A stretch of 64,000 nucleotides of DNA from Candidatus Finniella inopinata (GTDB taxonomy: Bacteria > Pseudomonadota > Alphaproteobacteria > Paracaedibacterales > CAITNM01). Made by a program: the position numbers and the translations under genes. The notes under the pieces were generated by a model. That model did not search any database. It saw only the letters and a program-made list of their open reading frames with translations, and was not told the DNA's origin. The stretch covers positions 30,688 to 94,687 of the forward strand of contig CAMASM010000001.1 of NCBI GenBank assembly GCA_945860985.1. The letters run 5' to 3'. How positions within the stretch are numbered: the stretch's first letter is position 1; each line of letters starts with the position of its first letter. Below are positions 1-64,000 of this stretch, piece by piece.

Positions 1-399
1 TTTTTTTTCAACCTTAAATTCTTTTATATTTCCTTTTTCATCTTTCTTTAAATCTGCACCAACCATTGCCTCTAATTTTTTTGGACTTGCAAAAAGTGCA
101 AGAAGATAGCCTGTGAGATATTCTTTAACAATATTTTGGTCTTCTACGCTGAGACTTTTATATTTATACTTGGGAGTTGTAAATACAAATTTTGTAATAT
201 AGTCTAAGTCAAGGTGTTCAATGGCTTTCTTGCTAAGCGCTTTTGGCTTTGATTCAACTGCAGTAGAACTATCATTAACAATATCAAGCTCTTTTTGAAC
301 GAATCCTTGAATAAATTGAACAGCACTTTCTTGGCTAGCTGTGCTAACATTCACCAAGAAAGAACAAACAATAAAAAAAGTTATAAAAAATTTTTGCAT
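1..399 (-). CDS. MlaC/Ttg2D-like periplasmic lipid-binding protein (C-terminus cut by window edge)
   Basis: Not in the ORF track. My own reverse translation from ATG at 397-399 gives MQKFFITFFIVCSFLVNVSTA (signal peptide) ...LDLDYITKFVFTTPKYKYKSLSVEDQNIVKEYLTGYLLALFASPKKLEAM... The spacing pattern resembles the toluene-tolerance/MlaC family. The ORF runs off position 1. Confidence 0.4.
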   Translation of the reverse strand, partial: MQKFFITFFIVCSFLVNVSTASQESAVQFIQGFVQKELDIVNDSSTAVESKPKALSKKAIEHLDLDYITKFVFTTPKYKYKSLSVEDQNIVKEYLTGYLLALFASPKKLEAMVGADLKKDEKGNIKEFKVEKK

Positions 400-445
400 A
401 CTAAATTCCATTTAAAATAATTTGATTATATGGTAACACAAAATA

Positions 446-1885
446 ATGAATAAAGCATTAAATTTAGTAATAAAAATTATATCAAAGATTAATTTTTCAA
501 GTATTTATTTTTTAATACTTGCAGCTTTAACTGGAGGATTAGCTTTTGCACCATTTAATCAACCCATAGCATTATTTTTTTCAATATATATTCTGTTATT
601 CAACTTACAAAAGCAACCTAATTTTAAAAAATTTTTCAAACATTCAGCTATTTTTTGTTTCTTTTTTTTTCTTTCCCACCTTTATTGGGTTTGTTGGGCC
701 GTAAATGTTTACGGCTTACCTATGGCTATGCCACTGGTTCTAATTGGCATGCCGCTAATTATAGGAATATTTCCGACTATCTGCATTATTCCCAGTTACT
801 ATTTCAAAGAAAATAAAATTAAGTTTGCCTGGATCTTAGGATTTGGATGGTGGATCAGTGAAATAGCCAGAAGCTTTTTATTTACAGGATTTCCATGGAA
901 TTTAAACGGATATATATGGAATTTATCTACTTTACAAAGCACACGTTTTTTTGGAATTTTTGGATTATCACTACTAACTATTTCAGCATGTGTAGTTTTA
1001 TTTACCAAACAAAAACGTTTATCCACACTTATTCTATGCAGCTTTTTAGGGCTTTGGGTTGAAGGAAGTATACGTCTTCGATCCCCCAAAACTAACACCG
1101 AAATTAATTTAAGATTAGTTCAACCAGCAATTGATCAACGTCAAAAATGGCAACCAAGTTTCTTTGAAAAAAACATAGAACGCCTGGAAATGCTCACCAC
1201 TCAAAAAAGTAAAAAAACCATTCATCTTACTATTTGGCCTGAAGCAGCCGTGACGGTACCCTTGGATCGTTATACTAATTTAACTGAACGTCTCGGTGGC
1301 ATGATTAGTCAAGGATACCTCATAACTGGAGCACCAAGACTGACCCATAATCCAGACCAAATATTTAGCAGTCTGCAGGCAATTGCCCCTAATGGGTTAA
1401 TTTTAGCAACTTTTGATAAATTTCATTTAGTGCCGTTCGGTGAGTACGTTCCATTACGTAACCTAAACCCATTTCCAAAGCTTACCCAAGGAACAATGGA
1501 CTACTCACCAGGAACTGGACCAAAAACAATTACGCTACAAGATATACCATCTTTCAGTCCACTAATTTGCTATGAAGCAATATTTAGCGGTGCTGTTATA
1601 GATCCCCTAAACCGCCCACAGTGGCTATTAAATGTCACTAATGACGCTTGGTATGGCCACACAAGTGGACCATATCAGCATCTTAAAATTGTACAAGTTA
1701 GGGCTATTGAAGAAGGCCTACCTTTAGTTCGTGTTGCAAATAATGGAATCAGTGCTCTAATTGATGCTTATGGTAGAATCATTCATCAGCTAGAACTTGA
1801 TGAAATTGGTGTTATTGATGCTAGCTTGCCGGCATCACTTCCTGAAACTTTGTATCGTAAATTGCTAAATATTATTAATTTTTAG
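446..1885 (+). CDS. lnt: apolipoprotein N-acyltransferase
   Basis: 479 aa. Multi-TM N-terminal half followed by a CN-hydrolase domain with TIWPEAAV and PLICYEAIF motifs typical of Lnt. Confidence 0.9.
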   Translation: MNKALNLVIKIISKINFSSIYFLILAALTGGLAFAPFNQPIALFFSIYILLFNLQKQPNFKKFFKHSAIFCFFFFLSHLYWVCWAVNVYGLPMAMPLVLIGMPLIIGIFPTICIIPSYYFKENKIKFAWILGFGWWISEIARSFLFTGFPWNLNGYIWNLSTLQSTRFFGIFGLSLLTISACVVLFTKQKRLSTLILCSFLGLWVEGSIRLRSPKTNTEINLRLVQPAIDQRQKWQPSFFEKNIERLEMLTTQKSKKTIHLTIWPEAAVTVPLDRYTNLTERLGGMISQGYLITGAPRLTHNPDQIFSSLQAIAPNGLILATFDKFHLVPFGEYVPLRNLNPFPKLTQGTMDYSPGTGPKTITLQDIPSFSPLICYEAIFSGAVIDPLNRPQWLLNVTNDAWYGHTSGPYQHLKIVQVRAIEEGLPLVRVANNGISALIDAYGRIIHQLELDEIGVIDASLPASLPETLYRKLLNIINF

Positions 1886-2067
1886 GATTATTAAATACAT
1901 GTTCTTTAAAACAGTTGCATAAAATAAAATTTATCTTTAAACGTTTAGAATGCACAATAATTTAGCAATATAATCTAGTTTTTCAGGAGAGCGTTTTTAT
2001 AAATCTTCGTCATAAAAAAGGAAAAGATCGATTAGAGTTACTAAACAATTATTTAAATAAAGCTGAT

Positions 2068-3246
2068 TTGCAGCTGCTTAGTGAATCTATATACGATGAA
2101 CTAGAACTAGCCGATACTTTAGTTGAAAATGCCGTTGGATATTTTCAACTACCATTTTCTATGGCTCCAGGAATAACTATAAATAGCAAACGTTACCCAT
2201 TAATTCCCCTAGTAATTGAAGAAACATCAGTTGTGGCAGGTCTTTGTAAAAATATTTTATTTATAAATTCGCACGGTACTATTTCAGCATCACAATATGG
2301 CGGTGGATTTATCGGTCAAATTCATTTTCCAGATATTAAAAATCAAAAGAGTTTTGAACGCAATATTTTAGCCTGTAAAGATCATCTTATTTCTAAAGCA
2401 AATCAAAATCCGTGCAAAAGCATGTTAGAAAGGGGGGGCGGCGTTAAAGACATAACCGTTAGATTAATTTCCAGAACCGACGGTAAGACAATGGGCGTAA
2501 TACATGTTTTGGTTGATACCAAAGATGCCATGGGAGCCAATATTATTAACCAAACCTGTGAATACCTTAAGCCTATAGTTGAAGTAGAAAGTGGTGAGAA
2601 ATCTCTATTATGCATTTTATCAAACTACAATACAGAAAAAATTACCAAGGTCGAAATTACCTTAGAAGGAATCGATGAAACTTTAGCCAAGCGTATTGAA
2701 GAAGCTTCCCTTATTGCACAATTTGACCCTTATCGAGCAGTCACACACAACAAAGGAATTATGAATGGTATGGATGCCATTTGCCTGGCCACCGGTAACG
2801 ATTGGCGCGCCTTAGAAGCTGGCATGCATGGTTTCGCAGCTCGTAACGGGCAATATCAAGGACTTTCTAACTGGATAGCTAATGGAAAACAGCTTAAAGG
2901 AACCTTAGAAGGACCAATTAATGTTGGTATAGTAGGAGGTGTAACAAATATCCACCCTCAAGCAGCTTTGGCCCTGCGTTGCCTAAAAGTGGAAAGCTCA
3001 ACAGAGTTGGCATATGTAATTGGGACTATAGGACTAATTCAAAATTTTGCAGCATTGCGTGCGTTAGTAACTGATGGCATTGCCAAAGGTCACATGCGAC
3101 TACACTTAAAAAATCTGCTTAAGCAAACAGATGCAACAGCACCCGAGCAAGAAAAGGCTTTAAAACTACTTGAGAAAATATTTGATACCAAGCATTATGT
3201 AAGCGCCAATGATGCCCGCAATGTTTTAAAAGAATTAAGATCGTGA
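2068..3246 (+). CDS. mvaA: HMG-CoA reductase, class II
   Basis: Motifs PLVIEETSVVAG, DAMGANIIN and VGIVGG. Family-like residues continue upstream of the TTG at 2068 back to about 1999, where no canonical start exists (see findings). Confidence 0.9.
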   Translation: MQLLSESIYDELELADTLVENAVGYFQLPFSMAPGITINSKRYPLIPLVIEETSVVAGLCKNILFINSHGTISASQYGGGFIGQIHFPDIKNQKSFERNILACKDHLISKANQNPCKSMLERGGGVKDITVRLISRTDGKTMGVIHVLVDTKDAMGANIINQTCEYLKPIVEVESGEKSLLCILSNYNTEKITKVEITLEGIDETLAKRIEEASLIAQFDPYRAVTHNKGIMNGMDAICLATGNDWRALEAGMHGFAARNGQYQGLSNWIANGKQLKGTLEGPINVGIVGGVTNIHPQAALALRCLKVESSTELAYVIGTIGLIQNFAALRALVTDGIAKGHMRLHLKNLLKQTDATAPEQEKALKLLEKIFDTKHYVSANDARNVLKELRS

Positions 3247-4091
3247 TCAGCCATCCTGCAAAGTGCATTTTATCCGGTGAGCACACAGTGCTAAATGGTG
3301 GAACCGCGATTGTTAGCCCACTTAAAACCTATTCAACAACCTTAGAATATCAAGAAAGTTCTCTAAAGCTTGAGATGTTTTTTAACAGCAGACCTTTTAA
3401 AAAGGGTATTTTAAATTTACTGCAAAATCTTGCTTTACTACCCAGAACATTTTCTGGAATTCTCAATGTGAACTCAAATATCCCCCAGGCATCAGGGCTC
3501 GGTAGCTCTGCTGCTTTGTGTGTTGCAATGGCTAATTTGCTTGTACAACATGGCTACATTTTAGCAGAAAAAATTTTTGAAGTGGCAAGAATGTGCGAAA
3601 ACCTCTTTCATGGTAAAAGCAGCGGGGTTGATATTGCTGGCGTTATGTCAAACAGTGTTTTACTTTACACTATGGACGACGGTCCCTGCAGCTTTATACC
3701 TACGTGGCAACCACATCTTTATGTTTCTTATTCTGGTATACCGTCTAATACCAAACAAGCTGTGGCAAAAGTACGTAAATATCGTAATAACTTTCCAAAT
3801 ACTGGCGCTGATCAAAGTATGGAAAATTCTACCCAGCAAATTTACAACGCCCTTACTAGTATTGATATTAAAAGTCGCCTGCAACAATTACGTGATGGCT
3901 TAAATCAATCAAGCGAGTGTTTTGAAGAGTGGGGATTAATTGGAGATTTTTTGAGAACGCATCAAAATAAATTAATTGAAGCAGGAGCAATAGCCGTAAA
4001 ACCAACTGGATCTGGTATGGGGGGCCATGTTTTAAGTCTTTGGCAAGATACTCCACCACTACATCTAAATTTGATACCCGTTAATATATGA
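3243..4091 (+). CDS. mvk: GHMP kinase, probable mevalonate kinase
   Basis: GTG start overlaps the mvaA stop (GTGA). N-terminal KCILSGEHTVLNGGTAIV and ATP loop PQASGLGSSAALCVA. Confidence 0.75.
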   Translation: MISHPAKCILSGEHTVLNGGTAIVSPLKTYSTTLEYQESSLKLEMFFNSRPFKKGILNLLQNLALLPRTFSGILNVNSNIPQASGLGSSAALCVAMANLLVQHGYILAEKIFEVARMCENLFHGKSSGVDIAGVMSNSVLLYTMDDGPCSFIPTWQPHLYVSYSGIPSNTKQAVAKVRKYRNNFPNTGADQSMENSTQQIYNALTSIDIKSRLQQLRDGLNQSSECFEEWGLIGDFLRTHQNKLIEAGAIAVKPTGSGMGGHVLSLWQDTPPLHLNLIPVNI

Positions 4092-4969
4092 TAAAAATTA
4101 GTGCGCCTGGAAGCATGCTTATGTTTGGTGAACATAGCGTATTAAGGGGCGGCCATGCCATTGTTTTAGCTATTAATAAGCGAATACACATAAGCCTAGA
4201 ACCAAGAGCTGATCGATTAATAAATATCAACTCTTCTTTGGGTAAAATTGAAACCTCCATTGAAAACATTGTTATACAGCCACCATTCCAGTACGTTTTA
4301 CAAGCTCTAAAAAATTCCCCTCCCCCTTCTGGTCTAAATATAGAGATAGTTTCTGAAATGTCATCAACTATGGGACTAGGTACTTCTGCTGCCGTAATTG
4401 TAGCACTAATTGCTGGATTAATTAGCTTAGCCAACGATGATATGAATCAATTATTTTCAAAATCACTTCAGGCTGTAAAGCACATACAAGGAATTGGATC
4501 TGGTGCTGACGTTATGGCAAGTATTAAAGGTGGTGCTGGTTTATTTCAAAATGGTCAATACCAATCACTAACATTACCAATTGAACTTTTCGCTAGTTAT
4601 TTTGGTAAAAAAACACCTACAGCAGAAGTAGTTCAACATGTAGCAAAACGCTTTAACAATTACCCAGAGCTGCTTCATAATTTAGATAAAGCTAATAATG
4701 CTATCACCAATGAGGCTGTTAAATCTTTAAGCAATCCCCAGCGACTAGGTGAGCTTTTTAATATAAGTTCAGGGCTTATGGGAGCATTTGGCTTACATAC
4801 GAAAGAAATTGAAGATTTTTTATGGAAGCTACGCGAACAATCATATGGCGTTAAGCTTTCCGGGTCGGGTTTGGGAGACTGTGCAATTGGCGTTGTTAAG
4901 GATAGTTTTTACCCAAAAGGTAGTTTTCCAATCACCATATCACCACAAGGTTTAAAAATTGAAAAATGA
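4088..4969 (+). CDS. second GHMP kinase, probable phosphomevalonate kinase
   Basis: ATGA overlap with the previous gene. Motifs ISAPGSMLMFGEHSVLRGGHAIV and MGLGTSAAVIVA. The function is assigned from operon position only. Confidence 0.6.
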   Translation: MIKISAPGSMLMFGEHSVLRGGHAIVLAINKRIHISLEPRADRLININSSLGKIETSIENIVIQPPFQYVLQALKNSPPPSGLNIEIVSEMSSTMGLGTSAAVIVALIAGLISLANDDMNQLFSKSLQAVKHIQGIGSGADVMASIKGGAGLFQNGQYQSLTLPIELFASYFGKKTPTAEVVQHVAKRFNNYPELLHNLDKANNAITNEAVKSLSNPQRLGELFNISSGLMGAFGLHTKEIEDFLWKLREQSYGVKLSGSGLGDCAIGVVKDSFYPKGSFPITISPQGLKIEK

Positions 4970-5964
4970 TTTATAAAAAAAGTTACGCAGCTCAACTTAT
5001 TTCTCTAAATCCCCCTGCAAGAGAATTTGCAGAAGCTTTTGCCCCTTCAAATATTGCCTTATGTAAATATTGGGGTAAAAAAAATTTAGATTTAAATATA
5101 CCAGCAACACCAAGCTTATCAATATCTCTTGCTGATCGTGGTACTAAAGTTCAACTATCAATTGCCCCCAGGAATTCGTTGAGTATAAACAGTAAAAATA
5201 TTACAGAAGAATCACCTGCTTTCAAGCGTACATTTGATTTTTTAGAATTATTCATGGCTAAAAATATAAAATTAGCAGTGCAAAGCGAAAACAGCATTCC
5301 TACAGCTGCTGGATTAGCATCATCTGCCAGTTTTTTTGCAGCACTTACTATTGCCATAGACAAGTTATGTAACTGGCAAGCATCTCTTCAAACTCTTTCA
5401 TGTTTAGCACGCCTTGGAAGTGGTAGTGCCTGCCGTTCATTGCACCATGGATTTGTAAAGTGGCTTGATTATGACGACCCTTTTAAATCATATGGCATAC
5501 CAATGAACGTACGTTGGGAAGAATTACGAATTGGTTTATTGATTTTTGATGATAAAGAAAAATCTATGCCATCGCGTCAAGCAATGTTGCATACCCAAAA
5601 TACTTCACCTTTATACCAAGCATGGTGTAATAATTCCCGTACTGACTTTGAAGTAGTGCATGCCGCAATCAAGAAAAAGAATTTTCAAACGCTTGGTGAA
5701 ACTGCTGAATACAATGCTCTTTCTCTACATGCCGTTATGCTTTCTGCTAGACCTTCCATTATTTACAGTCAACCTGAAACGCTGAAAGCAATCTCAAAAA
5801 TACACGCATTAAGACAAAATAGTATTCTAGTTTATTTCACACAAGATGCTGGGCCTAATTTAAAGCTAATATTTCTAGAAAATGATCTTGAGTGTATTTT
5901 AGAAGATTTTCCCAGAATGGAAGTAATAAATCCTTTTTCTAGGGTAGACAATGTAGAATCTTGA
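4966..5964 (+). CDS. mvaD: diphosphomevalonate decarboxylase
   Basis: Motifs APSNIALCKYWGKKN, AAGLASSAS and GSGSACRS. ATGA overlap with the upstream kinase. Confidence 0.9.
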   Translation: MIYKKSYAAQLISLNPPAREFAEAFAPSNIALCKYWGKKNLDLNIPATPSLSISLADRGTKVQLSIAPRNSLSINSKNITEESPAFKRTFDFLELFMAKNIKLAVQSENSIPTAAGLASSASFFAALTIAIDKLCNWQASLQTLSCLARLGSGSACRSLHHGFVKWLDYDDPFKSYGIPMNVRWEELRIGLLIFDDKEKSMPSRQAMLHTQNTSPLYQAWCNNSRTDFEVVHAAIKKKNFQTLGETAEYNALSLHAVMLSARPSIIYSQPETLKAISKIHALRQNSILVYFTQDAGPNLKLIFLENDLECILEDFPRMEVINPFSRVDNVES

Positions 5965-6010
5965 TTATATTATTCACCAGAGCAGTTTTTTATTTTATAA
6001 AAAAATCTAT

Positions 6011-7129
6011 ATGTCTGTTGGAATTGAATCAATTGGAATTAAATTGCCTTCATATGTAATTGAAGCAAAAAAGATTGCTAAACTTAGAGGAATGCCAGAA
6101 GAAAAAGCAACAATAGGCTTAGGGTGCCATATGGTTGGTCTTTGCCTTGATCAAGAAACAGTTGTTGATTTAGCTGTAAATGCCGCCAAGCGTGCAATTG
6201 CTCGTTGGAAGGGTAACATCAATGAAATTGGCATGATTGTAGTAGGAACTGAGTCATCGTTAGATGAAGCTCGTCCATTAAGTGCATGGGTGGCTGAACG
6301 ATTACAACTAAGCGGGCATATACGTTCATATGAAGTTAAGCATGCTTGTTACGCTGGTACTCTGGCGTTGCGCCAAGCCGTTGAATGGAAAAAAGCAACC
6401 AATTCGCCTAAAAGTGCCCTGGTAATTGCTGTTGACGTTTGTTTATATGCACCTGGCCATGCCGCGGAGGTAACTCAAGGAGCAGGTGCTGTGGCAATGA
6501 TTGTAGGCAAAGATTCTATTTGTTCAGTTGATCTGCAAACTTATCCATATAGCGAACCATGTTTTGATTTTTGGCGTCCAACTGGCGATACTTTTCCAAC
6601 TGTAGATAGCCAAAAAAGTTTAACTGCTTATTTAAAAGCTACGGAAAATTGTTTTAAGGCATTGTTTGCAGACCAAACTAATTTATCTTTTGAAAGCTTC
6701 AGATCTATTTGCTTTCATATACCATTTCCAAAAATGGTGCTTAAAGCATTCAGACATCTTTCTTTGTCTTTTAACCTTTCGGAATTTGAACAACATAAAT
6801 TATTGAGAGACAAAGTTTTGCCGTTCATTACGTGGAATAAAGAAGTTGGTAATTCTTATTCTGCCAGCCTTTGGATAAGTGTGGCGCAAGCATTAGAAAC
6901 TGCAAAAAACGGCGAAAAAATAGCTTGTTTTTCCTATGGTTCTGGATTTGGATCGGAACTTTTTGTACTAGAGCGCAACCATAATAGCGGAGATTGGGCA
7001 GAAGATATAAAAACAGATTTATCTAAACGTAAGGAAATCTCTATCGAAGAGTATGATAAATGGCGTAAAAAAGAGGTTTTTAAATTAGAGAAGCAAACAA
7101 TTCCAACTGATCTAACCGAAGTTGCGTAA
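6011..7129 (+). CDS. mvaS: HMG-CoA synthase
   Basis: 372 aa. Catalytic Cys context EVKHACYAGT, plus FHIPFPKM and GNSYSASLW, typical of bacterial MvaS. Confidence 0.9.
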   Translation: MSVGIESIGIKLPSYVIEAKKIAKLRGMPEEKATIGLGCHMVGLCLDQETVVDLAVNAAKRAIARWKGNINEIGMIVVGTESSLDEARPLSAWVAERLQLSGHIRSYEVKHACYAGTLALRQAVEWKKATNSPKSALVIAVDVCLYAPGHAAEVTQGAGAVAMIVGKDSICSVDLQTYPYSEPCFDFWRPTGDTFPTVDSQKSLTAYLKATENCFKALFADQTNLSFESFRSICFHIPFPKMVLKAFRHLSLSFNLSEFEQHKLLRDKVLPFITWNKEVGNSYSASLWISVAQALETAKNGEKIACFSYGSGFGSELFVLERNHNSGDWAEDIKTDLSKRKEISIEEYDKWRKKEVFKLEKQTIPTDLTEVA

Positions 7130-7423
7130 AAAATTATCAGTATTGAAATTTAGTCTCACAGACTATTAGAATACCCAGAAAATATTTTCGTATGACTTAT
7201 ATCCAAATAAGCTTTAGCAAAATACAAACAGCACTTCAAACTTGAATGTGACTAAAATAGCATAGCTTGAATTATTAAAATCAATAGGAGAAACATCTGT
7301 AGTACAGGAATTGACCAGTAGTACTATTTACTAATTACTGATCCGCATTCCTCAAACTGAATCTATGGTAGAATTTTTGGTTTCATTTTGTTAGTTTAGA
7401 ATAAAATAAGTTTTGACTGAATT

Positions 7424-8266
7424 ATGCCAAAAACTGATAGTTGCATATCTTTTTATTTGCAGAAAGCCGCAATACGTGGGCAATTTTGCAGAATTAGCAA
7501 ATCAATAACTAATGCTTTAGTTAACCATTCGTATTCCAATAGCATTAATAGACTTTTAGCAGAAATGACAGCTGTTTCACACTGCTTAACTATGAACACA
7601 AAGTCTGAGTATCAAGCAGTAATGCAATTGACAGGAACTACACCTTTACGCGCAGCTCTTGTAGATTTGTATGACAATGGTCTCTTTAGATGTTGTGCTT
7701 CATTTGCGGATAAACTTAATTCAAAAGATATAAACTGCAATACAGTGCCTGAACTTTTTGGTCATAATGCTAAATTACTTTTTACTATGGACATCAAACA
7801 ACAAAGATATCAAACATTGGTTGCACTACGACATTCTAAATTAGAAGATTGTTTTCAAGATTATTTTGACCAATCAGAGCAAGTTCCATCAGTAGTATTA
7901 ATTACCAGTAAATTAGCGGGTACTGCAGTAAAAGCTGCTTCTTTAATTTTGCATAAAATGCCTGATCTTACAAATAACAATGACGAAAACGATAATTGGG
8001 AAGCAGCAAAAATTTTTACGCAAACTATAAAGGCTGATGAGCTAATGGATCTAAATACAGATATGGAAAAACTTATATACCTTGTATACGATGAATTTGG
8101 CCCCATTGTTTCACGTGAAACAACTATTAATTTTCAATGTAAATGCTCTGAAAAAAAATTTAAAGAAACTCTGTTTCAGCTAGGTATTTCGGAAAATTCA
8201 TTGGAAGTTATCTGTGAATATTGCAATAAAAAATATAGCATAGACATTGAGTGTAAAAATTCATAA
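7424..8266 (+). CDS. hslO: redox-regulated chaperone Hsp33
   Basis: 280 aa. C-terminal zinc/redox switch FQCKC...ICEYCNKKY (CxC...CxxC) and an N-terminal FYLQKAAIRGQF pattern. Confidence 0.85.
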   Translation: MPKTDSCISFYLQKAAIRGQFCRISKSITNALVNHSYSNSINRLLAEMTAVSHCLTMNTKSEYQAVMQLTGTTPLRAALVDLYDNGLFRCCASFADKLNSKDINCNTVPELFGHNAKLLFTMDIKQQRYQTLVALRHSKLEDCFQDYFDQSEQVPSVVLITSKLAGTAVKAASLILHKMPDLTNNNDENDNWEAAKIFTQTIKADELMDLNTDMEKLIYLVYDEFGPIVSRETTINFQCKCSEKKFKETLFQLGISENSLEVICEYCNKKYSIDIECKNS

Positions 8267-8370
8267 AATCATAAACGTAAGCTAAATATTAAGGTAAAGC
8301 TATAAAATCATTAGAGAAATATGACCTATATATTAACGAGCTTTTAAGGTGGAGTGCCTCTATTAATCTG

Positions 8371-8874
8371 GTGCACGAAAAATCCAAAGACGACATTATA
8401 CAGAGACATATTTTGGATTCTTTACAACTAGTTGATTATATAAACAAAGATAGTGATAGAGTTATAGATATTGGTACTGGTGCAGGATTACCTGGCATGC
8501 TTTTGGCAATTGAAGGGGTATCATCTGTTAGGTTGATTGAACCCACACAAAAAAAAGTAGTTTTCTTAAATCATATTAAAAACCTTTACTCACTTAATGT
8601 AACTATCATCAATAGCACCTGGGAAAAAATTGCTGAGTGCAATTCAAACGTTGTTGTAAGCAGAGCATTCAGCTCCTTAAACAATCTCTTAGAAGCGATG
8701 GGTTATGTTTCACGTGAAACAAATTCACCTAGGGGACTTTTTCTAAAGGGCGAAAAGCTGGAAATTGAAATTCTCGAAGCGAAAAAAAACTGGAATTTTA
8801 GTTATGAAATTTACCAAAGCAAGACACATGAAAAAGGAAAAATCATTAAAGTATGGAGCGTAGAAAAAAAGTGA
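8371..8874 (+). CDS. rsmG: 16S rRNA m7G527 methyltransferase
   Basis: Motifs RHILDSLQL and IDIGTGAGLPG (SAM-binding). Homology continues upstream of the GTG at 8371 into a region with no canonical start (see findings). Confidence 0.85.
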   Translation: MHEKSKDDIIQRHILDSLQLVDYINKDSDRVIDIGTGAGLPGMLLAIEGVSSVRLIEPTQKKVVFLNHIKNLYSLNVTIINSTWEKIAECNSNVVVSRAFSSLNNLLEAMGYVSRETNSPRGLFLKGEKLEIEILEAKKNWNFSYEIYQSKTHEKGKIIKVWSVEKK

Positions 8875-9632
8875 CCCCTAAAATTATAATGTTTGGCAAT
8901 CAAAAAGGTGGAGTTGGGAAAACGACATCTGCGGTCAATATTGCAACTATAACTGCTGCTTCTGGATATAAAACTTTACTTATTGATCTTGACCCACAAG
9001 GTAACAGCAGCTCTGGCGTAGCTGGAAATAAAAAACAAAATGGTACATATCATTGGTTAATGACAGACTCACAAAACATTATTCAAACAACCTACATTCC
9101 TAATCTAAACCTAATTAGTGCTTCCATGGATTTAGCTGCAGCTGAAATAGAACTTTTACATGTGCCACAAAGAGAATACATTTTGAAGCAAAAAATTAGT
9201 TCTATTCAACATCAATACGATTACATAATGATCGACTGTCCTCCATCTCTTGGATTACTAACAGTCAATGCGCTTAGCACTAGCGACTATATTCTAATAC
9301 CAATGCAATGTGAATACTATGCACTAGAGGGTATTAGCCATATTATCCAAACTATTCAAAGGGTACAAAATGGCTTAAATCCCAAACTTAAAATGCTTGG
9401 AGTCCTTTTAACAATGTACGACAAGCGTAGTTCTCTAAATCAACAAGTTGCTAATGATCTAAGATTTCATTTTCAAAATAGTGTGTTTAAAACAGTAATT
9501 CCAAGAAATATTAAAATTGCAGAAGCTCCGTCTCATGGCAAGCCAATTATTTTGTATGATGTAAAAAGCACTGGAGCCATATCATACATGGATGCTACCA
9601 AAGAACTTCTTCAACGTATTAATCAAACATAG
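8853..9632 (+). CDS. parA: chromosome partitioning ATPase ParA/Soj
   Basis: Deviant Walker A NQKGGVGKTT, plus LIDLDPQGN and IMIDCPPSLG. Confidence 0.9.
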   Translation: MERRKKVTPKIIMFGNQKGGVGKTTSAVNIATITAASGYKTLLIDLDPQGNSSSGVAGNKKQNGTYHWLMTDSQNIIQTTYIPNLNLISASMDLAAAEIELLHVPQREYILKQKISSIQHQYDYIMIDCPPSLGLLTVNALSTSDYILIPMQCEYYALEGISHIIQTIQRVQNGLNPKLKMLGVLLTMYDKRSSLNQQVANDLRFHFQNSVFKTVIPRNIKIAEAPSHGKPIILYDVKSTGAISYMDATKELLQRINQT

Positions 9633-9641
9633 GTAAACAAA

Positions 9642-10535
9642 ATGAGCAACTTAAATCTACCCTCTCTTGGTAAAGGCTTAGCTGCACTACTAGGAGATGT
9701 ACATACTCCACAGGCTCAACAAACACCACAAAGTCTTGAGATTTCATTAATCCAGCCCGGAGTCAATCAACCTCGTCAAGAATTTAATGAAGAGAATTTA
9801 GCTGACCTAGTGCTATCAATTCAAAGAAAAGGCATACTTCAACCCCTTTTAGTGAGACAAACCCAACCAGGAAAATTTGAAATAATTGCTGGAGAGCGTC
9901 GCTGGAGAGCAGCAAAAGTAGCAAAATTAGAAAGGGTCCCAGTAGTAATTATTGCCTGTAATGATCAGGAAGCTCTAGAAATTGGATTGATTGAAAATTT
10001 ACAGAGACACGATTTAAATCCTTTAGAAGAAGCTGAGGCAATCAAACGTCTCCAGGAAGAATTTAAACTTACGCAAGAACAAATCGCTAGCAGTATAGGG
10101 AAAAGCCGCAGTTACGTTGCAAATATTTTACGCCTCAACACACTAAATCCAGATATTAAAAAGTTAATCAGAGAAAACAAACTAAGCGCAGGTCATGCAC
10201 GTGCCCTGATTACTGCACCTAACCCTAGTGCATTAGCAGAACAGATTATGCAAGAAAATCTATCTGTGCGTGATACTGAAAAATTGGTAAAAAACCATAA
10301 TCAAAAAGACAAAAACTGCTCTAATTCTCCAATAAGCGCCACATCAGGGAAACAGTTGGTTGGTCCGATGGATACAGATATCCAAGTACTTAGCGATCAG
10401 CTTGCTGAAAACTTAAACATGAAGGTTCACTTAGTGGTTAAAGGACAAGGCGGATCACTAACGATTAACTTTCAAAATCTTGATCAGCTTGACATTTTAT
10501 TAAGTAGACTACAAGGTCACCCAAATAACCACTAA
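9642..10535 (+). CDS. parB: chromosome partitioning protein ParB/Spo0J
   Basis: ParB box IIAGERRWRAA and HTH region LTQEQIASSIGKSRSYVAN. Follows parA. Confidence 0.9.
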   Translation: MSNLNLPSLGKGLAALLGDVHTPQAQQTPQSLEISLIQPGVNQPRQEFNEENLADLVLSIQRKGILQPLLVRQTQPGKFEIIAGERRWRAAKVAKLERVPVVIIACNDQEALEIGLIENLQRHDLNPLEEAEAIKRLQEEFKLTQEQIASSIGKSRSYVANILRLNTLNPDIKKLIRENKLSAGHARALITAPNPSALAEQIMQENLSVRDTEKLVKNHNQKDKNCSNSPISATSGKQLVGPMDTDIQVLSDQLAENLNMKVHLVVKGQGGSLTINFQNLDQLDILLSRLQGHPNNH

Positions 10536-10595
10536 ATATTAGAGACTTTATCGCCTTACTCTACCTAACCACTAGAATTTAAAATATTTCACAAG

Positions 10596-12629
10596 GTGCC
10601 AAAACTAATGACAGCTATTTTTCCTTTGCTATATGACAAATCAAATAGTTCTAGCAAAGCATTTGCCCTAGAATCTCCCTTTAAACCTTCTGGTGATCAA
10701 CCGCAAGCTATTGAAGAAATTGTACGTAGCTTTGAAAAAGGAGATAGAGATCAAGTTTTACTTGGAGTAACGGGCTCAGGAAAAACGTTTACGATGGCCA
10801 ACGTCATCCAAAGATTACAACGTCCTTCATTGATTATGGCTCCTAATAAAATCCTTGCAGCACAACTATATTCAGAAATGAAAGAATTTTTCCCAAACAA
10901 CCGCGTTGAATATTTTGTCTCTTATTATGACTATTACCAGCCAGAAGCTTATGTAGCTCGCAGTGATACATTTATCGAAAAAACTGCTTCCATAAACGAA
11001 CAAATTGATCGCATGCGCCATTCAGCTACACGGGCTATGCTTGAACGCCACGACGTTATAGTTGTTGCTAGCGTCTCATGTATATATGGCATTGGCGGAG
11101 TTAATACCTACAGTGAAATGACAATAGCCTTAAAAGTTGGACAATCTATTGATAAGCAGCAATTAATGAAAAAACTTATCGAAATACAGTATAAGCGTAA
11201 TGATATAGATTTTAGCAGGGGGAGCTTTCGCAGCCGTGGTGATGTACTGGACATATTTCCAAGCCATTTTGAAAATAGATCATGGCGCCTAAGCTTTTTT
11301 GGTGATGAAATTGAATCAATTTCAGAAGTTGATCCTCTAACGGGAGAAAAGTTTACTAACCATAGCGAAATTCTAATATTTGCTAATAGCCATTATGTAA
11401 CGCCAGGGCCAACTGTACAGCAAGCAATCAAAGAAATTCAGGCAGAATTAGTTGTAAGGGTGGCTGAATTTGAATCTATGGGTAAGCTGCTAGAAGCTCA
11501 AAGAATTTCACAACGAACTAAATTTGATCTTGAAATGCTAAAGGCCACAGGCATGTGCGCTGGCATTGAAAATTATTCTAGGTACCTTACAGGTCGTGCA
11601 CCAGGAAATGCACCCCCAACTTTATTTGAATACCTACCTAAAGATGCAATGTTATTTGTTGACGAAAGTCACGTTTCCGTCCCGCAAGTTGGTGGTATGT
11701 TTAAAGGCGACAGAGCGCGTAAAGAAGTATTAGCAGAACACGGGTTCAGATTACCATCTTGCAAAGATAATCGACCATTAATGTTTGAAGAGTGGAACGA
11801 CATGCGCCCACAAACTTTATTTATTTCTGCAACTCCAGGGCCATGGGAATTAAAACAAACCCAAGGAGAGTTTACAGAACAATTAATTCGTCCAACTTGG
11901 CTTGTTGATCCAATATGTACAATTAGGCCATGTGATCACCAAGTTGACGATCTTATGGAAGAATGCCGTAAAACTATTGCTAAAGGATACAGGGTTCTAG
12001 TAACAACCCTAACTAAAAAGATGGCAGAAGCGCTAACACAATATTTATGCGAAACTAACATGAGAGTTAGATATCTGCATTCAGATATTGAAACTCTGGA
12101 ACGCATCGAAATAATTAGAGGATTACGATCAGGAGATTTTGATATTTTAGTTGGAATAAACTTACTACGCGAAGGTCTAGATATTCCAGAATGTGGTTTA
12201 GTCGCAATTTTAGATGCTGATAAAGAAGGTTTTCTACGCTCAAAAACATCACTAATTCAAACAATCGGAAGAGCTGCACGCAATATTGATGGCCACGTTG
12301 TACTTTACGCAGACAAATTAACAGGCTCATTAGATGCAGCTTTGCTAGAAACAGAACGCCGGCGTAACAAACAGATTGCTTTCAATAATCAACACAACAT
12401 TACACCTGAAACAATAAAAAAAATAATTTCTTCATCGCTTGAATTAAAATCAAATAAAAAAGAAACAAATACTAAGTATAGTAAAATGTCACCTCAGGAA
12501 ATTGAAAAGAAAAAACAACAACTCTTAAAAGAAATGAAAACTTTTGCTGCAAATCTTGAGTTTGAAAAAGCTGCCGCGGTGCGTAATGAGCTACGTGCTT
12601 TAGAGGCTTTAGAGCTCAAATATTTATAA
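10596..12629 (+). CDS. uvrB: excinuclease ABC subunit B
   Basis: 677 aa. Walker [15 protein letters not shown] box FVDESHV and a C-terminal UVR motif [14 protein letters not shown]. Confidence 0.95.
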
Positions 12630-12781
12630 TATTTTCTACTTACCACTAATATTTTTTAAATTCATTTATTTGCCCAATAAAAATTAACCTTTTGTTAATA
12701 CTTAACTCTTTAGCATTAGCTATAGTGATAAGCTAACTTTTGCATGTTAGCATTATTTAATAAAATTTTGTTGAGGGTAAA

Positions 12782-14677
12782 ATGCAATCAAATAATGAGT
12801 TTGAACTTAATGAAAACATTGAGGTTAACAAAACCAAGCACTCATCAAAAAAAAAGAAAGAATCAAAAAAAAATTCTAATACTACCGAAACTTCATACAC
12901 ATTTTTTGCAGAATTACATCCAGACATACAAAAAGGTATGGATAGCTTAGGAGAATTTTACGCAAGCATAGCCGAAAAAATAAAGCAGCCAGCTCAGCTA
13001 GAACTATTTAGCCCAGAAATAATTGGTAAAACGTTAGCTGAAACTCATAAAGTCCTAGTCGATACCTTTGTCGTTAAAGCCGATGAATGGGATAGCAAAC
13101 AACGCAATTATTTAGGTGACCTAGAAATATTATTGCAAAAAACCTTAGACCGTCTGCAAGGCATTGAAACCGACCCTGTAATTACACCCAATAGTAGTGA
13201 TCGACGTTTCAAAGCCCCAGAATGGCAGGACTTTCCAATATTTGATTATTTGAAACAATCTTATTTATTGCACAGCAAATACGTTAATGAACTAATGGAA
13301 TCTCTAGAAGGCATTAATGTCAAAACAAAAGAAAAAGCCCAATTTTATATACGTAACTTGCTTGACGCAGCATCTCCATCCAATTTTCCATTTACTAATC
13401 CTGAAGTACCTCGAGAAACACTCCGCACGCAAGGACAAAATTTGATGCGCGGTTCTCAAAAACTGTTAGATGATAACTTAAAAGCAAATTTTTTAAGTTT
13501 ACCAATGTTTACTAATTTGAAGGATTTCAAAGTAGGTGAAAATTTAGCAATTACACCGGGAAAAGTAGTTTACGAAACACCATTATTTCAATTGATTTAT
13601 TTCAAACCTACAACTACTGAAGTTTATGAACGTCCATTGCTAATCATTCCACCTTGGATAAACAAATATTACATTTTTGATTTACAGCAAGAAAATTCAT
13701 TTGTTCGTTGGATGCTCGATCAAGGATTCAGTGTTTTTGTAGTATCATGGATAAACCCAGATGAATCCTATTCTGATTATGGTATTAGCGATTATGTATT
13801 AGATGGAGTTTTAGATGCAGTTTTAAACGTTCTTAAAATTTCAGGACAAGAAAAGCTCAATCTCCTAGCTTATTGTGCTGGAGGAGTTGTTGCTACAATT
13901 TTATCTGGATACTTAGCAAAACGTATAGAAAAAAATCCAATAGCTAGCCTTAGTCTCTTAGCAACACCTATTGATTTTGACAAAATGGGTGACCTAAAAG
14001 TATTTATTTGTAAGGATCAAATTAGTCACTTAGAAAAGCATGTCAATAAAATTGGTTACCTACCTGGAAATGAAATGGTCAGAGTCTTTAGCATGCTACG
14101 TGCCAATGATTTAATTTGGACAAACTATGTTAATACCTACCTACTTAATAAAGAAACCTTCCCTTTGGATTTTCTCTATTGGAATTGTGACACAACCAAT
14201 GTTCCAGCAAAATTACATATTGAATACTTACGAAATGTATTTCTTGAAAATCGTCTTTTAAAACCTAACAAATTAAAAATCAATGGTCAGGGTATTGATT
14301 TAAAAGAAATAAACATTCCAATTTTTGCATTTGCCACCAAATCAGATCACATCGTTCCTTGGCAATCAACCTATGCAATTAAGAAAATTTGCCCTAAAAA
14401 TACCACATTTGTGCTAGGTGCATCCGGTCATGTATCTGGAATTATTAATCCTGTACACCGTAATAAATACTGCTACTGGACATCAAATAGCCCATCTAAA
14501 AATTCTACAGCCTGGGTGGAAAAAGCAAAAGAAACTCCAGGCTCATGGTGGCCAATGTGGCACACTTGGGTCGCTAAATTCTCAGGTAAAAAAACCGCTA
14601 CTAACATGTGGCAAAACACACCAAATATTGAAGAAGCTCCAGGAAAATATGTGGTTTCTTCTTCGCCAAACGCATAA
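12782..14677 (+). CDS. phaC: class I polyhydroxyalkanoate synthase
   Basis: 631 aa. PLLIIPPWINKYYIFDL and lipase-like box AYCAGG with the catalytic Cys. Confidence 0.9.
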   Translation: MQSNNEFELNENIEVNKTKHSSKKKKESKKNSNTTETSYTFFAELHPDIQKGMDSLGEFYASIAEKIKQPAQLELFSPEIIGKTLAETHKVLVDTFVVKADEWDSKQRNYLGDLEILLQKTLDRLQGIETDPVITPNSSDRRFKAPEWQDFPIFDYLKQSYLLHSKYVNELMESLEGINVKTKEKAQFYIRNLLDAASPSNFPFTNPEVPRETLRTQGQNLMRGSQKLLDDNLKANFLSLPMFTNLKDFKVGENLAITPGKVVYETPLFQLIYFKPTTTEVYERPLLIIPPWINKYYIFDLQQENSFVRWMLDQGFSVFVVSWINPDESYSDYGISDYVLDGVLDAVLNVLKISGQEKLNLLAYCAGGVVATILSGYLAKRIEKNPIASLSLLATPIDFDKMGDLKVFICKDQISHLEKHVNKIGYLPGNEMVRVFSMLRANDLIWTNYVNTYLLNKETFPLDFLYWNCDTTNVPAKLHIEYLRNVFLENRLLKPNKLKINGQGIDLKEINIPIFAFATKSDHIVPWQSTYAIKKICPKNTTFVLGASGHVSGIINPVHRNKYCYWTSNSPSKNSTAWVEKAKETPGSWWPMWHTWVAKFSGKKTATNMWQNTPNIEEAPGKYVVSSSPNA

Positions 14678-14741
14678 TTTTTTAAAAATAGCTCTTTTGG
14701 CTTTGCTTAACTTCATGTTTTTTGCTAAAAATAAACTTGGA

Positions 14742-14826
14742 GCCTGCATGGTGGAACGGTAGACACAGCAGATTTAAAATCTGCCGCCCAAAAGGCGTGC
14801 CAGTTCGAGTCTGGCTGCGGGCACCA
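14742..14826 (+). tRNA. tRNA-Leu(UAA)
   Basis: Manually folded. Acceptor GCCTGCA/TGCGGGC (one G-U pair). Anticodon stem GCAGA/TCTGC with loop TTTAAAA (anticodon TAA). Long variable arm. T-arm with GTTCGAGTC. Encoded CCA. Confidence 0.9.
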
Positions 14827-14861
14827 AATCCAATACTCTATCTCGATAAAATAAAGCTTTC

Positions 14862-15506
14862 TTAATGGTTAGTTTTAAGAAGAGTTTTTAGTTGGTTTAA
14901 AAGAATTGTCTTAATTTTTTCAGGAACAGTTGAATGGGCAAAGTTCGTTACATACGCTCCATCAGGACCAACCACATACACGACACTAGTATGGTCTATC
15001 AAATAATCGCTAAACCCTTCCTTGATTTCTTTTTTAGCATAAATTTTGTACTTACTCATTGCATCTTGTAATGCTTCTTCACTGCCTGTAAGCATAACTA
15101 TATTTGGATCAAAATTAGTACTATACAGTTTCAAAATCTCACAAGTATCACGAGTTGGATCAACACTTATGAAAAAAACACCTATTTTATCTCTATCTTT
15201 ACCAAGCATTTTCAAAGCTTTAGTTATGTGTTCTAGTGCCATTGGGCAAACGTCAGGGCAGTAGGTATACCCAAAATAAATCAAAAGAATCTTTCCACGG
15301 TATTCAGAGGTAGATACTAACTTGCCATGGTGATCTATCAAGCTAAAATCACCCCCAATTTTTTGATTTTTATTCAAGACATCCTCTGCAGTTGTTTCTT
15401 TATATACGATTCCTTTTGGTTCTTGGAATTTATATATGGACAAAGTAATACCTAAACCAATACTAATCCCAACTAATGTTAAAATAATTAATCTCTTATG
15501 AGCCAT
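14862..15506 (-). CDS. SCO1/SenC copper chaperone for cytochrome oxidase assembly
   Basis: 214 aa. N-terminal TM anchor and thioredoxin-like fold with a CPDVCP motif. Confidence 0.85.
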   Translation of the reverse strand: MAHKRLIILTLVGISIGLGITLSIYKFQEPKGIVYKETTAEDVLNKNQKIGGDFSLIDHHGKLVSTSEYRGKILLIYFGYTYCPDVCPMALEHITKALKMLGKDRDKIGVFFISVDPTRDTCEILKLYSTNFDPNIVMLTGSEEALQDAMSKYKIYAKKEIKEGFSDYLIDHTSVVYVVGPDGAYVTNFAHSTVPEKIKTILLNQLKTLLKTNH

Positions 15507-15663
15507 ACACTAACTTTATTTTTAAATTTCAGCCAATCATATCTTGTTTACAGCACCACAAAAAGCATAATAAGCTTAGATGCAAGAGTTTATCTTTGAA
15601 CTGAGAAGATATTGCTTTAAACTTGTCTTGCTAGAAAAACTCAAATCAATAAGGACAATTTAT

Positions 15664-16824
15664 ATGATTGGTATATTTGCAGCAAAGCGTACTGCAATAG
15701 GCGCATTTCAGGGACAATTTAGCTCATATTCAGCTACTGATTTAGGTGGACATGCTATTAAAGCCGCATACAAAGCTTCTGGAATTAATGAAATCGATGA
15801 AATTTTTATGGGATGCGTTCTACAAGGTGGTTTAGGACAAGCACCCGCCAGACAGGCCACAATTAAAGCCGAAATGAATGAAAGTATTCCAGCAACTACA
15901 ATCAATAAGGTTTGTGGATCTGGTATGCAATCTATTATGTTTGCCTGTAATAGCCTGCGTCTTGGAAATATTAAATCTGCTATTGCAGGTGGTATGGAAA
16001 GCATGAGTAATGCGCCATATGCCTTAGAAAAAGCTAGATCAGGCTATCGTTTTGGTCACGGTACTTCTATTGATTTAATATTGCATGATGGCCTTGAAGA
16101 TGCCTTTGCACGTACACCCCAAGGCGGAAGATGCGCCATGGGTTTTTTGGCTGATGCAACCGCTAATGCATATTCATTTTCTCGTGAATCGCAAGAAGAT
16201 TTTGCAAAATTAACCTACGAAAAGGCGCTCGCTGCACAAAAATCAGGGGTACTCAATAATGAAATTGCACCTATTCTTCATAAAGATAAAAAAGGTGAAA
16301 TAGTTATTGATCAAGACGAACAAATTGCACGCGTTCAACCCGCTAAATTTGCTGTACTTAAACCTGCTTTCAAAGCAGATGGCACTATAACAGCCGCAAC
16401 TAGCTCATCTCTAGCAGATGGGGCAGCAGCCCTGGTATTGTCTTCAAACACTGCTGGAGCCATGGCTAAAATTGTTGGGTATACATCCCACGCCCAAAGT
16501 TCTGAAACTTTTGCTACAGCTCCAATTGGTGCTATTGAAAAATTGTGCACGCAAATAGGATGGCCAATTAATTCTGTTGATACTTTTGAAATTAATGAGG
16601 CATTCGCTGTGGTGCCAATGGCTGTGATTAATACTCTCAAAATACCAAGAGAAAAAGTAAATATTTATGGTGGCGCTTGTGCTCTAGGTCACCCGATTGG
16701 CGCTAGCGGAGCACGTATTGTTGTAACCTTGCTTAATGTTATGCAGCAAAACAACTTAAAAAGAGGAATTGCCGCCGTTTGTATTGGAGGGGGCGAAGCA
16801 ACCGCCATTGCTATTGAAATTTAA
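15664..16824 (+). CDS. acetyl-CoA acetyltransferase (thiolase II)
   Basis: Start placed at the internal ATG 15664 (MIGIFAAKRTAIGAFQG matches thiolase N-termini). Motifs NKVCGSG (active Cys), NEAFA and GGACALGHPIGASG. Confidence 0.9.
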   Translation: MIGIFAAKRTAIGAFQGQFSSYSATDLGGHAIKAAYKASGINEIDEIFMGCVLQGGLGQAPARQATIKAEMNESIPATTINKVCGSGMQSIMFACNSLRLGNIKSAIAGGMESMSNAPYALEKARSGYRFGHGTSIDLILHDGLEDAFARTPQGGRCAMGFLADATANAYSFSRESQEDFAKLTYEKALAAQKSGVLNNEIAPILHKDKKGEIVIDQDEQIARVQPAKFAVLKPAFKADGTITAATSSSLADGAAALVLSSNTAGAMAKIVGYTSHAQSSETFATAPIGAIEKLCTQIGWPINSVDTFEINEAFAVVPMAVINTLKIPREKVNIYGGACALGHPIGASGARIVVTLLNVMQQNNLKRGIAAVCIGGGEATAIAIEI

Positions 16825-16878
16825 TACTTTAACCCAGGGCTAATTTTCATATTCCTAAGCTACAAAATAAACATAGCT

Positions 16879-17181
16879 TTATTTCCGATTCTTCTTAAGA
16901 TCTTCTTTAATGCGTTTTGCTTCTAATTCTAGATTTTTCAACCTTTCTTTTTCTTTTTTTTCTGCTTCAATCTTCGAACTTAAACTGTCATCTTTTTCTG
17001 ATTTTTCTTTATCTAATTTTTGTTTTAGTCCATCAACTGGATGTTCCTTACCATTATCAGCCTTTATTACGTCTGAGCCATTCAAAACAAAATCAAAACT
17101 ATCAGATTTATTTTCTGCAAACAAAAAACCAAAAGATATGGTCAAAAAGAAAAGCCTAATTTTAGTATTAAATGTCTTCAT
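16879..17181 (-). CDS. small secreted Lys/Glu-rich coiled-coil protein, hypothetical
   Basis: 100 aa. Signal-peptide-like N-terminus (RLFFLTISFGFLFA), then a KE-rich tail. Its ATG overlaps the stop of the upstream symporter gene by 14 nt. Confidence 0.45.
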   Translation of the reverse strand: MKTFNTKIRLFFLTISFGFLFAENKSDSFDFVLNGSDVIKADNGKEHPVDGLKQKLDKEKSEKDDSLSSKIEAEKKEKERLKNLELEAKRIKEDLKKNRK

Positions 17182-18388
17182 AATATTTATCCTTATCCAA
17201 TAACCCTTCTGAATGATCTACGCAAAGAGCAACTGCAGCATCCCCTGTAATACTAATTGTGGTACGCATCATATCAATAATACGATCAATACCTGCAATT
17301 AAAGCAATCCCTTCAATCGGTAAACCAATTGAACCTAAAACCATTGGAAGCATTACAATCGTACCGCTAGGAATCCCTGCTCCACCAATAGACCCTAAGG
17401 TACCCGTTAAAATTATGTACCCATAATCACTAGGCTCTAAAACCTTACCTGTTGCTTGGGCAAAAAATAATGCACACAAACTTATATAAATAGCGATACC
17501 ATCCATATTAATAGATGCGCCTAGTGGCAAAACAAATGAAGAGCTTAAAGACGAAATGCCCAACCGTTCCTGACAAACTCTTATTGTAGTTGGCAAAGCA
17601 GCCTTACTACTACTTGTTGAGAATGCTAATGCTTGGTATTCAAGGCTTTTTTTGAAAAATGGCATTGGAGACATGCGTGTCCAAAAAAAGATCAATAGTC
17701 CAAAAATCAGGTATTGCACACCAAATGCTATATATGCGCAACTTACTAATTTAATTAATTTAGTTAGCACTTCTAAACCTTGTGTACCAATAATCCACGC
17801 GGTCAAGGCACACGCCGCAATGGGAGATAACTGAACAATAAAGTGAACCATTTTAAACACCATTGCAGACAACAACTGAAAAATACTTGCTAACCGTTTT
17901 GATGATTCATTATCTAACGTATTTAGGGTAATTCCAGTAAACAAAGCAAAAAATACCACCTGCAATACAACTCCTTGTGCCATTGCATCAATGGCGTTCT
18001 CTGGAACAATATTTAAGATTATTTCAATAATTTTAGCTACGTTAGTATCTTTTGGTATGCTTGGTAGATTTTCACCACTAAAATTTAAAATTACACCACT
18101 GCCTGGCTCAAAAATGGTACCAACTATCAAGCCAATAGAAATTGCAAATAAAGTGGTAATTAAATAAGCAGCTGTTGCTTTAATTCCAACCCTACCAAGA
18201 GCTTTAGAATCATTAACGCTGGTAATTCCGCTTATGATTGCAAAAAAAATCAAAGGGACAATTATCATTTTAATAAGGCGAATAAACAAATCACCAAATG
18301 GCTTTAGGTAGGCAGCATCTTCTTTTAAGACAACACCTAAAATAACACCCAACACTAGGCCTATTAAAACTTTTTTCCACAATTTCAT
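17168..18388 (-). CDS. dicarboxylate/amino acid:cation symporter (DAACS family)
   Basis: 406 aa polytopic protein with FSTSSSKAALP and NMDG motifs characteristic of GltP/DctA-type transporters. Confidence 0.85.
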   Translation of the reverse strand: MKLWKKVLIGLVLGVILGVVLKEDAAYLKPFGDLFIRLIKMIIVPLIFFAIISGITSVNDSKALGRVGIKATAAYLITTLFAISIGLIVGTIFEPGSGVILNFSGENLPSIPKDTNVAKIIEIILNIVPENAIDAMAQGVVLQVVFFALFTGITLNTLDNESSKRLASIFQLLSAMVFKMVHFIVQLSPIAACALTAWIIGTQGLEVLTKLIKLVSCAYIAFGVQYLIFGLLIFFWTRMSPMPFFKKSLEYQALAFSTSSSKAALPTTIRVCQERLGISSLSSSFVLPLGASINMDGIAIYISLCALFFAQATGKVLEPSDYGYIILTGTLGSIGGAGIPSGTIVMLPMVLGSIGLPIEGIALIAGIDRIIDMMRTTISITGDAAVALCVDHSEGLLDKDKYYEDI

Positions 18389-18557
18389 AAAAACTAAATC
18401 TTTTTAGAACCGGATTACAGTCTAACCTAAGTATGATTTTTGGTAACTAAAATATTTGCAATCCCCATTAACTGGTTAGCGAATTCATTTGCGTAATGAA
18501 TTATTAAAAAATTTGTTTTATTGTTAGCCTATTAACAATGAACTGCCAAAATGCCAA

Positions 18558-19832
18558 ATGACACGCAAAGCCATACTGACTATTGATGGAAAATCTATAG
18601 AACTTCCAATATTACAAGGTACTTGCGGTCCCGAAGCGCTAGACATGAGAGGGCTTTACCAGGAAACTGGATTATTTAGTTACGATCCTGGATTCACTTC
18701 AACAGCAAGCTGTTCCTCAAATATTACGTACATTGACGGAGACGCTGGAATTCTTCTTTACAGAGGATACCCAATTGAACAAATAGTTGAAAACTGTAAC
18801 TTCCTAGAGGCTGCGTTCTTGCTAATTTACGGAGATATTCCTAACTACGCTCAAAAACAAGATTTCGAAAAGATGATAAATCAACATACCATGGTGCATG
18901 AACAGCTTCGCTCGTTTTTCCATGGATTTAGAAGAGATGCACACCCTATGGCAATTATGGTAGGAATTGTTGGAGCTCTATCGGCTTTTTATCATGATAG
19001 CCTTGATATTGACGATACAAGTCAAAGAGAAATTGCAACGCACCGCCTGATTGCTAAAATGCCAACTATTGCCGCTATGGCTTTTAATTATTCTAAAGGC
19101 AGACCCTTACCTTATCCCCAAAATGACTTAACTTACGCACAAAATTTTTTAAAAATGATGTTTTCAGTTCCAACGGAACAATATCAAATAAATCCAATCA
19201 TTACTAAGGCAATAGATCGTATTTTTATTTTGCATGCCGATCATGAACAAAATGCTTCTACATCAACCGTCAGACTAGCTGGATCTAGCAAAGCTAATCC
19301 ATTTGCATGCATCGCTTCAGGTATTGCTGCGTTGTGGGGACCAGCTCATGGTGGAGCAAATGAAGCAGTTCTAGCAATGTTAAAAACAATTGGCACTAAA
19401 GATAAAATTCCTGAATTTATTGAAAAAGCTAAAAATAAAAATGATCCATTCCGATTGATGGGATTTGGTCATCGCGTTTATAAAAATTATGACCCTAGAG
19501 CAAGAATTATGAGGCAAAGTTGCCACGAAGTACTTGAACAACTTGGTATACATGATCCCATTTTAGAAATTGCCATTGAACTTGAAAGAATAGCTTTAGA
19601 AGATCCTTATTTCATTGAAAAAAAACTTTATCCAAATGTAGATTTTTATTCAGGAATTATTTTTTCGGCACTAGGAATCCCTCCATCAATGTTTACAGTA
19701 ATTTTTTCAGTTGCACGAACAGTGGGATGGGTAGCGCAGTGGAACGAAATGATGGCGGATCCCGCTCAAAAAATTGGCAGACCTAGACAGCTATACGTAG
19801 GAAATCCTGAACGAAAATTTCAAAAACCATAA
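18558..19832 (+). CDS. gltA: citrate synthase
   Basis: 424 aa. Motifs [14 protein letters not shown] and [14 protein letters not shown]. Confidence 0.95.
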
Positions 19833-19929
19833 ATAGAATTTTCACTAATTTTTTCGGTTGATTAAGGAATGCTTGCTTTTGCTCCTAAAAATTCCCATAA
19901 TTCTATTAAAATACTGTAGTTAATTCATC

Positions 19930-21258
19930 ATGCCTTTGGCTACTCTTACAAATCTTAATAAAATTCAATGGCATGAAGGCATGCTATTGAGTCCACAACA
20001 TTTTCAATACGGTGAGCTACGAATTGAGCAGCTGCTATATGCTAGCTCTCAAAACAGTGCCTACTGCAATTGGGGAGTTTTAGATTTCGCAATAGATAAA
20101 AATTTACTTGCTCAAGGAATTATTGAACTTTCACAACTTTTAGCAATACTTCCCGACGGAACAATAATTTTACATAACTCAGAACTTTCCAATGAAAATA
20201 CTCCACCCTTAAATCTTCGCTACAATTTAGCTGATCTAGGACTCAAAGGCAGTGCTGAGCTTTCTATTTGCTTATGTCTACATCAAGTTTCTAATAGTAA
20301 GCAACGCTATGAATCAATCGAATACAGCAATGTTGTTGATGAAAATAGTAGTGATAATATTATAACTTTGCCAATTCTAAGACCTAAAATCTTTTTAAAT
20401 CCTAACGAGGTTCCGAGTGAATGCATTGGTTTTCCAATAGTAAAACTAAGCTTTGATGGCAAACAATTTTCACTGCAGAAGTTTCTTCCGGCTTCGCTAA
20501 ACATTCCACAAGGAGATCCAATACGGCAGCAGCTAAGCTCAATTGTTTTAAACATAAGACAAAAAGCAGCTTTCCTTATTAATAAAACCCAACAAACTAC
20601 ATCTGCTCCTATTTTAAGGGACACGCGAGAAACTCTAAAACCATTAATCGCCTGTCTTTGCATTCTTGAGCCATTAATTGGACTTGAAAGGTTGCACCCA
20701 GAAAGATTATTTGATCACTTGCTTAATGTGGCCACCAACTTATTGCCAATGCAAACCACACAAATTCCAGGAGTACTACCGACATATGATCCTTTTGATC
20801 CTGGAAGCTGTATAGAATTCTTTTTAAATCTATTTGAAAAAACAATTTCAACAGTTCAGCAAAAATTCCTTAGCATTCCATTTCATCAACAAGATCGCTT
20901 ATTTTATCTGCACCTACAGCCAGCGTATCTTAATGACACAGTGTACATAGGATTTCGTTGCCCTGATGGAATGAGCGAAAAGCAAATGTTTGAATGGATA
21001 CAAGAAGCAATTATCAGTTGTGATGATAAAATTGATGTTGTAACCACAAGAAGAATTTCTGGGGCATCAAGAACCGCTGTCGCTGATGATGATACTGAAG
21101 AACTAATTCCTAACCCAGGAACAATCATTTTTAGCTTTAAAAACAGTGACGAATTTATTAAAGCTCGTCAAAATTTAAATATTTTTAACCCAGGAGATAC
21201 TCAAGAGAAACGACCTATAGATATCACTTTATTTGTACGCCAGAATGATTCTACATGA
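19930..21258 (+). CDS. tssK: type VI secretion baseplate protein TssK
   Basis: 442 aa. N-terminal IQWHEGMLLSPQHFQ signature of the TssK/ImpJ family. First of four contiguous T6SS genes. Confidence 0.85.
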   Translation: MPLATLTNLNKIQWHEGMLLSPQHFQYGELRIEQLLYASSQNSAYCNWGVLDFAIDKNLLAQGIIELSQLLAILPDGTIILHNSELSNENTPPLNLRYNLADLGLKGSAELSICLCLHQVSNSKQRYESIEYSNVVDENSSDNIITLPILRPKIFLNPNEVPSECIGFPIVKLSFDGKQFSLQKFLPASLNIPQGDPIRQQLSSIVLNIRQKAAFLINKTQQTTSAPILRDTRETLKPLIACLCILEPLIGLERLHPERLFDHLLNVATNLLPMQTTQIPGVLPTYDPFDPGSCIEFFLNLFEKTISTVQQKFLSIPFHQQDRLFYLHLQPAYLNDTVYIGFRCPDGMSEKQMFEWIQEAIISCDDKIDVVTTRRISGASRTAVADDDTEELIPNPGTIIFSFKNSDEFIKARQNLNIFNPGDTQEKRPIDITLFVRQNDST

Positions 21259-22055
21259 AAATTTCTCAAGTTTCTCATCATGGAATTTTAAGTGAAGAGT
21301 TTGATGTTTTTTACTACGAGCTTCTTCGCATTAAAGAACTCGCATTAAGGAGTTCACATGAAACCATTATTCCAGTAGATAATCCTGAAGATGAGGCTAA
21401 AACCATTACAGTCTCAGGCCCTGTACTTGCTTTACAAGAACGCTTCACAACATTTTTTGAAAAACAAAGGGAAAGGTTATATCGCGTAGCAGTTGGCCCA
21501 AGCTCTCTATTTATTCAAGAAGCACAATATATATTTGTCGCAATGGCTGATGAAATAATGATTAATCAAAGCTGGCAAGGATCTGACTATTGGCGACAAA
21601 ATTGCTTGGAAACCAAAATTTTTCAAACCCAAATTGCTGGAGAACGTGTTTTTTTTCAAATAGATGGGTTATTAAAAACTAATGATCCTATGCAGCGAGA
21701 ATTGGCTAGACTTTACCTTCTGAGCTTATCTTTAGGTTTTCAGGGAAAATTTCGTACTCAAAGCAATATTCAGATTTTATCTTACAAGCAACAACTGTTC
21801 AGCTTCATTTATCATCGCAACCCAGATATTACAAGCGGAACAAGAAACTATATTTTTGAAGATTCATTGAATTACGTCTTCACAGAAGCTCCAGCTAAAG
21901 GACTTCCAGATCTTAAGGCCTGGTCTGCTACAGCAATTGCTGTACTCTTGGTATACTTGTTCATCAGTTACGGGGTATGGATGATTATCTCTGACGATCT
22001 TCACGAAGTATTACAATCAATTTTCCACCTTTCCAAACAAGGTCCGGTGGTATAA
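21255..22055 (+). CDS. tssL: type VI secretion membrane protein TssL (DotU family)
   Basis: 266 aa. ARLYLLSLSLGFQGKF DotU motif and a single C-terminal TM (AIAVLLVYLFISYGVWMII). No peptidoglycan-binding extension. ATGA overlap with tssK. Confidence 0.8.
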   Translation: MKISQVSHHGILSEEFDVFYYELLRIKELALRSSHETIIPVDNPEDEAKTITVSGPVLALQERFTTFFEKQRERLYRVAVGPSSLFIQEAQYIFVAMADEIMINQSWQGSDYWRQNCLETKIFQTQIAGERVFFQIDGLLKTNDPMQRELARLYLLSLSLGFQGKFRTQSNIQILSYKQQLFSFIYHRNPDITSGTRNYIFEDSLNYVFTEAPAKGLPDLKAWSATAIAVLLVYLFISYGVWMIISDDLHEVLQSIFHLSKQGPVV

Positions 22056-25000
22056 ATGCCAACAAATGCTAGCAGCAAATTTAATGACTTTATCCAAATA
22101 ATCCAAAGTCACACCAACAGTTTGTCAAGCCTCATTTTCTTATTATTATTTTTTGGCTTATTGGTAATGGTAATTTGCGTTTTAGTTATCAATATGAGTT
22201 TGCGTAAAGATAAAAAAATCAAGCTAGATGAAAAAAGCTCTCTATTAAAACGCAAATTTGCGCTGCCACCACTTGGTGGAATGATCACCTCGTTCTTGGT
22301 ACAACAAGGTTGGATTCAGGTTAATTCAATCAGCCAAATCTTTTTAAAAGGATTAGAGTTTTTAAAAAAACACTTCGGAGAACACGCAATCTATAAGCTG
22401 CCGTGGTACCTGGTTTTAGGAGCTAAAGATTCAGGAAAATCCACTGTAGTAAACCACACACAACTGCATGAACCACATAGCAGTCCAGACTTTAGTTTTC
22501 ATGAACCAAATCCATCTATACGTTGGAAATTTTTTAGCCGTGGAGTATTAATTGACGTTGCAGGAAGACTATTCCTAAACAACCCTGAAAGTGAAACCGA
22601 TACAGTATCATGGCGTAACCTTTTAATTTTGCTATCCCGCTATCGTGCCTCTATGCCAATAAACGGCATAATTTTATGTATTAGCGCTAAAGATCTTTAC
22701 GGCAATGAAAAACTATCGCCAGATGCACTACAGGTTCGTGCCAATGCAATAATGCACACTATAAACAAGGCCCAAACAAGCTTACGCATAAGACTACCGG
22801 TTTATGTGGTAGTTACTTATTGTGATACCATTCCAGGATTTAGCAGTTTGTCTCAGGCACTACCACGCCAAAATCAAGGTAATATTTTGGGTTGGTCAAG
22901 CCCGTATGATTTACAATATCTTTTCACGCCCAATTGGATGGACGAAGCATTTCACTATTTTGACGAAAAAATTGATTGCTTACGAACAGAATTATTAAGC
23001 TTGAGTGTTGACTCTAGTAACACTGATAGCTTATACGTTTTTTCAAAAGAAATTTTAACCATTCAAGAAAGATTGGCTAGCTATGTAAATCGTATTTTTC
23101 ATAGCTCAGTTACGCACGAGGCGCCACATTTACGCGGAGTTTATTTTACCGGCAACAGTGGTATTGATTTAAATGATTTAGAGCCAGCACCAGGACTCTC
23201 ATTGCAAGCTAATACCAACCCAGCGCCATCATTGGTATTTCTGCGAGATTTGTTTCAATATAAAGTTTTTTCTGAAATTGGCATTGCTCGTCCTTTAACT
23301 GGTAAAATAGCAACCTTAAATCGCGGAGTTAGTATTATTAGAAATACCACAATTTGCTTTACCTTAATTGGTACCTATGGATTATTTAATGCCTACGACA
23401 CATTTCAGGAAAAAAAAGAAAGAATCTTACCTGTCCTTTCTAAAATGAGCAGCCTCATGCGAAGTATGCAAAATTTAAGGATCGATGAACCTGGTCATAC
23501 AGCATCGTTATTTGATACATACGCTCGCCAACTTATGGAAATGATGCAAGAACTACAAAGAACTGAATTTTTCTCAGTAATGGTCCCTGCATCATGGTTC
23601 AGCCCACTGCACAAGGATCTTCATGCTGGATTACAGGTAGCGTATCAAGAAATTGTAATTCGCACCATATATGTTGATTTGTTATTAAAAGCTAGAGAAC
23701 TATTACAACTAAGACCAACTATGGCTGATCGCTCAACTTCACTGGCAGCATTACTTAATCCATTAAATTCAAGTGAATACATCTTACTCAAAAAATACGT
23801 TGATGGGCTTTATGAACTAAACGATATGCTGTTTAAGTTTAACAACCTAAAAAGCGCTCCTGATGCTCGTGATCTTGACAGTCTAGTAATGTATACATTT
23901 AACTCGCACTTACCAGAATCATTTATGGGCAGTTATGGTGATTTTCGTAAGCTACTAAATGAATCTTCATACCCACTAATTGACCTTAAGCCATATATGC
24001 AGATGGCAAGACAAACTTTATCGATTATTTATGAGCACTTTTTAAACGCTTTATTTTCAAAAAATGATTCGATGACTTTAATTTCACGCATCCAAGTTTT
24101 GGTAGATCAACTCCAAAGCCAAGGTCACAAACAAGCAATCGATCTTACTGCACTTCGTGATGCCGTTGGTGATTTAAGTACCACCGCACCATCTTTAGGA
24201 GAATTAGGGGCGACGTGGATGGATGGTAAAATTTTGAATCTTGGCAAAGAGTTTGATTCTGTACTAGACCATATTGACATGTCACCTTTGTTTGGGAGAG
24301 ACGTCACCCAGTATTTAGTTGATCAAACTGCCATATGCTTTAACCGTTTTAAAAATTTCTTACTAGGCGTAAATGAATCAATTGTAGATAAAAATACAAA
24401 GCAACAATCTTTTCCCCCATCTCATGGTTTACTAACATTAGAAAAACTTTTAAGTAGCTTGTTTAAATTAAGCCTTATGGTAGCCCCCAGTGGGCCAACA
24501 TTTTCCACAAGCATACCAGCTGGAAAATTGGTTTATTGGGATACAAGTCTTGCACAACAAGCTCTCAATATTATGAAAGATTTTGATGGCTTCATTTCTA
24601 AGGATTTATTGTCATACCCTCTTTCTATACAGGAAAATTTAAAAATTGCGTCTCGTATTAACTTGCAAGAGGTTCTAATAGGCACTCTAGGAAAAGCACA
24701 AACTTTTATAGATACCCCAAAAAATATACATCCAGGATCTACCGCAGAACGCATGCTACGCGCACAAATTAATGATTTTAAAGCAGTTGCAGATACATTA
24801 GGCAGATTACTAGAAATCCTAAAACAAGATGATGTAAGTAAAGCTTACCTCGATTTACGTGAATTATTGTGTTTTCAGTCCCAATGGTTGCTAGAACAAA
24901 TAGACACTTACATTAAGCAACATAAAATTTACAAAATGAAACAAGAAGATTTCGGTTGGTGGGATGGTAAGTCAGGTGCCGCAATAGCAGCATTTGCCGT

Positions 25001-26333
25001 AAGGGACAGCAATGACCTAAAACATTATACAACAGTACAAAGAGACTTTTTAACCGCTACCGTTAATGACTTCGCCAAACCAATTATCCAATTGTTAAAA
25101 ACTCCAGCTTTTGATGGAGAAGATAGTCGTGATGAAACCCTAATAAATCGTTGGATTCGCATTACCGATCAAGTTGAAGCCTACAACAAAAAACAACCGG
25201 ATAATTCCTTAGCACAACTAGAAAATTTCATTCTTAAAGATCTCAATTCATGGGATTACAAAGACGTAATTAAAAATATTAAAGCTAAAGATCTACAACA
25301 TGATTCCGGTGACTACCTACTTGTAATACTTAAGGATATAAAGATTAAAATTCTAAGCAGAGCAGAAGTTTTACAAAGGCAACAAGCAATAGCCAACTAT
25401 GAAAATATAGCAAGTTTTTTCAATAAAAATCTGAAAGGAAAGTTTCCATTTGTTGGTGCAAAACTTGAAAAAAATCAGGGAGAGGCTAATCCTGAAGATA
25501 TCCGAGAATTTTTCGGTTATTTTAAAGAATATGGAGATTCAACAAAAGCGGTACTAGATCAGCTTTATCAAATTGGATCACCAATGAAAGATGTTGTAGC
25601 ATTCCTAATCTCCATGGAAAATGTTCGCAAATTTTTGCAATCATACCTAAAAGATCCAAGTATTGATAAGCCAACTTTCAATATAAAAGTTGATTTCAGA
25701 GCAGCAACAGATAAAGAAAGCGGCGGACAATTAATTGTTGATTGGTACGTTAAAACAGACGAAATCACCAAAATTGATAAATATGATAAAAAGACTGATG
25801 GCAGCTGGACTTATGGAAATCCTATTACCATTGGCTTTAAATGGCCAGATGGAGAATCAACACCAAAACCAACCTCTGATTCTGGACAATCAGCCCTAAA
25901 AGTAGAAGGATCAACAGCTGAATTTGTCTACGACAGTCAGTGGGCACTACTATGGATGCTACGTGATTGTATGGCTCCACAAGGATCTTACTCCAAAATT
26001 GCCACCCCCAACCCATATGTACTAAAGTTCAGTTTGCCATTAACAGACCAAACTTATACCACTGTGTTTAACGCCATTAGCCTGTGTGAACCTTCAAGTA
26101 AACCGAAGGGCCCAGGAAAAATAATTACCGTACCAATTTTTCCAACCACAGCCCCTGATTTACCAGAAAAAATTAAAGAAATTAAAGATAAACCTGTGTT
26201 AACCGAAGGAGTAATTGAAGCAGCAGATTTTAATAGCCTTATCCCAGTCGGTGAACCTAAACTTGAAGACGAAGACAAAGAAGCTGAAGCTGAACCAAAA
26301 GAAGAAAAAGATGAGAAAAAGAAAGAAGAGTGA
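22056..26333 (+). CDS. tssM: type VI secretion membrane protein TssM (IcmF family)
   Basis: 1425 aa. N-terminal TM, Walker A LVLGAKDSGKST, a further TM near residue 430, a long periplasmic region and an acidic KE-rich C-terminal tail. Confidence 0.85.
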   Translation: MPTNASSKFNDFIQIIQSHTNSLSSLIFLLLFFGLLVMVICVLVINMSLRKDKKIKLDEKSSLLKRKFALPPLGGMITSFLVQQGWIQVNSISQIFLKGLEFLKKHFGEHAIYKLPWYLVLGAKDSGKSTVVNHTQLHEPHSSPDFSFHEPNPSIRWKFFSRGVLIDVAGRLFLNNPESETDTVSWRNLLILLSRYRASMPINGIILCISAKDLYGNEKLSPDALQVRANAIMHTINKAQTSLRIRLPVYVVVTYCDTIPGFSSLSQALPRQNQGNILGWSSPYDLQYLFTPNWMDEAFHYFDEKIDCLRTELLSLSVDSSNTDSLYVFSKEILTIQERLASYVNRIFHSSVTHEAPHLRGVYFTGNSGIDLNDLEPAPGLSLQANTNPAPSLVFLRDLFQYKVFSEIGIARPLTGKIATLNRGVSIIRNTTICFTLIGTYGLFNAYDTFQEKKERILPVLSKMSSLMRSMQNLRIDEPGHTASLFDTYARQLMEMMQELQRTEFFSVMVPASWFSPLHKDLHAGLQVAYQEIVIRTIYVDLLLKARELLQLRPTMADRSTSLAALLNPLNSSEYILLKKYVDGLYELNDMLFKFNNLKSAPDARDLDSLVMYTFNSHLPESFMGSYGDFRKLLNESSYPLIDLKPYMQMARQTLSIIYEHFLNALFSKNDSMTLISRIQVLVDQLQSQGHKQAIDLTALRDAVGDLSTTAPSLGELGATWMDGKILNLGKEFDSVLDHIDMSPLFGRDVTQYLVDQTAICFNRFKNFLLGVNESIVDKNTKQQSFPPSHGLLTLEKLLSSLFKLSLMVAPSGPTFSTSIPAGKLVYWDTSLAQQALNIMKDFDGFISKDLLSYPLSIQENLKIASRINLQEVLIGTLGKAQTFIDTPKNIHPGSTAERMLRAQINDFKAVADTLGRLLEILKQDDVSKAYLDLRELLCFQSQWLLEQIDTYIKQHKIYKMKQEDFGWWDGKSGAAIAAFAVRDSNDLKHYTTVQRDFLTATVNDFAKPIIQLLKTPAFDGEDSRDETLINRWIRITDQVEAYNKKQPDNSLAQLENFILKDLNSWDYKDVIKNIKAKDLQHDSGDYLLVILKDIKIKILSRAEVLQRQQAIANYENIASFFNKNLKGKFPFVGAKLEKNQGEANPEDIREFFGYFKEYGDSTKAVLDQLYQIGSPMKDVVAFLISMENVRKFLQSYLKDPSIDKPTFNIKVDFRAATDKESGGQLIVDWYVKTDEITKIDKYDKKTDGSWTYGNPITIGFKWPDGESTPKPTSDSGQSALKVEGSTAEFVYDSQWALLWMLRDCMAPQGSYSKIATPNPYVLKFSLPLTDQTYTTVFNAISLCEPSSKPKGPGKIITVPIFPTTAPDLPEKIKEIKDKPVLTEGVIEAADFNSLIPVGEPKLEDEDKEAEAEPKEEKDEKKKEE

Positions 26334-27523
26334 CCATGAGTGAATTACCAGACACATCTTCAAATTTTTTTGATCAATTACTAATACCAATCGCAACAAA
26401 TGATGGGGTAGGTGAATGGCTTCGCTATGACCCAACATACGGCAAAATTCGTGATGCCAGACGCGAAGAAGATGACGGCATGAATCGTGAACCATGGGAA
26501 GGTGAACTAAAACGTGCCAATTGGCAAGAAGTAGAACGTTTATGTGGTGAATTGTTAACCACCAAAACTAAAGATCTGCAACTTGTTATGTGGTTTCTAG
26601 AAGCAAGAATTCATCTTCAAGGTATTAATGACTTACAAAATTGCACAGACTTCTTGTTAAAATATATTCAAAATTTTTGGCAAAACACCTATCCACAATT
26701 AACAGATGACCCTACTCAAGAATTTAGAATTCATTTGCTTGAGGCATTTTTAAGATCAGCTTGTGAGCAAATTGTACTAGAACCAATTAACGAGCTCTCC
26801 CAATTTTTTACCTCGCCAATTAATCTATCTAAATGCTTTGAAGCTGATAATTTAGAGAAAAGCTCAAAACGCGGCGGTGATGCTGCAGAATTTTTTCAAA
26901 AAGCTGTTTTAAAAGGCCTAGTCACTATGGATAGGATTCGCAATGCCCTACGCGAAGTTAGCCAAGAAAATGGGGTTTTAAAAGTAAAATTAATAGAAGA
27001 AATTATAAAAAATATAAATAGTATAGACACCCTCCTTTCTGAAAAAATAGGCAATGAATCCCCACGTTTCGATGAAATAATTAATCTTTTAAGTGAACTA
27101 AAAGGACTATACAATCTTTGCCAAAAGGTACCGGAAGAAAAGTCTTCTAATCAACCAGACCCCACAAAACTTACCAAAAGCCTTTCAGAAGAAGAAACCA
27201 CAGAAAAAACTAACAAAGATGCCAACGTTATCAACGACAGAGCAGGTGTTTATAAAGCACTTGGACAACTGGGAGATTTTTTAATAACCCTAGAACCACA
27301 TAACCCATCACCAGCTTTAATAAAACTTGTAAGCAGCTGGGAAAACAAGACCCTATCACAAATATTGGCAGAGCTACAAACAAGCCCTGTAGAAGTTCGT
27401 TCATTAATTAACATGCTAGCAAAAGCAACAAAAAACGAAAATCTACCAACCATTGCCAGTGGACAGAATCAACCACAAACATCAAATGACCTAGATCAAC
27501 TTTCTAGTCTAATTGGTCGCTAA
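26330..27523 (+). CDS. tssA: type VI secretion protein TssA (ImpA N-terminal domain)
   Basis: 397 aa. ImpA_N-like GEWLRYDPTYGKIRDARREEDD...WQEVERLCGELLTTKTKDLQLVMW. GTGA overlap with tssM (alternative ATG at 26336). Confidence 0.75.
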   Translation: MTMSELPDTSSNFFDQLLIPIATNDGVGEWLRYDPTYGKIRDARREEDDGMNREPWEGELKRANWQEVERLCGELLTTKTKDLQLVMWFLEARIHLQGINDLQNCTDFLLKYIQNFWQNTYPQLTDDPTQEFRIHLLEAFLRSACEQIVLEPINELSQFFTSPINLSKCFEADNLEKSSKRGGDAAEFFQKAVLKGLVTMDRIRNALREVSQENGVLKVKLIEEIIKNINSIDTLLSEKIGNESPRFDEIINLLSELKGLYNLCQKVPEEKSSNQPDPTKLTKSLSEEETTEKTNKDANVINDRAGVYKALGQLGDFLITLEPHNPSPALIKLVSSWENKTLSQILAELQTSPVEVRSLINMLAKATKNENLPTIASGQNQPQTSNDLDQLSSLIGR

Positions 27524-27524
27524 A

Positions 27525-27564
27525 GCTAACAAAGTTTCTTTACCGCACTTACTAAACCTTTAAT
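27525..27564 (-). repeat. displaced relic copy of the hemH 3' end (left arm of a 40-bp direct repeat)
   Basis: Matches 30906-30945 at 36/40 positions in the same orientation. In the hemH frame it reads IKGLVSAVKKLC-stop versus IKCLANAVKKLCQRMLP-stop. Confidence 0.8.
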
Positions 27565-27585
27565 CAAGCTGTTAATGGTATCTCA

Positions 27586-27621
27586 GAGGCAGCTTAAAAC
27601 TGCCTCCGGATTTTAATTTTT
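27586..27621 (+). terminator. intrinsic terminator downstream of tssA
   Basis: Stem GAGGCAG (27586-27592) / CTGCCTC (27600-27606) with a 7-nt loop, followed by cggaTTTTaaTTTTT. Confidence 0.6.
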
Positions 27622-27625
27622 AAAT

Positions 27626-27661
27626 GAGAGCATCTTATCGACCAACCTTTGGAATGCTCTC
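27626..27661 (-). terminator. possible hairpin terminator after the S8-like gene
   Basis: 8-bp stem GAGAGCAT/ATGCTCTC with a 20-nt loop. On the minus strand it is followed by ATTTAAAAATT. Large loop and weak U-tract. Confidence 0.3.
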
Positions 27662-27667
27662 CATTTA

Positions 27668-30600
27668 TTACCCTGAAGAACTTGCCGGTGGTATTGCTGC
27701 TACTAGAGCAGCCACCGGTGCTGCGGCTGATGGACCTGTTGCTGGAGTAGTAGTACCCGGTGGGGGTGCTGCGGTCTTCTTCTGGGGGCGGAGGTGCGGC
27801 TGCTGATCGAGCAGAACCGGTGCTGCGGCTCTTGCAGGTGGAGGAGGTGGTGGAGGTGCGCCTCCTGGTATTGCTACTGCTCCCCCTGGTATTGCTTGTA
27901 GTGGTGCTGGTGCTGGTGCAGGAGCAGCCACCGCGACTGCGCCTTTTGGTAGAGGTGGTGGAGGTGGCACTCCTACTCCTGCTCTTGCAGGTAGTGGAGG
28001 AGGCGGTGGTCCTTCTACTCCTGCTCTTGCTGGAGGCGGTGGTGGTGTAGGAGGTGCACCATGTACACGTGCGGCTGGAGCTGGAATAGCCACCGCGTTA
28101 GAAGATGCTGCTCTTGCAGAATGTACCTTATCATTTACTATTAATATAAGTTCCCGGCTTAAACAACTTTCCTTAAGCTGTAAAAGTGGCACTTTAGTAC
28201 TACCCTTACCAGCAATCTCAAAAAATATGGAAAACAGGGGGTTGTAGGACTCATTATATGCATTTTGCTGCAAATCATTCATGAATGATTGAATAAGATG
28301 TCCGTTGTTTGAAAATAGAACTTGTTGTATTAGGTAACCTTCTAGCTTTAGTTTACTGTGCGGATTTGGGAGATTATAAATAGCAAATCTTTCCTCTATT
28401 TTTAACGTTTGCCAAAAACTCTCTATCCACTGAGCTATCTGTGATTGATCAGCTACTGGAAATAGCATAAGTAGGATATCTCTTAATACTTCCTGTTGAG
28501 ATATTAATACTTCATTTTGATATGCTGCTAATTTCCATTTAACCACTGATTCTTTCTGTTTAGATTCGGAAGATTCTACTATTTTATCTTTCAACTGACT
28601 ATGATTGTCTTTTGCATCTACCCATCTGAAAAAGTCGTGTGCTAAAGATTTAAATTTATTATGCGCCATCCATGCAAATGGTGTTTCTGGACTTTCTCCT
28701 AGCTTAAATTCTTTTTCTCTATCTTTTCCATTTTTTCCTGCCATTTTCTTTGCCATTTGACAAGACTTTTCTAGAATTTTTCCCCAAAACTCGTTCCTAA
28801 TTTCAGCACTACCATCAGCCGCAGCACCGCCACCTCCCCCTCCGCCTCCGCCTCCACCTCCACCTCCACTACCACCTATTCTACTTGATGTAATAAGAGT
28901 GTTATGGCTCAGCGGAGGAGTAAAGCGCGATCCTCGTATAGTACCAGAAAAGTTTAATAGCTTTTGTTGTATTAAACTGTCATCCTCGGGATAGGTTTGC
29001 CAAAATTCCCTATAATCTTTTTGGATCTTTGAACGATTTGCTTCTAAACGTTCTTTTATTACTGCATCCTGCTGCTTTATTCTTGCATTAGCATAAATTA
29101 TGGCGTGTTCAATATTTAATATGCCCATTCCAAATACAGAAGAGTCAAAAGCTTCTTCTACTAGGACAAGGGTTTTGCCATTATCTAATGCATGAAATTG
29201 AATTGCTGGATCAGTTGGGGCTTCTGAAACATGAATACATAGGTTAAAGCGTTTAACAAAATCTTTTTTAGTAATATAAAAATCCCGATCGGCAGATTGG
29301 AGAACACATTCTTTTAAAAATCCCGGGGTAATCGGGTATTCTGGATGGTTTGTTCTTATAAACTCTATCAATAAAGCAAGAGCTCCTGTAACAGCTGGTG
29401 CAGCCATGGAAGTTCCTGCATTATACTCATAACCATCGTTTATGCTCATGGAATAAACGTTTGTTCCTAATGTATACACAAAGTTTTCCTGGAAAGGTAT
29501 GTGAGAACCTGGTCGGTTTGAATAAACCGCTGGGCAAGCATCCTGATCAAGGCTACCTACTAAAAGTAAGTGTTGCCATTCAGGCTTAGCAGAAATATCG
29601 CGCAAATATTTTTCAGTAGGATTAAATGGTTCGTCGCAGTTATATGAGTTATTACCAGCTGATAGAGCAATAATATAGTGATTATTTCCTTTTTCTTTTG
29701 TGTTTTTTAACATATATTCAATTTCCACAAATTGCCCGTTATTTCCATCGCTAGCGAAAGAAGCATTTATAATATCTATACTTGATAACGCATTGTTAAG
29801 TTCTTCCTTCTGTCTATCCGTCAATTTCTGAGGATCATCTGTAACGTTCTGAGGATAAGGTGTAACGCTGAGATAAGGGGTAACGCTTGGGAGAGAAAAG
29901 TATGGGGCTTCTTGCATAATTAGATAAAGAACATGCGCACCATGATATATAGCTTTGGTTTCTTTCGTGGGCGTTCCAAAAATTTTTACAAGACCCTCTA
30001 GCGCGCTATGGCCACTAGTAAGGCCTTCTTCTATGGCCAAAACAGTTACTCCTTTTCCTGTTAATCCAATATTTTTGTGAATGGAAAATGCACCTGTAAA
30101 GAGGGGGGAAGAAATTGTTAAGCTATCAGCCATTGCTTGCAATGCTTGTACACTTTGCTCGTCTAGTGTCTCTATTTTTGCCTTTACAGAGTCAAGACGC
30201 GCACTTCGCTGACCAAGACCCTCTGGACTTCCAATAGAAAGGTGTCTTAAATTTTCAATTCTTAATCTTATTAGAGCAACTAAGAGTGGTCTTAGTTTTG
30301 TTAATACCCATGGCTTAAGCCTAAACAGATCTTGTCCATAGTCCCTGTCGATTTTTTTTAAGAAGTCGCCCTCGTTTTGCCCTGTAGCCACCTCCCCAGT
30401 TGCCGCTGCAGCTGCCGCTGCAACTACCTTTGCAGCTGCCGCTGCAGGGGTGAGAGTAGCCATGTTACAGCGCTCTAGTATTTCCTCGCAAATTCCTCCT
30501 ACTTCTTCTTTTACTTCATTGATTACCCCGACCTGTGTTCTTCGTAATTCAGCAATAACAGCTGTATTGTTATTTTGTGTTTGTACTTGTGATTTTTCTA

Positions 30601-30811
30601 ATCTACTGACTTTAAGCTCAACCGCCTTTAGTTGAGTTATAAGTTTACCTATCTCGTCTGTATCCTCGTCTACCTTCTCGGCAGAAATTTCTTCTGTAGA
30701 ATCGTAAATACGCTTTGTACTTGGTTGATAATCTGCTACACGAGCAGCGCGTGCAGCAGCATCTAAGGTGTTTATAGTTGCTAATAGCGCAAATATAAAT
30801 ATGAATTGCAT
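27668..30811 (-). CDS. secreted multidomain subtilase-like (peptidase S8) protein with poly-Gly linker and polyproline C-terminal tail
   Basis: 1047 aa. Signal peptide MQFIFIFALLATINTLDAAARA. N-terminal coiled-coil/Ala-rich region. S8 motifs GKGVTVLAIEEGL (Asp-box position reads Glu), YHGAHV, ALSAGNN and GTSMAAPAVTG. GGSG14 tract. About 220 aa of unknown domain. Pro/Ala/Gly-rich tail. Confidence 0.8.
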   Translation of the reverse strand: MQFIFIFALLATINTLDAAARAARVADYQPSTKRIYDSTEEISAEKVDEDTDEIGKLITQLKAVELKVSRLEKSQVQTQNNNTAVIAELRRTQVGVINEVKEEVGGICEEILERCNMATLTPAAAAAKVVAAAAAAATGEVATGQNEGDFLKKIDRDYGQDLFRLKPWVLTKLRPLLVALIRLRIENLRHLSIGSPEGLGQRSARLDSVKAKIETLDEQSVQALQAMADSLTISSPLFTGAFSIHKNIGLTGKGVTVLAIEEGLTSGHSALEGLVKIFGTPTKETKAIYHGAHVLYLIMQEAPYFSLPSVTPYLSVTPYPQNVTDDPQKLTDRQKEELNNALSSIDIINASFASDGNNGQFVEIEYMLKNTKEKGNNHYIIALSAGNNSYNCDEPFNPTEKYLRDISAKPEWQHLLLVGSLDQDACPAVYSNRPGSHIPFQENFVYTLGTNVYSMSINDGYEYNAGTSMAAPAVTGALALLIEFIRTNHPEYPITPGFLKECVLQSADRDFYITKKDFVKRFNLCIHVSEAPTDPAIQFHALDNGKTLVLVEEAFDSSVFGMGILNIEHAIIYANARIKQQDAVIKERLEANRSKIQKDYREFWQTYPEDDSLIQQKLLNFSGTIRGSRFTPPLSHNTLITSSRIGGSGGGGGGGGGGGGGGAAADGSAEIRNEFWGKILEKSCQMAKKMAGKNGKDREKEFKLGESPETPFAWMAHNKFKSLAHDFFRWVDAKDNHSQLKDKIVESSESKQKESVVKWKLAAYQNEVLISQQEVLRDILLMLFPVADQSQIAQWIESFWQTLKIEERFAIYNLPNPHSKLKLEGYLIQQVLFSNNGHLIQSFMNDLQQNAYNESYNPLFSIFFEIAGKGSTKVPLLQLKESCLSRELILIVNDKVHSARAASSNAVAIPAPAARVHGAPPTPPPPPARAGVEGPPPPPLPARAGVGVPPPPPLPKGAVAVAAPAPAPAPLQAIPGGAVAIPGGAPPPPPPPARAAAPVLLDQQPHLRPQKKTAAPPPGTTTPATGPSAAAPVAALVAAIPPASSSG

Positions 30812-30891
30812 ATATTTCTTTTAATATTGTCTTATTAAAGAATTATAAAAAGAAAAAGGTAAAAAATTAGTTAATCACGCGTAGCTGATTG

Positions 30892-31860
30892 TTATGGCAA
30901 CATGCGCTGACAAAGTTTCTTTACCGCATTTGCTAAACATTTAATGTAGAGGGGATTGTTTGCTAACGCAGGAACCCTTCCATAAAAAGGTATTCCAAGC
31001 TCCTTAGCTTTAATGGCATAATGAATATCGAGCTCAACCAAGGTTTCTGAGTGTTCTGAAACAAAGCTAATCGGAACTACCACAACAGGCCTTAGCTCTT
31101 TTGCTGCTTTTTGCAACTCAACATCTATAGTTGGCTCCAACCATTTAAGTGAACCTACTTTGCTTTGGTAACACACCACGTACTCAACATCAAAAATCTT
31201 CATTACAGAACTCACAGTGGACTCTATTTGATTTTGGTACAGATCTCCACCATCAATAACTTTTTGGGGCAAGCTGTGGGCTGAAAACAAGATTTTTGGG
31301 GTTCCATAGGAATGGGCCTCACTTAAAATTGGAGATATCAATTCTTGATGTGACTTTATAAAATCTGGATCATCATAATGACTTTTTAAAATAACCGTTT
31401 TAGATTTCCATTTAACCGCGACCTCATTCCACTCATCGATGGTTGATTGTGTTGTCGTCTTTGAAAACTGTGGATATAAAGGGATTAAAACAACTTTATC
31501 TGGATTAAATGTTTCTAAAGTATTAATAACTTCTGCAGCTCTAGGATTCCAATAACGCATCATTGGCAAGACAATTGCTTGATAATCAACATTGAGTAAT
31601 TCTTCCAAACACTTTGCTTGTATTGTGGTGTTTTTTAAAATTGGAGACATGCCGCCCATTTTACTATAAATTCTCTTAGCCTTGGGGGCTCTTAGCAAAG
31701 AAATCCAATGCGCTAACAAAAATCTCCAAGGGTTGGGGAGATCAATAATTGCCCGATCATAAAAAAGATTAAATAAAAATGGACGGACAGAAGCAAGGGA
31801 ATCTGGTCCACCTAATTTTGCTAATATTACAGCGACTTTCGTTTTTGAATCACCCAGCAT
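30892..31860 (-). CDS. hemH: ferrochelatase
   Basis: 322 aa. Motifs VILAKLGGPDS, FSAHSLP and VSEHSETL. Confidence 0.9.
   Translation of the reverse strand: MLGDSKTKVAVILAKLGGPDSLASVRPFLFNLFYDRAIIDLPNPWRFLLAHWISLLRAPKAKRIYSKMGGMSPILKNTTIQAKCLEELLNVDYQAIVLPMMRYWNPRAAEVINTLETFNPDKVVLIPLYPQFSKTTTQSTIDEWNEVAVKWKSKTVILKSHYDDPDFIKSHQELISPILSEAHSYGTPKILFSAHSLPQKVIDGGDLYQNQIESTVSSVMKIFDVEYVVCYQSKVGSLKWLEPTIDVELQKAAKELRPVVVVPISFVSEHSETLVELDIHYAIKAKELGIPFYGRVPALANNPLYIKCLANAVKKLCQRMLP
30906..30945 (-). repeat. right arm of the 40-bp direct repeat (functional hemH 3' end)
   Basis: See 27525-27564. Lies inside the hemH coding sequence. Confidence 0.8.
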
Positions 31861-32839
31861 CTCTTACCAACCGCACAAACTCTTCAACATGGCCTATAGG
31901 TGTGTCTGGTAAAATGCCATGTCCTAGATTAACAATAAATGGTTTATCTTTAGAAAATTCCAAAATATTAAACACATCCTCTTTAAAGTTACCATTTAGT
32001 AGTTTTTTAGAATCTAAGTTACCCTGTAAACAAGAATTAGTATGGGGAAGGTCAAGTAAATTAACATCTTCACTAATGCCAAAGGCTACATTTAACTGAT
32101 CAAGAGCAACCATAGCATCACCAGCAATTCCACGCCCATAATAAATAATTTTTGCATCAGGTATTGCATTACGAATACTTTGAATAATTTTTGTAGCAGG
32201 ATCAAATAACCACTTTTTTCTGTAATTAGCTGGTACAGCAGCAGCCCATGATTCAAATAATTGAATAGCGTTAGCCCCTGACCTTAATTGTGCAATAGCA
32301 TGATCCGATATTACCTCAACCAATTTATTGATTAATTTTTCAAACATTGGCCAATTTTGCACAAAGCTAATCAATTTAGGAAAATCATTTGTTTTACCAG
32401 AGTTAATCATGTAAGAAGCTAAGGTCCAAGGACACCCAACAAAACCTAGTAAAGCTTTTTCTTTAGATAGCTCATTTCTTACTAATTGAATTGTTTTATA
32501 AATGATTTCTATTTCTGATTCGATATTTCCATTAATAATTTGATCCCAATTTGGCTTATCAAGCATAGGGCCAACACCTTCTTTAAAGCTAACATTTTGG
32601 CCTAAAAAGTGTGGTATTATTAAAATATCACTAAAAATAATTGCTGCATCAAAATCAAAGCGTTTAATTGGTTGTAATGTTGCCTCTAAAACCATTTCTT
32701 GGTTCAAACAAAAATCCATAAAATTTTTAGATTTTTTACGAAGTTCTCTGTATTCAGGCAAACATCTACCTGCTTGGCGCATTATCCAAATAGGCTTAAT
32801 GTTTTCAACAGAACCATTTAGTGTTCTAATTATTTTCAT
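31850..32839 (-). CDS. hemE: uroporphyrinogen decarboxylase
   Basis: 329 aa. N-terminal PIWIMRQAGRCLPEYR signature. 11-nt overlap with hemH. Confidence 0.92.
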   Translation of the reverse strand: MKIIRTLNGSVENIKPIWIMRQAGRCLPEYRELRKKSKNFMDFCLNQEMVLEATLQPIKRFDFDAAIIFSDILIIPHFLGQNVSFKEGVGPMLDKPNWDQIINGNIESEIEIIYKTIQLVRNELSKEKALLGFVGCPWTLASYMINSGKTNDFPKLISFVQNWPMFEKLINKLVEVISDHAIAQLRSGANAIQLFESWAAAVPANYRKKWLFDPATKIIQSIRNAIPDAKIIYYGRGIAGDAMVALDQLNVAFGISEDVNLLDLPHTNSCLQGNLDSKKLLNGNFKEDVFNILEFSKDKPFIVNLGHGILPDTPIGHVEEFVRLVRDAG

Positions 32840-33197
32840 AATAAATAAATTATATATTTAAAGGTTTTTTTTAAGGTAGTAGGTCTTGTGCAAAACCACA
32901 ATCGCAAGATTGTCCACAACTTATTCACAAGAATCATTTTTGTATTGGTTGTAGAAGTGTGACTGTTAAACGATTACTAAAATTTTTTTAATTCTGTTAA
33001 TAATTTATGGAACTCTGTTAGCAATTTGTTAATAAATTTTTTATTTTTGTTAATAACTAGTTGTTTATGCACAAAGAGTATTTATCAATATTTTTCACAC
33101 AAGTTTAATTATTGTTTTTCCACAAATTTATCCACAAAAAATACATTGGCTTTATATCATAAAAAGAGAAAAAAAATATAGGAATCACTAATTTTCT
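32840..33197. other. putative chromosomal replication origin (oriC)
   Basis: 358-bp non-coding region next to hemE. Five co-oriented DnaA-box-like 9-mers: TTGTCCACA 32910-32918, TTATTCACA 32921-32929, TTATGCACA 33065-33073, TTTTCCACA 33116-33124 and a perfect TTATCCACA 33128-33136. Flanking A/T-only stretches. Confidence 0.65.
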
Positions 33198-34394
33198 GTG
33201 CTATTAAAAACCATGACGTTACGTATGGCACAAAAGGTTATGTTTAAAGAATCTTGGCCTATTATTTATATAATTTTAGCAATCTTGACCCCTCTTTTAC
33301 ACGCAGAAGTGGAGGTTAGGAGGATTACCCCCCCTAAGTTAAGTGCGAATTTTTTAGGTCAGAAAGTTCTTTGTCATCGCCCGATGCGGCGTGGTTCTCC
33401 TAACATGAGCGTTGAACAACGATATGGCAAAGTTATTGTAAGTAACTATGGACATGGTGATAGTTGCTGGGCTTTGGCTCCGGGATGTGCTGATTATTCT
33501 AATAACTTACTTATCAACTCTAGGTACAGTAAGGACTTAAAGAAAGACACACCTATTACTATTATTGGTGCAGGTGCAATCGGTTTATTTGTAGCGTATG
33601 ACTTACTTATTAAGGGATATAGTAATATTACAATAGTTGCTGAAGTATTTGATGCTCTAACTTCACATATCTCCGGAGGATTGGTTGCTCCAGTTTCTAT
33701 AGATAATGACGCTAAAGTGCAAAGTACTATATATAAAATTGGCTTCAAAGCCTACAATTTTTATAAATCTATTGCAGAGAAAAAACACTCTCACATTATA
33801 GAGGGTGCGGTTGTTTTACCAACTTATTTTGAAAATAGAGATGATTCTGGCTTAGAAACATATGTTGGTGTTGTTATGGAACAAGCGAAGGATGTTATCC
33901 TGGATTTTTGCAATGGTACAACTAGAAAAATGATTGTTTATGATGATGGAATCTTTGTTGATACGTGTAAGCTGATGACAGCTATTACAGATTATCTGAA
34001 AAAAAATAAGGTCAAGTTTGTTAAGAAGAAAATCAGTTCATTTTCGCAAGTACGAGATAAATTTATTATTAATTGTGCTGGCCTTGGGGCTAAAGAGCTC
34101 AGCTCAGACAATAAAATAGTACCTGTTCAAGGGCACTTGATTATGTTGAAAAATCAAAATCCAGCAAATTTGCAATACATGATATCGGTTTATCTAAATG
34201 AAGGTACGACCAAATCAGGGCAAAAGGTTAGGCGATCATTTTGTATTTTTCCAAAATATTTACCGAATTCAGGCGCTAATGATTTTGGAATGATTGGCAC
34301 AACATTTATCGAGGGAGCCACAAATCTTACACCAAACAAAGAGGAATTTGACATTGTGCACAAAAATGCTAAGGAATTTTTTGGTATTAAGTGA
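33198..34394 (+). CDS. D-amino-acid-oxidase-like FAD-dependent oxidoreductase with signal peptide; apparent circular permutation
   Basis: 398 aa. Hydrophobic N-terminus WPIIYIILAILTPLLHA. The HRPMRRG...VIVSNYGHGDSCWALAPGCA segment is normally DAAO C-terminal, but here it precedes the Rossmann motif ITIIGAGAIGLF. Also VKFVKKKISSF...IINCAGLGA. Confidence 0.75.
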   Translation: MLLKTMTLRMAQKVMFKESWPIIYIILAILTPLLHAEVEVRRITPPKLSANFLGQKVLCHRPMRRGSPNMSVEQRYGKVIVSNYGHGDSCWALAPGCADYSNNLLINSRYSKDLKKDTPITIIGAGAIGLFVAYDLLIKGYSNITIVAEVFDALTSHISGGLVAPVSIDNDAKVQSTIYKIGFKAYNFYKSIAEKKHSHIIEGAVVLPTYFENRDDSGLETYVGVVMEQAKDVILDFCNGTTRKMIVYDDGIFVDTCKLMTAITDYLKKNKVKFVKKKISSFSQVRDKFIINCAGLGAKELSSDNKIVPVQGHLIMLKNQNPANLQYMISVYLNEGTTKSGQKVRRSFCIFPKYLPNSGANDFGMIGTTFIEGATNLTPNKEEFDIVHKNAKEFFGIK

Positions 34395-34525
34395 TTTAAA
34401 AGCCGTTTTGCCCCCCCATAGTATTTTTGTATTTTGTATGATTGTTCTAAATTGGGTAATGTTATCCTTTCACAAGCAATTTTATTTTTGCTACAATGAC
34501 AAAAAAGGTATAAGGCTTAAGAATT

Positions 34526-35008
34526 ATGTCCTCAAGCGCAAACAAACAAGACATGAGTATGGATGACATTTTAGCATCCATTCGTAGCTATGTTTCTGAA
34601 GGGCAGAATCTTCCAAAAAGTGAAGCTACACAGTCACAATTATTTTCAAATAATAACAATGTTATTAAATTGACAGATGAGATTATTCCAATTGAAACAA
34701 TTAGCTTACAGCCAGCTAATGTTCTATTTAATTCTACTACATCTACACAAGTTAGTGGGCAAATGAACAATCCAATGTATCCTGATCCGAAGGTTGCTCC
34801 CAGTCCACTGGATTCATTTCAGGGCAGTCCATTTGATAAGTTAAAAAGTGAAATTAGCTCATCTACTGATTCTGGACCAAATATATCAACAGATGATTTA
34901 TTAAACCAATTGGCTAGTCCCTTGATTAAAAGTTGGCTTGATAAAAACCTTCGAAAGATTGTTGAAGATGCTGTGCAAAAAGAAATAGATCGCATGCGTC
35001 GTAGTTAA
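34526..35008 (+). CDS. popZ: PopZ-like pole-organizing protein (DUF2497)
   Basis: 160 aa. N-terminal MSMDDILASIRSYVSE, a low-complexity middle, and C-terminal LASPLIKSWLDKNLRKIVEDAVQKEIDRM. This matches the Caulobacter PopZ termini as I recall them. Confidence 0.75.
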   Translation: MSSSANKQDMSMDDILASIRSYVSEGQNLPKSEATQSQLFSNNNNVIKLTDEIIPIETISLQPANVLFNSTTSTQVSGQMNNPMYPDPKVAPSPLDSFQGSPFDKLKSEISSSTDSGPNISTDDLLNQLASPLIKSWLDKNLRKIVEDAVQKEIDRMRRS

Positions 35009-35053
35009 TGTATCTTGTGTAATTCTTTAGGTGTTTGCTATTCTTTCTGTATG

Positions 35054-35130
35054 CGGAACGTGGCGCAGCCTGGTAGCGCACTATTCTGGGGGGATAGGGG
35101 TCGTGGGTTCGAATCCCGCCGTTCCGACCA
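35054..35130 (+). tRNA. tRNA-Pro(GGG)
   Basis: Manually folded. Acceptor CGGAACG/CGTTCCG. D-arm GCGC-AGCCTGGTA-GCGC. Anticodon stem CTATT/GATAG with loop CTGGGGG (anticodon GGG). T-arm GTGGG-TTCGAAT-CCCGC. Encoded CCA. Confidence 0.9.
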
Positions 35131-35133
35131 ATT

Positions 35134-38100
35134 TTGGAGAAATTAATGTTTAGCCCTAAGTTTTTGAACTCTATTTTGCTTAAAAAGTGGCAACTTATAG
35201 AGTTCAATTACCGTATTGATGAGACCGAAGCTGTTGATTATTTACTAAAACAATACGGTAATATTAATGAATATCACGAGGTATCATCAGTAAATGCTTT
35301 GGAAATTATTCAAACATTACGGAAAAATAAACCTAGCCCATTGCGTATTGAAAGTCTTCTACAAACATACCGTTTGAGTACTCAAGAGGGGTTGGCTTTA
35401 ATGTGTATGGCAGAGGCTTTGTTACGCATTCCTGATAATACCACTAAGAGTCATTTGATTCGTGACAAGCTTGGTTTTGCAAATTGGAACAATACAGGCG
35501 AGTCTACTTGGGTTGAAAAGCTGGCTAATTTTAGTTTAACCCAAGCTAGTAAATTTTTATCCTTGGGCACGTCCGGTTCAATGTTCAGCCACATCCCTGG
35601 TTTGATTAGGCGTTTTGGTGAGCCATTGATTCGCCAAATAATGGCTAAAATTATTCGAACGATGGGTCATCAATTTGTTGTTGGTGAAACTATTGAAAAG
35701 GCTGTTAACAAAAAAGGTGACGAATTATATTCATTCGATATGCTTGGGGAGGGTGCTAAAACCCGTGAAGATGCGGAACGCTATCTCAGCGCCTATTTAA
35801 ACGCAATTGAGGCTTTAAAGGGCCAAAATGGTTATATAGAAACTAAATCAAGTATTTCTGTAAAACTATCTGCCTTGCACCCCCGTTACGAAGTACTAAA
35901 GCGAGACTCTGTTAAAACAGAACTTACTGAAATTTTGCTAAAACTTTGTAGAGCGGCGAAGGAAGCTGAGATCTTGTTAACAGTTGATGCCGAAGAAGCC
36001 GAACGTTTAGCCTTATCTTTAGAAATAATTCATGACGTATTTACGCACGAATCTTTAAAAGGTTGGGGTGGTTTTGGTTTGGCTGTGCAAGCTTACCAAA
36101 AGCGTGCTCCATACGTGGTTGATTGGCTTTGCTCATTGGCGCAATCTGCTCAAGAAAAAATGCACATACGTTTGGTTAAAGGAGCTTATTGGGATAGTGA
36201 AATTAAATGGGCTCAAGAACGTGGTTTAAGTAACTACGCAAACTTTACTCAAAAACCTCATACAGATTTAGCATACTTAGTTTGTGCACAAAAAATTTTA
36301 AAGGCTTCTCCACTAATTTACGGTCAATTTGCTACCCATAACGCCTATACAGCGTCGTTTATTTTAGAGATGGCATCTAAGCTTGAAGTTACTGAATTTG
36401 AATTACAAAGACTTTATGGCATGGGTGAAGAGCTTTATAGCAATCTCAAAGTAAGACAGCGTATTTACGGCCCTGTCGGGGTATATAAAGATCTTTTAGC
36501 GTATTTGGTACGTAGATTACTTGAAAATGGTGCCAATAGCAGTTTTGTACATCAAATTTATGATCTACACTTGCCGTGTGAAATGCTTTGTCAAAACGTT
36601 GCAGATCAATGTCAGCACACTGCAAATAAACCGCACCCTTCCATTAAGCTACCTGAAGAAATTTATATTGATTACCGAAAAAATTCAAAGGGTGATGATC
36701 TTTCTAGTTACAGATATTTAGCTAGTACACAGAAAGCATTCCATGATTACTCTTTGAAAGAAGCTCCTGAGTTATTAGAGGAAACCCAACTAAAAAAACT
36801 TCTGGAAATTGCTGATAAATCTCAACCTAGCTGGGATCGTTTGGGTTCAGAAAAGAGAGCTCAAATTTTAGAAAAGCTGGGAGACCTTTTAGAGGAAAAT
36901 CGCCAGGAATTAATGCAAATTTTGTGCGTAGAAGCAAAAAAAACTTTAGGAGATTGTGTCGCTGAAGTACGTGAAGCAATAGATTTTTGTTATTACTACG
37001 CAAATCAAGCTCGTCTACTTTTGAATGATCCAGTTCAATTGCCTAGTCCGACTGGTGAGTTAAATAGTTTATCGTATCATGCTCGTGGAGTGTTTGTGTG
37101 TATTGCTCCTTGGAATTTTCCTTTGGCAATATTTTTAGGACAAGCATTGGCAGCATTGGTAACTGGTAACACTGTGTTGGTAAAACCTGCCCACCAAACT
37201 CCGAGGATTGGGTTGTTTGCTGTGGAGCTGGCTCATAAAGCTGGTGTACCTAAGGACGTTTTTCAATTTATTCATGCTAAAGGTAGTACTATTTCTGACT
37301 GCCTTTTAAATGATCATAGGGTTAATGGGGTTGTATTTACTGGCTCAACTAAAACAGCACTGCAAATTAATCGTAATTTAGCAAATCGAAATGGGCCAAT
37401 AGTTCCATTGATTGCTGAGACAGGCGGCATGAATGCAATGATTGTTGATTCATCTGCTTTGCATGAGCAAGTCGTTAGCGATGTTATTAGTTCAGCATAT
37501 CAAAGTGCAGGACAACGTTGTTCAGCATTGAGATTTTTATTCGTACAAGAAGATGTGGCTGATAATTTGTTGCACATGCTTAGCAATGCGATGGGTGAGC
37601 TAGAAATTAATGATCCACGTCACTTAAGTACGGATGTTGGTCCAGTAATTGATAATGATGCTAAGCAAGTTCTAGAAGAGCACATAAATTATTTAAGAGA
37701 CCTTGAAAGTAAAGGGCAGGCTAAAAGTATTTATGCTTGCAAAGAGCCTTTATTGGAAGAATTTTTTGGGCCACAACTTTGGGAAATTAATAGCATTGAT
37801 CTATTGAATGAAGAAGTATTTGGGCCAATTGTGCACGTAATTCGATTTAAATCAGATGATTTAGAAAAAGTTTTTCAGCAAATTAATGCTACCAATTATG
37901 GTTTAACCATGGGAATTCATAGCAGATTGGAATCAACTATCGCTATGGCTTGTCGTCTGGCTAAAGTCGGGAATTTGTATATAAATCGTAATATGATTGG
38001 TGCAGTAGTGGGTGTGCAACCATTTGGTGGTGAGGGGCTTTCTGGAACTGGACCAAAGGCTGGGGGGCCAAATTATCTATTACGTTTTGTGCATGAGAGA

Positions 38101-38160
38101 ACGTTTACGCATAACATTACGGCTTGTGGTGGGAACGCAACTTTGTTGAATAGTATTTAG
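35134..38160 (+). CDS. putA: bifunctional proline dehydrogenase / 1-pyrroline-5-carboxylate dehydrogenase
   Basis: 1008 aa. A PRODH barrel region ([17 protein letters not shown]) is followed by an aldehyde dehydrogenase domain ([15 protein letters not shown]). TTG at 35134 or ATG at 35146. Confidence 0.92.
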
Positions 38161-38226
38161 ATACGTAGGTTTGTTTGTGATTAATAAATCATTAATATTT
38201 TCAAAAAAACAATTCAGGAATTTCTT

Positions 38227-38949
38227 ATGGAACTGTTAGCTCGCATTCGATCTTGGTGTTTTGATCTATTTTTTTATATTTTCACCCTCTTATTATTTAT
38301 AATTTTATGGGTTCCGGTGATTGTATTACCAAGATGGTTTTGCGCGTTGTGGTATAAAAGTTGGACTCACATTATCATGTACGCCCTAAAAATAATAGTT
38401 GGGCTTGATTACCAAGTGCTTGGCAAAGATAAACTAGACGCAGTTTTAAAAAATGGCCCAGTAATTTTGGCATGCAAGCACCAATCCGCTTGGGAAACTC
38501 TTATTTTTTCAACTTTGGTTGATAAATTTGTAATTGTTTTAAAAAAACAATTAGTGCAAATTCCAGGTTATGGTAGCTATTTAATTAAACTTAATAGTAT
38601 TGTCATTGATCGTTCTAATGGGATTAAATCGTTAAAATCCTTACTGAATCAAGGTCATGAAGCGATCTCTAATGGCATGTCTATTCTTATTTTTCCTGAG
38701 GGAAGACGTGGTAACTACGGGGATCCTACAAATTTACAGTCAGGTATTAGTGTAATTTATAAAGAACTCAATGTTACTGTTCTGCCAATTGCTGTAAATT
38801 CTGGTAAATTTTGGGCACGTCGTTCTAAATTTAAACGTTCAGGATGCATTACCCTAGAATTTCTTGAACCTATCCCAGCTGGATTGCCTAAAAATGAGTT
38901 CTTGCCTTTGTTGCAAGAGCGCCTAGATACCGCTTGTTCAAGACTTTAG
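38227..38949 (+). CDS. plsC: 1-acyl-sn-glycerol-3-phosphate acyltransferase
   Basis: 240 aa. N-terminal TM. Acyltransferase motifs CKHQSAWET and IFPEGRR. Confidence 0.85.
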   Translation: MELLARIRSWCFDLFFYIFTLLLFIILWVPVIVLPRWFCALWYKSWTHIIMYALKIIVGLDYQVLGKDKLDAVLKNGPVILACKHQSAWETLIFSTLVDKFVIVLKKQLVQIPGYGSYLIKLNSIVIDRSNGIKSLKSLLNQGHEAISNGMSILIFPEGRRGNYGDPTNLQSGISVIYKELNVTVLPIAVNSGKFWARRSKFKRSGCITLEFLEPIPAGLPKNEFLPLLQERLDTACSRL

Positions 38950-41900
38950 AAATTACACATAGTGTTTAATTGCCGTATAACGTAATCCAACAGCAATAAA
39001 TCTTGGCTTGAATCTGGCAGGCTTGTAATGTGGTTTTTAAGTTGCTCATAAAGCGTATGGTAACTAGAAATTTTTTCATCATTCCAAGATTGCTGGCAGA
39101 GGTCTGCTACGGTTTTAATCAAGTCGTGTTGTAGTAACAGCCAAGATGATGTTTGCCATGAACCAGCTGGGCAAATCAATTCAGCCCAACTCCACAAATA
39201 GGCGATACCAAGTTTTTCATAATTTTCTTCAATCATCTTAAGGTCAATAACATTTTTGATAGTTATCTGGTAAGTGAACATTACAGAAAATGGTACGTGG
39301 TTTGAGATGTTTGTAGTTCTACTGGCAAAAATATGATTAAAATTTGATAATCGCATCATCACGCATTGAGAAAGATTTCTGGCAGTTTGGCGTAGAGACG
39401 TTAAAGTAGAGCTTAAATCACTTTGCAAGCGTGTGTAATTTTGGATTTTTTCATATGCATTTGTTTGTTCTAAAACTTCTACAAAAGCTCGTACAACTTC
39501 AAGAGGATCAACTCTGAATGCTTCAGACATTTGTCCGACAAAGCAAGGTCCCATAATGTTGATTACCATGTTTGCTAGTACTGTTGCAGTAATTTCGACT
39601 TTTAATGGATGATAGCTCAAATGATTTTTGTATTCATTTTGAAAAGGTTTAGGGAAATATTGCAAATAATATGTTTCACCAAAACAAGCGGTATTTTTAA
39701 GGGCATGTAGTAGATCTTGGTATAAATGGATTTTTGCATAGGCTAGCAATATAGCGAGTTCAGGCCTTGTGATACCTAAGTTTTGATTTTTGCGTTGCAG
39801 CAACTCCTCATCACTTGGGATATATTCTATTTCACGGCGTAATGGTAAATTTTCTCGCTTTTCTAGATTTTTAATTAAATTAATATAAGAATTTAAATCA
39901 AGCCGAGATTCTTCCTGCATAAGTGTAATAATCAGAGTTTGTGACCAATTGTCTTCTAGTACAAGTTCGCTTACTTCATCTGCTAAACTTCTTAGAAGTT
40001 TGTCTCTGCTGTTATTATCAAGTAAATTTTGTTGAAGTAGAACTTGGCACATGATTTTTAGGTTAACCTCGTGGTCAGAGCAGTCAACACCAGCAGAGTT
40101 ATCGATAGCATCCATGTTGATTTTTCCGCCACGTAACGCGTACTCAACACGTCCAAGTTGTGTTGAGCCAAGGTTTGCTCCTTCACCAATGATTTTGGCG
40201 CGAACCATACGTGCATCAACACGGATTGAATCATTAGACCTATCTGCTACTTGTGTGTCACTTTCATGTTGGGCTTTTATGAATGTGCCAATGCCTCCAA
40301 AAAATAATAAATCTACCTGAGTGACTAGTATTTTTGAAATTAGTTCATCTGGTGGAAGTTGAGATTGGTTGATGTTCAGTCTTGTGGCCACTTCTTGAGA
40401 AATTTCAATAAATTTAGCGGAGCGCTCGAAAACTCCACCTCCTTTTGATATTAAAGATTGATTGTAATCGCTCCAATTTGAACCAGCTAAATTAAATAAA
40501 CGTTTTCTCTCATGGTAGCTTCTTTCAGTATCTGGTGTGGGATCTAAGAATATATGCTTATGATTAAATGCAGCAACTAATTGGATTTTAGTGGATTGTA
40601 ACATGGCATTTCCAAAGACATCTCCAGCCATATCACCTACACCAGCAACAATTATAGGTGTGGTTTGGCAATCAATGCCAATTTCCCAAAAATGTCTTCT
40701 TACTGCAATCCAGGCACCACGGGCAGTTATTGCTAATTTTTTGTGATCGTAGCCATTAGATCCGCCTGAGGCAAAAGCATCACCTAACCAAAAATCTACA
40801 TCTTGAGAAATTTTGTTAGCAATATCTGAAAATGTAGCAGTTCCTTTATCAGCAGCAACTACTAGATATGGGTCGTCGCCATCGTATTTTAAAACATTAA
40901 CAGGAGAAACAATTTCCTTATCCACTAAATTATCTGTTAGGGATATCAATTGACCTATAAAACTTTGGTATGCTTTTACTACACTTTCTTTTAACTGTTG
41001 ATTATTAGCACCGCCTTCTTGTAAAGCGTCATAGTTTTTGACAAAAAAACCACCCTTAGAACCAACTGGTACGATTACTGAATTTTTTACCATTTGTGCC
41101 TTCATTAACCCCAGGGTTTCTGAACGAAAATCTTCTGGCCTATCTGACCAGCGAATTCCACCGCGAGCAATATTTCCCCCTCGTAAATGGCATCCCTCCA
41201 TAGTTGGAGAGTAAACAAAAATTTCAAATAGAGGTGATGGCTTTGGAATATCAATTACCTGGGTAGAGCTTACTTTGAAGCTTACGCATGGATATGGTTT
41301 AAATTCACTACTTTGATAAGCATTTGTACGTACTGTTGCTATCATAATGTTTAAGAATCGTCTCATGATTCGGTCATGGTCCAGACGTTTTATGACTCCA
41401 AAAGACTGAATGATTTTTTCTTGAAGATCATCTAACTGTGAGGGGGAATTTGTTTGTTTGCTCAAATCAAACTTTTCTTTAAAAAATTCAATTAACTTTT
41501 GAGTTATATCAGGGTAAGAAACCAAACAATCGGCCAGTGCTTTTTGAGAATAATTAAAACCAAGTTGTTTTAAAAATCTACCAAGAGCACGAAAAATAAT
41601 AATCTCTTTAAAATCTAAATCGCACGTTACTATTGGAGCGTTGTATGGATCAACTTCTATAACTTTGTTCCAAGCTGATTTTAATCCCTCAATTAATTTG
41701 CTAATGGTTTGTTCTGTTAAAGATAATTCATTTAAGTTAGATATTTCGTAGTAATGCATCCAAATTTTTTGTGAATCAATGTTTGCAAAAAAAGTTATTT
41801 CTGACTGAATATGTAATTGAAAATTGGTAAAGATTGGGATAATTTGACCAAGGCTTAATGGGTCTTGCTGTTGAAAAATTCTTACAATAACTTTATTTTC

Positions 41901-43466
41901 TTTATTTATAACTTCAAAATAAATATTTTCTTCAGTTTTAAGCCAATTTAGGATTATCAAAGTATCAGATGCAGCAATATTAGGTTCAGTAAGATTAATA
42001 TATAAATCAGAGAAGGTGATGGTGTTTGTGGTGTTTATTTTTTTACAAAAGTAATTGAAGCGTTCTTGCCATGTTTGTGATGCAATCCATAATTTTTCTT
42101 CTAAATTTTCAATATCAATTTGTTTAGGATCGCAATTTTTACAATTTATAATGTAAATTAGTCTTGCAAATGTGGCATCACCTACATGAGCATGAGTTGA
42201 AGTAAGTGTGCCGCCAAATTCATTTAGTAAATGATTTCCAAGTTCTTGGCGTAGTTTTTCACTGTATCTGTGCTTAGGCATATAAACTAGCACAGAAATT
42301 GAATTAGCAACTGAATCATTACGCGCAAAAACTGTGGTGCGATCGTACATATTTAAAATACGTGTAACAAGTCCGATTAAATCAGTTTTTGGAAGGTAGA
42401 AAAATTCATCAAGCGGAATACTATCAATAATATTTTTTAATATTCTTTCATCATTAGAATGCTTAGAAAATTCAAAGTGCTGGTAAATTTTTGCGGATTT
42501 ACTTTGTAATCCTGGAACCTCTAAGGGGGAAGCTTTGTAAAAATCTGCGGTGAAAAGACCAATAATTTGTACAATGCCAATGACTTTACCGTTACTGTCA
42601 ATATCAAGTACGTTGATAGAATCAAGCCTGGAGTTTCTATAAATATCTGAACGCTTATTAGTTTTTTTTATTTGCATTATATGCAGGTTATATAAATCTT
42701 CGTGTGTTTCCTTCCTTTTTAAAATTTCAGGAAAAAAGTCGTTAGATTCATTAAATTTATCTAATTTAAAAGTGCCCAGCTTATGTTCTGGTTGGTTGGA
42801 AAAATCTACAGGATTTAAAGAATTGGCTTTAAAATTACGCACTCCTAAAAAAGCAAAATTTTTATTTTCAAGCCATTTTAAAAGTGAACCAACTTGCTGT
42901 AGGTATTCATGTCTTTGATTTGATAAAGCAGTAGCAACCCGTTTAATTTCTTTTTGCATGGGCAAATAATCATCGGATACTAAAATAAGTTGTTGGTAAA
43001 GTGCTGATAGTGTTAATTCGTAATCATTAGGAAGTTTTGTAGAAATTGGCAAAATTATGGCAATTATTGCTTCTTCATAATCATCACTACCGCTTTCTCT
43101 TTGATTTGTGAAAATTGCGTGAATAAATTCATCGGTGTTTAATTTGTTAGCACTAAGCCAAACATTTAAACTGCGCACTACAAATGGTTTATTAAAGCAG
43201 TGCAAGAATAAAACCTGTAATCCTTGATCTTCAAATAGTTGGTGGGAAATATAAAAGCTATTTTTTGGTGGGGTATTTTGAAAAATTTCAAATGCATATT
43301 TTGCGACTTGAAGCATTACATTTTTAGATGATTGTTCCGCTATACTCAGCAAATATCCCATGCTGGTATGTTTGTAAAAATGCTCAAGAAAATTATCAAA
43401 TAACCTATTACTCTTCCCATTATTTAAAAGAAGTTTGCTAATAAATTTTGATTTTTGGTTAAGCAC
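38946..43466 (-). CDS. gdh: large NAD-specific glutamate dehydrogenase
   Basis: 1506 aa. Central catalytic region with GGIRWSDRPEDFRSE and VAGVGDMAGDVFGN. Length and architecture fit the 180-kDa bacterial NAD-GDH class. GTG start. Confidence 0.9.
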   Translation of the reverse strand: MLNQKSKFISKLLLNNGKSNRLFDNFLEHFYKHTSMGYLLSIAEQSSKNVMLQVAKYAFEIFQNTPPKNSFYISHQLFEDQGLQVLFLHCFNKPFVVRSLNVWLSANKLNTDEFIHAIFTNQRESGSDDYEEAIIAIILPISTKLPNDYELTLSALYQQLILVSDDYLPMQKEIKRVATALSNQRHEYLQQVGSLLKWLENKNFAFLGVRNFKANSLNPVDFSNQPEHKLGTFKLDKFNESNDFFPEILKRKETHEDLYNLHIMQIKKTNKRSDIYRNSRLDSINVLDIDSNGKVIGIVQIIGLFTADFYKASPLEVPGLQSKSAKIYQHFEFSKHSNDERILKNIIDSIPLDEFFYLPKTDLIGLVTRILNMYDRTTVFARNDSVANSISVLVYMPKHRYSEKLRQELGNHLLNEFGGTLTSTHAHVGDATFARLIYIINCKNCDPKQIDIENLEEKLWIASQTWQERFNYFCKKINTTNTITFSDLYINLTEPNIAASDTLIILNWLKTEENIYFEVINKENKVIVRIFQQQDPLSLGQIIPIFTNFQLHIQSEITFFANIDSQKIWMHYYEISNLNELSLTEQTISKLIEGLKSAWNKVIEVDPYNAPIVTCDLDFKEIIIFRALGRFLKQLGFNYSQKALADCLVSYPDITQKLIEFFKEKFDLSKQTNSPSQLDDLQEKIIQSFGVIKRLDHDRIMRRFLNIMIATVRTNAYQSSEFKPYPCVSFKVSSTQVIDIPKPSPLFEIFVYSPTMEGCHLRGGNIARGGIRWSDRPEDFRSETLGLMKAQMVKNSVIVPVGSKGGFFVKNYDALQEGGANNQQLKESVVKAYQSFIGQLISLTDNLVDKEIVSPVNVLKYDGDDPYLVVAADKGTATFSDIANKISQDVDFWLGDAFASGGSNGYDHKKLAITARGAWIAVRRHFWEIGIDCQTTPIIVAGVGDMAGDVFGNAMLQSTKIQLVAAFNHKHIFLDPTPDTERSYHERKRLFNLAGSNWSDYNQSLISKGGGVFERSAKFIEISQEVATRLNINQSQLPPDELISKILVTQVDLLFFGGIGTFIKAQHESDTQVADRSNDSIRVDARMVRAKIIGEGANLGSTQLGRVEYALRGGKINMDAIDNSAGVDCSDHEVNLKIMCQVLLQQNLLDNNSRDKLLRSLADEVSELVLEDNWSQTLIITLMQEESRLDLNSYINLIKNLEKRENLPLRREIEYIPSDEELLQRKNQNLGITRPELAILLAYAKIHLYQDLLHALKNTACFGETYYLQYFPKPFQNEYKNHLSYHPLKVEITATVLANMVINIMGPCFVGQMSEAFRVDPLEVVRAFVEVLEQTNAYEKIQNYTRLQSDLSSTLTSLRQTARNLSQCVMMRLSNFNHIFASRTTNISNHVPFSVMFTYQITIKNVIDLKMIEENYEKLGIAYLWSWAELICPAGSWQTSSWLLLQHDLIKTVADLCQQSWNDEKISSYHTLYEQLKNHITSLPDSSQDLLLLDYVIRQLNTMCNF

Positions 43467-43511
43467 AGCTGTTATTGCAAATTATATGTAATTTGTGACC
43501 AATCATACCAA

Positions 43512-44090
43512 TTATTTGCATATAAACCTACGAATATATATACCATTTGAAGTTAACCATTTTAGTGTTTTGTTGTTGATGTTAACGCATACGGCTGCGG
43601 CACAGTGTTGCCATATTAGTCGATCTTTCCATTCATTGCCAAAATAAATGTAATTTTTAACACCAAAAAGTTGGTTAAGCAAATTTGCTTTTTGATCTCC
43701 AACTAAGTTATTACCAACTGTACTACCATAAGCACATTCAAAAAGATTAAGATGTTTTGCTACTTTATCTGCAATTGCTTGATCAGATCCAGTAATCAGG
43801 TAAAGTTTTGCTCCATGATTTTTTAATTCATTTAAATAAATTAACATTTCGGAAAAATAATTCAATTCCTTGGCTTCGAAAGTAACATAATCCAAAAGGT
43901 TATGTTTCAAGTGTGTTCTACCTTGGCGTAACCATAAAAACATTTGTGCAAATCGAAGTGGGTGTTTTTTTAAAAATTTTCGTATACAAATCCATAAACA
44001 GTCACCGGCCCAAAGTGTGCCGTCGAGATCAACACAAATTGCGTATTTGCTAAAATTTGTGGGTTGATTGTTATTGGCTTGCTTGTTCAT
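43512..44090 (-). CDS. HAD-superfamily (IB-like) hydrolase
   Basis: 192 aa. DxDxT motif CVDLDGTLW and a later LITGSDQ. 20-nt overlap with the upstream MFS gene. Confidence 0.6.
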   Translation of the reverse strand: MNKQANNNQPTNFSKYAICVDLDGTLWAGDCLWICIRKFLKKHPLRFAQMFLWLRQGRTHLKHNLLDYVTFEAKELNYFSEMLIYLNELKNHGAKLYLITGSDQAIADKVAKHLNLFECAYGSTVGNNLVGDQKANLLNQLFGVKNYIYFGNEWKDRLIWQHCAAAVCVNINNKTLKWLTSNGIYIRRFICK

Positions 44091-45285
44091 TTTTCCAGTG
44101 ATTTACATATTTTGAAATAACCAATGCTAAAATTGAAAGTACTGCAATAGTTAAGCCAAGTTGTAAAAATCTCCCATCATAAAAGTAACTAACTAGTTCT
44201 ATACAGATAGCAGATACAATCAATCTTGTTACATTTACTAAAGCAGCGGCGCGAGATTTTGCCTCAGGAACCACTTCAAGTAAAAGTGGGTATAAAATGT
44301 TTACCGGAAATACCATAGGCATGGTAAATAAGCACATTAATATCGTAATTAACATGGGGTTGTTAATTTCATATATGGCAACTATGCCAAGCAATACTGC
44401 AAAAATTGTTACTAAAATAATTGCAACTTTAAAGCACTTTTGGTGTCCAAATTTGCTTAATAATTTAGGGCTTAAAAAGCTAACAATTGCGAATGAGGCC
44501 GCAATAGCCCCTTGATAAAAACCAAAATCCCTAAGAGATACTCCAAATCCTTCCATATAAAGGATTGGCCCCATACCTATAAATGCCCAATAACAGCAAA
44601 TAAGTGCACATACAAGAGTTAAATATTTCCAAAATGTTTTTGATTCAAACAATGGCAAGTAAGTTTTTAAAGAAAGTGAAACATTTTCCCTTTTTCGGTT
44701 GTCTTTGGGTAAACAAAAAAAGCAAGTTAAAAGCGCTATTAAGGATAAAATTAGTAGAATAACAAAGTTTCCTCGCCACCCGGCGTAAATGGTAACATAA
44801 CTACCAATCACTGGTGCTGATGCCATAGACACGGTAATAAAACCGTTTAATGTGCCAAGTATAGATGCTTGTTTTTCAGGTGAATAGCGTTCTGAGATAA
44901 CTACATAGCCAAGGGATGCTGGGGCTGCCATTCCAAGTCCCTGCAATATTCTGCCAAGTAAAATATAAGAAAATGTTGGTGCAAAAACGCAAGCTACACT
45001 TCCTACCGCAAAAATTACAAGACTATATAAAATTACTTTGCGCAGTCCGTAACGGTCACCTAGAGCACCTGCATACAAAGATCCAACGCAATAAGTTATA
45101 AAATTTAAGCTTAAACAAAGTTGTACAGTTGCTGTCGATAAACCGAATTTTTGTTGTAATTCTGGGTAGCTTGGAATGAAAATATCTATTTCCATACCAA
45201 CTAGAAAAAAGATAAAAGCAACGGCAACGAATAACATATCAATTGTTTGACAAAGTATTAGCTTAATGTATAGGTGAGTCGCCAA
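44071..45285 (-). CDS. MFS transporter (Bcr/CflA-like)
   Basis: 404 aa, about 12 TM. MFS motif A GALGDRYGLRKV. TTG start. Confidence 0.8.
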   Translation of the reverse strand: MATHLYIKLILCQTIDMLFVAVAFIFFLVGMEIDIFIPSYPELQQKFGLSTATVQLCLSLNFITYCVGSLYAGALGDRYGLRKVILYSLVIFAVGSVACVFAPTFSYILLGRILQGLGMAAPASLGYVVISERYSPEKQASILGTLNGFITVSMASAPVIGSYVTIYAGWRGNFVILLILSLIALLTCFFCLPKDNRKRENVSLSLKTYLPLFESKTFWKYLTLVCALICCYWAFIGMGPILYMEGFGVSLRDFGFYQGAIAASFAIVSFLSPKLLSKFGHQKCFKVAIILVTIFAVLLGIVAIYEINNPMLITILMCLFTMPMVFPVNILYPLLLEVVPEAKSRAAALVNVTRLIVSAICIELVSYFYDGRFLQLGLTIAVLSILALVISKYVNHWKNEQASQ

Positions 45286-45474
45286 AGTTTTTCAAGGTTA
45301 ACTTCCTAGCTTGTGTGTCTTTTTGTCATTCAAAATGAATACCTTAATTTCTATTCATCCGTGAATTGCAATTGGCACAACATCTACAGGAGTATGTTTC
45401 TTGTATCTAACGTCCAGCCCCATACTACCAAATACTGATTGGTTTTGTGTAGAGTAGTACCACTACAACTACTA

Positions 45475-46350
45475 CTAACCCCCTATTCCAAGGGCGCGAA
45501 GGGCCCAAGAACGTTCTTGCCAATCTTCTTCTAGTTTTACAAATAACTTAAGGTGAACGCGTCGCTCTAGTTGTTCTTCAAGTTCAGTTCTAGCGGCTTG
45601 CCCTATATTTTTTAGGGTTTGTCCGCGTTTGCCTAAGACAATCCCCTTATGATTATCTCTTGATACAACAATAGCCTGATTAATTTTTACCGAACCATTG
45701 TCAAATTCTTCCCAGCTTTCGGATTCTACAAAAATGTTATATGGCAATTCTTGGTGCAACTGTAAAAAAACTTGTTCGCGTGTAACTTCAGCTGCCCAAG
45801 ATCTAGCTGGAATATTGGTAATTTGATCTTCTGGGAAAAGCCATGGGCCTTTTGGTAGGATGCTACATAAATATTTAGCTAAATCATCAACTCCATCTGC
45901 ATGCAGAGCGCTGATCATAAATATTTTTGTAACATTAGGAAATTCATTAACTGAAGTTACTATTTTTAATAATTTATCTTTGGCAATTAAATCAATTTTA
46001 TTAAGTGTAACTATTATCCCATTCTTGTGTTTTTCACATAGATTCTGGATAAGAGTTAGATTAGTGAAGGTAACATCGACTACTAAAACATGGGCATCAG
46101 CTTCTGAGCTTGCATCATAGGCTTCTCGAACCATAGCCTTATCAAGACGTTTTTTGGCATCAAAAATTCCAGGAGTATCAAGCAAAATTATCTGCGCATT
46201 ATCTTTTATGGCTATTCCCATAATACGACTACGCGTAGTTTGTACCTTTGGTGAAACAATTGATACTTTTTGCCCAACTAATTCGTTAACAAGAGTTGAT
46301 TTACCAGCATTTGGTGCGCCTAGAATGGCAACAAACCCGCATTTAGTCAT
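45475..46350 (-). CDS. era: GTPase Era
   Basis: 291 aa. G1 GAPNAGKST, G3 DTPG, G4 NKID and a C-terminal KH domain. Confidence 0.92.
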   Translation of the reverse strand: MTKCGFVAILGAPNAGKSTLVNELVGQKVSIVSPKVQTTRSRIMGIAIKDNAQIILLDTPGIFDAKKRLDKAMVREAYDASSEADAHVLVVDVTFTNLTLIQNLCEKHKNGIIVTLNKIDLIAKDKLLKIVTSVNEFPNVTKIFMISALHADGVDDLAKYLCSILPKGPWLFPEDQITNIPARSWAAEVTREQVFLQLHQELPYNIFVESESWEEFDNGSVKINQAIVVSRDNHKGIVLGKRGQTLKNIGQAARTELEEQLERRVHLKLFVKLEEDWQERSWALRALGIGG

Positions 46351-46439
46351 GATAAAACCTTCTCTTGCAATAATTTATCTACCAACACAATAGCGATGTT
46401 TACATTGGGTTACAAAGGATTTTATGGTTATTATAGTAC

Positions 46440-47477
46440 TTAAGCGGCTTTTTTATTTTTCTCATGCTCTAACCAAAGTTCCAAAATTTGTACAGCATTT
46501 AAGGCTGCGCCTTTGCGTAAATTATCAGAAGCAGTCCAAAATACTAAGCCATTTGGGTGTGAGGTATCTTGGCGTAGTCTACTTATTAAAACGTCATCAC
46601 CTCCTGCTGCATCAAGCGGTGTAGCATAATCCATTGGATCTTCTGCATCCATAACCTGAATGCCAGGAGAGTTTTGTAAAATTTCTAGAGCATCGTCTGC
46701 TAAAAAAGGTTTTTCAAATTCTACGTGTACCGCAGAGCAGTGACCAACAAAAACAGGCACGCGTACGCAAGTAGCAGAAAGTTCAATTTTGGGATCAAGA
46801 ATTTTTTTTAGTTCATGGCGCATTTTCACTTCTTCGCCTGTGTAGCCTGACTCTTCAAATTCACCAATATGCGGTATTAAATTGTATGCAATTGGTCTTG
46901 CTAAGTGCTCAGCAGGTGTGGGTGTGCCGGTAAAAAGTGAACGGGTTTGTTGATCAAGTTCTTCCATAGCTGCTTTACCTGCTCCTGATACGGATTGGTA
47001 AGTCGAAACAATTACACGTTTTACATGGTTCTTATTGTGAAGGACTTTTAACGCCATAGCGATTGGAATAATTGCACAATTTGGGTTGGCTATAATCTTT
47101 TTATTTGCATAATACTCAATCTCTTGTCCATTAACTTCTGGAATGATCAGGGGAATTTTTGGGTCATCGCGAAAGTATGATGTATTGTCAATTACTACGC
47201 ATCCAGATTTTGCAGCTATAGGCGCATATTGTGATGAAACCTTACTTCCTGGTGAAAATAATCCAATATCAACTTTTGAAAAATCAAACATGTTGATTGA
47301 TTCAACAATTATAACTTCATCGTCTCCAAACGAAACCTTCTTACCTTCTGATTTTTCAGAAGCCACAGCATAAATATTTTTAGAATTAAAACCGCGTTCT
47401 TCTAAAATTTTTAGCATTATGCGTCCAACATTACCTGTGGCACCTACTACGGCAATTTTTACTGTTAATTTATCCAT
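46440..47477 (-). CDS. asd: aspartate-semialdehyde dehydrogenase
   Basis: 345 aa. Motifs VVGATGNVG, NPNCAIIP (active Cys) and SGAGKAAMEEL. Confidence 0.92.
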   Translation of the reverse strand: MDKLTVKIAVVGATGNVGRIMLKILEERGFNSKNIYAVASEKSEGKKVSFGDDEVIIVESINMFDFSKVDIGLFSPGSKVSSQYAPIAAKSGCVVIDNTSYFRDDPKIPLIIPEVNGQEIEYYANKKIIANPNCAIIPIAMALKVLHNKNHVKRVIVSTYQSVSGAGKAAMEELDQQTRSLFTGTPTPAEHLARPIAYNLIPHIGEFEESGYTGEEVKMRHELKKILDPKIELSATCVRVPVFVGHCSAVHVEFEKPFLADDALEILQNSPGIQVMDAEDPMDYATPLDAAGGDDVLISRLRQDTSHPNGLVFWTASDNLRKGAALNAVQILELWLEHEKNKKAA

Positions 47478-47506
47478 GCTATTCTCCTTAATTATTTTCT
47501 GAAAAT

Positions 47507-48652
47507 CTATTCTTCCCAGTCCTGAAAGCCATGACGTTTTCTAGTTAATGCTAGCAACATACCCGTACATATAGCTAAAGCTACCATGGAAGACCCACCA
47601 TAACTAATAAATGGCATGGTCATGCCTTTAGTTGGAATCAAATGTAGGGTTGATGCCATATTAATAAACGCTTGCAAACCAAACTGTACAGCAAGCCCTG
47701 TAGTGCTAAGTAAAATAAACAAACTAGATCCTTTGGTGGCGCGCATCATAAATCGGATGATAATTGCCATGAATAAAGCAACAATTATAATACACATCCA
47801 TAAACCAAATTCTTCACCTGCGACAGCGAATACAAAATCAGCGTGGGCGTCAGGTACATTTTTTTTGATCACGCCTTCTCCAGGCCCCTTACCAAAAAAT
47901 CCACCATTGGCAAAAGCAGCTAAAGATTTAGTGATTTGGTAAAGATCATGTATAGGGTCACCTGCAGATGGATCTAAAAACTGATCGATACGTTTAGTAA
48001 CGTGGGGTAATAACCAATAAGCTCCAACTAAACCAGCGATCGCAATGCCTGCAAGACCTGCCATCCAAAAAATTGGTAGTCCTGCAATAAATAGCTGTCC
48101 AACCCAAGTTGCAACAATTACTACCGTCATACCTAAGTCAGGTTGCAATAGAAGCAACCCAATAATAATTCCTACAGCCACCATAGATAAGGTAATTCCT
48201 GGGAATTTTTCATCATGCATTTTTTCAGCAATTAACCAAGCTGTAATTACCGTAAGGGCAGGCTTAACAAATTCCGATGCTTGTATAGAATTGCCTAATA
48301 TCATTAACCAACGTCTTGCTCCTTTTACCTCAACACCAAAAATAAATGTCAGTATAAGTAAAATAATTCCTAATAGATATATAAGTAAACTTAATCTTCT
48401 TACACCTATTGGTGAAAACAGCGAGACACCAATCATGACTGCAACTGCAGGAATTATCATTATTATATGGCGTTTAACAAAGAAAAATGTTCCCAAGTTT
48501 AAGCGTTCAGCCACTGAAGGACTTGCCGCAAAACTTAAAAACACACCGATGACTATTAGTATTAAAAGCAAAGATATGGCCAGGCGATCGACTGTCCACC
48601 ACCATCTTCCTAAAAGACTATTATCACGCCGTGAAAATGTGATCGGAATCAT
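47507..48652 (-). CDS. ftsW: SEDS-family cell division protein FtsW
   Basis: 381 aa polytopic protein. Motifs HADFVFAVAGEEFG and MPFISYGGSS. Directly downstream of murD. Confidence 0.85.
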   Translation of the reverse strand: MIPITFSRRDNSLLGRWWWTVDRLAISLLLILIVIGVFLSFAASPSVAERLNLGTFFFVKRHIIMIIPAVAVMIGVSLFSPIGVRRLSLLIYLLGIILLILTFIFGVEVKGARRWLMILGNSIQASEFVKPALTVITAWLIAEKMHDEKFPGITLSMVAVGIIIGLLLLQPDLGMTVVIVATWVGQLFIAGLPIFWMAGLAGIAIAGLVGAYWLLPHVTKRIDQFLDPSAGDPIHDLYQITKSLAAFANGGFFGKGPGEGVIKKNVPDAHADFVFAVAGEEFGLWMCIIIVALFMAIIIRFMMRATKGSSLFILLSTTGLAVQFGLQAFINMASTLHLIPTKGMTMPFISYGGSSMVALAICTGMLLALTRKRHGFQDWEE

Positions 48653-49925
48653 GCAGTTGCTCTTTTACAAATTTAATAAATTCATCACCTCGGTGTTCAA
48701 AATCGCGAAACTGGTCAAAACTAGCGCAAGCAGGTGATAGCAATACTACAGCATTTGTTTCAGATTTTGCATCTTCTATAGCATGTTTAACAGCTATATC
48801 AAGAGTCACACTTTTTTCAAGCTCCACTTTACCATATAAATCTTTTGCAAAGCGATCTTTTGCATCACCAATAAGATATGCTTTTTTAATATGTGAAAAA
48901 TATGGCTGTAGGCTTTCAATACCATCATTTTTGTCCTTGCCACCTAAAATCCAAAAAATTTTTTTTCCAAAAAAAGTTTTCAGGGCTTTTTCACAAGCAT
49001 TGGCATTTGTGGCTTTGCTATCGTTGATAAATTCAATATTTGGGGTTTTTGCTATTAATTGTTGGCGATGCGCCAATCCCGGAAATGTTTGTATATGTTG
49101 CCAGATTTTTTGACAATCGTCTATTATTTGTAATGTCGCTGCAAAAGCTGCTGCAACGTTTTGCCAGTTGTGTATACCTTTAAGTGTAGTAAGTTCATTT
49201 AAGTCAAATAATTGGTTATTAATGTGCAGTATGCCACCAGCATCAACCCACAAGTCGGCCGGGTAATTTTTAAATTCACTAGCGATTGTAAGGTGCTGAA
49301 TAGCTAATTTGGCTTCAACTGCTTTGGAATAGGTGTCATCAATTACAATGCATGCCGATTTTGCGGAGTTGAAAATTTGTTCTTTTGCGTTTATGTAAGA
49401 TTCCATAGTAAAATGGCGTTCAAGATGGTCAGGGGTTATATTAAGCCATACAGCCACATCAAGATTAATATCATTGGACAGTTCTAATTGATACGAAGAT
49501 AACTCAAGTACATACCAACCATGTTCTCCTAAATTTTCAAGAGCAAGCGCTGGAATTCCAATATTTCCGCCTACTTCTACCTTTAAGCCACATAGACGCA
49601 AAATATGTCCAATTAAAGCAGTGGTGGTTGATTTTCCATTAGTGCCTGTAATACCAATATATTTTGCTAAAGGGTTGCTTTTCTGCAGCAAATTAATATC
49701 TGTACAAATAGGTACCCCCTCATTAAGTGCTGCTGCACCAATAGGGTGATACGGTGCAATACCTGGACTTTGGACCACTAGTTTAACTTTATGCCAATCT
49801 ATGTTTGGTTTTTTATTTAGTGAGTCATCATATACAACTACTTTTTTGCCTTTGCCAAGAAGGTGTCGTTCACTTTCTCTGCCGCTGCGTCCATAGCCCA
49901 ATATAAGGTACGTATCTTTACCCAC
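48624..49925 (-). CDS. murD: UDP-N-acetylmuramoyl-L-alanine--D-glutamate ligase
   Basis: 433 aa. P-loop GITGTNGKSTT, and Mur ligase middle and C-terminal domains. Confidence 0.9.
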   Translation of the reverse strand: MGKDTYLILGYGRSGRESERHLLGKGKKVVVYDDSLNKKPNIDWHKVKLVVQSPGIAPYHPIGAAALNEGVPICTDINLLQKSNPLAKYIGITGTNGKSTTTALIGHILRLCGLKVEVGGNIGIPALALENLGEHGWYVLELSSYQLELSNDINLDVAVWLNITPDHLERHFTMESYINAKEQIFNSAKSACIVIDDTYSKAVEAKLAIQHLTIASEFKNYPADLWVDAGGILHINNQLFDLNELTTLKGIHNWQNVAAAFAATLQIIDDCQKIWQHIQTFPGLAHRQQLIAKTPNIEFINDSKATNANACEKALKTFFGKKIFWILGGKDKNDGIESLQPYFSHIKKAYLIGDAKDRFAKDLYGKVELEKSVTLDIAVKHAIEDAKSETNAVVLLSPACASFDQFRDFEHRGDEFIKFVKEQLHDSDHIFTA

Positions 49926-50191
49926 AAATTTTTTTAAATAACTTATTTACAGGTACAATGACGCTAAATATTCTAACAGGCAAGTTTTTTTGTTTACCAA
50001 TTTTTAGAAAATTAGTCTGCTAATGCAGTTCGCAAGTTCTAACATATGTATTTAACCGTTTTTTAATCTATATTGAGATATATTATATTTAAGAACAGGC
50101 CATTCTTCAGATATTACTTCAAGGCATCCACTTAAAGCCCAAAAGGATGCTTTCGGCGAAGCTATATTTGCTTTAAGGATGGAGCCAAGGC

Positions 50192-50211
50192 GGGTGGCCC
50201 ACCCTTTATTT
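50192..50211 (+). terminator. terminator-like GC hairpin plus T-tract with no annotated plus-strand gene upstream
   Basis: GGGTG(50192-50196)-GCC-CACCC(50200-50204) followed by TTTATTT. Part of a GC-rich island in a 367-bp intergenic region. Confidence 0.3.
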
Positions 50212-50292
50212 GGGCGGGGGTGGGGGACGGAAACGTATACCATCAAAAGATTAATCATTCGTTAATTTTTATGAAAAAACTTACACGCCACG

Positions 50293-51264
50293 TTACCTTT
50301 GGTCTAGCTTGAATTCAATGCGACGATTGCGCTCAATATCTTTTTTATCAGTATTAAGGGGTTGAAATTCTCCAAATCCTGCTGCGACCAGATGTTTACC
50401 ATCAATCCCTTTGCCAATCATATACTGCACCACTGCAATAGCGCGAGCAGTTGAAAGCTCCCAATTAGATGGGAATTGGGTACTTTTGATTGGGCGGTTG
50501 TCTGTATGACCATCTACTCTTAGTATCCAGTTAATTTCAGGAGGGATTTTACTGCCAATTTCTTTTAATGCCTTAACCAATCCATTTAATTGTTCTTTAC
50601 CATCCTCTCCAAGTTCAGCTGAGCCAATGGCGAACAATACTTCAGATTGGAATACAAAGCGGTCGTCAACTACCCTTACATCACTACGATCCCCCAAAAT
50701 GTTTTTTAATTGAGCAAAAAACTGGGAACGAAATTGTCCAACTTTAATCGCATTTTTGTGTTTTTCATTTTCTTTTTCTAAACCTTGTAAATTTAGTTGT
50801 AGCTTTTTAGCTTCTTCATCTTTTTTTGAAGATTCTTCTTGAGCCTGTTCTAGTAAATTTTGCAGTTGTTTTAGACGTTCTTCAAGTTTTTCAAGATCTG
50901 TTTTAATGCGTTCATTTAAGGTTTTTTGTTCACCATGCTGTTGCTTTTCAAGGGTTACATCTTGGGTTAGTTTTTCCAATTGAGAATTTAAGTTTTTAAT
51001 TAGCTCTTCAAGGGTTGTAACTTTCAATGAAGCTGTTTCATATTGATCTTTTGCTTTAGTTAAATTTAGCTCAAGCTGGCGTAGCTGAGATTGCAATTTA
51101 GCTAATTCTGTGTCCCGATCATTGATAGTTTCTACCAAAAATACTTGTGCCACTAAAAAAGTCATTAGCACAAAAACAATAGCCATTAAGACAGTCGATA
51201 AGGCATCAACGAACGTTGGCCAAACTTCAAGGCGGGTAGAATTACGTGGACGTGCGAAAAACAT
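50293..51264 (-). CDS. MotB-like stator subunit: TM with conserved Asp, long coiled coil, OmpA-like peptidoglycan-binding domain
   Basis: 323 aa. VWPTFVDALSTVLMAIVFVL is a MotB/ExbD-type TM with Asp. About 150 aa of heptad-rich sequence follow. C-terminal VDGHTDNRPI...SNWELSTARA...NRRIEF OmpA_C motifs. Confidence 0.75.
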   Translation of the reverse strand: MFFARPRNSTRLEVWPTFVDALSTVLMAIVFVLMTFLVAQVFLVETINDRDTELAKLQSQLRQLELNLTKAKDQYETASLKVTTLEELIKNLNSQLEKLTQDVTLEKQQHGEQKTLNERIKTDLEKLEERLKQLQNLLEQAQEESSKKDEEAKKLQLNLQGLEKENEKHKNAIKVGQFRSQFFAQLKNILGDRSDVRVVDDRFVFQSEVLFAIGSAELGEDGKEQLNGLVKALKEIGSKIPPEINWILRVDGHTDNRPIKSTQFPSNWELSTARAIAVVQYMIGKGIDGKHLVAAGFGEFQPLNTDKKDIERNRRIEFKLDQR

Positions 51265-51297
51265 ATTAAAACTTACAACTACGGAATAGGTAAATTC

Positions 51298-51888
51298 TTA
51301 CCTATTTTTTATAAATATCCAAAAGGTTTTTGCATACTGCACTCCAGAAGTTATGGTAAATAGGCTGGTTAAGACTATCATAGTTGTTTCGCTGCACAGC
51401 AACAATGAGCCAATATTTACAGAATGCAGTCTATAAGTTACTAGCAATATGCATAAAATTTGCAAAAAGGTATTAATCTTACTGACTATAGTAGGAGATA
51501 AATCAATTTTTCTTTTTGAACCCAGAATGCTAATGCCACCAATAATAATTAACACATCACGTGTTAAGCATAAAATTACAAATGTTATGGGCATTGCATT
51601 TAGGTAGCCAAGCGTGGCAAACATCCCAATCATTAAGGTTTTATCTGCGATTGGATCAAACATTTTACCAAACGTAGATTCTTGACCAAACTTACGGGCA
51701 AAAAAGCCATCAAACCAATCAGTAATGCCCAAAAACAGCATCAGCCAAAAAGCAATTCCGTAATAATAATTTAGATAGTAGTAAATGAGTACCGGTGTAC
51801 CAAGAAAGCGAACGCCGGTAAGAAAGTTTGCTAGGTTAACCAACGATTTCCAGTTCACTAAAGAAAAAAGAAATTTCTTTAACGGCAT
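51298..51888 (-). CDS. pgsA: CDP-diacylglycerol--glycerol-3-phosphate 3-phosphatidyltransferase
   Basis: CDP-alcohol phosphatidyltransferase motif [27 protein letters not shown]. The annotated ATG overlaps ndk by 53 nt. Alternative in-frame GTG (51858) or TTG (51843). Confidence 0.85.
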
Positions 51889-52258
51889 TTTCTACGGAGT
51901 CTGATCCATGCACTGAGTTTGCTTCAATTGATTCGGCAAATTCACTGCGTATTGTGCCTTCAGCAGCATTAGTTGGATTAGTTGCTCCCATGATATCGCG
52001 GTAGCCTGCAACAGCTTCTTCACCTTCAAGAACCTGAACAACAACGGGACCACTGGTCATAAATTGACAAAGTTCACCAAAAAAAGCGCGTTCTGCATGG
52101 ACAGCATAAAATGCTTGAGCTTGAGCTATGCTAAGGTGTAAACGCTTTTGTGCTATAATTCTTAGGTTAGATGCTTCAATTTTTGCGTTAATTTTACCGG
52201 TAATATTACGACGAGTAGCGTCTGGTTTTAGTATTGAAAGTGTTTTTTGAAATGCCAT
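51836..52258 (-). CDS. ndk: nucleoside diphosphate kinase
   Basis: Start placed at ATG 52258 ([14 protein letters not shown]). Active-site NSVHGSDS. Confidence 0.92.
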
Positions 52259-52287
52259 AGCCAATTTGATTACTATATAGTTTGCAC

Positions 52288-52316
52288 ATTCTAAGGTATG
52301 TTGCTAAGTTTTTCAA
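52288..52316 (-). promoter_or_regulatory. candidate sigma70-type promoter for ndk
   Basis: The minus strand reads TTGAAA - 17 nt - TAGAAT, about 30 nt upstream of the ndk start. Confidence 0.35.
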
Positions 52317-52389
52317 GGAGTATGTAACTCAATATTGGAATCAGACTCAATTTCTAGATAATGGGTTCTAAATTCAAAAGGTTATATAA

Positions 52390-52893
52390 ATGGTAAAAAT
52401 TTTAGGTTTAGATCCGGGGTTACAACGTACTGGATGGGGGGTTATAAAATCTTGCGGTAACTCTATTAGTTACGTTGGTCATGGGGTTATTGAGACTAAC
52501 CCTAAAGATTTTTTACCTGAGCGTTTAAATGCTTTGCACCAAGGTATAATACAAGTGTTACAACAGTTCCAGCCTAATGAAGCAGCGGTTGAAGAAACTT
52601 TTGTAAACTCTAATCCAGTATCTACCCTTAAGTTGGGCATGGCTCGTGGGGTAGTGTTATTTACTCCTGCATCTTTTGGCTTGCCTGTTAGTGAATACTC
52701 TGCAAATAAGGTAAAAAAATCAGTAGTTGGTAGTGGGCATGCGGATAAATATCAGGTTTCTCAAATGGTTTTTTTACTTTTACCGACAATGCCTAAAAAT
52801 GTTAAAGCAGACGCGGCAGATGCTTTAGCAATAGCTATTTGTCACGCACATCACCGAGAGCTTAACCTTCGTTTTAAAGATTCTGTTGGCTGA
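52390..52893 (+). CDS. ruvC: Holliday junction resolvase RuvC
   Basis: 167 aa. Motifs ILGLDPGLQRTGWGVI and DAADALAIAICHA. Confidence 0.9.
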   Translation: MVKILGLDPGLQRTGWGVIKSCGNSISYVGHGVIETNPKDFLPERLNALHQGIIQVLQQFQPNEAAVEETFVNSNPVSTLKLGMARGVVLFTPASFGLPVSEYSANKVKKSVVGSGHADKYQVSQMVFLLLPTMPKNVKADAADALAIAICHAHHRELNLRFKDSVG

Positions 52894-52919
52894 GTTGCTT
52901 AGTATGAGGTTGGAAAAGC

Positions 52920-54014
52920 CTAACTAGGTTGTTCTCCTAAAGCTGCCAATATGCGTGATACAGTGCGAATTTCTTCACAGAGTTCGCGACTTAATTGAAT
53001 GCGACCTGCGCTTACTTCGTCATGTATCCTAGTAATTTGGCCATCTAAACTGCGCCAATATTTAGTTGTATCAGTAGCTAATTCTGATTGGCGTGTCAGT
53101 AAATTCTGCATACTAAAATTTCCCTGAACTATAGTCTGTAGAGCTGTTAACTGCTGGTTTTGTTGATCAATTAGCGAATTCAGTTTTTCTGATAATTCAG
53201 AAAAGTTGCGCAAATATATTTGGCGATTTTCCTCACCTCGCTGCAGTTGTTGCGCTAGCAACTGCATACTTTCCGCTGCTTGTTCAAAAACACTTTGCGA
53301 ATAGGTTTGCCCAATTGCTTGGCCATCGATTCCTGCGCCTGCATTGATAGATCCTAGATGTACTCTTTCTTCAATAAAGTAAAATAATCCTTGTATACCT
53401 TTACCGTATTGCACATCAAGAAATCCGATGATTAACGATCCTAGTAGTCCAAAAAGGGATGAGCTAAATGCTGTTCCCATTCCAACCAATGGCGCTTTTA
53501 ATCCTTCTTTTAGAGTTTTAAATGCATCTTGAATATCGCCAGTTTGCAAGTCGATACTTGAAATTACTCCAGAAATTGCTGTGACTGTATGTGAAAGTCC
53601 CCAAAACGTTCCAAGGAGTCCCATGAATACCAAGAGACCTGTAATGTAGCGATTGATATCTCTGGTTTCGTCAAAGCGATTTTGAATACTTCCATAAGTT
53701 GCTTGTAGCATAAAACTTGATGGTCGACCTTGAAATAGTTGTTGCAAAGGCTTTAAAGCTTGAGGCTTAGGCACTCTACTTTCATGGTCTCGTCCTTTTT
53801 CAAAAAATGAAAACCAAATGGCTTCTTTCCTTAATCTGAAAAACAAATAAGCGTTGTAGCTAACTCCAAAAAGAAATAATGCAAAAATTGTTCCATTTAA
53901 GTAAATGTTAGTCAAAAAAGCGGATTTAACTTGCAAAAACATTGCAGAAAATAATCCTAAAATTACACATAGAAAAATAAGCGATATGAATATATAGCGG
54001 CGGATGGCTGTCAT
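52920..54014 (-). CDS. MotA/TolQ/ExbB-family proton-channel protein with C-terminal coiled-coil tail
   Basis: 364 aa. Two N-terminal TMs. Channel core LLVFMGLLGTFWGL...GMGTAFSSSLFGLLGSLIIGF. About 150-aa Gln-rich coiled-coil C-terminus. Confidence 0.7.
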   Translation of the reverse strand: MTAIRRYIFISLIFLCVILGLFSAMFLQVKSAFLTNIYLNGTIFALFLFGVSYNAYLFFRLRKEAIWFSFFEKGRDHESRVPKPQALKPLQQLFQGRPSSFMLQATYGSIQNRFDETRDINRYITGLLVFMGLLGTFWGLSHTVTAISGVISSIDLQTGDIQDAFKTLKEGLKAPLVGMGTAFSSSLFGLLGSLIIGFLDVQYGKGIQGLFYFIEERVHLGSINAGAGIDGQAIGQTYSQSVFEQAAESMQLLAQQLQRGEENRQIYLRNFSELSEKLNSLIDQQNQQLTALQTIVQGNFSMQNLLTRQSELATDTTKYWRSLDGQITRIHDEVSAGRIQLSRELCEEIRTVSRILAALGEQPS

Positions 54015-54201
54015 AAAAAAACACTATTATTTTGTTGTCTATAGCTTAAATGATAAAAATTTAACAATAAAGAGATTCCGTAGTTTTCTTCAAATATCTT
54101 TGTGCAAAATCCTATAACCGAGAGTTTCTATTTTTGTTTCTTTGCCAGTTTTCAGCATATTTGCTAGTCTTACACAATAGATTTTAAAGGATTTGCAAAT
54201 A

Positions 54202-56082
54202 ATGTGCGGTATTGCCGGCTTTTGGGATTCATTGCATAAATTTCCCGTTCACGAACAACTGGCTCAGGATATGGCGCACCAAATTCATACACGCGGTCCT
54301 GATTCTTTTGGTGTGTGGATTGATGAACAGAAAACAGTAGCATTGGCTCACCGGCGTTTAGCAATTTTAGATTTATCTCCAGCTGGGCATCAGCCGATGA
54401 CTTCGGCTTCAGGGCGATATGTTATGGTTTACAATGGGGAAATTTTTAACAGTAATGAGTTAAAGTCAAATCTTGCCAATATACCCTTTAAAGGACACAG
54501 CGATACTGAGGTTATGTTAGCTGCATTTGATGCTTGGGGGATTGAATCTTCAGTTAAGTTATTTATTGGTATGTTTGCTTTTGCGGTTTGGGATAAGCAG
54601 AACTGCACTCTTTCTTTGGTAAGAGATCGCGTTGGTATAAAACCTCTTTATTTTGGCTACATGAACAATGTTTGGTTATTTGGGTCGCAACCTAAAAGCT
54701 TAATGCCACATCCGGCTTTTGAAAAAAAACTTAATAATAACTCAGTTTCTGAATTTTTTCAGTTTGGTTATGTTCCGGAAGATGCTTGCATATTTGAAGG
54801 TTTACAAAAAGTTAAACCTGGAACGATAGTTGAATTAAAGACGAATGGAGAATATTTAGTTAACTCTTATTGGGATCTTGCAACTGAGATTGCTAGAGCG
54901 AAAAGTTTATCGACAGAAAGAACCGATTCTGAATGGATTGAGTCGACTCACGATTTACTTAAAGATGCCGTTAAGCGTAGATGTCAGGCAGATGTACCTT
55001 TGGGGGCATTTCTTTCTGGTGGTATTGATAGCTCTTTAGTCGTTAGCTTGATGCAATCACAATCAGTTGAGCGTATTAAAACTTTTTCGATCGGGTTTGA
55101 TATTCTAAATTATAATGAGGCGCCATTTGCCAAAGCAATTGCTAGCCATTTGGGTACAGATCATCACGAATTTTATTTATCAGCTCAAGACGCTCAGGAA
55201 GTTATTCCAAATCTTGCATCAATATACGACGAACCATTTGCCGATGTTTCACAAATTCCAACTTATTTGGTCTCTAAAATGGCTAGGGAACATGTGACTG
55301 TAAGTCTTTCAGGTGATGGTGGCGATGAACTTTTTGCAGGGTATAATCGCTATATTTTTGGCCAGAAATTATGGAAAATTAAAAATTGTCTGCCTGGTTT
55401 TGTACAAAAAATGCTGCCTGGACTTAGGTATGTACCACAAGTGATTTGGCAAGGGTTAGAAAAACTACCAGGCCTGCCAAAACAATTGGCTGATAAAGTT
55501 GAAAGGGGTGTTAGATTATTTGAAAGCAAAGATCTGAGCGATTGTTATCGCATGCTGGTTAATCATTGGGAAATCGGTAAACAGTGTTCTTTTCCCGTGC
55601 ATGCCGATTTGAAAAATAATATCGAAAATTTTCAATACTGGGATATGTTGACCTATCTTCCTGGTGACATTTTAACTAAAGTTGACCGGGCTAGTATGGC
55701 TGTAAGTTTGGAAGCACGTGTCCCTCTACTAGATCATCGTTTAATATCATTAGCTTGGCAATTGCCGCAGCATTTAAAATTGCGTGATGGTAAGGGAAAA
55801 TGGGTTTTGAGAGAAATTTTAAAATCATATGTGCCTACTGAATTGTTTGATCGACCTAAAATGGGATTTGGAGTACCAATTGATACATGGCTGCGTACTG
55901 ATTTAAAGGACTGGGCACATGATTTATTGTATTCTCAATCATTAGATGAATTTTGCATAGATAAGCAAACTATTGATTTTATTTGGAATAAGCATCAAAC
56001 CGGATCACACAATTACCAATATAAATTATGGTGCATATTAATGTTTCAACAATGGCGTCAGCAATATATTTCATTACAATAA
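54202..56082 (+). CDS. asnB: asparagine synthase (glutamine-hydrolysing)
   Basis: Start placed at ATG 54202 so that the Ntn nucleophile is Cys2 (MCGIAGF). SGGIDSS PP-loop. Confidence 0.9.
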   Translation: MCGIAGFWDSLHKFPVHEQLAQDMAHQIHTRGPDSFGVWIDEQKTVALAHRRLAILDLSPAGHQPMTSASGRYVMVYNGEIFNSNELKSNLANIPFKGHSDTEVMLAAFDAWGIESSVKLFIGMFAFAVWDKQNCTLSLVRDRVGIKPLYFGYMNNVWLFGSQPKSLMPHPAFEKKLNNNSVSEFFQFGYVPEDACIFEGLQKVKPGTIVELKTNGEYLVNSYWDLATEIARAKSLSTERTDSEWIESTHDLLKDAVKRRCQADVPLGAFLSGGIDSSLVVSLMQSQSVERIKTFSIGFDILNYNEAPFAKAIASHLGTDHHEFYLSAQDAQEVIPNLASIYDEPFADVSQIPTYLVSKMAREHVTVSLSGDGGDELFAGYNRYIFGQKLWKIKNCLPGFVQKMLPGLRYVPQVIWQGLEKLPGLPKQLADKVERGVRLFESKDLSDCYRMLVNHWEIGKQCSFPVHADLKNNIENFQYWDMLTYLPGDILTKVDRASMAVSLEARVPLLDHRLISLAWQLPQHLKLRDGKGKWVLREILKSYVPTELFDRPKMGFGVPIDTWLRTDLKDWAHDLLYSQSLDEFCIDKQTIDFIWNKHQTGSHNYQYKLWCILMFQQWRQQYISLQ

Positions 56083-56152
56083 GCGCAGTACACTATCCCC
56101 GTTCAGGTCAGAAAATTAAACGGGAATAGTTACATAAAACAATTATAAATAC

Positions 56153-57526
56153 TTATTTTTGTCTAACGCTTCTAATTACCCAAAAATCATCGGATAAATC
56201 TGGGTCAGTTACATATTGATATGGAATCTGACAATATCCATCATCACCCCAATCTGTTCCCCAAGAATTACGCAAGATGAAAGCTTGTTTTGTATCATCG
56301 TAACCTACTAAAAGAAGCGCATGCCCGCCTATTATATTATCGAATTCTTCAGGCATTGGGATCATACCATTGTCACAATTAAAACTGTTATAAATCAATG
56401 TACCAAATATTACAGGATATCCCTGAGTAATTACCCTTTTAATTGTCTCTACATTTTGTTCAACGCGCATATGAGAATGGAGATCATCGTCATTTAGGTA
56501 GTCATCTATAGCTATCACAGCATTGTAGTAACACCTTCTTGGTGGCATTTGTGTAAATAAATCTGTGTTATAAGGCCATATTTTTTCCCGGCATGACCCA
56601 GATTGAAGTAAAGATTTGACGGTGTCAGTAATACTAGACCCAGAGTCTTGGTAAAAATTACCACTTAGAGCACGAGTATTAAAATAAATCATAAGCCTAG
56701 AAGGTCCATCATTTTGATCAGTACATTTTTTGTCTATTACTATATTTGTTTCTTTATCTGGCCTGCATTCATCAAACCACATTGCTCCTGCCGCTGCATT
56801 AGCTGTACAAGATCCAAGATTTCCCTGGTCATACACTGGCAATTGTCCTGCTTGTAGCAGGTTTCGCAAGTCAAATACATTATGAAGTGCAGATTGCGAT
56901 GGAGTTTTTATAAGTTTTGTACGTTTTTCTGCCCATTGTTTACTTTCCTCAGATGGTTGCTTCCATCCTTTTATCGCCTTTACATACTTTTCCAAAAATG
57001 CTGATCCACTACTATAAGTGGCATCTTCACTATCATCAAAGCCATCATTGTCATAACAAAAGTTGCTATCATTACGGTAAAAATAGCTATCCTTATAGTA
57101 AGGCGTAAGAGAGCTATTGCTGAAATTATTTAGTGAAACCACCTGCATGCCACCAGAAGTACCGCTTCTACTAGCGGCATAAGTGCCAATAGGATTAAGA
57201 GCTGATCCAGTTAGCGCTATAACACCAAGTGCAAGCACTTGTTTGGGGTGATTATATGCATAATTTAAAAGTTTCCAAGGAGCCGTAACTAACGTTTTTC
57301 CGCACGAAAAAGCAAAGTCTGCACCTTTTTTTAAGTAGTTCGAATATGCTGGAGTAGTTCCTATCTCATGATTTTCAGAATTATTATTTTCAATAACTAC
57401 TGATTTAGTAAAACTTGCCTGCGACTGTTCAAGTTCAAGGTCAGAAGCATTGATCTTAGTTAATGCTGTGAATAGCATGAATGCAGAAACTACATAAATG
57501 CCCATTCTTTTAATATTTAAAATCAT
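56153..57526 (-). CDS. secreted/membrane-anchored papain-like cysteine protease (peptidase C1)
   Basis: 457 aa. Signal peptide MGIYVVSAFMLFTALTKINA, a second hydrophobic segment, then DQGNLGSCTANAAAGA (Cys), GGHALLLVGYDD (His) and RNSWGTDWGDDGY. Confidence 0.8.
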   Translation of the reverse strand: MILNIKRMGIYVVSAFMLFTALTKINASDLELEQSQASFTKSVVIENNNSENHEIGTTPAYSNYLKKGADFAFSCGKTLVTAPWKLLNYAYNHPKQVLALGVIALTGSALNPIGTYAASRSGTSGGMQVVSLNNFSNSSLTPYYKDSYFYRNDSNFCYDNDGFDDSEDATYSSGSAFLEKYVKAIKGWKQPSEESKQWAEKRTKLIKTPSQSALHNVFDLRNLLQAGQLPVYDQGNLGSCTANAAAGAMWFDECRPDKETNIVIDKKCTDQNDGPSRLMIYFNTRALSGNFYQDSGSSITDTVKSLLQSGSCREKIWPYNTDLFTQMPPRRCYYNAVIAIDDYLNDDDLHSHMRVEQNVETIKRVITQGYPVIFGTLIYNSFNCDNGMIPMPEEFDNIIGGHALLLVGYDDTKQAFILRNSWGTDWGDDGYCQIPYQYVTDPDLSDDFWVIRSVRQK

Positions 57527-57724
57527 AAATAAAACTTTATATTAGAGTGTTTGTGTATTTAATACTAATATACAAATATTAATAAAGTGTTACTTAATAG
57601 ATAATATTTTTATTAAGTAATATTTTAGGAAAAATTAAAGCGTATACTTATTATTTAAGATGAGCTTATACATAATTTGTGATATTTTTAGAAAGATTTA
57701 AGATATTAAGAGTTTTTCAAATTA

Positions 57725-57961
57725 ATGCTAAAAAAATTAATTTATAAGAGCCATTATCGAGGCACTAAGGAAGGTGATTTTTTATTATCGTCATTTGCTA
57801 AGTTTGCGCTTGCTGAATGTTCAGATACTGAGCAGGGTATTTATGCAGATTTACTTGAGAGCACTGATGCACAGATTCATGAATGGGTGTTGAATCCTCA
57901 AAGGGCGCCAGAGCAATTTCAATGTATTATTTTAAAAATAGCTGATTTTCACAATCTTTAA
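57725..57961 (+). CDS. sdhE: FAD assembly factor SdhE (succinate dehydrogenase flavinylation)
   Basis: 78 aa. YRGTKEGDFLL (RGxxE motif) and the length are typical of the SdhE/YgfY family. Confidence 0.7.
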   Translation: MLKKLIYKSHYRGTKEGDFLLSSFAKFALAECSDTEQGIYADLLESTDAQIHEWVLNPQRAPEQFQCIILKIADFHNL

Positions 57962-57971
57962 ATATCTGCTT

Positions 57972-58883
57972 TTATGCTACTTTTTGCACATTTTCTTCAA
58001 TTGGTTTTTTTTGTGCGTGGGGTGATTTTGGCCATTGATTAATAACTAGCCCTAAAAATACTACTGTGCACGCCAAAATATCCAAATTGCTTAGGCGTTC
58101 CCCTAAGCATAACCAACCAAAAAATAGTGAAAAAACAGGTATTAGTAGCCCATAAATAGAAACTTTTGCAGGATTGTGTTGGCGCATTAGCCAAGTCCAT
58201 CCGGTTAAGCCAAATAGTGTGGCAGCTATAATAATATATGCAGTAGCAAGGATCTCTATTAGACCAAAATTGTGTAGTGATTCAAAAAATACGTTTGGCC
58301 CCTCTAATATTTGGGAAAGTAAAAAGTATGGTATTGGTGGAATCAAGCTCATCCATACAGTCAGTTGTAAAATATTAACGCCCTTAAAAGTGCGAGATAT
58401 ATTATTAGATATTCCCCAACTTAGTGCACTTAGTAGTACAAGTACGAACCCAGTAGTTGTTGAAACGCTAATGGCCTGAATTCCTAGCATGGCAACTCCA
58501 CAAAGCGCCAAAAATATTCCAAAAATTTCGCGTTTTGATAGCCTGGTTCCAAAAAACATGCATGAAATAATTGCAGTAAAAATTACTTGGGTTTGCAGAG
58601 TTAAAGCACACATACCAACGCTAATGCCCTTTTGAATACCTAGAAACAATAAGGAAAACTTGGCTACACCAAGTATTAGTCCCATGAGTAGTAGTTTATT
58701 AAAAGCTACTTTCGGGCGCTTGACAAAGAAAATTAGTGGAAATGCAACAAATAGAAAGCGTATAGATCCTAAAGTTAGTGGAGAAATAGACTGAATAGTA
58801 AATTTAATTACCACCAGATTGAAAGCCCAACACAAAGTGACGACTAGAATAAGAGCCATATCTCTTAAGGGCAACGAAAGCAT
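57972..58883 (-). CDS. EamA/DMT-family transporter
   Basis: 303 aa, 10 predicted TM in two EamA-like halves. Confidence 0.8.
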   Translation of the reverse strand: MLSLPLRDMALILVVTLCWAFNLVVIKFTIQSISPLTLGSIRFLFVAFPLIFFVKRPKVAFNKLLLMGLILGVAKFSLLFLGIQKGISVGMCALTLQTQVIFTAIISCMFFGTRLSKREIFGIFLALCGVAMLGIQAISVSTTTGFVLVLLSALSWGISNNISRTFKGVNILQLTVWMSLIPPIPYFLLSQILEGPNVFFESLHNFGLIEILATAYIIIAATLFGLTGWTWLMRQHNPAKVSIYGLLIPVFSLFFGWLCLGERLSNLDILACTVVFLGLVINQWPKSPHAQKKPIEENVQKVA

Positions 58884-58985
58884 TCGCTAAAATACTGAAC
58901 AGATCTTCACTTCACTATAAAACAAAAAAATAAATAAGTGTAACTATTAAAAATTTATATTTGCATTAAATTTTCAGTAGAAAGC

Positions 58986-60251
58986 TTGCAAAATAGTCCA
59001 GGAGTTATTATACGTAGTTACAAAGAATGCTTTTGCTTTATGTTAGCTTTGTCCTTAAAAGTAAAAAAAACTGTAAATAAATCTCTGATGTTCTGCTTGA
59101 CCGCTTTTTTGGTTGGTCTTGTTGACATGGTCACTGATTTGTATGTGCCAATGTTGCCTGCCATTGGTTCTGCTTTTAAGGTCAGTGAGTCTTGGGTAGG
59201 TGCGACTATTAGCATTAACTTGGTGAGCCTTGGATTATCTGGGCTATATTACGGTAAGTTGTCAGATCGCATTGGACGTCGTCCGGTTATTATTGGTGGG
59301 TTGATTATATTTACATTAGCCAGTTTTGCTTGTGGTTTTTCTATTAATATTGTGCATTTGTTAGTTTCCAGGTTTTTTCAAGGAATTGGTGGCGGAGTAG
59401 CATTTTCTGCCGGTGTTGCTGTAGTGCGCGACTTATACACTGGTACCAAAGTAGCTGAAATGTTTTCTCGCATGCAAAGCGTTATAGTTTTGTCTCCAGC
59501 TTTTGCCCCAACTATTGGTGGTTTTATTGGTTATATGTTTGGCTGGAAAAGTATTTTCTACATACTATTTGTAATCGCTACTGTTTTGTTGATTGTTACG
59601 GTGATTTTTGGGGTCGAAACTTTGCCACCAAAGAAACGTCACAAAGAACAGGATTTGAGTCTTAAGGACGAGTATTTTTATTTTTTTAAACGACCTCTCT
59701 TTTTATGCTTTGCTGGTGTTCAGATTGTGACATTAGGATGGTTTTGGTCTGAATTAGGGTTTTTGCCGCAGTTGTTTGTTTGTCATTATGGGGTTGATGC
59801 TAGTTCTTTTGGGATGTACCTAGGCACTCTAATGTTTGCCTATTTTATTGGCACTTGTATCAACCAGTATTTAGTACATCGCTTTAGTCTAGAAAAATTG
59901 GTTATTTTTGGGTTAGGAACTTTTGTTCTGTCGGTTGGATTACTTTGTTTGGCCCAATGGTATGGGGTGTTATCGCCATGGCTTTTTGTTTTGATTAGAT
60001 TTCCATCTAGCATAGGTTTAGGGGTGGTTTTCGGTAATGCGGGGACCTTAGCTATGGAGCAGGAAAAAAAACGTTCTGGAAGTGCTGCTGCCTTTATTGG
60101 TGCTCTGGAGCTTTTGGCAGGAGCAATTTGTATATTTATAATTGGTCTTTTTGGTGCGGTTTCTGTTTATCCGCTAGCTTTGATAATGATTATCTGTAGT
60201 CTTTTTTCTATGTTGCTAATGTGTAAGGCTAATCGTTTGCAAAAAATTTAG
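58986..60251 (+). CDS. MFS transporter (Bcr/CflA-like)
   Basis: MFS motif A GKLSDRIGRRPVI. The likely true start is the internal ATG at 59040. Confidence 0.8.
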   Translation: MQNSPGVIIRSYKECFCFMLALSLKVKKTVNKSLMFCLTAFLVGLVDMVTDLYVPMLPAIGSAFKVSESWVGATISINLVSLGLSGLYYGKLSDRIGRRPVIIGGLIIFTLASFACGFSINIVHLLVSRFFQGIGGGVAFSAGVAVVRDLYTGTKVAEMFSRMQSVIVLSPAFAPTIGGFIGYMFGWKSIFYILFVIATVLLIVTVIFGVETLPPKKRHKEQDLSLKDEYFYFFKRPLFLCFAGVQIVTLGWFWSELGFLPQLFVCHYGVDASSFGMYLGTLMFAYFIGTCINQYLVHRFSLEKLVIFGLGTFVLSVGLLCLAQWYGVLSPWLFVLIRFPSSIGLGVVFGNAGTLAMEQEKKRSGSAAAFIGALELLAGAICIFIIGLFGAVSVYPLALIMIICSLFSMLLMCKANRLQKI

Positions 60252-62047
60252 GTGCGTTCAAACAATTTTTCTAAGGATTTTTTGTCTAGTTTCACAAATG
60301 TTGGGCGTCCATGATTGCATTGGGCTGATTTTGGGGTTGATTCCATTTGACGCAATAAGGCATTCATTTCTGCAATGCTCAATGTTCTGCCAGCACGAAT
60401 GCTATTGTTGCACGCTTTGCTTGCTAATTTTTCCCAAATAATTTCAGTAGCACTTAACCCTTCTCCAAGACTTTTAAGGTCTTCTAAAACATCTTGAATA
60501 AAACTTTTTAGATTTTGATTGTGACAAGTAAGCGGGGTTGAATGAACAACTAGAGTTTGAGTGGAATAAACTTCGATTATAAAACCTATATCTTTAAAAA
60601 TTTCCTGATTGTTTTTAAATATTTCACAATCTATTTCGTTAAGCTCAATAAATTCTGGATGCATTAAAGATTGCGACGGCAATTTACCTTTTTCTTGATA
60701 TTGTGTCTTTAATTCTTCATAAACAATACGTTCATGAGCGGCATGCTGGTCTACTAGTAATAATGCATCGCTAGTTTGGGCAATAATAAATGTTTCAAAT
60801 ATTTGTGCTTTCGCAAGGCCCATCGGGTAATTTGCTTCCATTTTTTCATCAGGTAAGTTTAAGGAAGCAACGTATGCAGGCTCAACAAAGGCTGCAATTG
60901 GCGTTGGTCTGGCTGAAGGATATGTATCTTTCAAAATGGGTTTATGATAGAAGGAATTGCTGGCAGAAGAGAAAGACGGCGTTAACTGACTTGATGTTTT
61001 AAATGAGTTAACTATAGCGCGACTCATTTCTGGTGATGCTGCATGTTGTGCACCCTGCAATGACCGCTTAACAGCTTGAATTAAAAAACTTCTTATAAAT
61101 TGGCTATCACGAAAACGTACCTCAGTTTTAGCAGGATGTACGTTAACATCTACTTCACGTTTGTCTAGGGTAAGAAACAATGCAGCCATCGGATGTCGAC
61201 CGTTCATTAGTACATCTTGATACGCAACTCGTAAAATTCCAGCAACATTACGATCTTTTACCCAGCGATTATTAACATAAATATATTGGTCATTTGCTTG
61301 TGATCTAGAATAAGTTGGCAGACTCACCAAACCTTCAACTCGGTAACCATTACGTTCTAAAAGTACGGGTATAGTATTTTCGACAAAAGAGCTTCCCATA
61401 ACCTGGGACATTCGTTCTGGTAGCAATCCAGCTTTCCAATCGTAGATTAATTTTTCATCGGCTTTAAAGGTAAAGTGAACATTTTGGTTTGCCATTGCTA
61501 ATCTGCTTAGCATTTCTTTACAGTGGTTAAGTTCAGTTAAAGAATTTTTTAAAAATTTTAATCGCGCTGGTGTTGCATAAAAAATATCACGTATTTCAAT
61601 AGATGTGCCGGCATTAGCTTGATATGGTAATATGTCTGAAAATTCTCCCCCTTCCGCATTAATTTTCCAAGCATGTTCACACAAATAGGTGCGTGTGATT
61701 AATTGCACCCGGCTAATTGAAGCAATACTTGGTAGTGCTTCTCCACGAAATCCAAAAGTATTAATCGCGAACAAATCTTCATCAGGCAATTTTGATGTAG
61801 CATGGCGTTCAAATGCTAGTGTGATTTGCGAATGTTCAATTCCTGTACCATCGTCATGTACCGCAATAAATGCCTTACCACCATCTTCAACTTCAATATC
61901 GATTTTCAAAGCTCCAGCATCGATTGCATTTTCGACTAACTCTTTCAAAATAGCGGCTGGTCGTTCAATTACCTCGCCAGCAGCTATTTGATTAATCAAA
62001 TGCGGGTTCAGTCTGTTAATTTTTTGAGGTTGTTTTTGCTGCATCAT
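60248..62047 (-). CDS. mutL: DNA mismatch repair protein MutL
   Basis: 599 aa. GHKL ATPase N-terminus QIAAGEVIERPAAILKELVENAIDA and FGFRGEAL. C-terminal dimerisation domain. Confidence 0.92.
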   Translation of the reverse strand: MMQQKQPQKINRLNPHLINQIAAGEVIERPAAILKELVENAIDAGALKIDIEVEDGGKAFIAVHDDGTGIEHSQITLAFERHATSKLPDEDLFAINTFGFRGEALPSIASISRVQLITRTYLCEHAWKINAEGGEFSDILPYQANAGTSIEIRDIFYATPARLKFLKNSLTELNHCKEMLSRLAMANQNVHFTFKADEKLIYDWKAGLLPERMSQVMGSSFVENTIPVLLERNGYRVEGLVSLPTYSRSQANDQYIYVNNRWVKDRNVAGILRVAYQDVLMNGRHPMAALFLTLDKREVDVNVHPAKTEVRFRDSQFIRSFLIQAVKRSLQGAQHAASPEMSRAIVNSFKTSSQLTPSFSSASNSFYHKPILKDTYPSARPTPIAAFVEPAYVASLNLPDEKMEANYPMGLAKAQIFETFIIAQTSDALLLVDQHAAHERIVYEELKTQYQEKGKLPSQSLMHPEFIELNEIDCEIFKNNQEIFKDIGFIIEVYSTQTLVVHSTPLTCHNQNLKSFIQDVLEDLKSLGEGLSATEIIWEKLASKACNNSIRAGRTLSIAEMNALLRQMESTPKSAQCNHGRPTFVKLDKKSLEKLFERT

Positions 62048-62101
62048 GTGTCACTATAATGCAAAATACTGTATTCTACAAAAAAACAATAAGGTTGGTT
62101 T

Positions 62102-63097
62102 ATGAAAGTAGCTATTAATGGTTTTGGTCGTATAGGGCGAATGGTATTGCGCGCTACGGCTGAACATAATATTCGTGATTTTCAAATAGTAGCTATTAAT
62201 GATTTAGGTTCATTAAAAGACAACGCTCATTTGTTTAAGTATGACTCAATACATGGCAGGTTTCCTGGCAAAGTTAATGCTACAGATACTCACTTAGACG
62301 TTGGGCTAGGACCAATCCAAATTATAGCTGAACCAAATCCAGAAAAATTGCCATGGAAAGATTTTGGAATTGATGTCGTGCTGGAATGTTCGGGTAGATT
62401 TACTAAGAGAGCCGATGCCGCAAAGCATTTAGAGGCTGGTGCTAAGCGTGTTATTGTGTCTGCCCCGGCAGATAATGCAGACATTACCGTCGTTTATGGA
62501 ATTAATCATACTAATATTAATGATTCTCATCTCGTAATTTCAAACGCATCATGCACAACTAACTGCTTGGCGCCAGTAGCTTCTGTTTTGCATAAGACTT
62601 TGGGTATTGAAAGTGGTTACATGACAACTATTCATGCGTACACAGGTGATCAGCGTTTGGTTGATACATTACACAGTGATCCTCGCAGAGCAAGAGCAGC
62701 CGCCACTTCAATGATTCCAAGTTCAACCGGTGCTGCAAAAGCAGTGGGATTAGTTCTACCAGAGTTAAACGGAAAACTGGATGGTACCGCAATTCGCGTG
62801 CCATGTGCCAATGTTTCTGTGGTTGATTTGAAGGTTGTAGTAGAGCGTGATACGACTCCAGAATTCGTCAATGAACTTATGAAAGTGGCTTCTGAAAACG
62901 AATTAAAAGGTGTTTTGGAATACGTTACAGAACCTTTAGTTTCAGTTGATTTTAATCATTCTGCTTTTAGTTCCAGTTTTGATGCGACTCAAACTCAGGT
63001 GGTAAATAACAGATTAGTACGAGTTCTTTCTTGGTATGACAATGAGTGGGGATTCGCTAATCGTATGGTTGATGTTGTCAAATATTTGGCCAGATAA
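62102..63097 (+). CDS. gap: glyceraldehyde-3-phosphate dehydrogenase
   Basis: 331 aa. Motifs INGFGRIGR, SNASCTTNCLAP and WYDNEWGF. Confidence 0.95.
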   Translation: MKVAINGFGRIGRMVLRATAEHNIRDFQIVAINDLGSLKDNAHLFKYDSIHGRFPGKVNATDTHLDVGLGPIQIIAEPNPEKLPWKDFGIDVVLECSGRFTKRADAAKHLEAGAKRVIVSAPADNADITVVYGINHTNINDSHLVISNASCTTNCLAPVASVLHKTLGIESGYMTTIHAYTGDQRLVDTLHSDPRRARAAATSMIPSSTGAAKAVGLVLPELNGKLDGTAIRVPCANVSVVDLKVVVERDTTPEFVNELMKVASENELKGVLEYVTEPLVSVDFNHSAFSSSFDATQTQVVNNRLVRVLSWYDNEWGFANRMVDVVKYLAR

Positions 63098-63158
63098 AAA
63101 GTAGACTAAAAAAACTCCTGGACAATTTTTTATTTTTGTTTAAAAAATGCACTAGTAT

Positions 63159-63905
63159 TTGTGTAAGAGTTTGTCTGTCTTTATGTTTTTCGTAAAATTT
63201 TTGATATTAATGGCAATTGGCCATTCAGTAATTTTTTCAAGTGACGAAGGTGTGGGGTCAAGTGAAGATGCTAGTAACCGCTCAGCATCGAAATCTTTAT
63301 CTATTCCGGGAGATGGGACGGAAGCGATTGAAATTTTTATGTCTTTAATTACTGTGTTACCTAAAAAAGACGATGAGATTTTAGCTTTTTGGCAAATGGT
63401 TTACGCTACAGACAAGAAAGCAATAGGAATATTTTTTGATTTTTCTATAAAAACAAGAGAGATAAAATACAGCCCTGATACTAAACAAAGCATGATTGAG
63501 AAAACTGCGCATGAGGTGCTATATTATAATTTTGAATGGTGGCCTGACAATTGGTGGGAAAAATTGGAATTAAAAGAAGCTAAAGATGCTTATTCGGAAG
63601 GTTACAGATATTATCCAACATTACTTCAGGTTAGAGCAAATATTGGGCATGAGATAGATTTAGATGGTGATAAAAATAAAACACAAGAAAAGCTATCTAA
63701 AAAAGAAGGAAAATTAAGTTGCCTACTAAAACATAGTACTTTGTTAGATGATTTTGTAGACAAATTAGACAAAACAATTGCTGAATGCCGTAGGTATTTT
63801 GAAGAAATTAGAGAATTAAAAGATGATAAAATAAGCCCTGTATTAGCGGCTATTCCTTCCCCAAAGGGTAGAATTCCTACAGTCTCTTTGTATGGGAGTG
63901 AATAG
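63159..63905 (+). CDS. hypothetical secreted protein (cargo of the gap 3'-end duplication)
   Basis: 248 aa from TTG (alternative ATG at 63183). Signal-peptide-like FFVKFLILMAIGHSVIFS. Trp-rich NFEWWPDNWWEK segment and a charged C-terminal half. No family recognised. Confidence 0.5.
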   Translation: MCKSLSVFMFFVKFLILMAIGHSVIFSSDEGVGSSEDASNRSASKSLSIPGDGTEAIEIFMSLITVLPKKDDEILAFWQMVYATDKKAIGIFFDFSIKTREIKYSPDTKQSMIEKTAHEVLYYNFEWWPDNWWEKLELKEAKDAYSEGYRYYPTLLQVRANIGHEIDLDGDKNKTQEKLSKKEGKLSCLLKHSTLLDDFVDKLDKTIAECRRYFEEIRELKDDKISPVLAAIPSPKGRIPTVSLYGSE

Positions 63906-63913
63906 TATTGCTT

Positions 63914-64000
63914 AAATAATAGATTTAGTGCGAGTTATTTCTTAGTATGACAGTTAGTGAAGATTTGCTAACTGTATACTTGATGTTGTTAAATATTTGG
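63914..64000 (+). pseudogene. decayed displaced copy of the gap 3' end (continues past the window)
   Basis: Aligns to 63004-63089 with 14 mismatches and one 1-nt indel by hand alignment. The frame is broken relative to gap. Confidence 0.75.

Follow-up and report, generated by a model that had tools for sequence, protein, structure and literature searches.

Displacement of Rhs C-termini, one of the described processes closest to the one considered here, has been attributed to "homologous recombination with circular intermediates" (PMC2935791) and leaves direct repeats of the partial core "of varying length" (PMC2935791, Jackson et al. 2009). The sequential displacement of T6SS effector-immunity modules in V. 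cholerae has been ascribed to homology-facilitated illegitimate recombination (PMC5361080, Kirchberger et al. 2017), and CIMEs by definition keep attL and attR with their integration genes gone (PMC5704250). We analyzed a 64-kb stretch of DNA (the window) in which a secreted-protease gene appears to have been placed long ago between two tail-to-tail genes, hemH and tssA, of a protist-symbiont-like bacterium; a 40-bp repeat pair at this locus is very probably the scar of an insertion, one of its copies being a displaced relic of the hemH end. We conclude that the scar is a real and fairly ordinary recombination product and not an active mobile element.

Two 40-bp segments of the window match directly at 36 of 40 positions, with an exact core of 19 nt, as the first-pass annotation had recorded with the same coordinates and count (Table 1). 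The pair is the second-best non-self match of the window in an all-against-all blastn comparison (E = 8.7e-8). With at most 3 mismatches, the core ACAAAGTTTCTTTACCGCA occurs at two sites in 64 kb, the 40-bp copies themselves, where 0.06 matches are expected by chance; a count of two was reached in 0 of 100 shuffles. Outside the 40 bp, similarity ends on either side as abruptly as had been claimed. The right copy is the genuine end of hemH: on the minus strand it reads IKCLANAVKKLCQRMLP and a stop, and it closes a 322-aa ORF with a Pfam Ferrochelatase match (orthologues in relatives are 57-75% identical; hemE, 31850-32839, is the next gene upstream). The gene now finishes in a tail taken from the inserted DNA, and at the equivalent position a related locus that shares the insertion (L083) reads CQSLVP and a stop. 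The left copy reads IKGLVSAVKKLC and a stop, begins 1 nt past the tssA stop (TAA), and today forms part of the tssA 3'-UTR. Of the four differences between the copies, three are non-synonymous (C to G, N to S, and A/E to V) and fall on residues that every hemH orthologue conserves, and the relic has lost both the Cys and the Asn that are conserved in the IKCLxNxV motif; the fourth difference is TAG in the relic versus CAG in the working copy.

Table 1. Features of the hemH and gap loci, in window coordinates
Feature	Position	Strand	Basis
Homologous-recombination breakpoint, window versus L083 lineages	26600..26750		Sliding identity profile
tssA (ImpA_N), last of the T6SS block tssK-tssL-tssM-tssA	26330..27523	+	Pfam; synteny in 16 relatives
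Relic hemH end (last 12 codons and stop)	27525..27564	-	36/40 to 30906-30945
Insert-borne spacer with GC-rich hairpin (27586-27606)	27565..27667		Folds of both strands
S8/polyproline cargo, 1047 aa	27668..30811	-	Pfam Peptidase_S8 at 5e-15
AT-rich region upstream of S8, insert-borne	30812..30891	-	Alignment to L084 upstream region
hemH (ferrochelatase)	30892..31860	-	Pfam Ferrochelatase 7.5e-93, profile positions 1-315 of 317
New hemH tail, codons RMLP and stop, from inserted DNA	30892..30905	-	Sequence reading
Working 40-bp copy, continuous with the rest of hemH	30906..30945	-	Within Ferrochelatase ORF 30892-31860
gap copy 1: genuine gap 3' end (to 63097), intergenic promoter region, ORF-A start	63003..63238	+	L082 1635-1870, offset 61368
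gap copy 2: pseudogenised gap 3' end, promoter, ORF-B start	63913..64000	+	Window self-match; L082

The comparison set comprised 16 related loci from Finniella/Odyssella-like MAGs. At each of them hemE-hemH is followed by a directly convergent tssA-tssM-tssL-tssK, the empty junction that the first-pass annotation had proposed to look for. The S8 gene is absent from all 16; a second hemH end was sought in them and not found, each of these S8-less loci carrying a single one, contrary to the refuting case named in the first-pass annotation, S8-less relatives with both copies. The first in-frame stop of hemH lies 10-80 nt inside tssA, or, in one case (L012), the two stops share 2 nt. To judge from these sequences, hemH and tssA probably stood tail to tail with zero spacer in the ancestral state, tssA being the ancestral convergent neighbor. 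The left copy occupies the position and frame of the hemH end in these empty-site relatives, and its stop, 2 nt from that of tssA, matches their tail-to-tail geometry; its earlier description as a displaced hemH relic is borne out. Because the two genes ancestrally had no spacer, a surviving insertion must bring a spare hemH end. The nearest insertion-less relatives carry other genes after hemH (L002 and L088, 75% hemH identity; L089, 67%), and we therefore reconstruct the state just before the event from more distant relatives and from the relic.

The inserted module (27565-30905; 3,341 bp) consists of a promoter region, the S8 gene, and a terminator. Exactly one long ORF lies between the copies, in the orientation of hemH, in agreement with the first reading of this region. 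Its product combines a subtilase (S8) domain with a Gly run and, at the C-terminus, a polyproline stretch (PPPPPLP); the N-terminus, judged by eye, is of the Sec type. Comparison with the L083 orthologue gives a dN/dS of 0.97. Only four real homologues are known, one of which adjoins a vgrG gene; neither hemH linkage nor hemH-like flanking sequence was found for the homologues in other genomes, and the cargo had no match in plasmid or phage collections. The region upstream of S8 bears a weak likeness to a promoter-like motif before S8 homologues elsewhere (L084) and is kept in L083 except for a 74-nt indel; a sigma-70 consensus scan of 30812-30891 gave no match. The spacer at the other end is identical to that of L083 at 96 of 104 aligned positions. 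Its hairpin, which is retained in the folds of both sequences, is followed by a U-rich tract on the + strand, and was not called by a simple terminator scan, is probably the terminator of the tssA operon, read through the relic.

We searched all 47 window ORFs of at least 120 aa against Pfam. None contained an integrase or transposase domain, and no integrase was found in L083 either. No tRNA lies next to the insert (those of the window are only at 14742 and 35054), and no terminal inverted repeats were found at its ends; the absence of integrase, transposase, tRNA target, and terminal inverted repeat that had been reported thus holds within the 64 kb. The window carries RuvC, MutL, and UvrB, and RuvB lies just past its edge. 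The sequence of this genome that we could examine comprised the 64 kb and a few further contigs, and an integrase may lie elsewhere in it.

The L083 locus has the same hemE-hemH-S8-relic-tssA layout, is about 92% identical to the window, and carries a relic identical at 39 of 40 positions, with a dS of about 0.22 for the flanks. Because a lineage at this distance has the same insertion and relic, the insertion is old; the comparison does not support one that is recent or demonstrably mobile. Identity to L083 is 97-100% left of the breakpoint and about 90-92% across the 3' part of tssA, the relic, S8, hemH, and hemE on its right, and dS is 0.05-0.10 from gltA to tssM and 0.21-0.25 from tssA to hemE. 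This sharp step inside tssA, from about 98% down to about 91%, shows that the S8 block moves by homologous recombination. At the gap locus, a sequence from the same sample as L083 (L168) is 98.6% identical to the window.

The first-pass annotation had placed the same layout at gap and suggested a shared cargo-insertion mechanism. Insertion into the hemH 3' end with a displaced relic is supported by the 16 empty sites, and the duplicated gap 3' end is also real: 63003-63089 and 63913-64000 are 83% identical over 88 nt, and no self-match in the window is stronger (E = 1.5e-17). The gap layout is only partly the same, since this repeat extends through a promoter and a signal-peptide coding start and stands at the head of every unit in a tandem array that encodes paralogous, fast-diverging secreted proteins. 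The full duplication is about 240-250 nt and crosses the window edge (73% over 253 nt in L082); copy 1 leads into cargo ORF-A (63159-63905), and copy 2, whose relic frame has stop codons, continues to about 64164 outside the window (L082 2545-2796). The array has two units in the window lineage. L169 has three, with decayed relics that measure 55 nt and about 20 nt, and its leaders 2 and 3 are 84% alike, closer to each other than either is to leader 1. The suggestion of a shared sequence-specific mechanism fails: no motif is common to the repeats at hemH and gap (all p > 0.1), they measure 40 nt and about 240 nt, and a third insertion is unlike both. This lineage-specific single-gene insertion (56075-57721), of a papain-like protease gene in opposite orientation, duplicated at most about 2 nt, which indicates that insertions here are possible with essentially no duplication.

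An old, fixed insertion by homology-anchored displacement is the best explanation overall, and we give it about an even chance. Its mechanistic part, that the event was homology-anchored and neither site-specific nor purely illegitimate, is put forward tentatively, at slightly less than an even chance. The starting point would be hemH and tssA tail to tail, with stop codons touching or frames overlapping. Incoming DNA in which a hemH 3' end was already linked to S8, originating in a close relative or in a further copy within the same population, would have paired with the resident hemH through recombination that needs no dedicated recombinase. Resolution may have come through a single crossover of a circularized fragment (Campbell-type) or through one homologous and one illegitimate join; both routes would shift the resident hemH 3' end downstream. 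On this reading the compact module entered hemH 40 bp before the gene's old end, creating the two copies; the one joined to hemH was kept under selection and gained its 4-codon tail, and the one beside tssA turned non-coding and lost its conserved residues. Later, the block has been swapped between lineages through ordinary homologous recombination in the genes on either side. That such recombination takes place here supports homology anchoring on our best reading, as do the variable, motif-free duplications at hemH and gap, the lack of a recombinase within the 64 kb, and the Rhs and V. cholerae precedents. The gap site fits the same logic, with a housekeeping 3' end as the anchor and older units displaced downstream, iterated as an array. 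Against this stand the lack of hemH linkage among S8 homologues elsewhere, the other genes that follow hemH in the nearest insertion-less relatives, the nearly duplication-free papain-like insertion, and the donor arrangement, hemH linked to S8 away from tssA, of which we found no example. In addition, 40 bp is close to the shortest length at which RecA-dependent pairing works.

Site-specific integration would instead have brought in a small element whose attP mimicked the hemH 3' end, using a tyrosine or serine integrase that was later lost or acted in trans, to leave an att-flanked, recombinase-less CIME-type islet. The footprint is the classical one, with direct repeats and the 3' end of a conserved gene restored by an element-borne copy; empty sites exist, a 40-bp core is within the known range for att sites of such elements, the definition of CIMEs accommodates missing integration genes, and an element-derived working end would readily account for the new tail and for the CAG/TAG difference. 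We nevertheless consider this origin unlikely: both the 64 kb and L083 lack an integrase, the single-gene insert holds zero mobility-gene remnants, and one integrase cannot explain hemH and gap because their repeats share no motif. The S8 homologues without hemH-like flanks, the absence of the cargo from phage and plasmid collections, and the stability of the insertion over about 8% nucleotide divergence argue in the same direction.

A purely illegitimate insertion with target duplication, in which foreign or paralogous DNA entered a staggered break or a replication template switch, a 40-nt overhang was filled in, and selection retained the rare product sparing hemH and tssA, is also improbable. 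The junction without spacer means that survivors must recreate a gene end, duplication lengths differ by site, and the papain-like insertion is a junction-precise illegitimate entry of a single secreted-protease gene in the same lineage. However, a 40-nt stagger is unusual, an extra TAG-to-CAG change (or the reverse) would be needed exactly at the old stop codon, and the gap duplication through a promoter and signal peptide common to non-identical cargo genes is left unexplained.

We regard as very unlikely a local tandem duplication of a segment that starts 40 bp inside hemH, with one copy remodeled by divergence or deletion, although such a process partly operates in the gap array. The likeness of leaders 2 and 3 in L169 fits unequal crossing-over after a first gap-end duplication, but at hemH only tssA follows the relic, no trace of tssA, tssM, or hemH is left in the insert besides the 40 bp, and none of the 16 empty sites has S8, which therefore cannot have been copied from local sequence. 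Chance likeness or a dispersed REP/MITE-like repeat family unrelated to hemH, the possibility that the first-pass annotation had raised against itself, has nothing but the short repeat length in its favor and is refuted within the available data by a copy number of two in the window against the chance expectation given above, by one copy being the hemH coding end and the other lying in the ancestral position and frame, and by conservation of the pair in L083.

Compared with known systems, the locus resembles integrative elements at the 3' ends of protein-coding genes and their decayed form, CIMEs (PMC5704250), in that direct repeats bracket the insert, one of them inside the 3' end of an intact conserved gene, with no recombinase inside the element and with empty sites in relatives. 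Unlike CIMEs, the insert is a single gene with neither a cognate integrase nor a related intact element known, the repeats at hemH and gap have neither sequence nor length in common, and there is no evidence of excision. With the V. cholerae modules it shares a conserved upstream anchor, an illegitimately joined other end, old material shifted downstream, and the lack of a known integrase; moreover, a T6SS gene block ends at the hemH site, and vgrG stands beside one of the S8 homologues. It differs from them in its Sec-type signal peptide (by eye), in having no immunity gene, so that a T6SS effector role is putative, and in an anchor, hemH, on the strand opposite to the T6SS genes. The anchors here are 3' ends of unrelated housekeeping genes (hemH and gap) and not a toxin-gene core as in Rhs, and the cargo, instead of a new C-terminus fused in frame, is a whole gene that brings a promoter of its own. 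As in Rhs, a new 3' module lies right behind conserved sequence, the old piece is displaced downstream with a partial copy, and direct repeats of varying length precede dissimilar bodies, with no integrase involved. The gap array, each unit of which is a relic, a leader, and an unrelated-looking body, matches Rhs closely, and the hemH site, with only 40 bp and zero genes displaced, is the minimal case.

The 3' end of hemH is present twice in the window. The segment at 27525-27564 matches 30906-30945 at 36 of 40 positions, as the first-pass annotation had described, with an exact core of 19 nt, and the two copies are direct repeats that flank an insert (27565-30905), one of them lying inside the 3' end of hemH. 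The right copy is the end of an intact hemH ORF and reads ...IKCLANAVKKLCQRMLP followed by the stop codon; the left copy, on the same strand, starts 1 nt past the tssA stop codon and reads IKGLVSAVKKLC followed by a stop codon of its own. Three of the four differences are non-synonymous in the left copy and fall at positions that every hemH orthologue conserves: the IKCLxNxV motif has Gly in place of Cys and Ser in place of Asn, and Ala/Glu has become Val. Judged by this comparison with orthologues, the left copy is shown to be the decayed one, that is, the displaced relic. The fourth difference is TAG in the relic and CAG in the working copy, and with CAG at this position hemH extends four codons into insert DNA. 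At some distance, the window holds a complete-looking mevalonate cluster (2068-7129: HMG-CoA reductase, two GHMP kinases, diphosphomevalonate decarboxylase, and HMG-CoA synthase), whose genes are also found in two relatives (L170 and L171). Such clusters are uncommon in Alphaproteobacteria.

Genes around the tssA/hemH junction, in window coordinates
Feature	Position	Strand	Source
TssK-like (T6SS_VasE)	19930-21258	+	Pfam
DotU/TssL	21255-22055	+	Pfam
IcmF/TssM-like	22056-26333	+	Pfam
ImpA_N/TssA	26330-27523	+	Pfam
Peptidase_S8 protein, 1047-aa	27668-30811	−	Pfam
Ferrochelatase (hemH)	30892-31860	−	Pfam
Uroporphyrinogen decarboxylase (hemE)	31850-32839	−	Pfam

Relatives were found with the hemH protein as query and are Holosporales/Paracaedibacter-like MAGs labelled Finniella, Odyssella, or "Alphaproteobacteria bacterium"; a scan of metagenome contigs with tssA as query found no relative. 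At 16 loci (L003-L008, L010, L012, L013, and L090-L096, several of them probably the same organisms sampled twice), hemE-hemH is followed directly by a convergent tssA-tssM-tssL-tssK, and the Peptidase_S8 (S8) gene is missing. These empty loci have no spacer at all between hemH and tssA at the base level: the first in-frame hemH stop codon lies 10-80 nt into tssA on the opposite strand, and in L012 the stop codons of the two genes have 2 nt in common. A second hemH end occurs in none of the 16. The relic stop codon lies 2 nt from that of tssA; thus, given the zero-spacer geometry and single hemH end of the empty loci, the relic occupies the position predicted for the ancestral hemH end. On this comparative evidence, the 3,341 bp between the copies are shown to be an insertion, and the ancestral hemH/tssA junction is shown to have been a zero-spacer one. 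The core of the earlier reading, an insertion into a gene 3' end that left one working copy and one relic with no recombinase nearby, stands. Because nearer relatives are rearranged, with prfA after hemH in L002/L088 (75% hemH identity) and HPr/EIIA-like genes in L089 (67%), the immediate preinsertion state is reconstructed from more distant relatives together with the relic. Of note, the hemH genes of L003-L008, L010, and L013 end in variable Cys-rich C-terminal tails of 15-30 residues, whose codons run antisense to the final 24-80 nt of tssA; for convergent genes, a coding overlap of this length is unusual.

The age of the insertion is constrained by contig L083 of a relative, which matches the window in its layout (hemE-hemH-S8-tssA). 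Its working hemH end reads ...IKCLENAVKKLCQSLVP followed by the stop codon, and its relic is 39/40 identical to that of the window, with the same three substitutions. Since L083 has both the insertion and the relic, and dS between the flanking genes of the two is about 0.22, the insertion and most of the relic decay predate their split. By this dating from sequence divergence, the hemH insertion is an ancient, fixed scar and not a recent hop. L083 additionally carries, in its hemH-S8 spacer, a 74-nt segment (2816-2889) that is absent from the window, with both sides otherwise conserved.

The insert is a compact unit consisting of an upstream region, the S8 ORF (its single long ORF), and a spacer. 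The upstream region (80 nt, AT-rich) bears a weak likeness to a promoter-like motif upstream of other S8 homologues. The spacer (103 nt) contains a GC-rich hairpin (27586-27606) that is retained in the window and L083 lineages. On the tssA strand a U-rich tract succeeds the hairpin, so the relic would now lie in the tssA 3'-UTR, upstream of a putative terminator supplied by the insert. In consensus scans, promoter and terminator scores did not exceed those of shuffled sequence, and the hairpin was not called. Across the relic and spacer (window 27524-27667 versus L083 5905-6048), 9 of 144 positions differ. Synonymous-site divergence (about 19%) would predict more differences (p about 1e-5), but the number is indistinguishable from what the flanks show as a whole, about 9% (p = 0.16). 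Constraint on this stretch, for example as a terminator or 3'-UTR, is possible.

The S8 protein has only four real homologues. The closest, P0001 of L083, is 57% identical by BLASTP and 67% over aligned codons, and the gene evolves fast, as its dN/dS against the L083 orthologue is 0.97 over 942 codons versus 0.04-0.24 for its neighbors. The protein combines a Sec-type N-terminus, a subtilase domain, and a run of 14 Gly; by eye, the subtilase motifs read HGAHV, SAGNN, and GTSMAAP, and the usual Asp motif reads IEEG. Three PPPPPLP-type repeats in its C-terminal region resemble profilin/SH3-binding tracts in sequence. A 40%-identical homologue (P0004) is convergent to a vgrG gene. Repeats that bracket the homologues on contigs L084-L087 were considered as att-like support and rejected: they are a shared promoter/5'-UTR motif, unrelated to hemH, that lies directly upstream of consecutive start codons. 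This AT-rich motif of ~70 nt (L084 9902-9973 and 12591-12661; L087 174-240 and 2950-3050) contains the palindrome-like TTATTATATTAATAA, ends at the ATG of the S8 homologue and of the next gene, and occurs in two different genomes; probably it acts as a promoter or operator shared by the genes of a secreted-protein regulon.

A second 3'-end duplication, at gap, had been described as the same layout. The duplication is real and related: within the window, 63003-63089 and 63913-64000 are 83% identical over 88 nt (E = 1.5e-17, the best non-self match), and in L082, a contig of the same organism that runs beyond the window (1 mismatch in 2,632 nt), the repeat extends to 1635-1870 versus 2545-2796 (73% identity over 253 aligned nt). 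It takes in the final ~95 nt of gap, the intergenic region, and the opening (signal-peptide) codons of the ORF that follows; in the second copy, stop codons interrupt the gap frame. What does not hold is the single bracketed insertion; the order is gap, ORF-A (63159-63905), relic, ORF-B. ORF-A and ORF-B are about 20% identical, and an exact-protein look-up of the 248-aa ORF-A gave no match. L168, with 98.6% nucleotide identity to the window, carries the same gap relic. In L169 (94% gap identity), three tandem ORFs of 234-242 aa follow gap, and the second and third are each preceded by a decayed gap relic (about 20 nt and 55 nt, respectively) and a conserved leader, the two leaders being 84% identical to each other. 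Relatives with 88-89% gap identity (L170-L173) have no such ORFs; there, smpB or an antiporter gene is convergent after gap. The ORFs at this site form one family (pairwise E down to 1e-15, identity 20-28%), with ORF-B and L169 ORF2 67% identical. Thus, the stretch downstream of gap (window 63003-64000; L082 1635-3481; L169 8900-11587) holds a family of 231-250-aa secreted proteins, with two units in the window lineage and three in L169, whose noncoding leaders share 73-84% nucleotide identity versus 20-28% at the protein level for the coding bodies. As read from these alignments, the gap site is a tandem array of fast-diverging secreted proteins whose unit starts inside the gap 3' end.

One shared cargo-insertion mechanism had been suggested for the two sites, which our comparison does not bear out. 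In both orientations, comparison of the two repeats yielded no common motif (all p > 0.1), and the gap repeat is six times as long as that at hemH. Another single-gene insertion specific to the lineage, the third in the window (56075-57721, 1,647 bp), carries a papain-like (Peptidase_C1) protease gene (56153-57526, minus strand), opposite in orientation to its neighbors, exactly at an asnB/Sdh5-like junction; it is present in L168, whereas L169 lacks it and has asnB overlapping with the Sdh5-like gene. The duplication there is at most about 2 nt, with no long duplication at the junction. A 45-nt AT-rich palindrome (57583-57627) lies just upstream of the protease gene, within the inserted segment. 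Self-comparison of about 393 kb of clade loci revealed no further 3'-end duplications outside the window lineage. Given the absence of a common motif, the different lengths, the ~2 nt at the papain-like insert, and the lack of others in 393 kb, a single sequence-specific system is unsupported. We regard it as quite improbable that the 3' ends of essential housekeeping genes (hemH, gap, and perhaps others) are recurrent landing pads for complete secreted-effector genes in Holosporales-like symbionts, added serially by recombinase-independent, homology-anchored displacement or by an unrecognized multitarget trans-acting recombinase. If true, the displacement principle of Rhs/CDI/T6SS modules would extend from toxin loci to ordinary anchor genes, and the pair seen in 64 kb would be a small part of what occurs genome-wide.

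From 17.6 kb to about 26.6 kb, the window and L083 are 97-100% identical; the figure then falls to about 90-92%, a level that holds across the rest of tssA, the relic, S8, hemH, and hemE. The step lies at about 26600-26750, inside tssA. dS rises likewise, from 0.05-0.10 in gltA to tssM up to 0.21-0.25 in tssA to hemE. L083 and L168 come from the same sample and are, respectively, 92-97% and 98.6% identical to the window. Because of the step in identity and dS, the S8 block and its flanks are taken to have been exchanged, as shown by these data, by homologous recombination between diverged relatives, a pattern which shows that cargo can spread via flanking homology alone. For the origin of the 40-bp duplication we favor homology-anchored recombination. 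Incoming DNA with a hemH 3' end joined to S8 would pair with the resident hemH, and resolution, by a single crossover of a circular fragment or by one homologous and one illegitimate join, would displace the resident hemH end. This model accounts for the co-orientation of the cargo and its direct adjacency to the anchor gene, for the variable, motif-free repeat lengths, for the CAG/TAG difference and the new tail without extra mutation, and for the absent recombinase and the gap array. Partial anchor copies are of variable length, as expected for displacement (40 nt at hemH, at least 95 nt coding within ~240 nt at gap, and 55 and ~20 nt in L169), and the new module lies right after the anchor, co-oriented, with older material distal (hemH, S8, relic). 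Similar leaders with dissimilar bodies are found at gap; this feature is inapplicable at hemH, where no gene was displaced. No donor with a hemH 3' end already joined to the cargo was found among 167 hemH loci or the contigs of S8 homologues.

Pfam searches found integrase, transposase, or resolvase-invertase domains in 0 of the 47 window ORFs of at least 120 aa, in agreement with the absence noted at first pass, and no tyrosine, serine, or DDE recombinase is present among these ORFs or the genes called on L083. RuvC, MutL, and UvrB are encoded within the window and RuvB just outside. The insert does not resemble a transposon or insertion sequence, as it has no transposase and no terminal inverted repeats, and its duplication is 40 bp versus 2-14 bp. 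A parallel with organelle genes, some of whose homing-endonuclease ORFs bring along a second copy of the host-gene 3' end, was dropped, as the cargo has no nuclease domain. A decayed att-flanked islet resembling a CIME, an element without integration genes that keeps attL and attR (PMC5704250), would fit the att-type direct repeats, the intact hemH, and the 16 empty target sites, but we consider it unlikely: a recombinase is missing from the window ORFs and from the genes called on L083, S8 homologues in L084-L087 and beside vgrG have no flanking hemH-like sequence, and S8 gave no match by tblastn in plasmid and phage collections. The two tRNA genes of the window are far from the insert. We are similarly doubtful of an illegitimate insertion with a filled-in stagger as the source of the duplication. 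Local tandem duplication at hemH is disfavored, as only tssA lies beyond the relic and S8 is missing from all empty sites. Chance similarity or a dispersed REP/MITE-like repeat is refuted: the core, at up to 3 mismatches, occurs at two places in 64 kb versus 0.06 expected by chance (0/100 shuffles reached two), not in many copies, and when the window is compared with itself all against all, the 40-mer pair ranks second among the non-self matches (E = 8.7e-8).

We conclude that the hemH site is a new example of known recombination footprints, with nothing that points to a new kind of mechanism. The hemH scar is a clean, datable case in which an intracellular-symbiont-like bacterium gains secreted-protein genes without visible mobile-element machinery, at a zero-spacer convergent junction where any insertion has to supply or generate an extra gene end. 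In the annotation of these MAGs, relics of this kind could be taken wrongly for att sites or pseudogenes. Together, the hemH scar, the gap array, and the recombination mosaic suggest that this clade assembles and exchanges its effector repertoires through ordinary recombination, with housekeeping genes as the anchors. Homology-anchored recombination as favored here matches the models put forward for Rhs C-terminal displacement (PMC2935791) and for the T6SS effector-immunity arrays of V. cholerae (PMC5361080).
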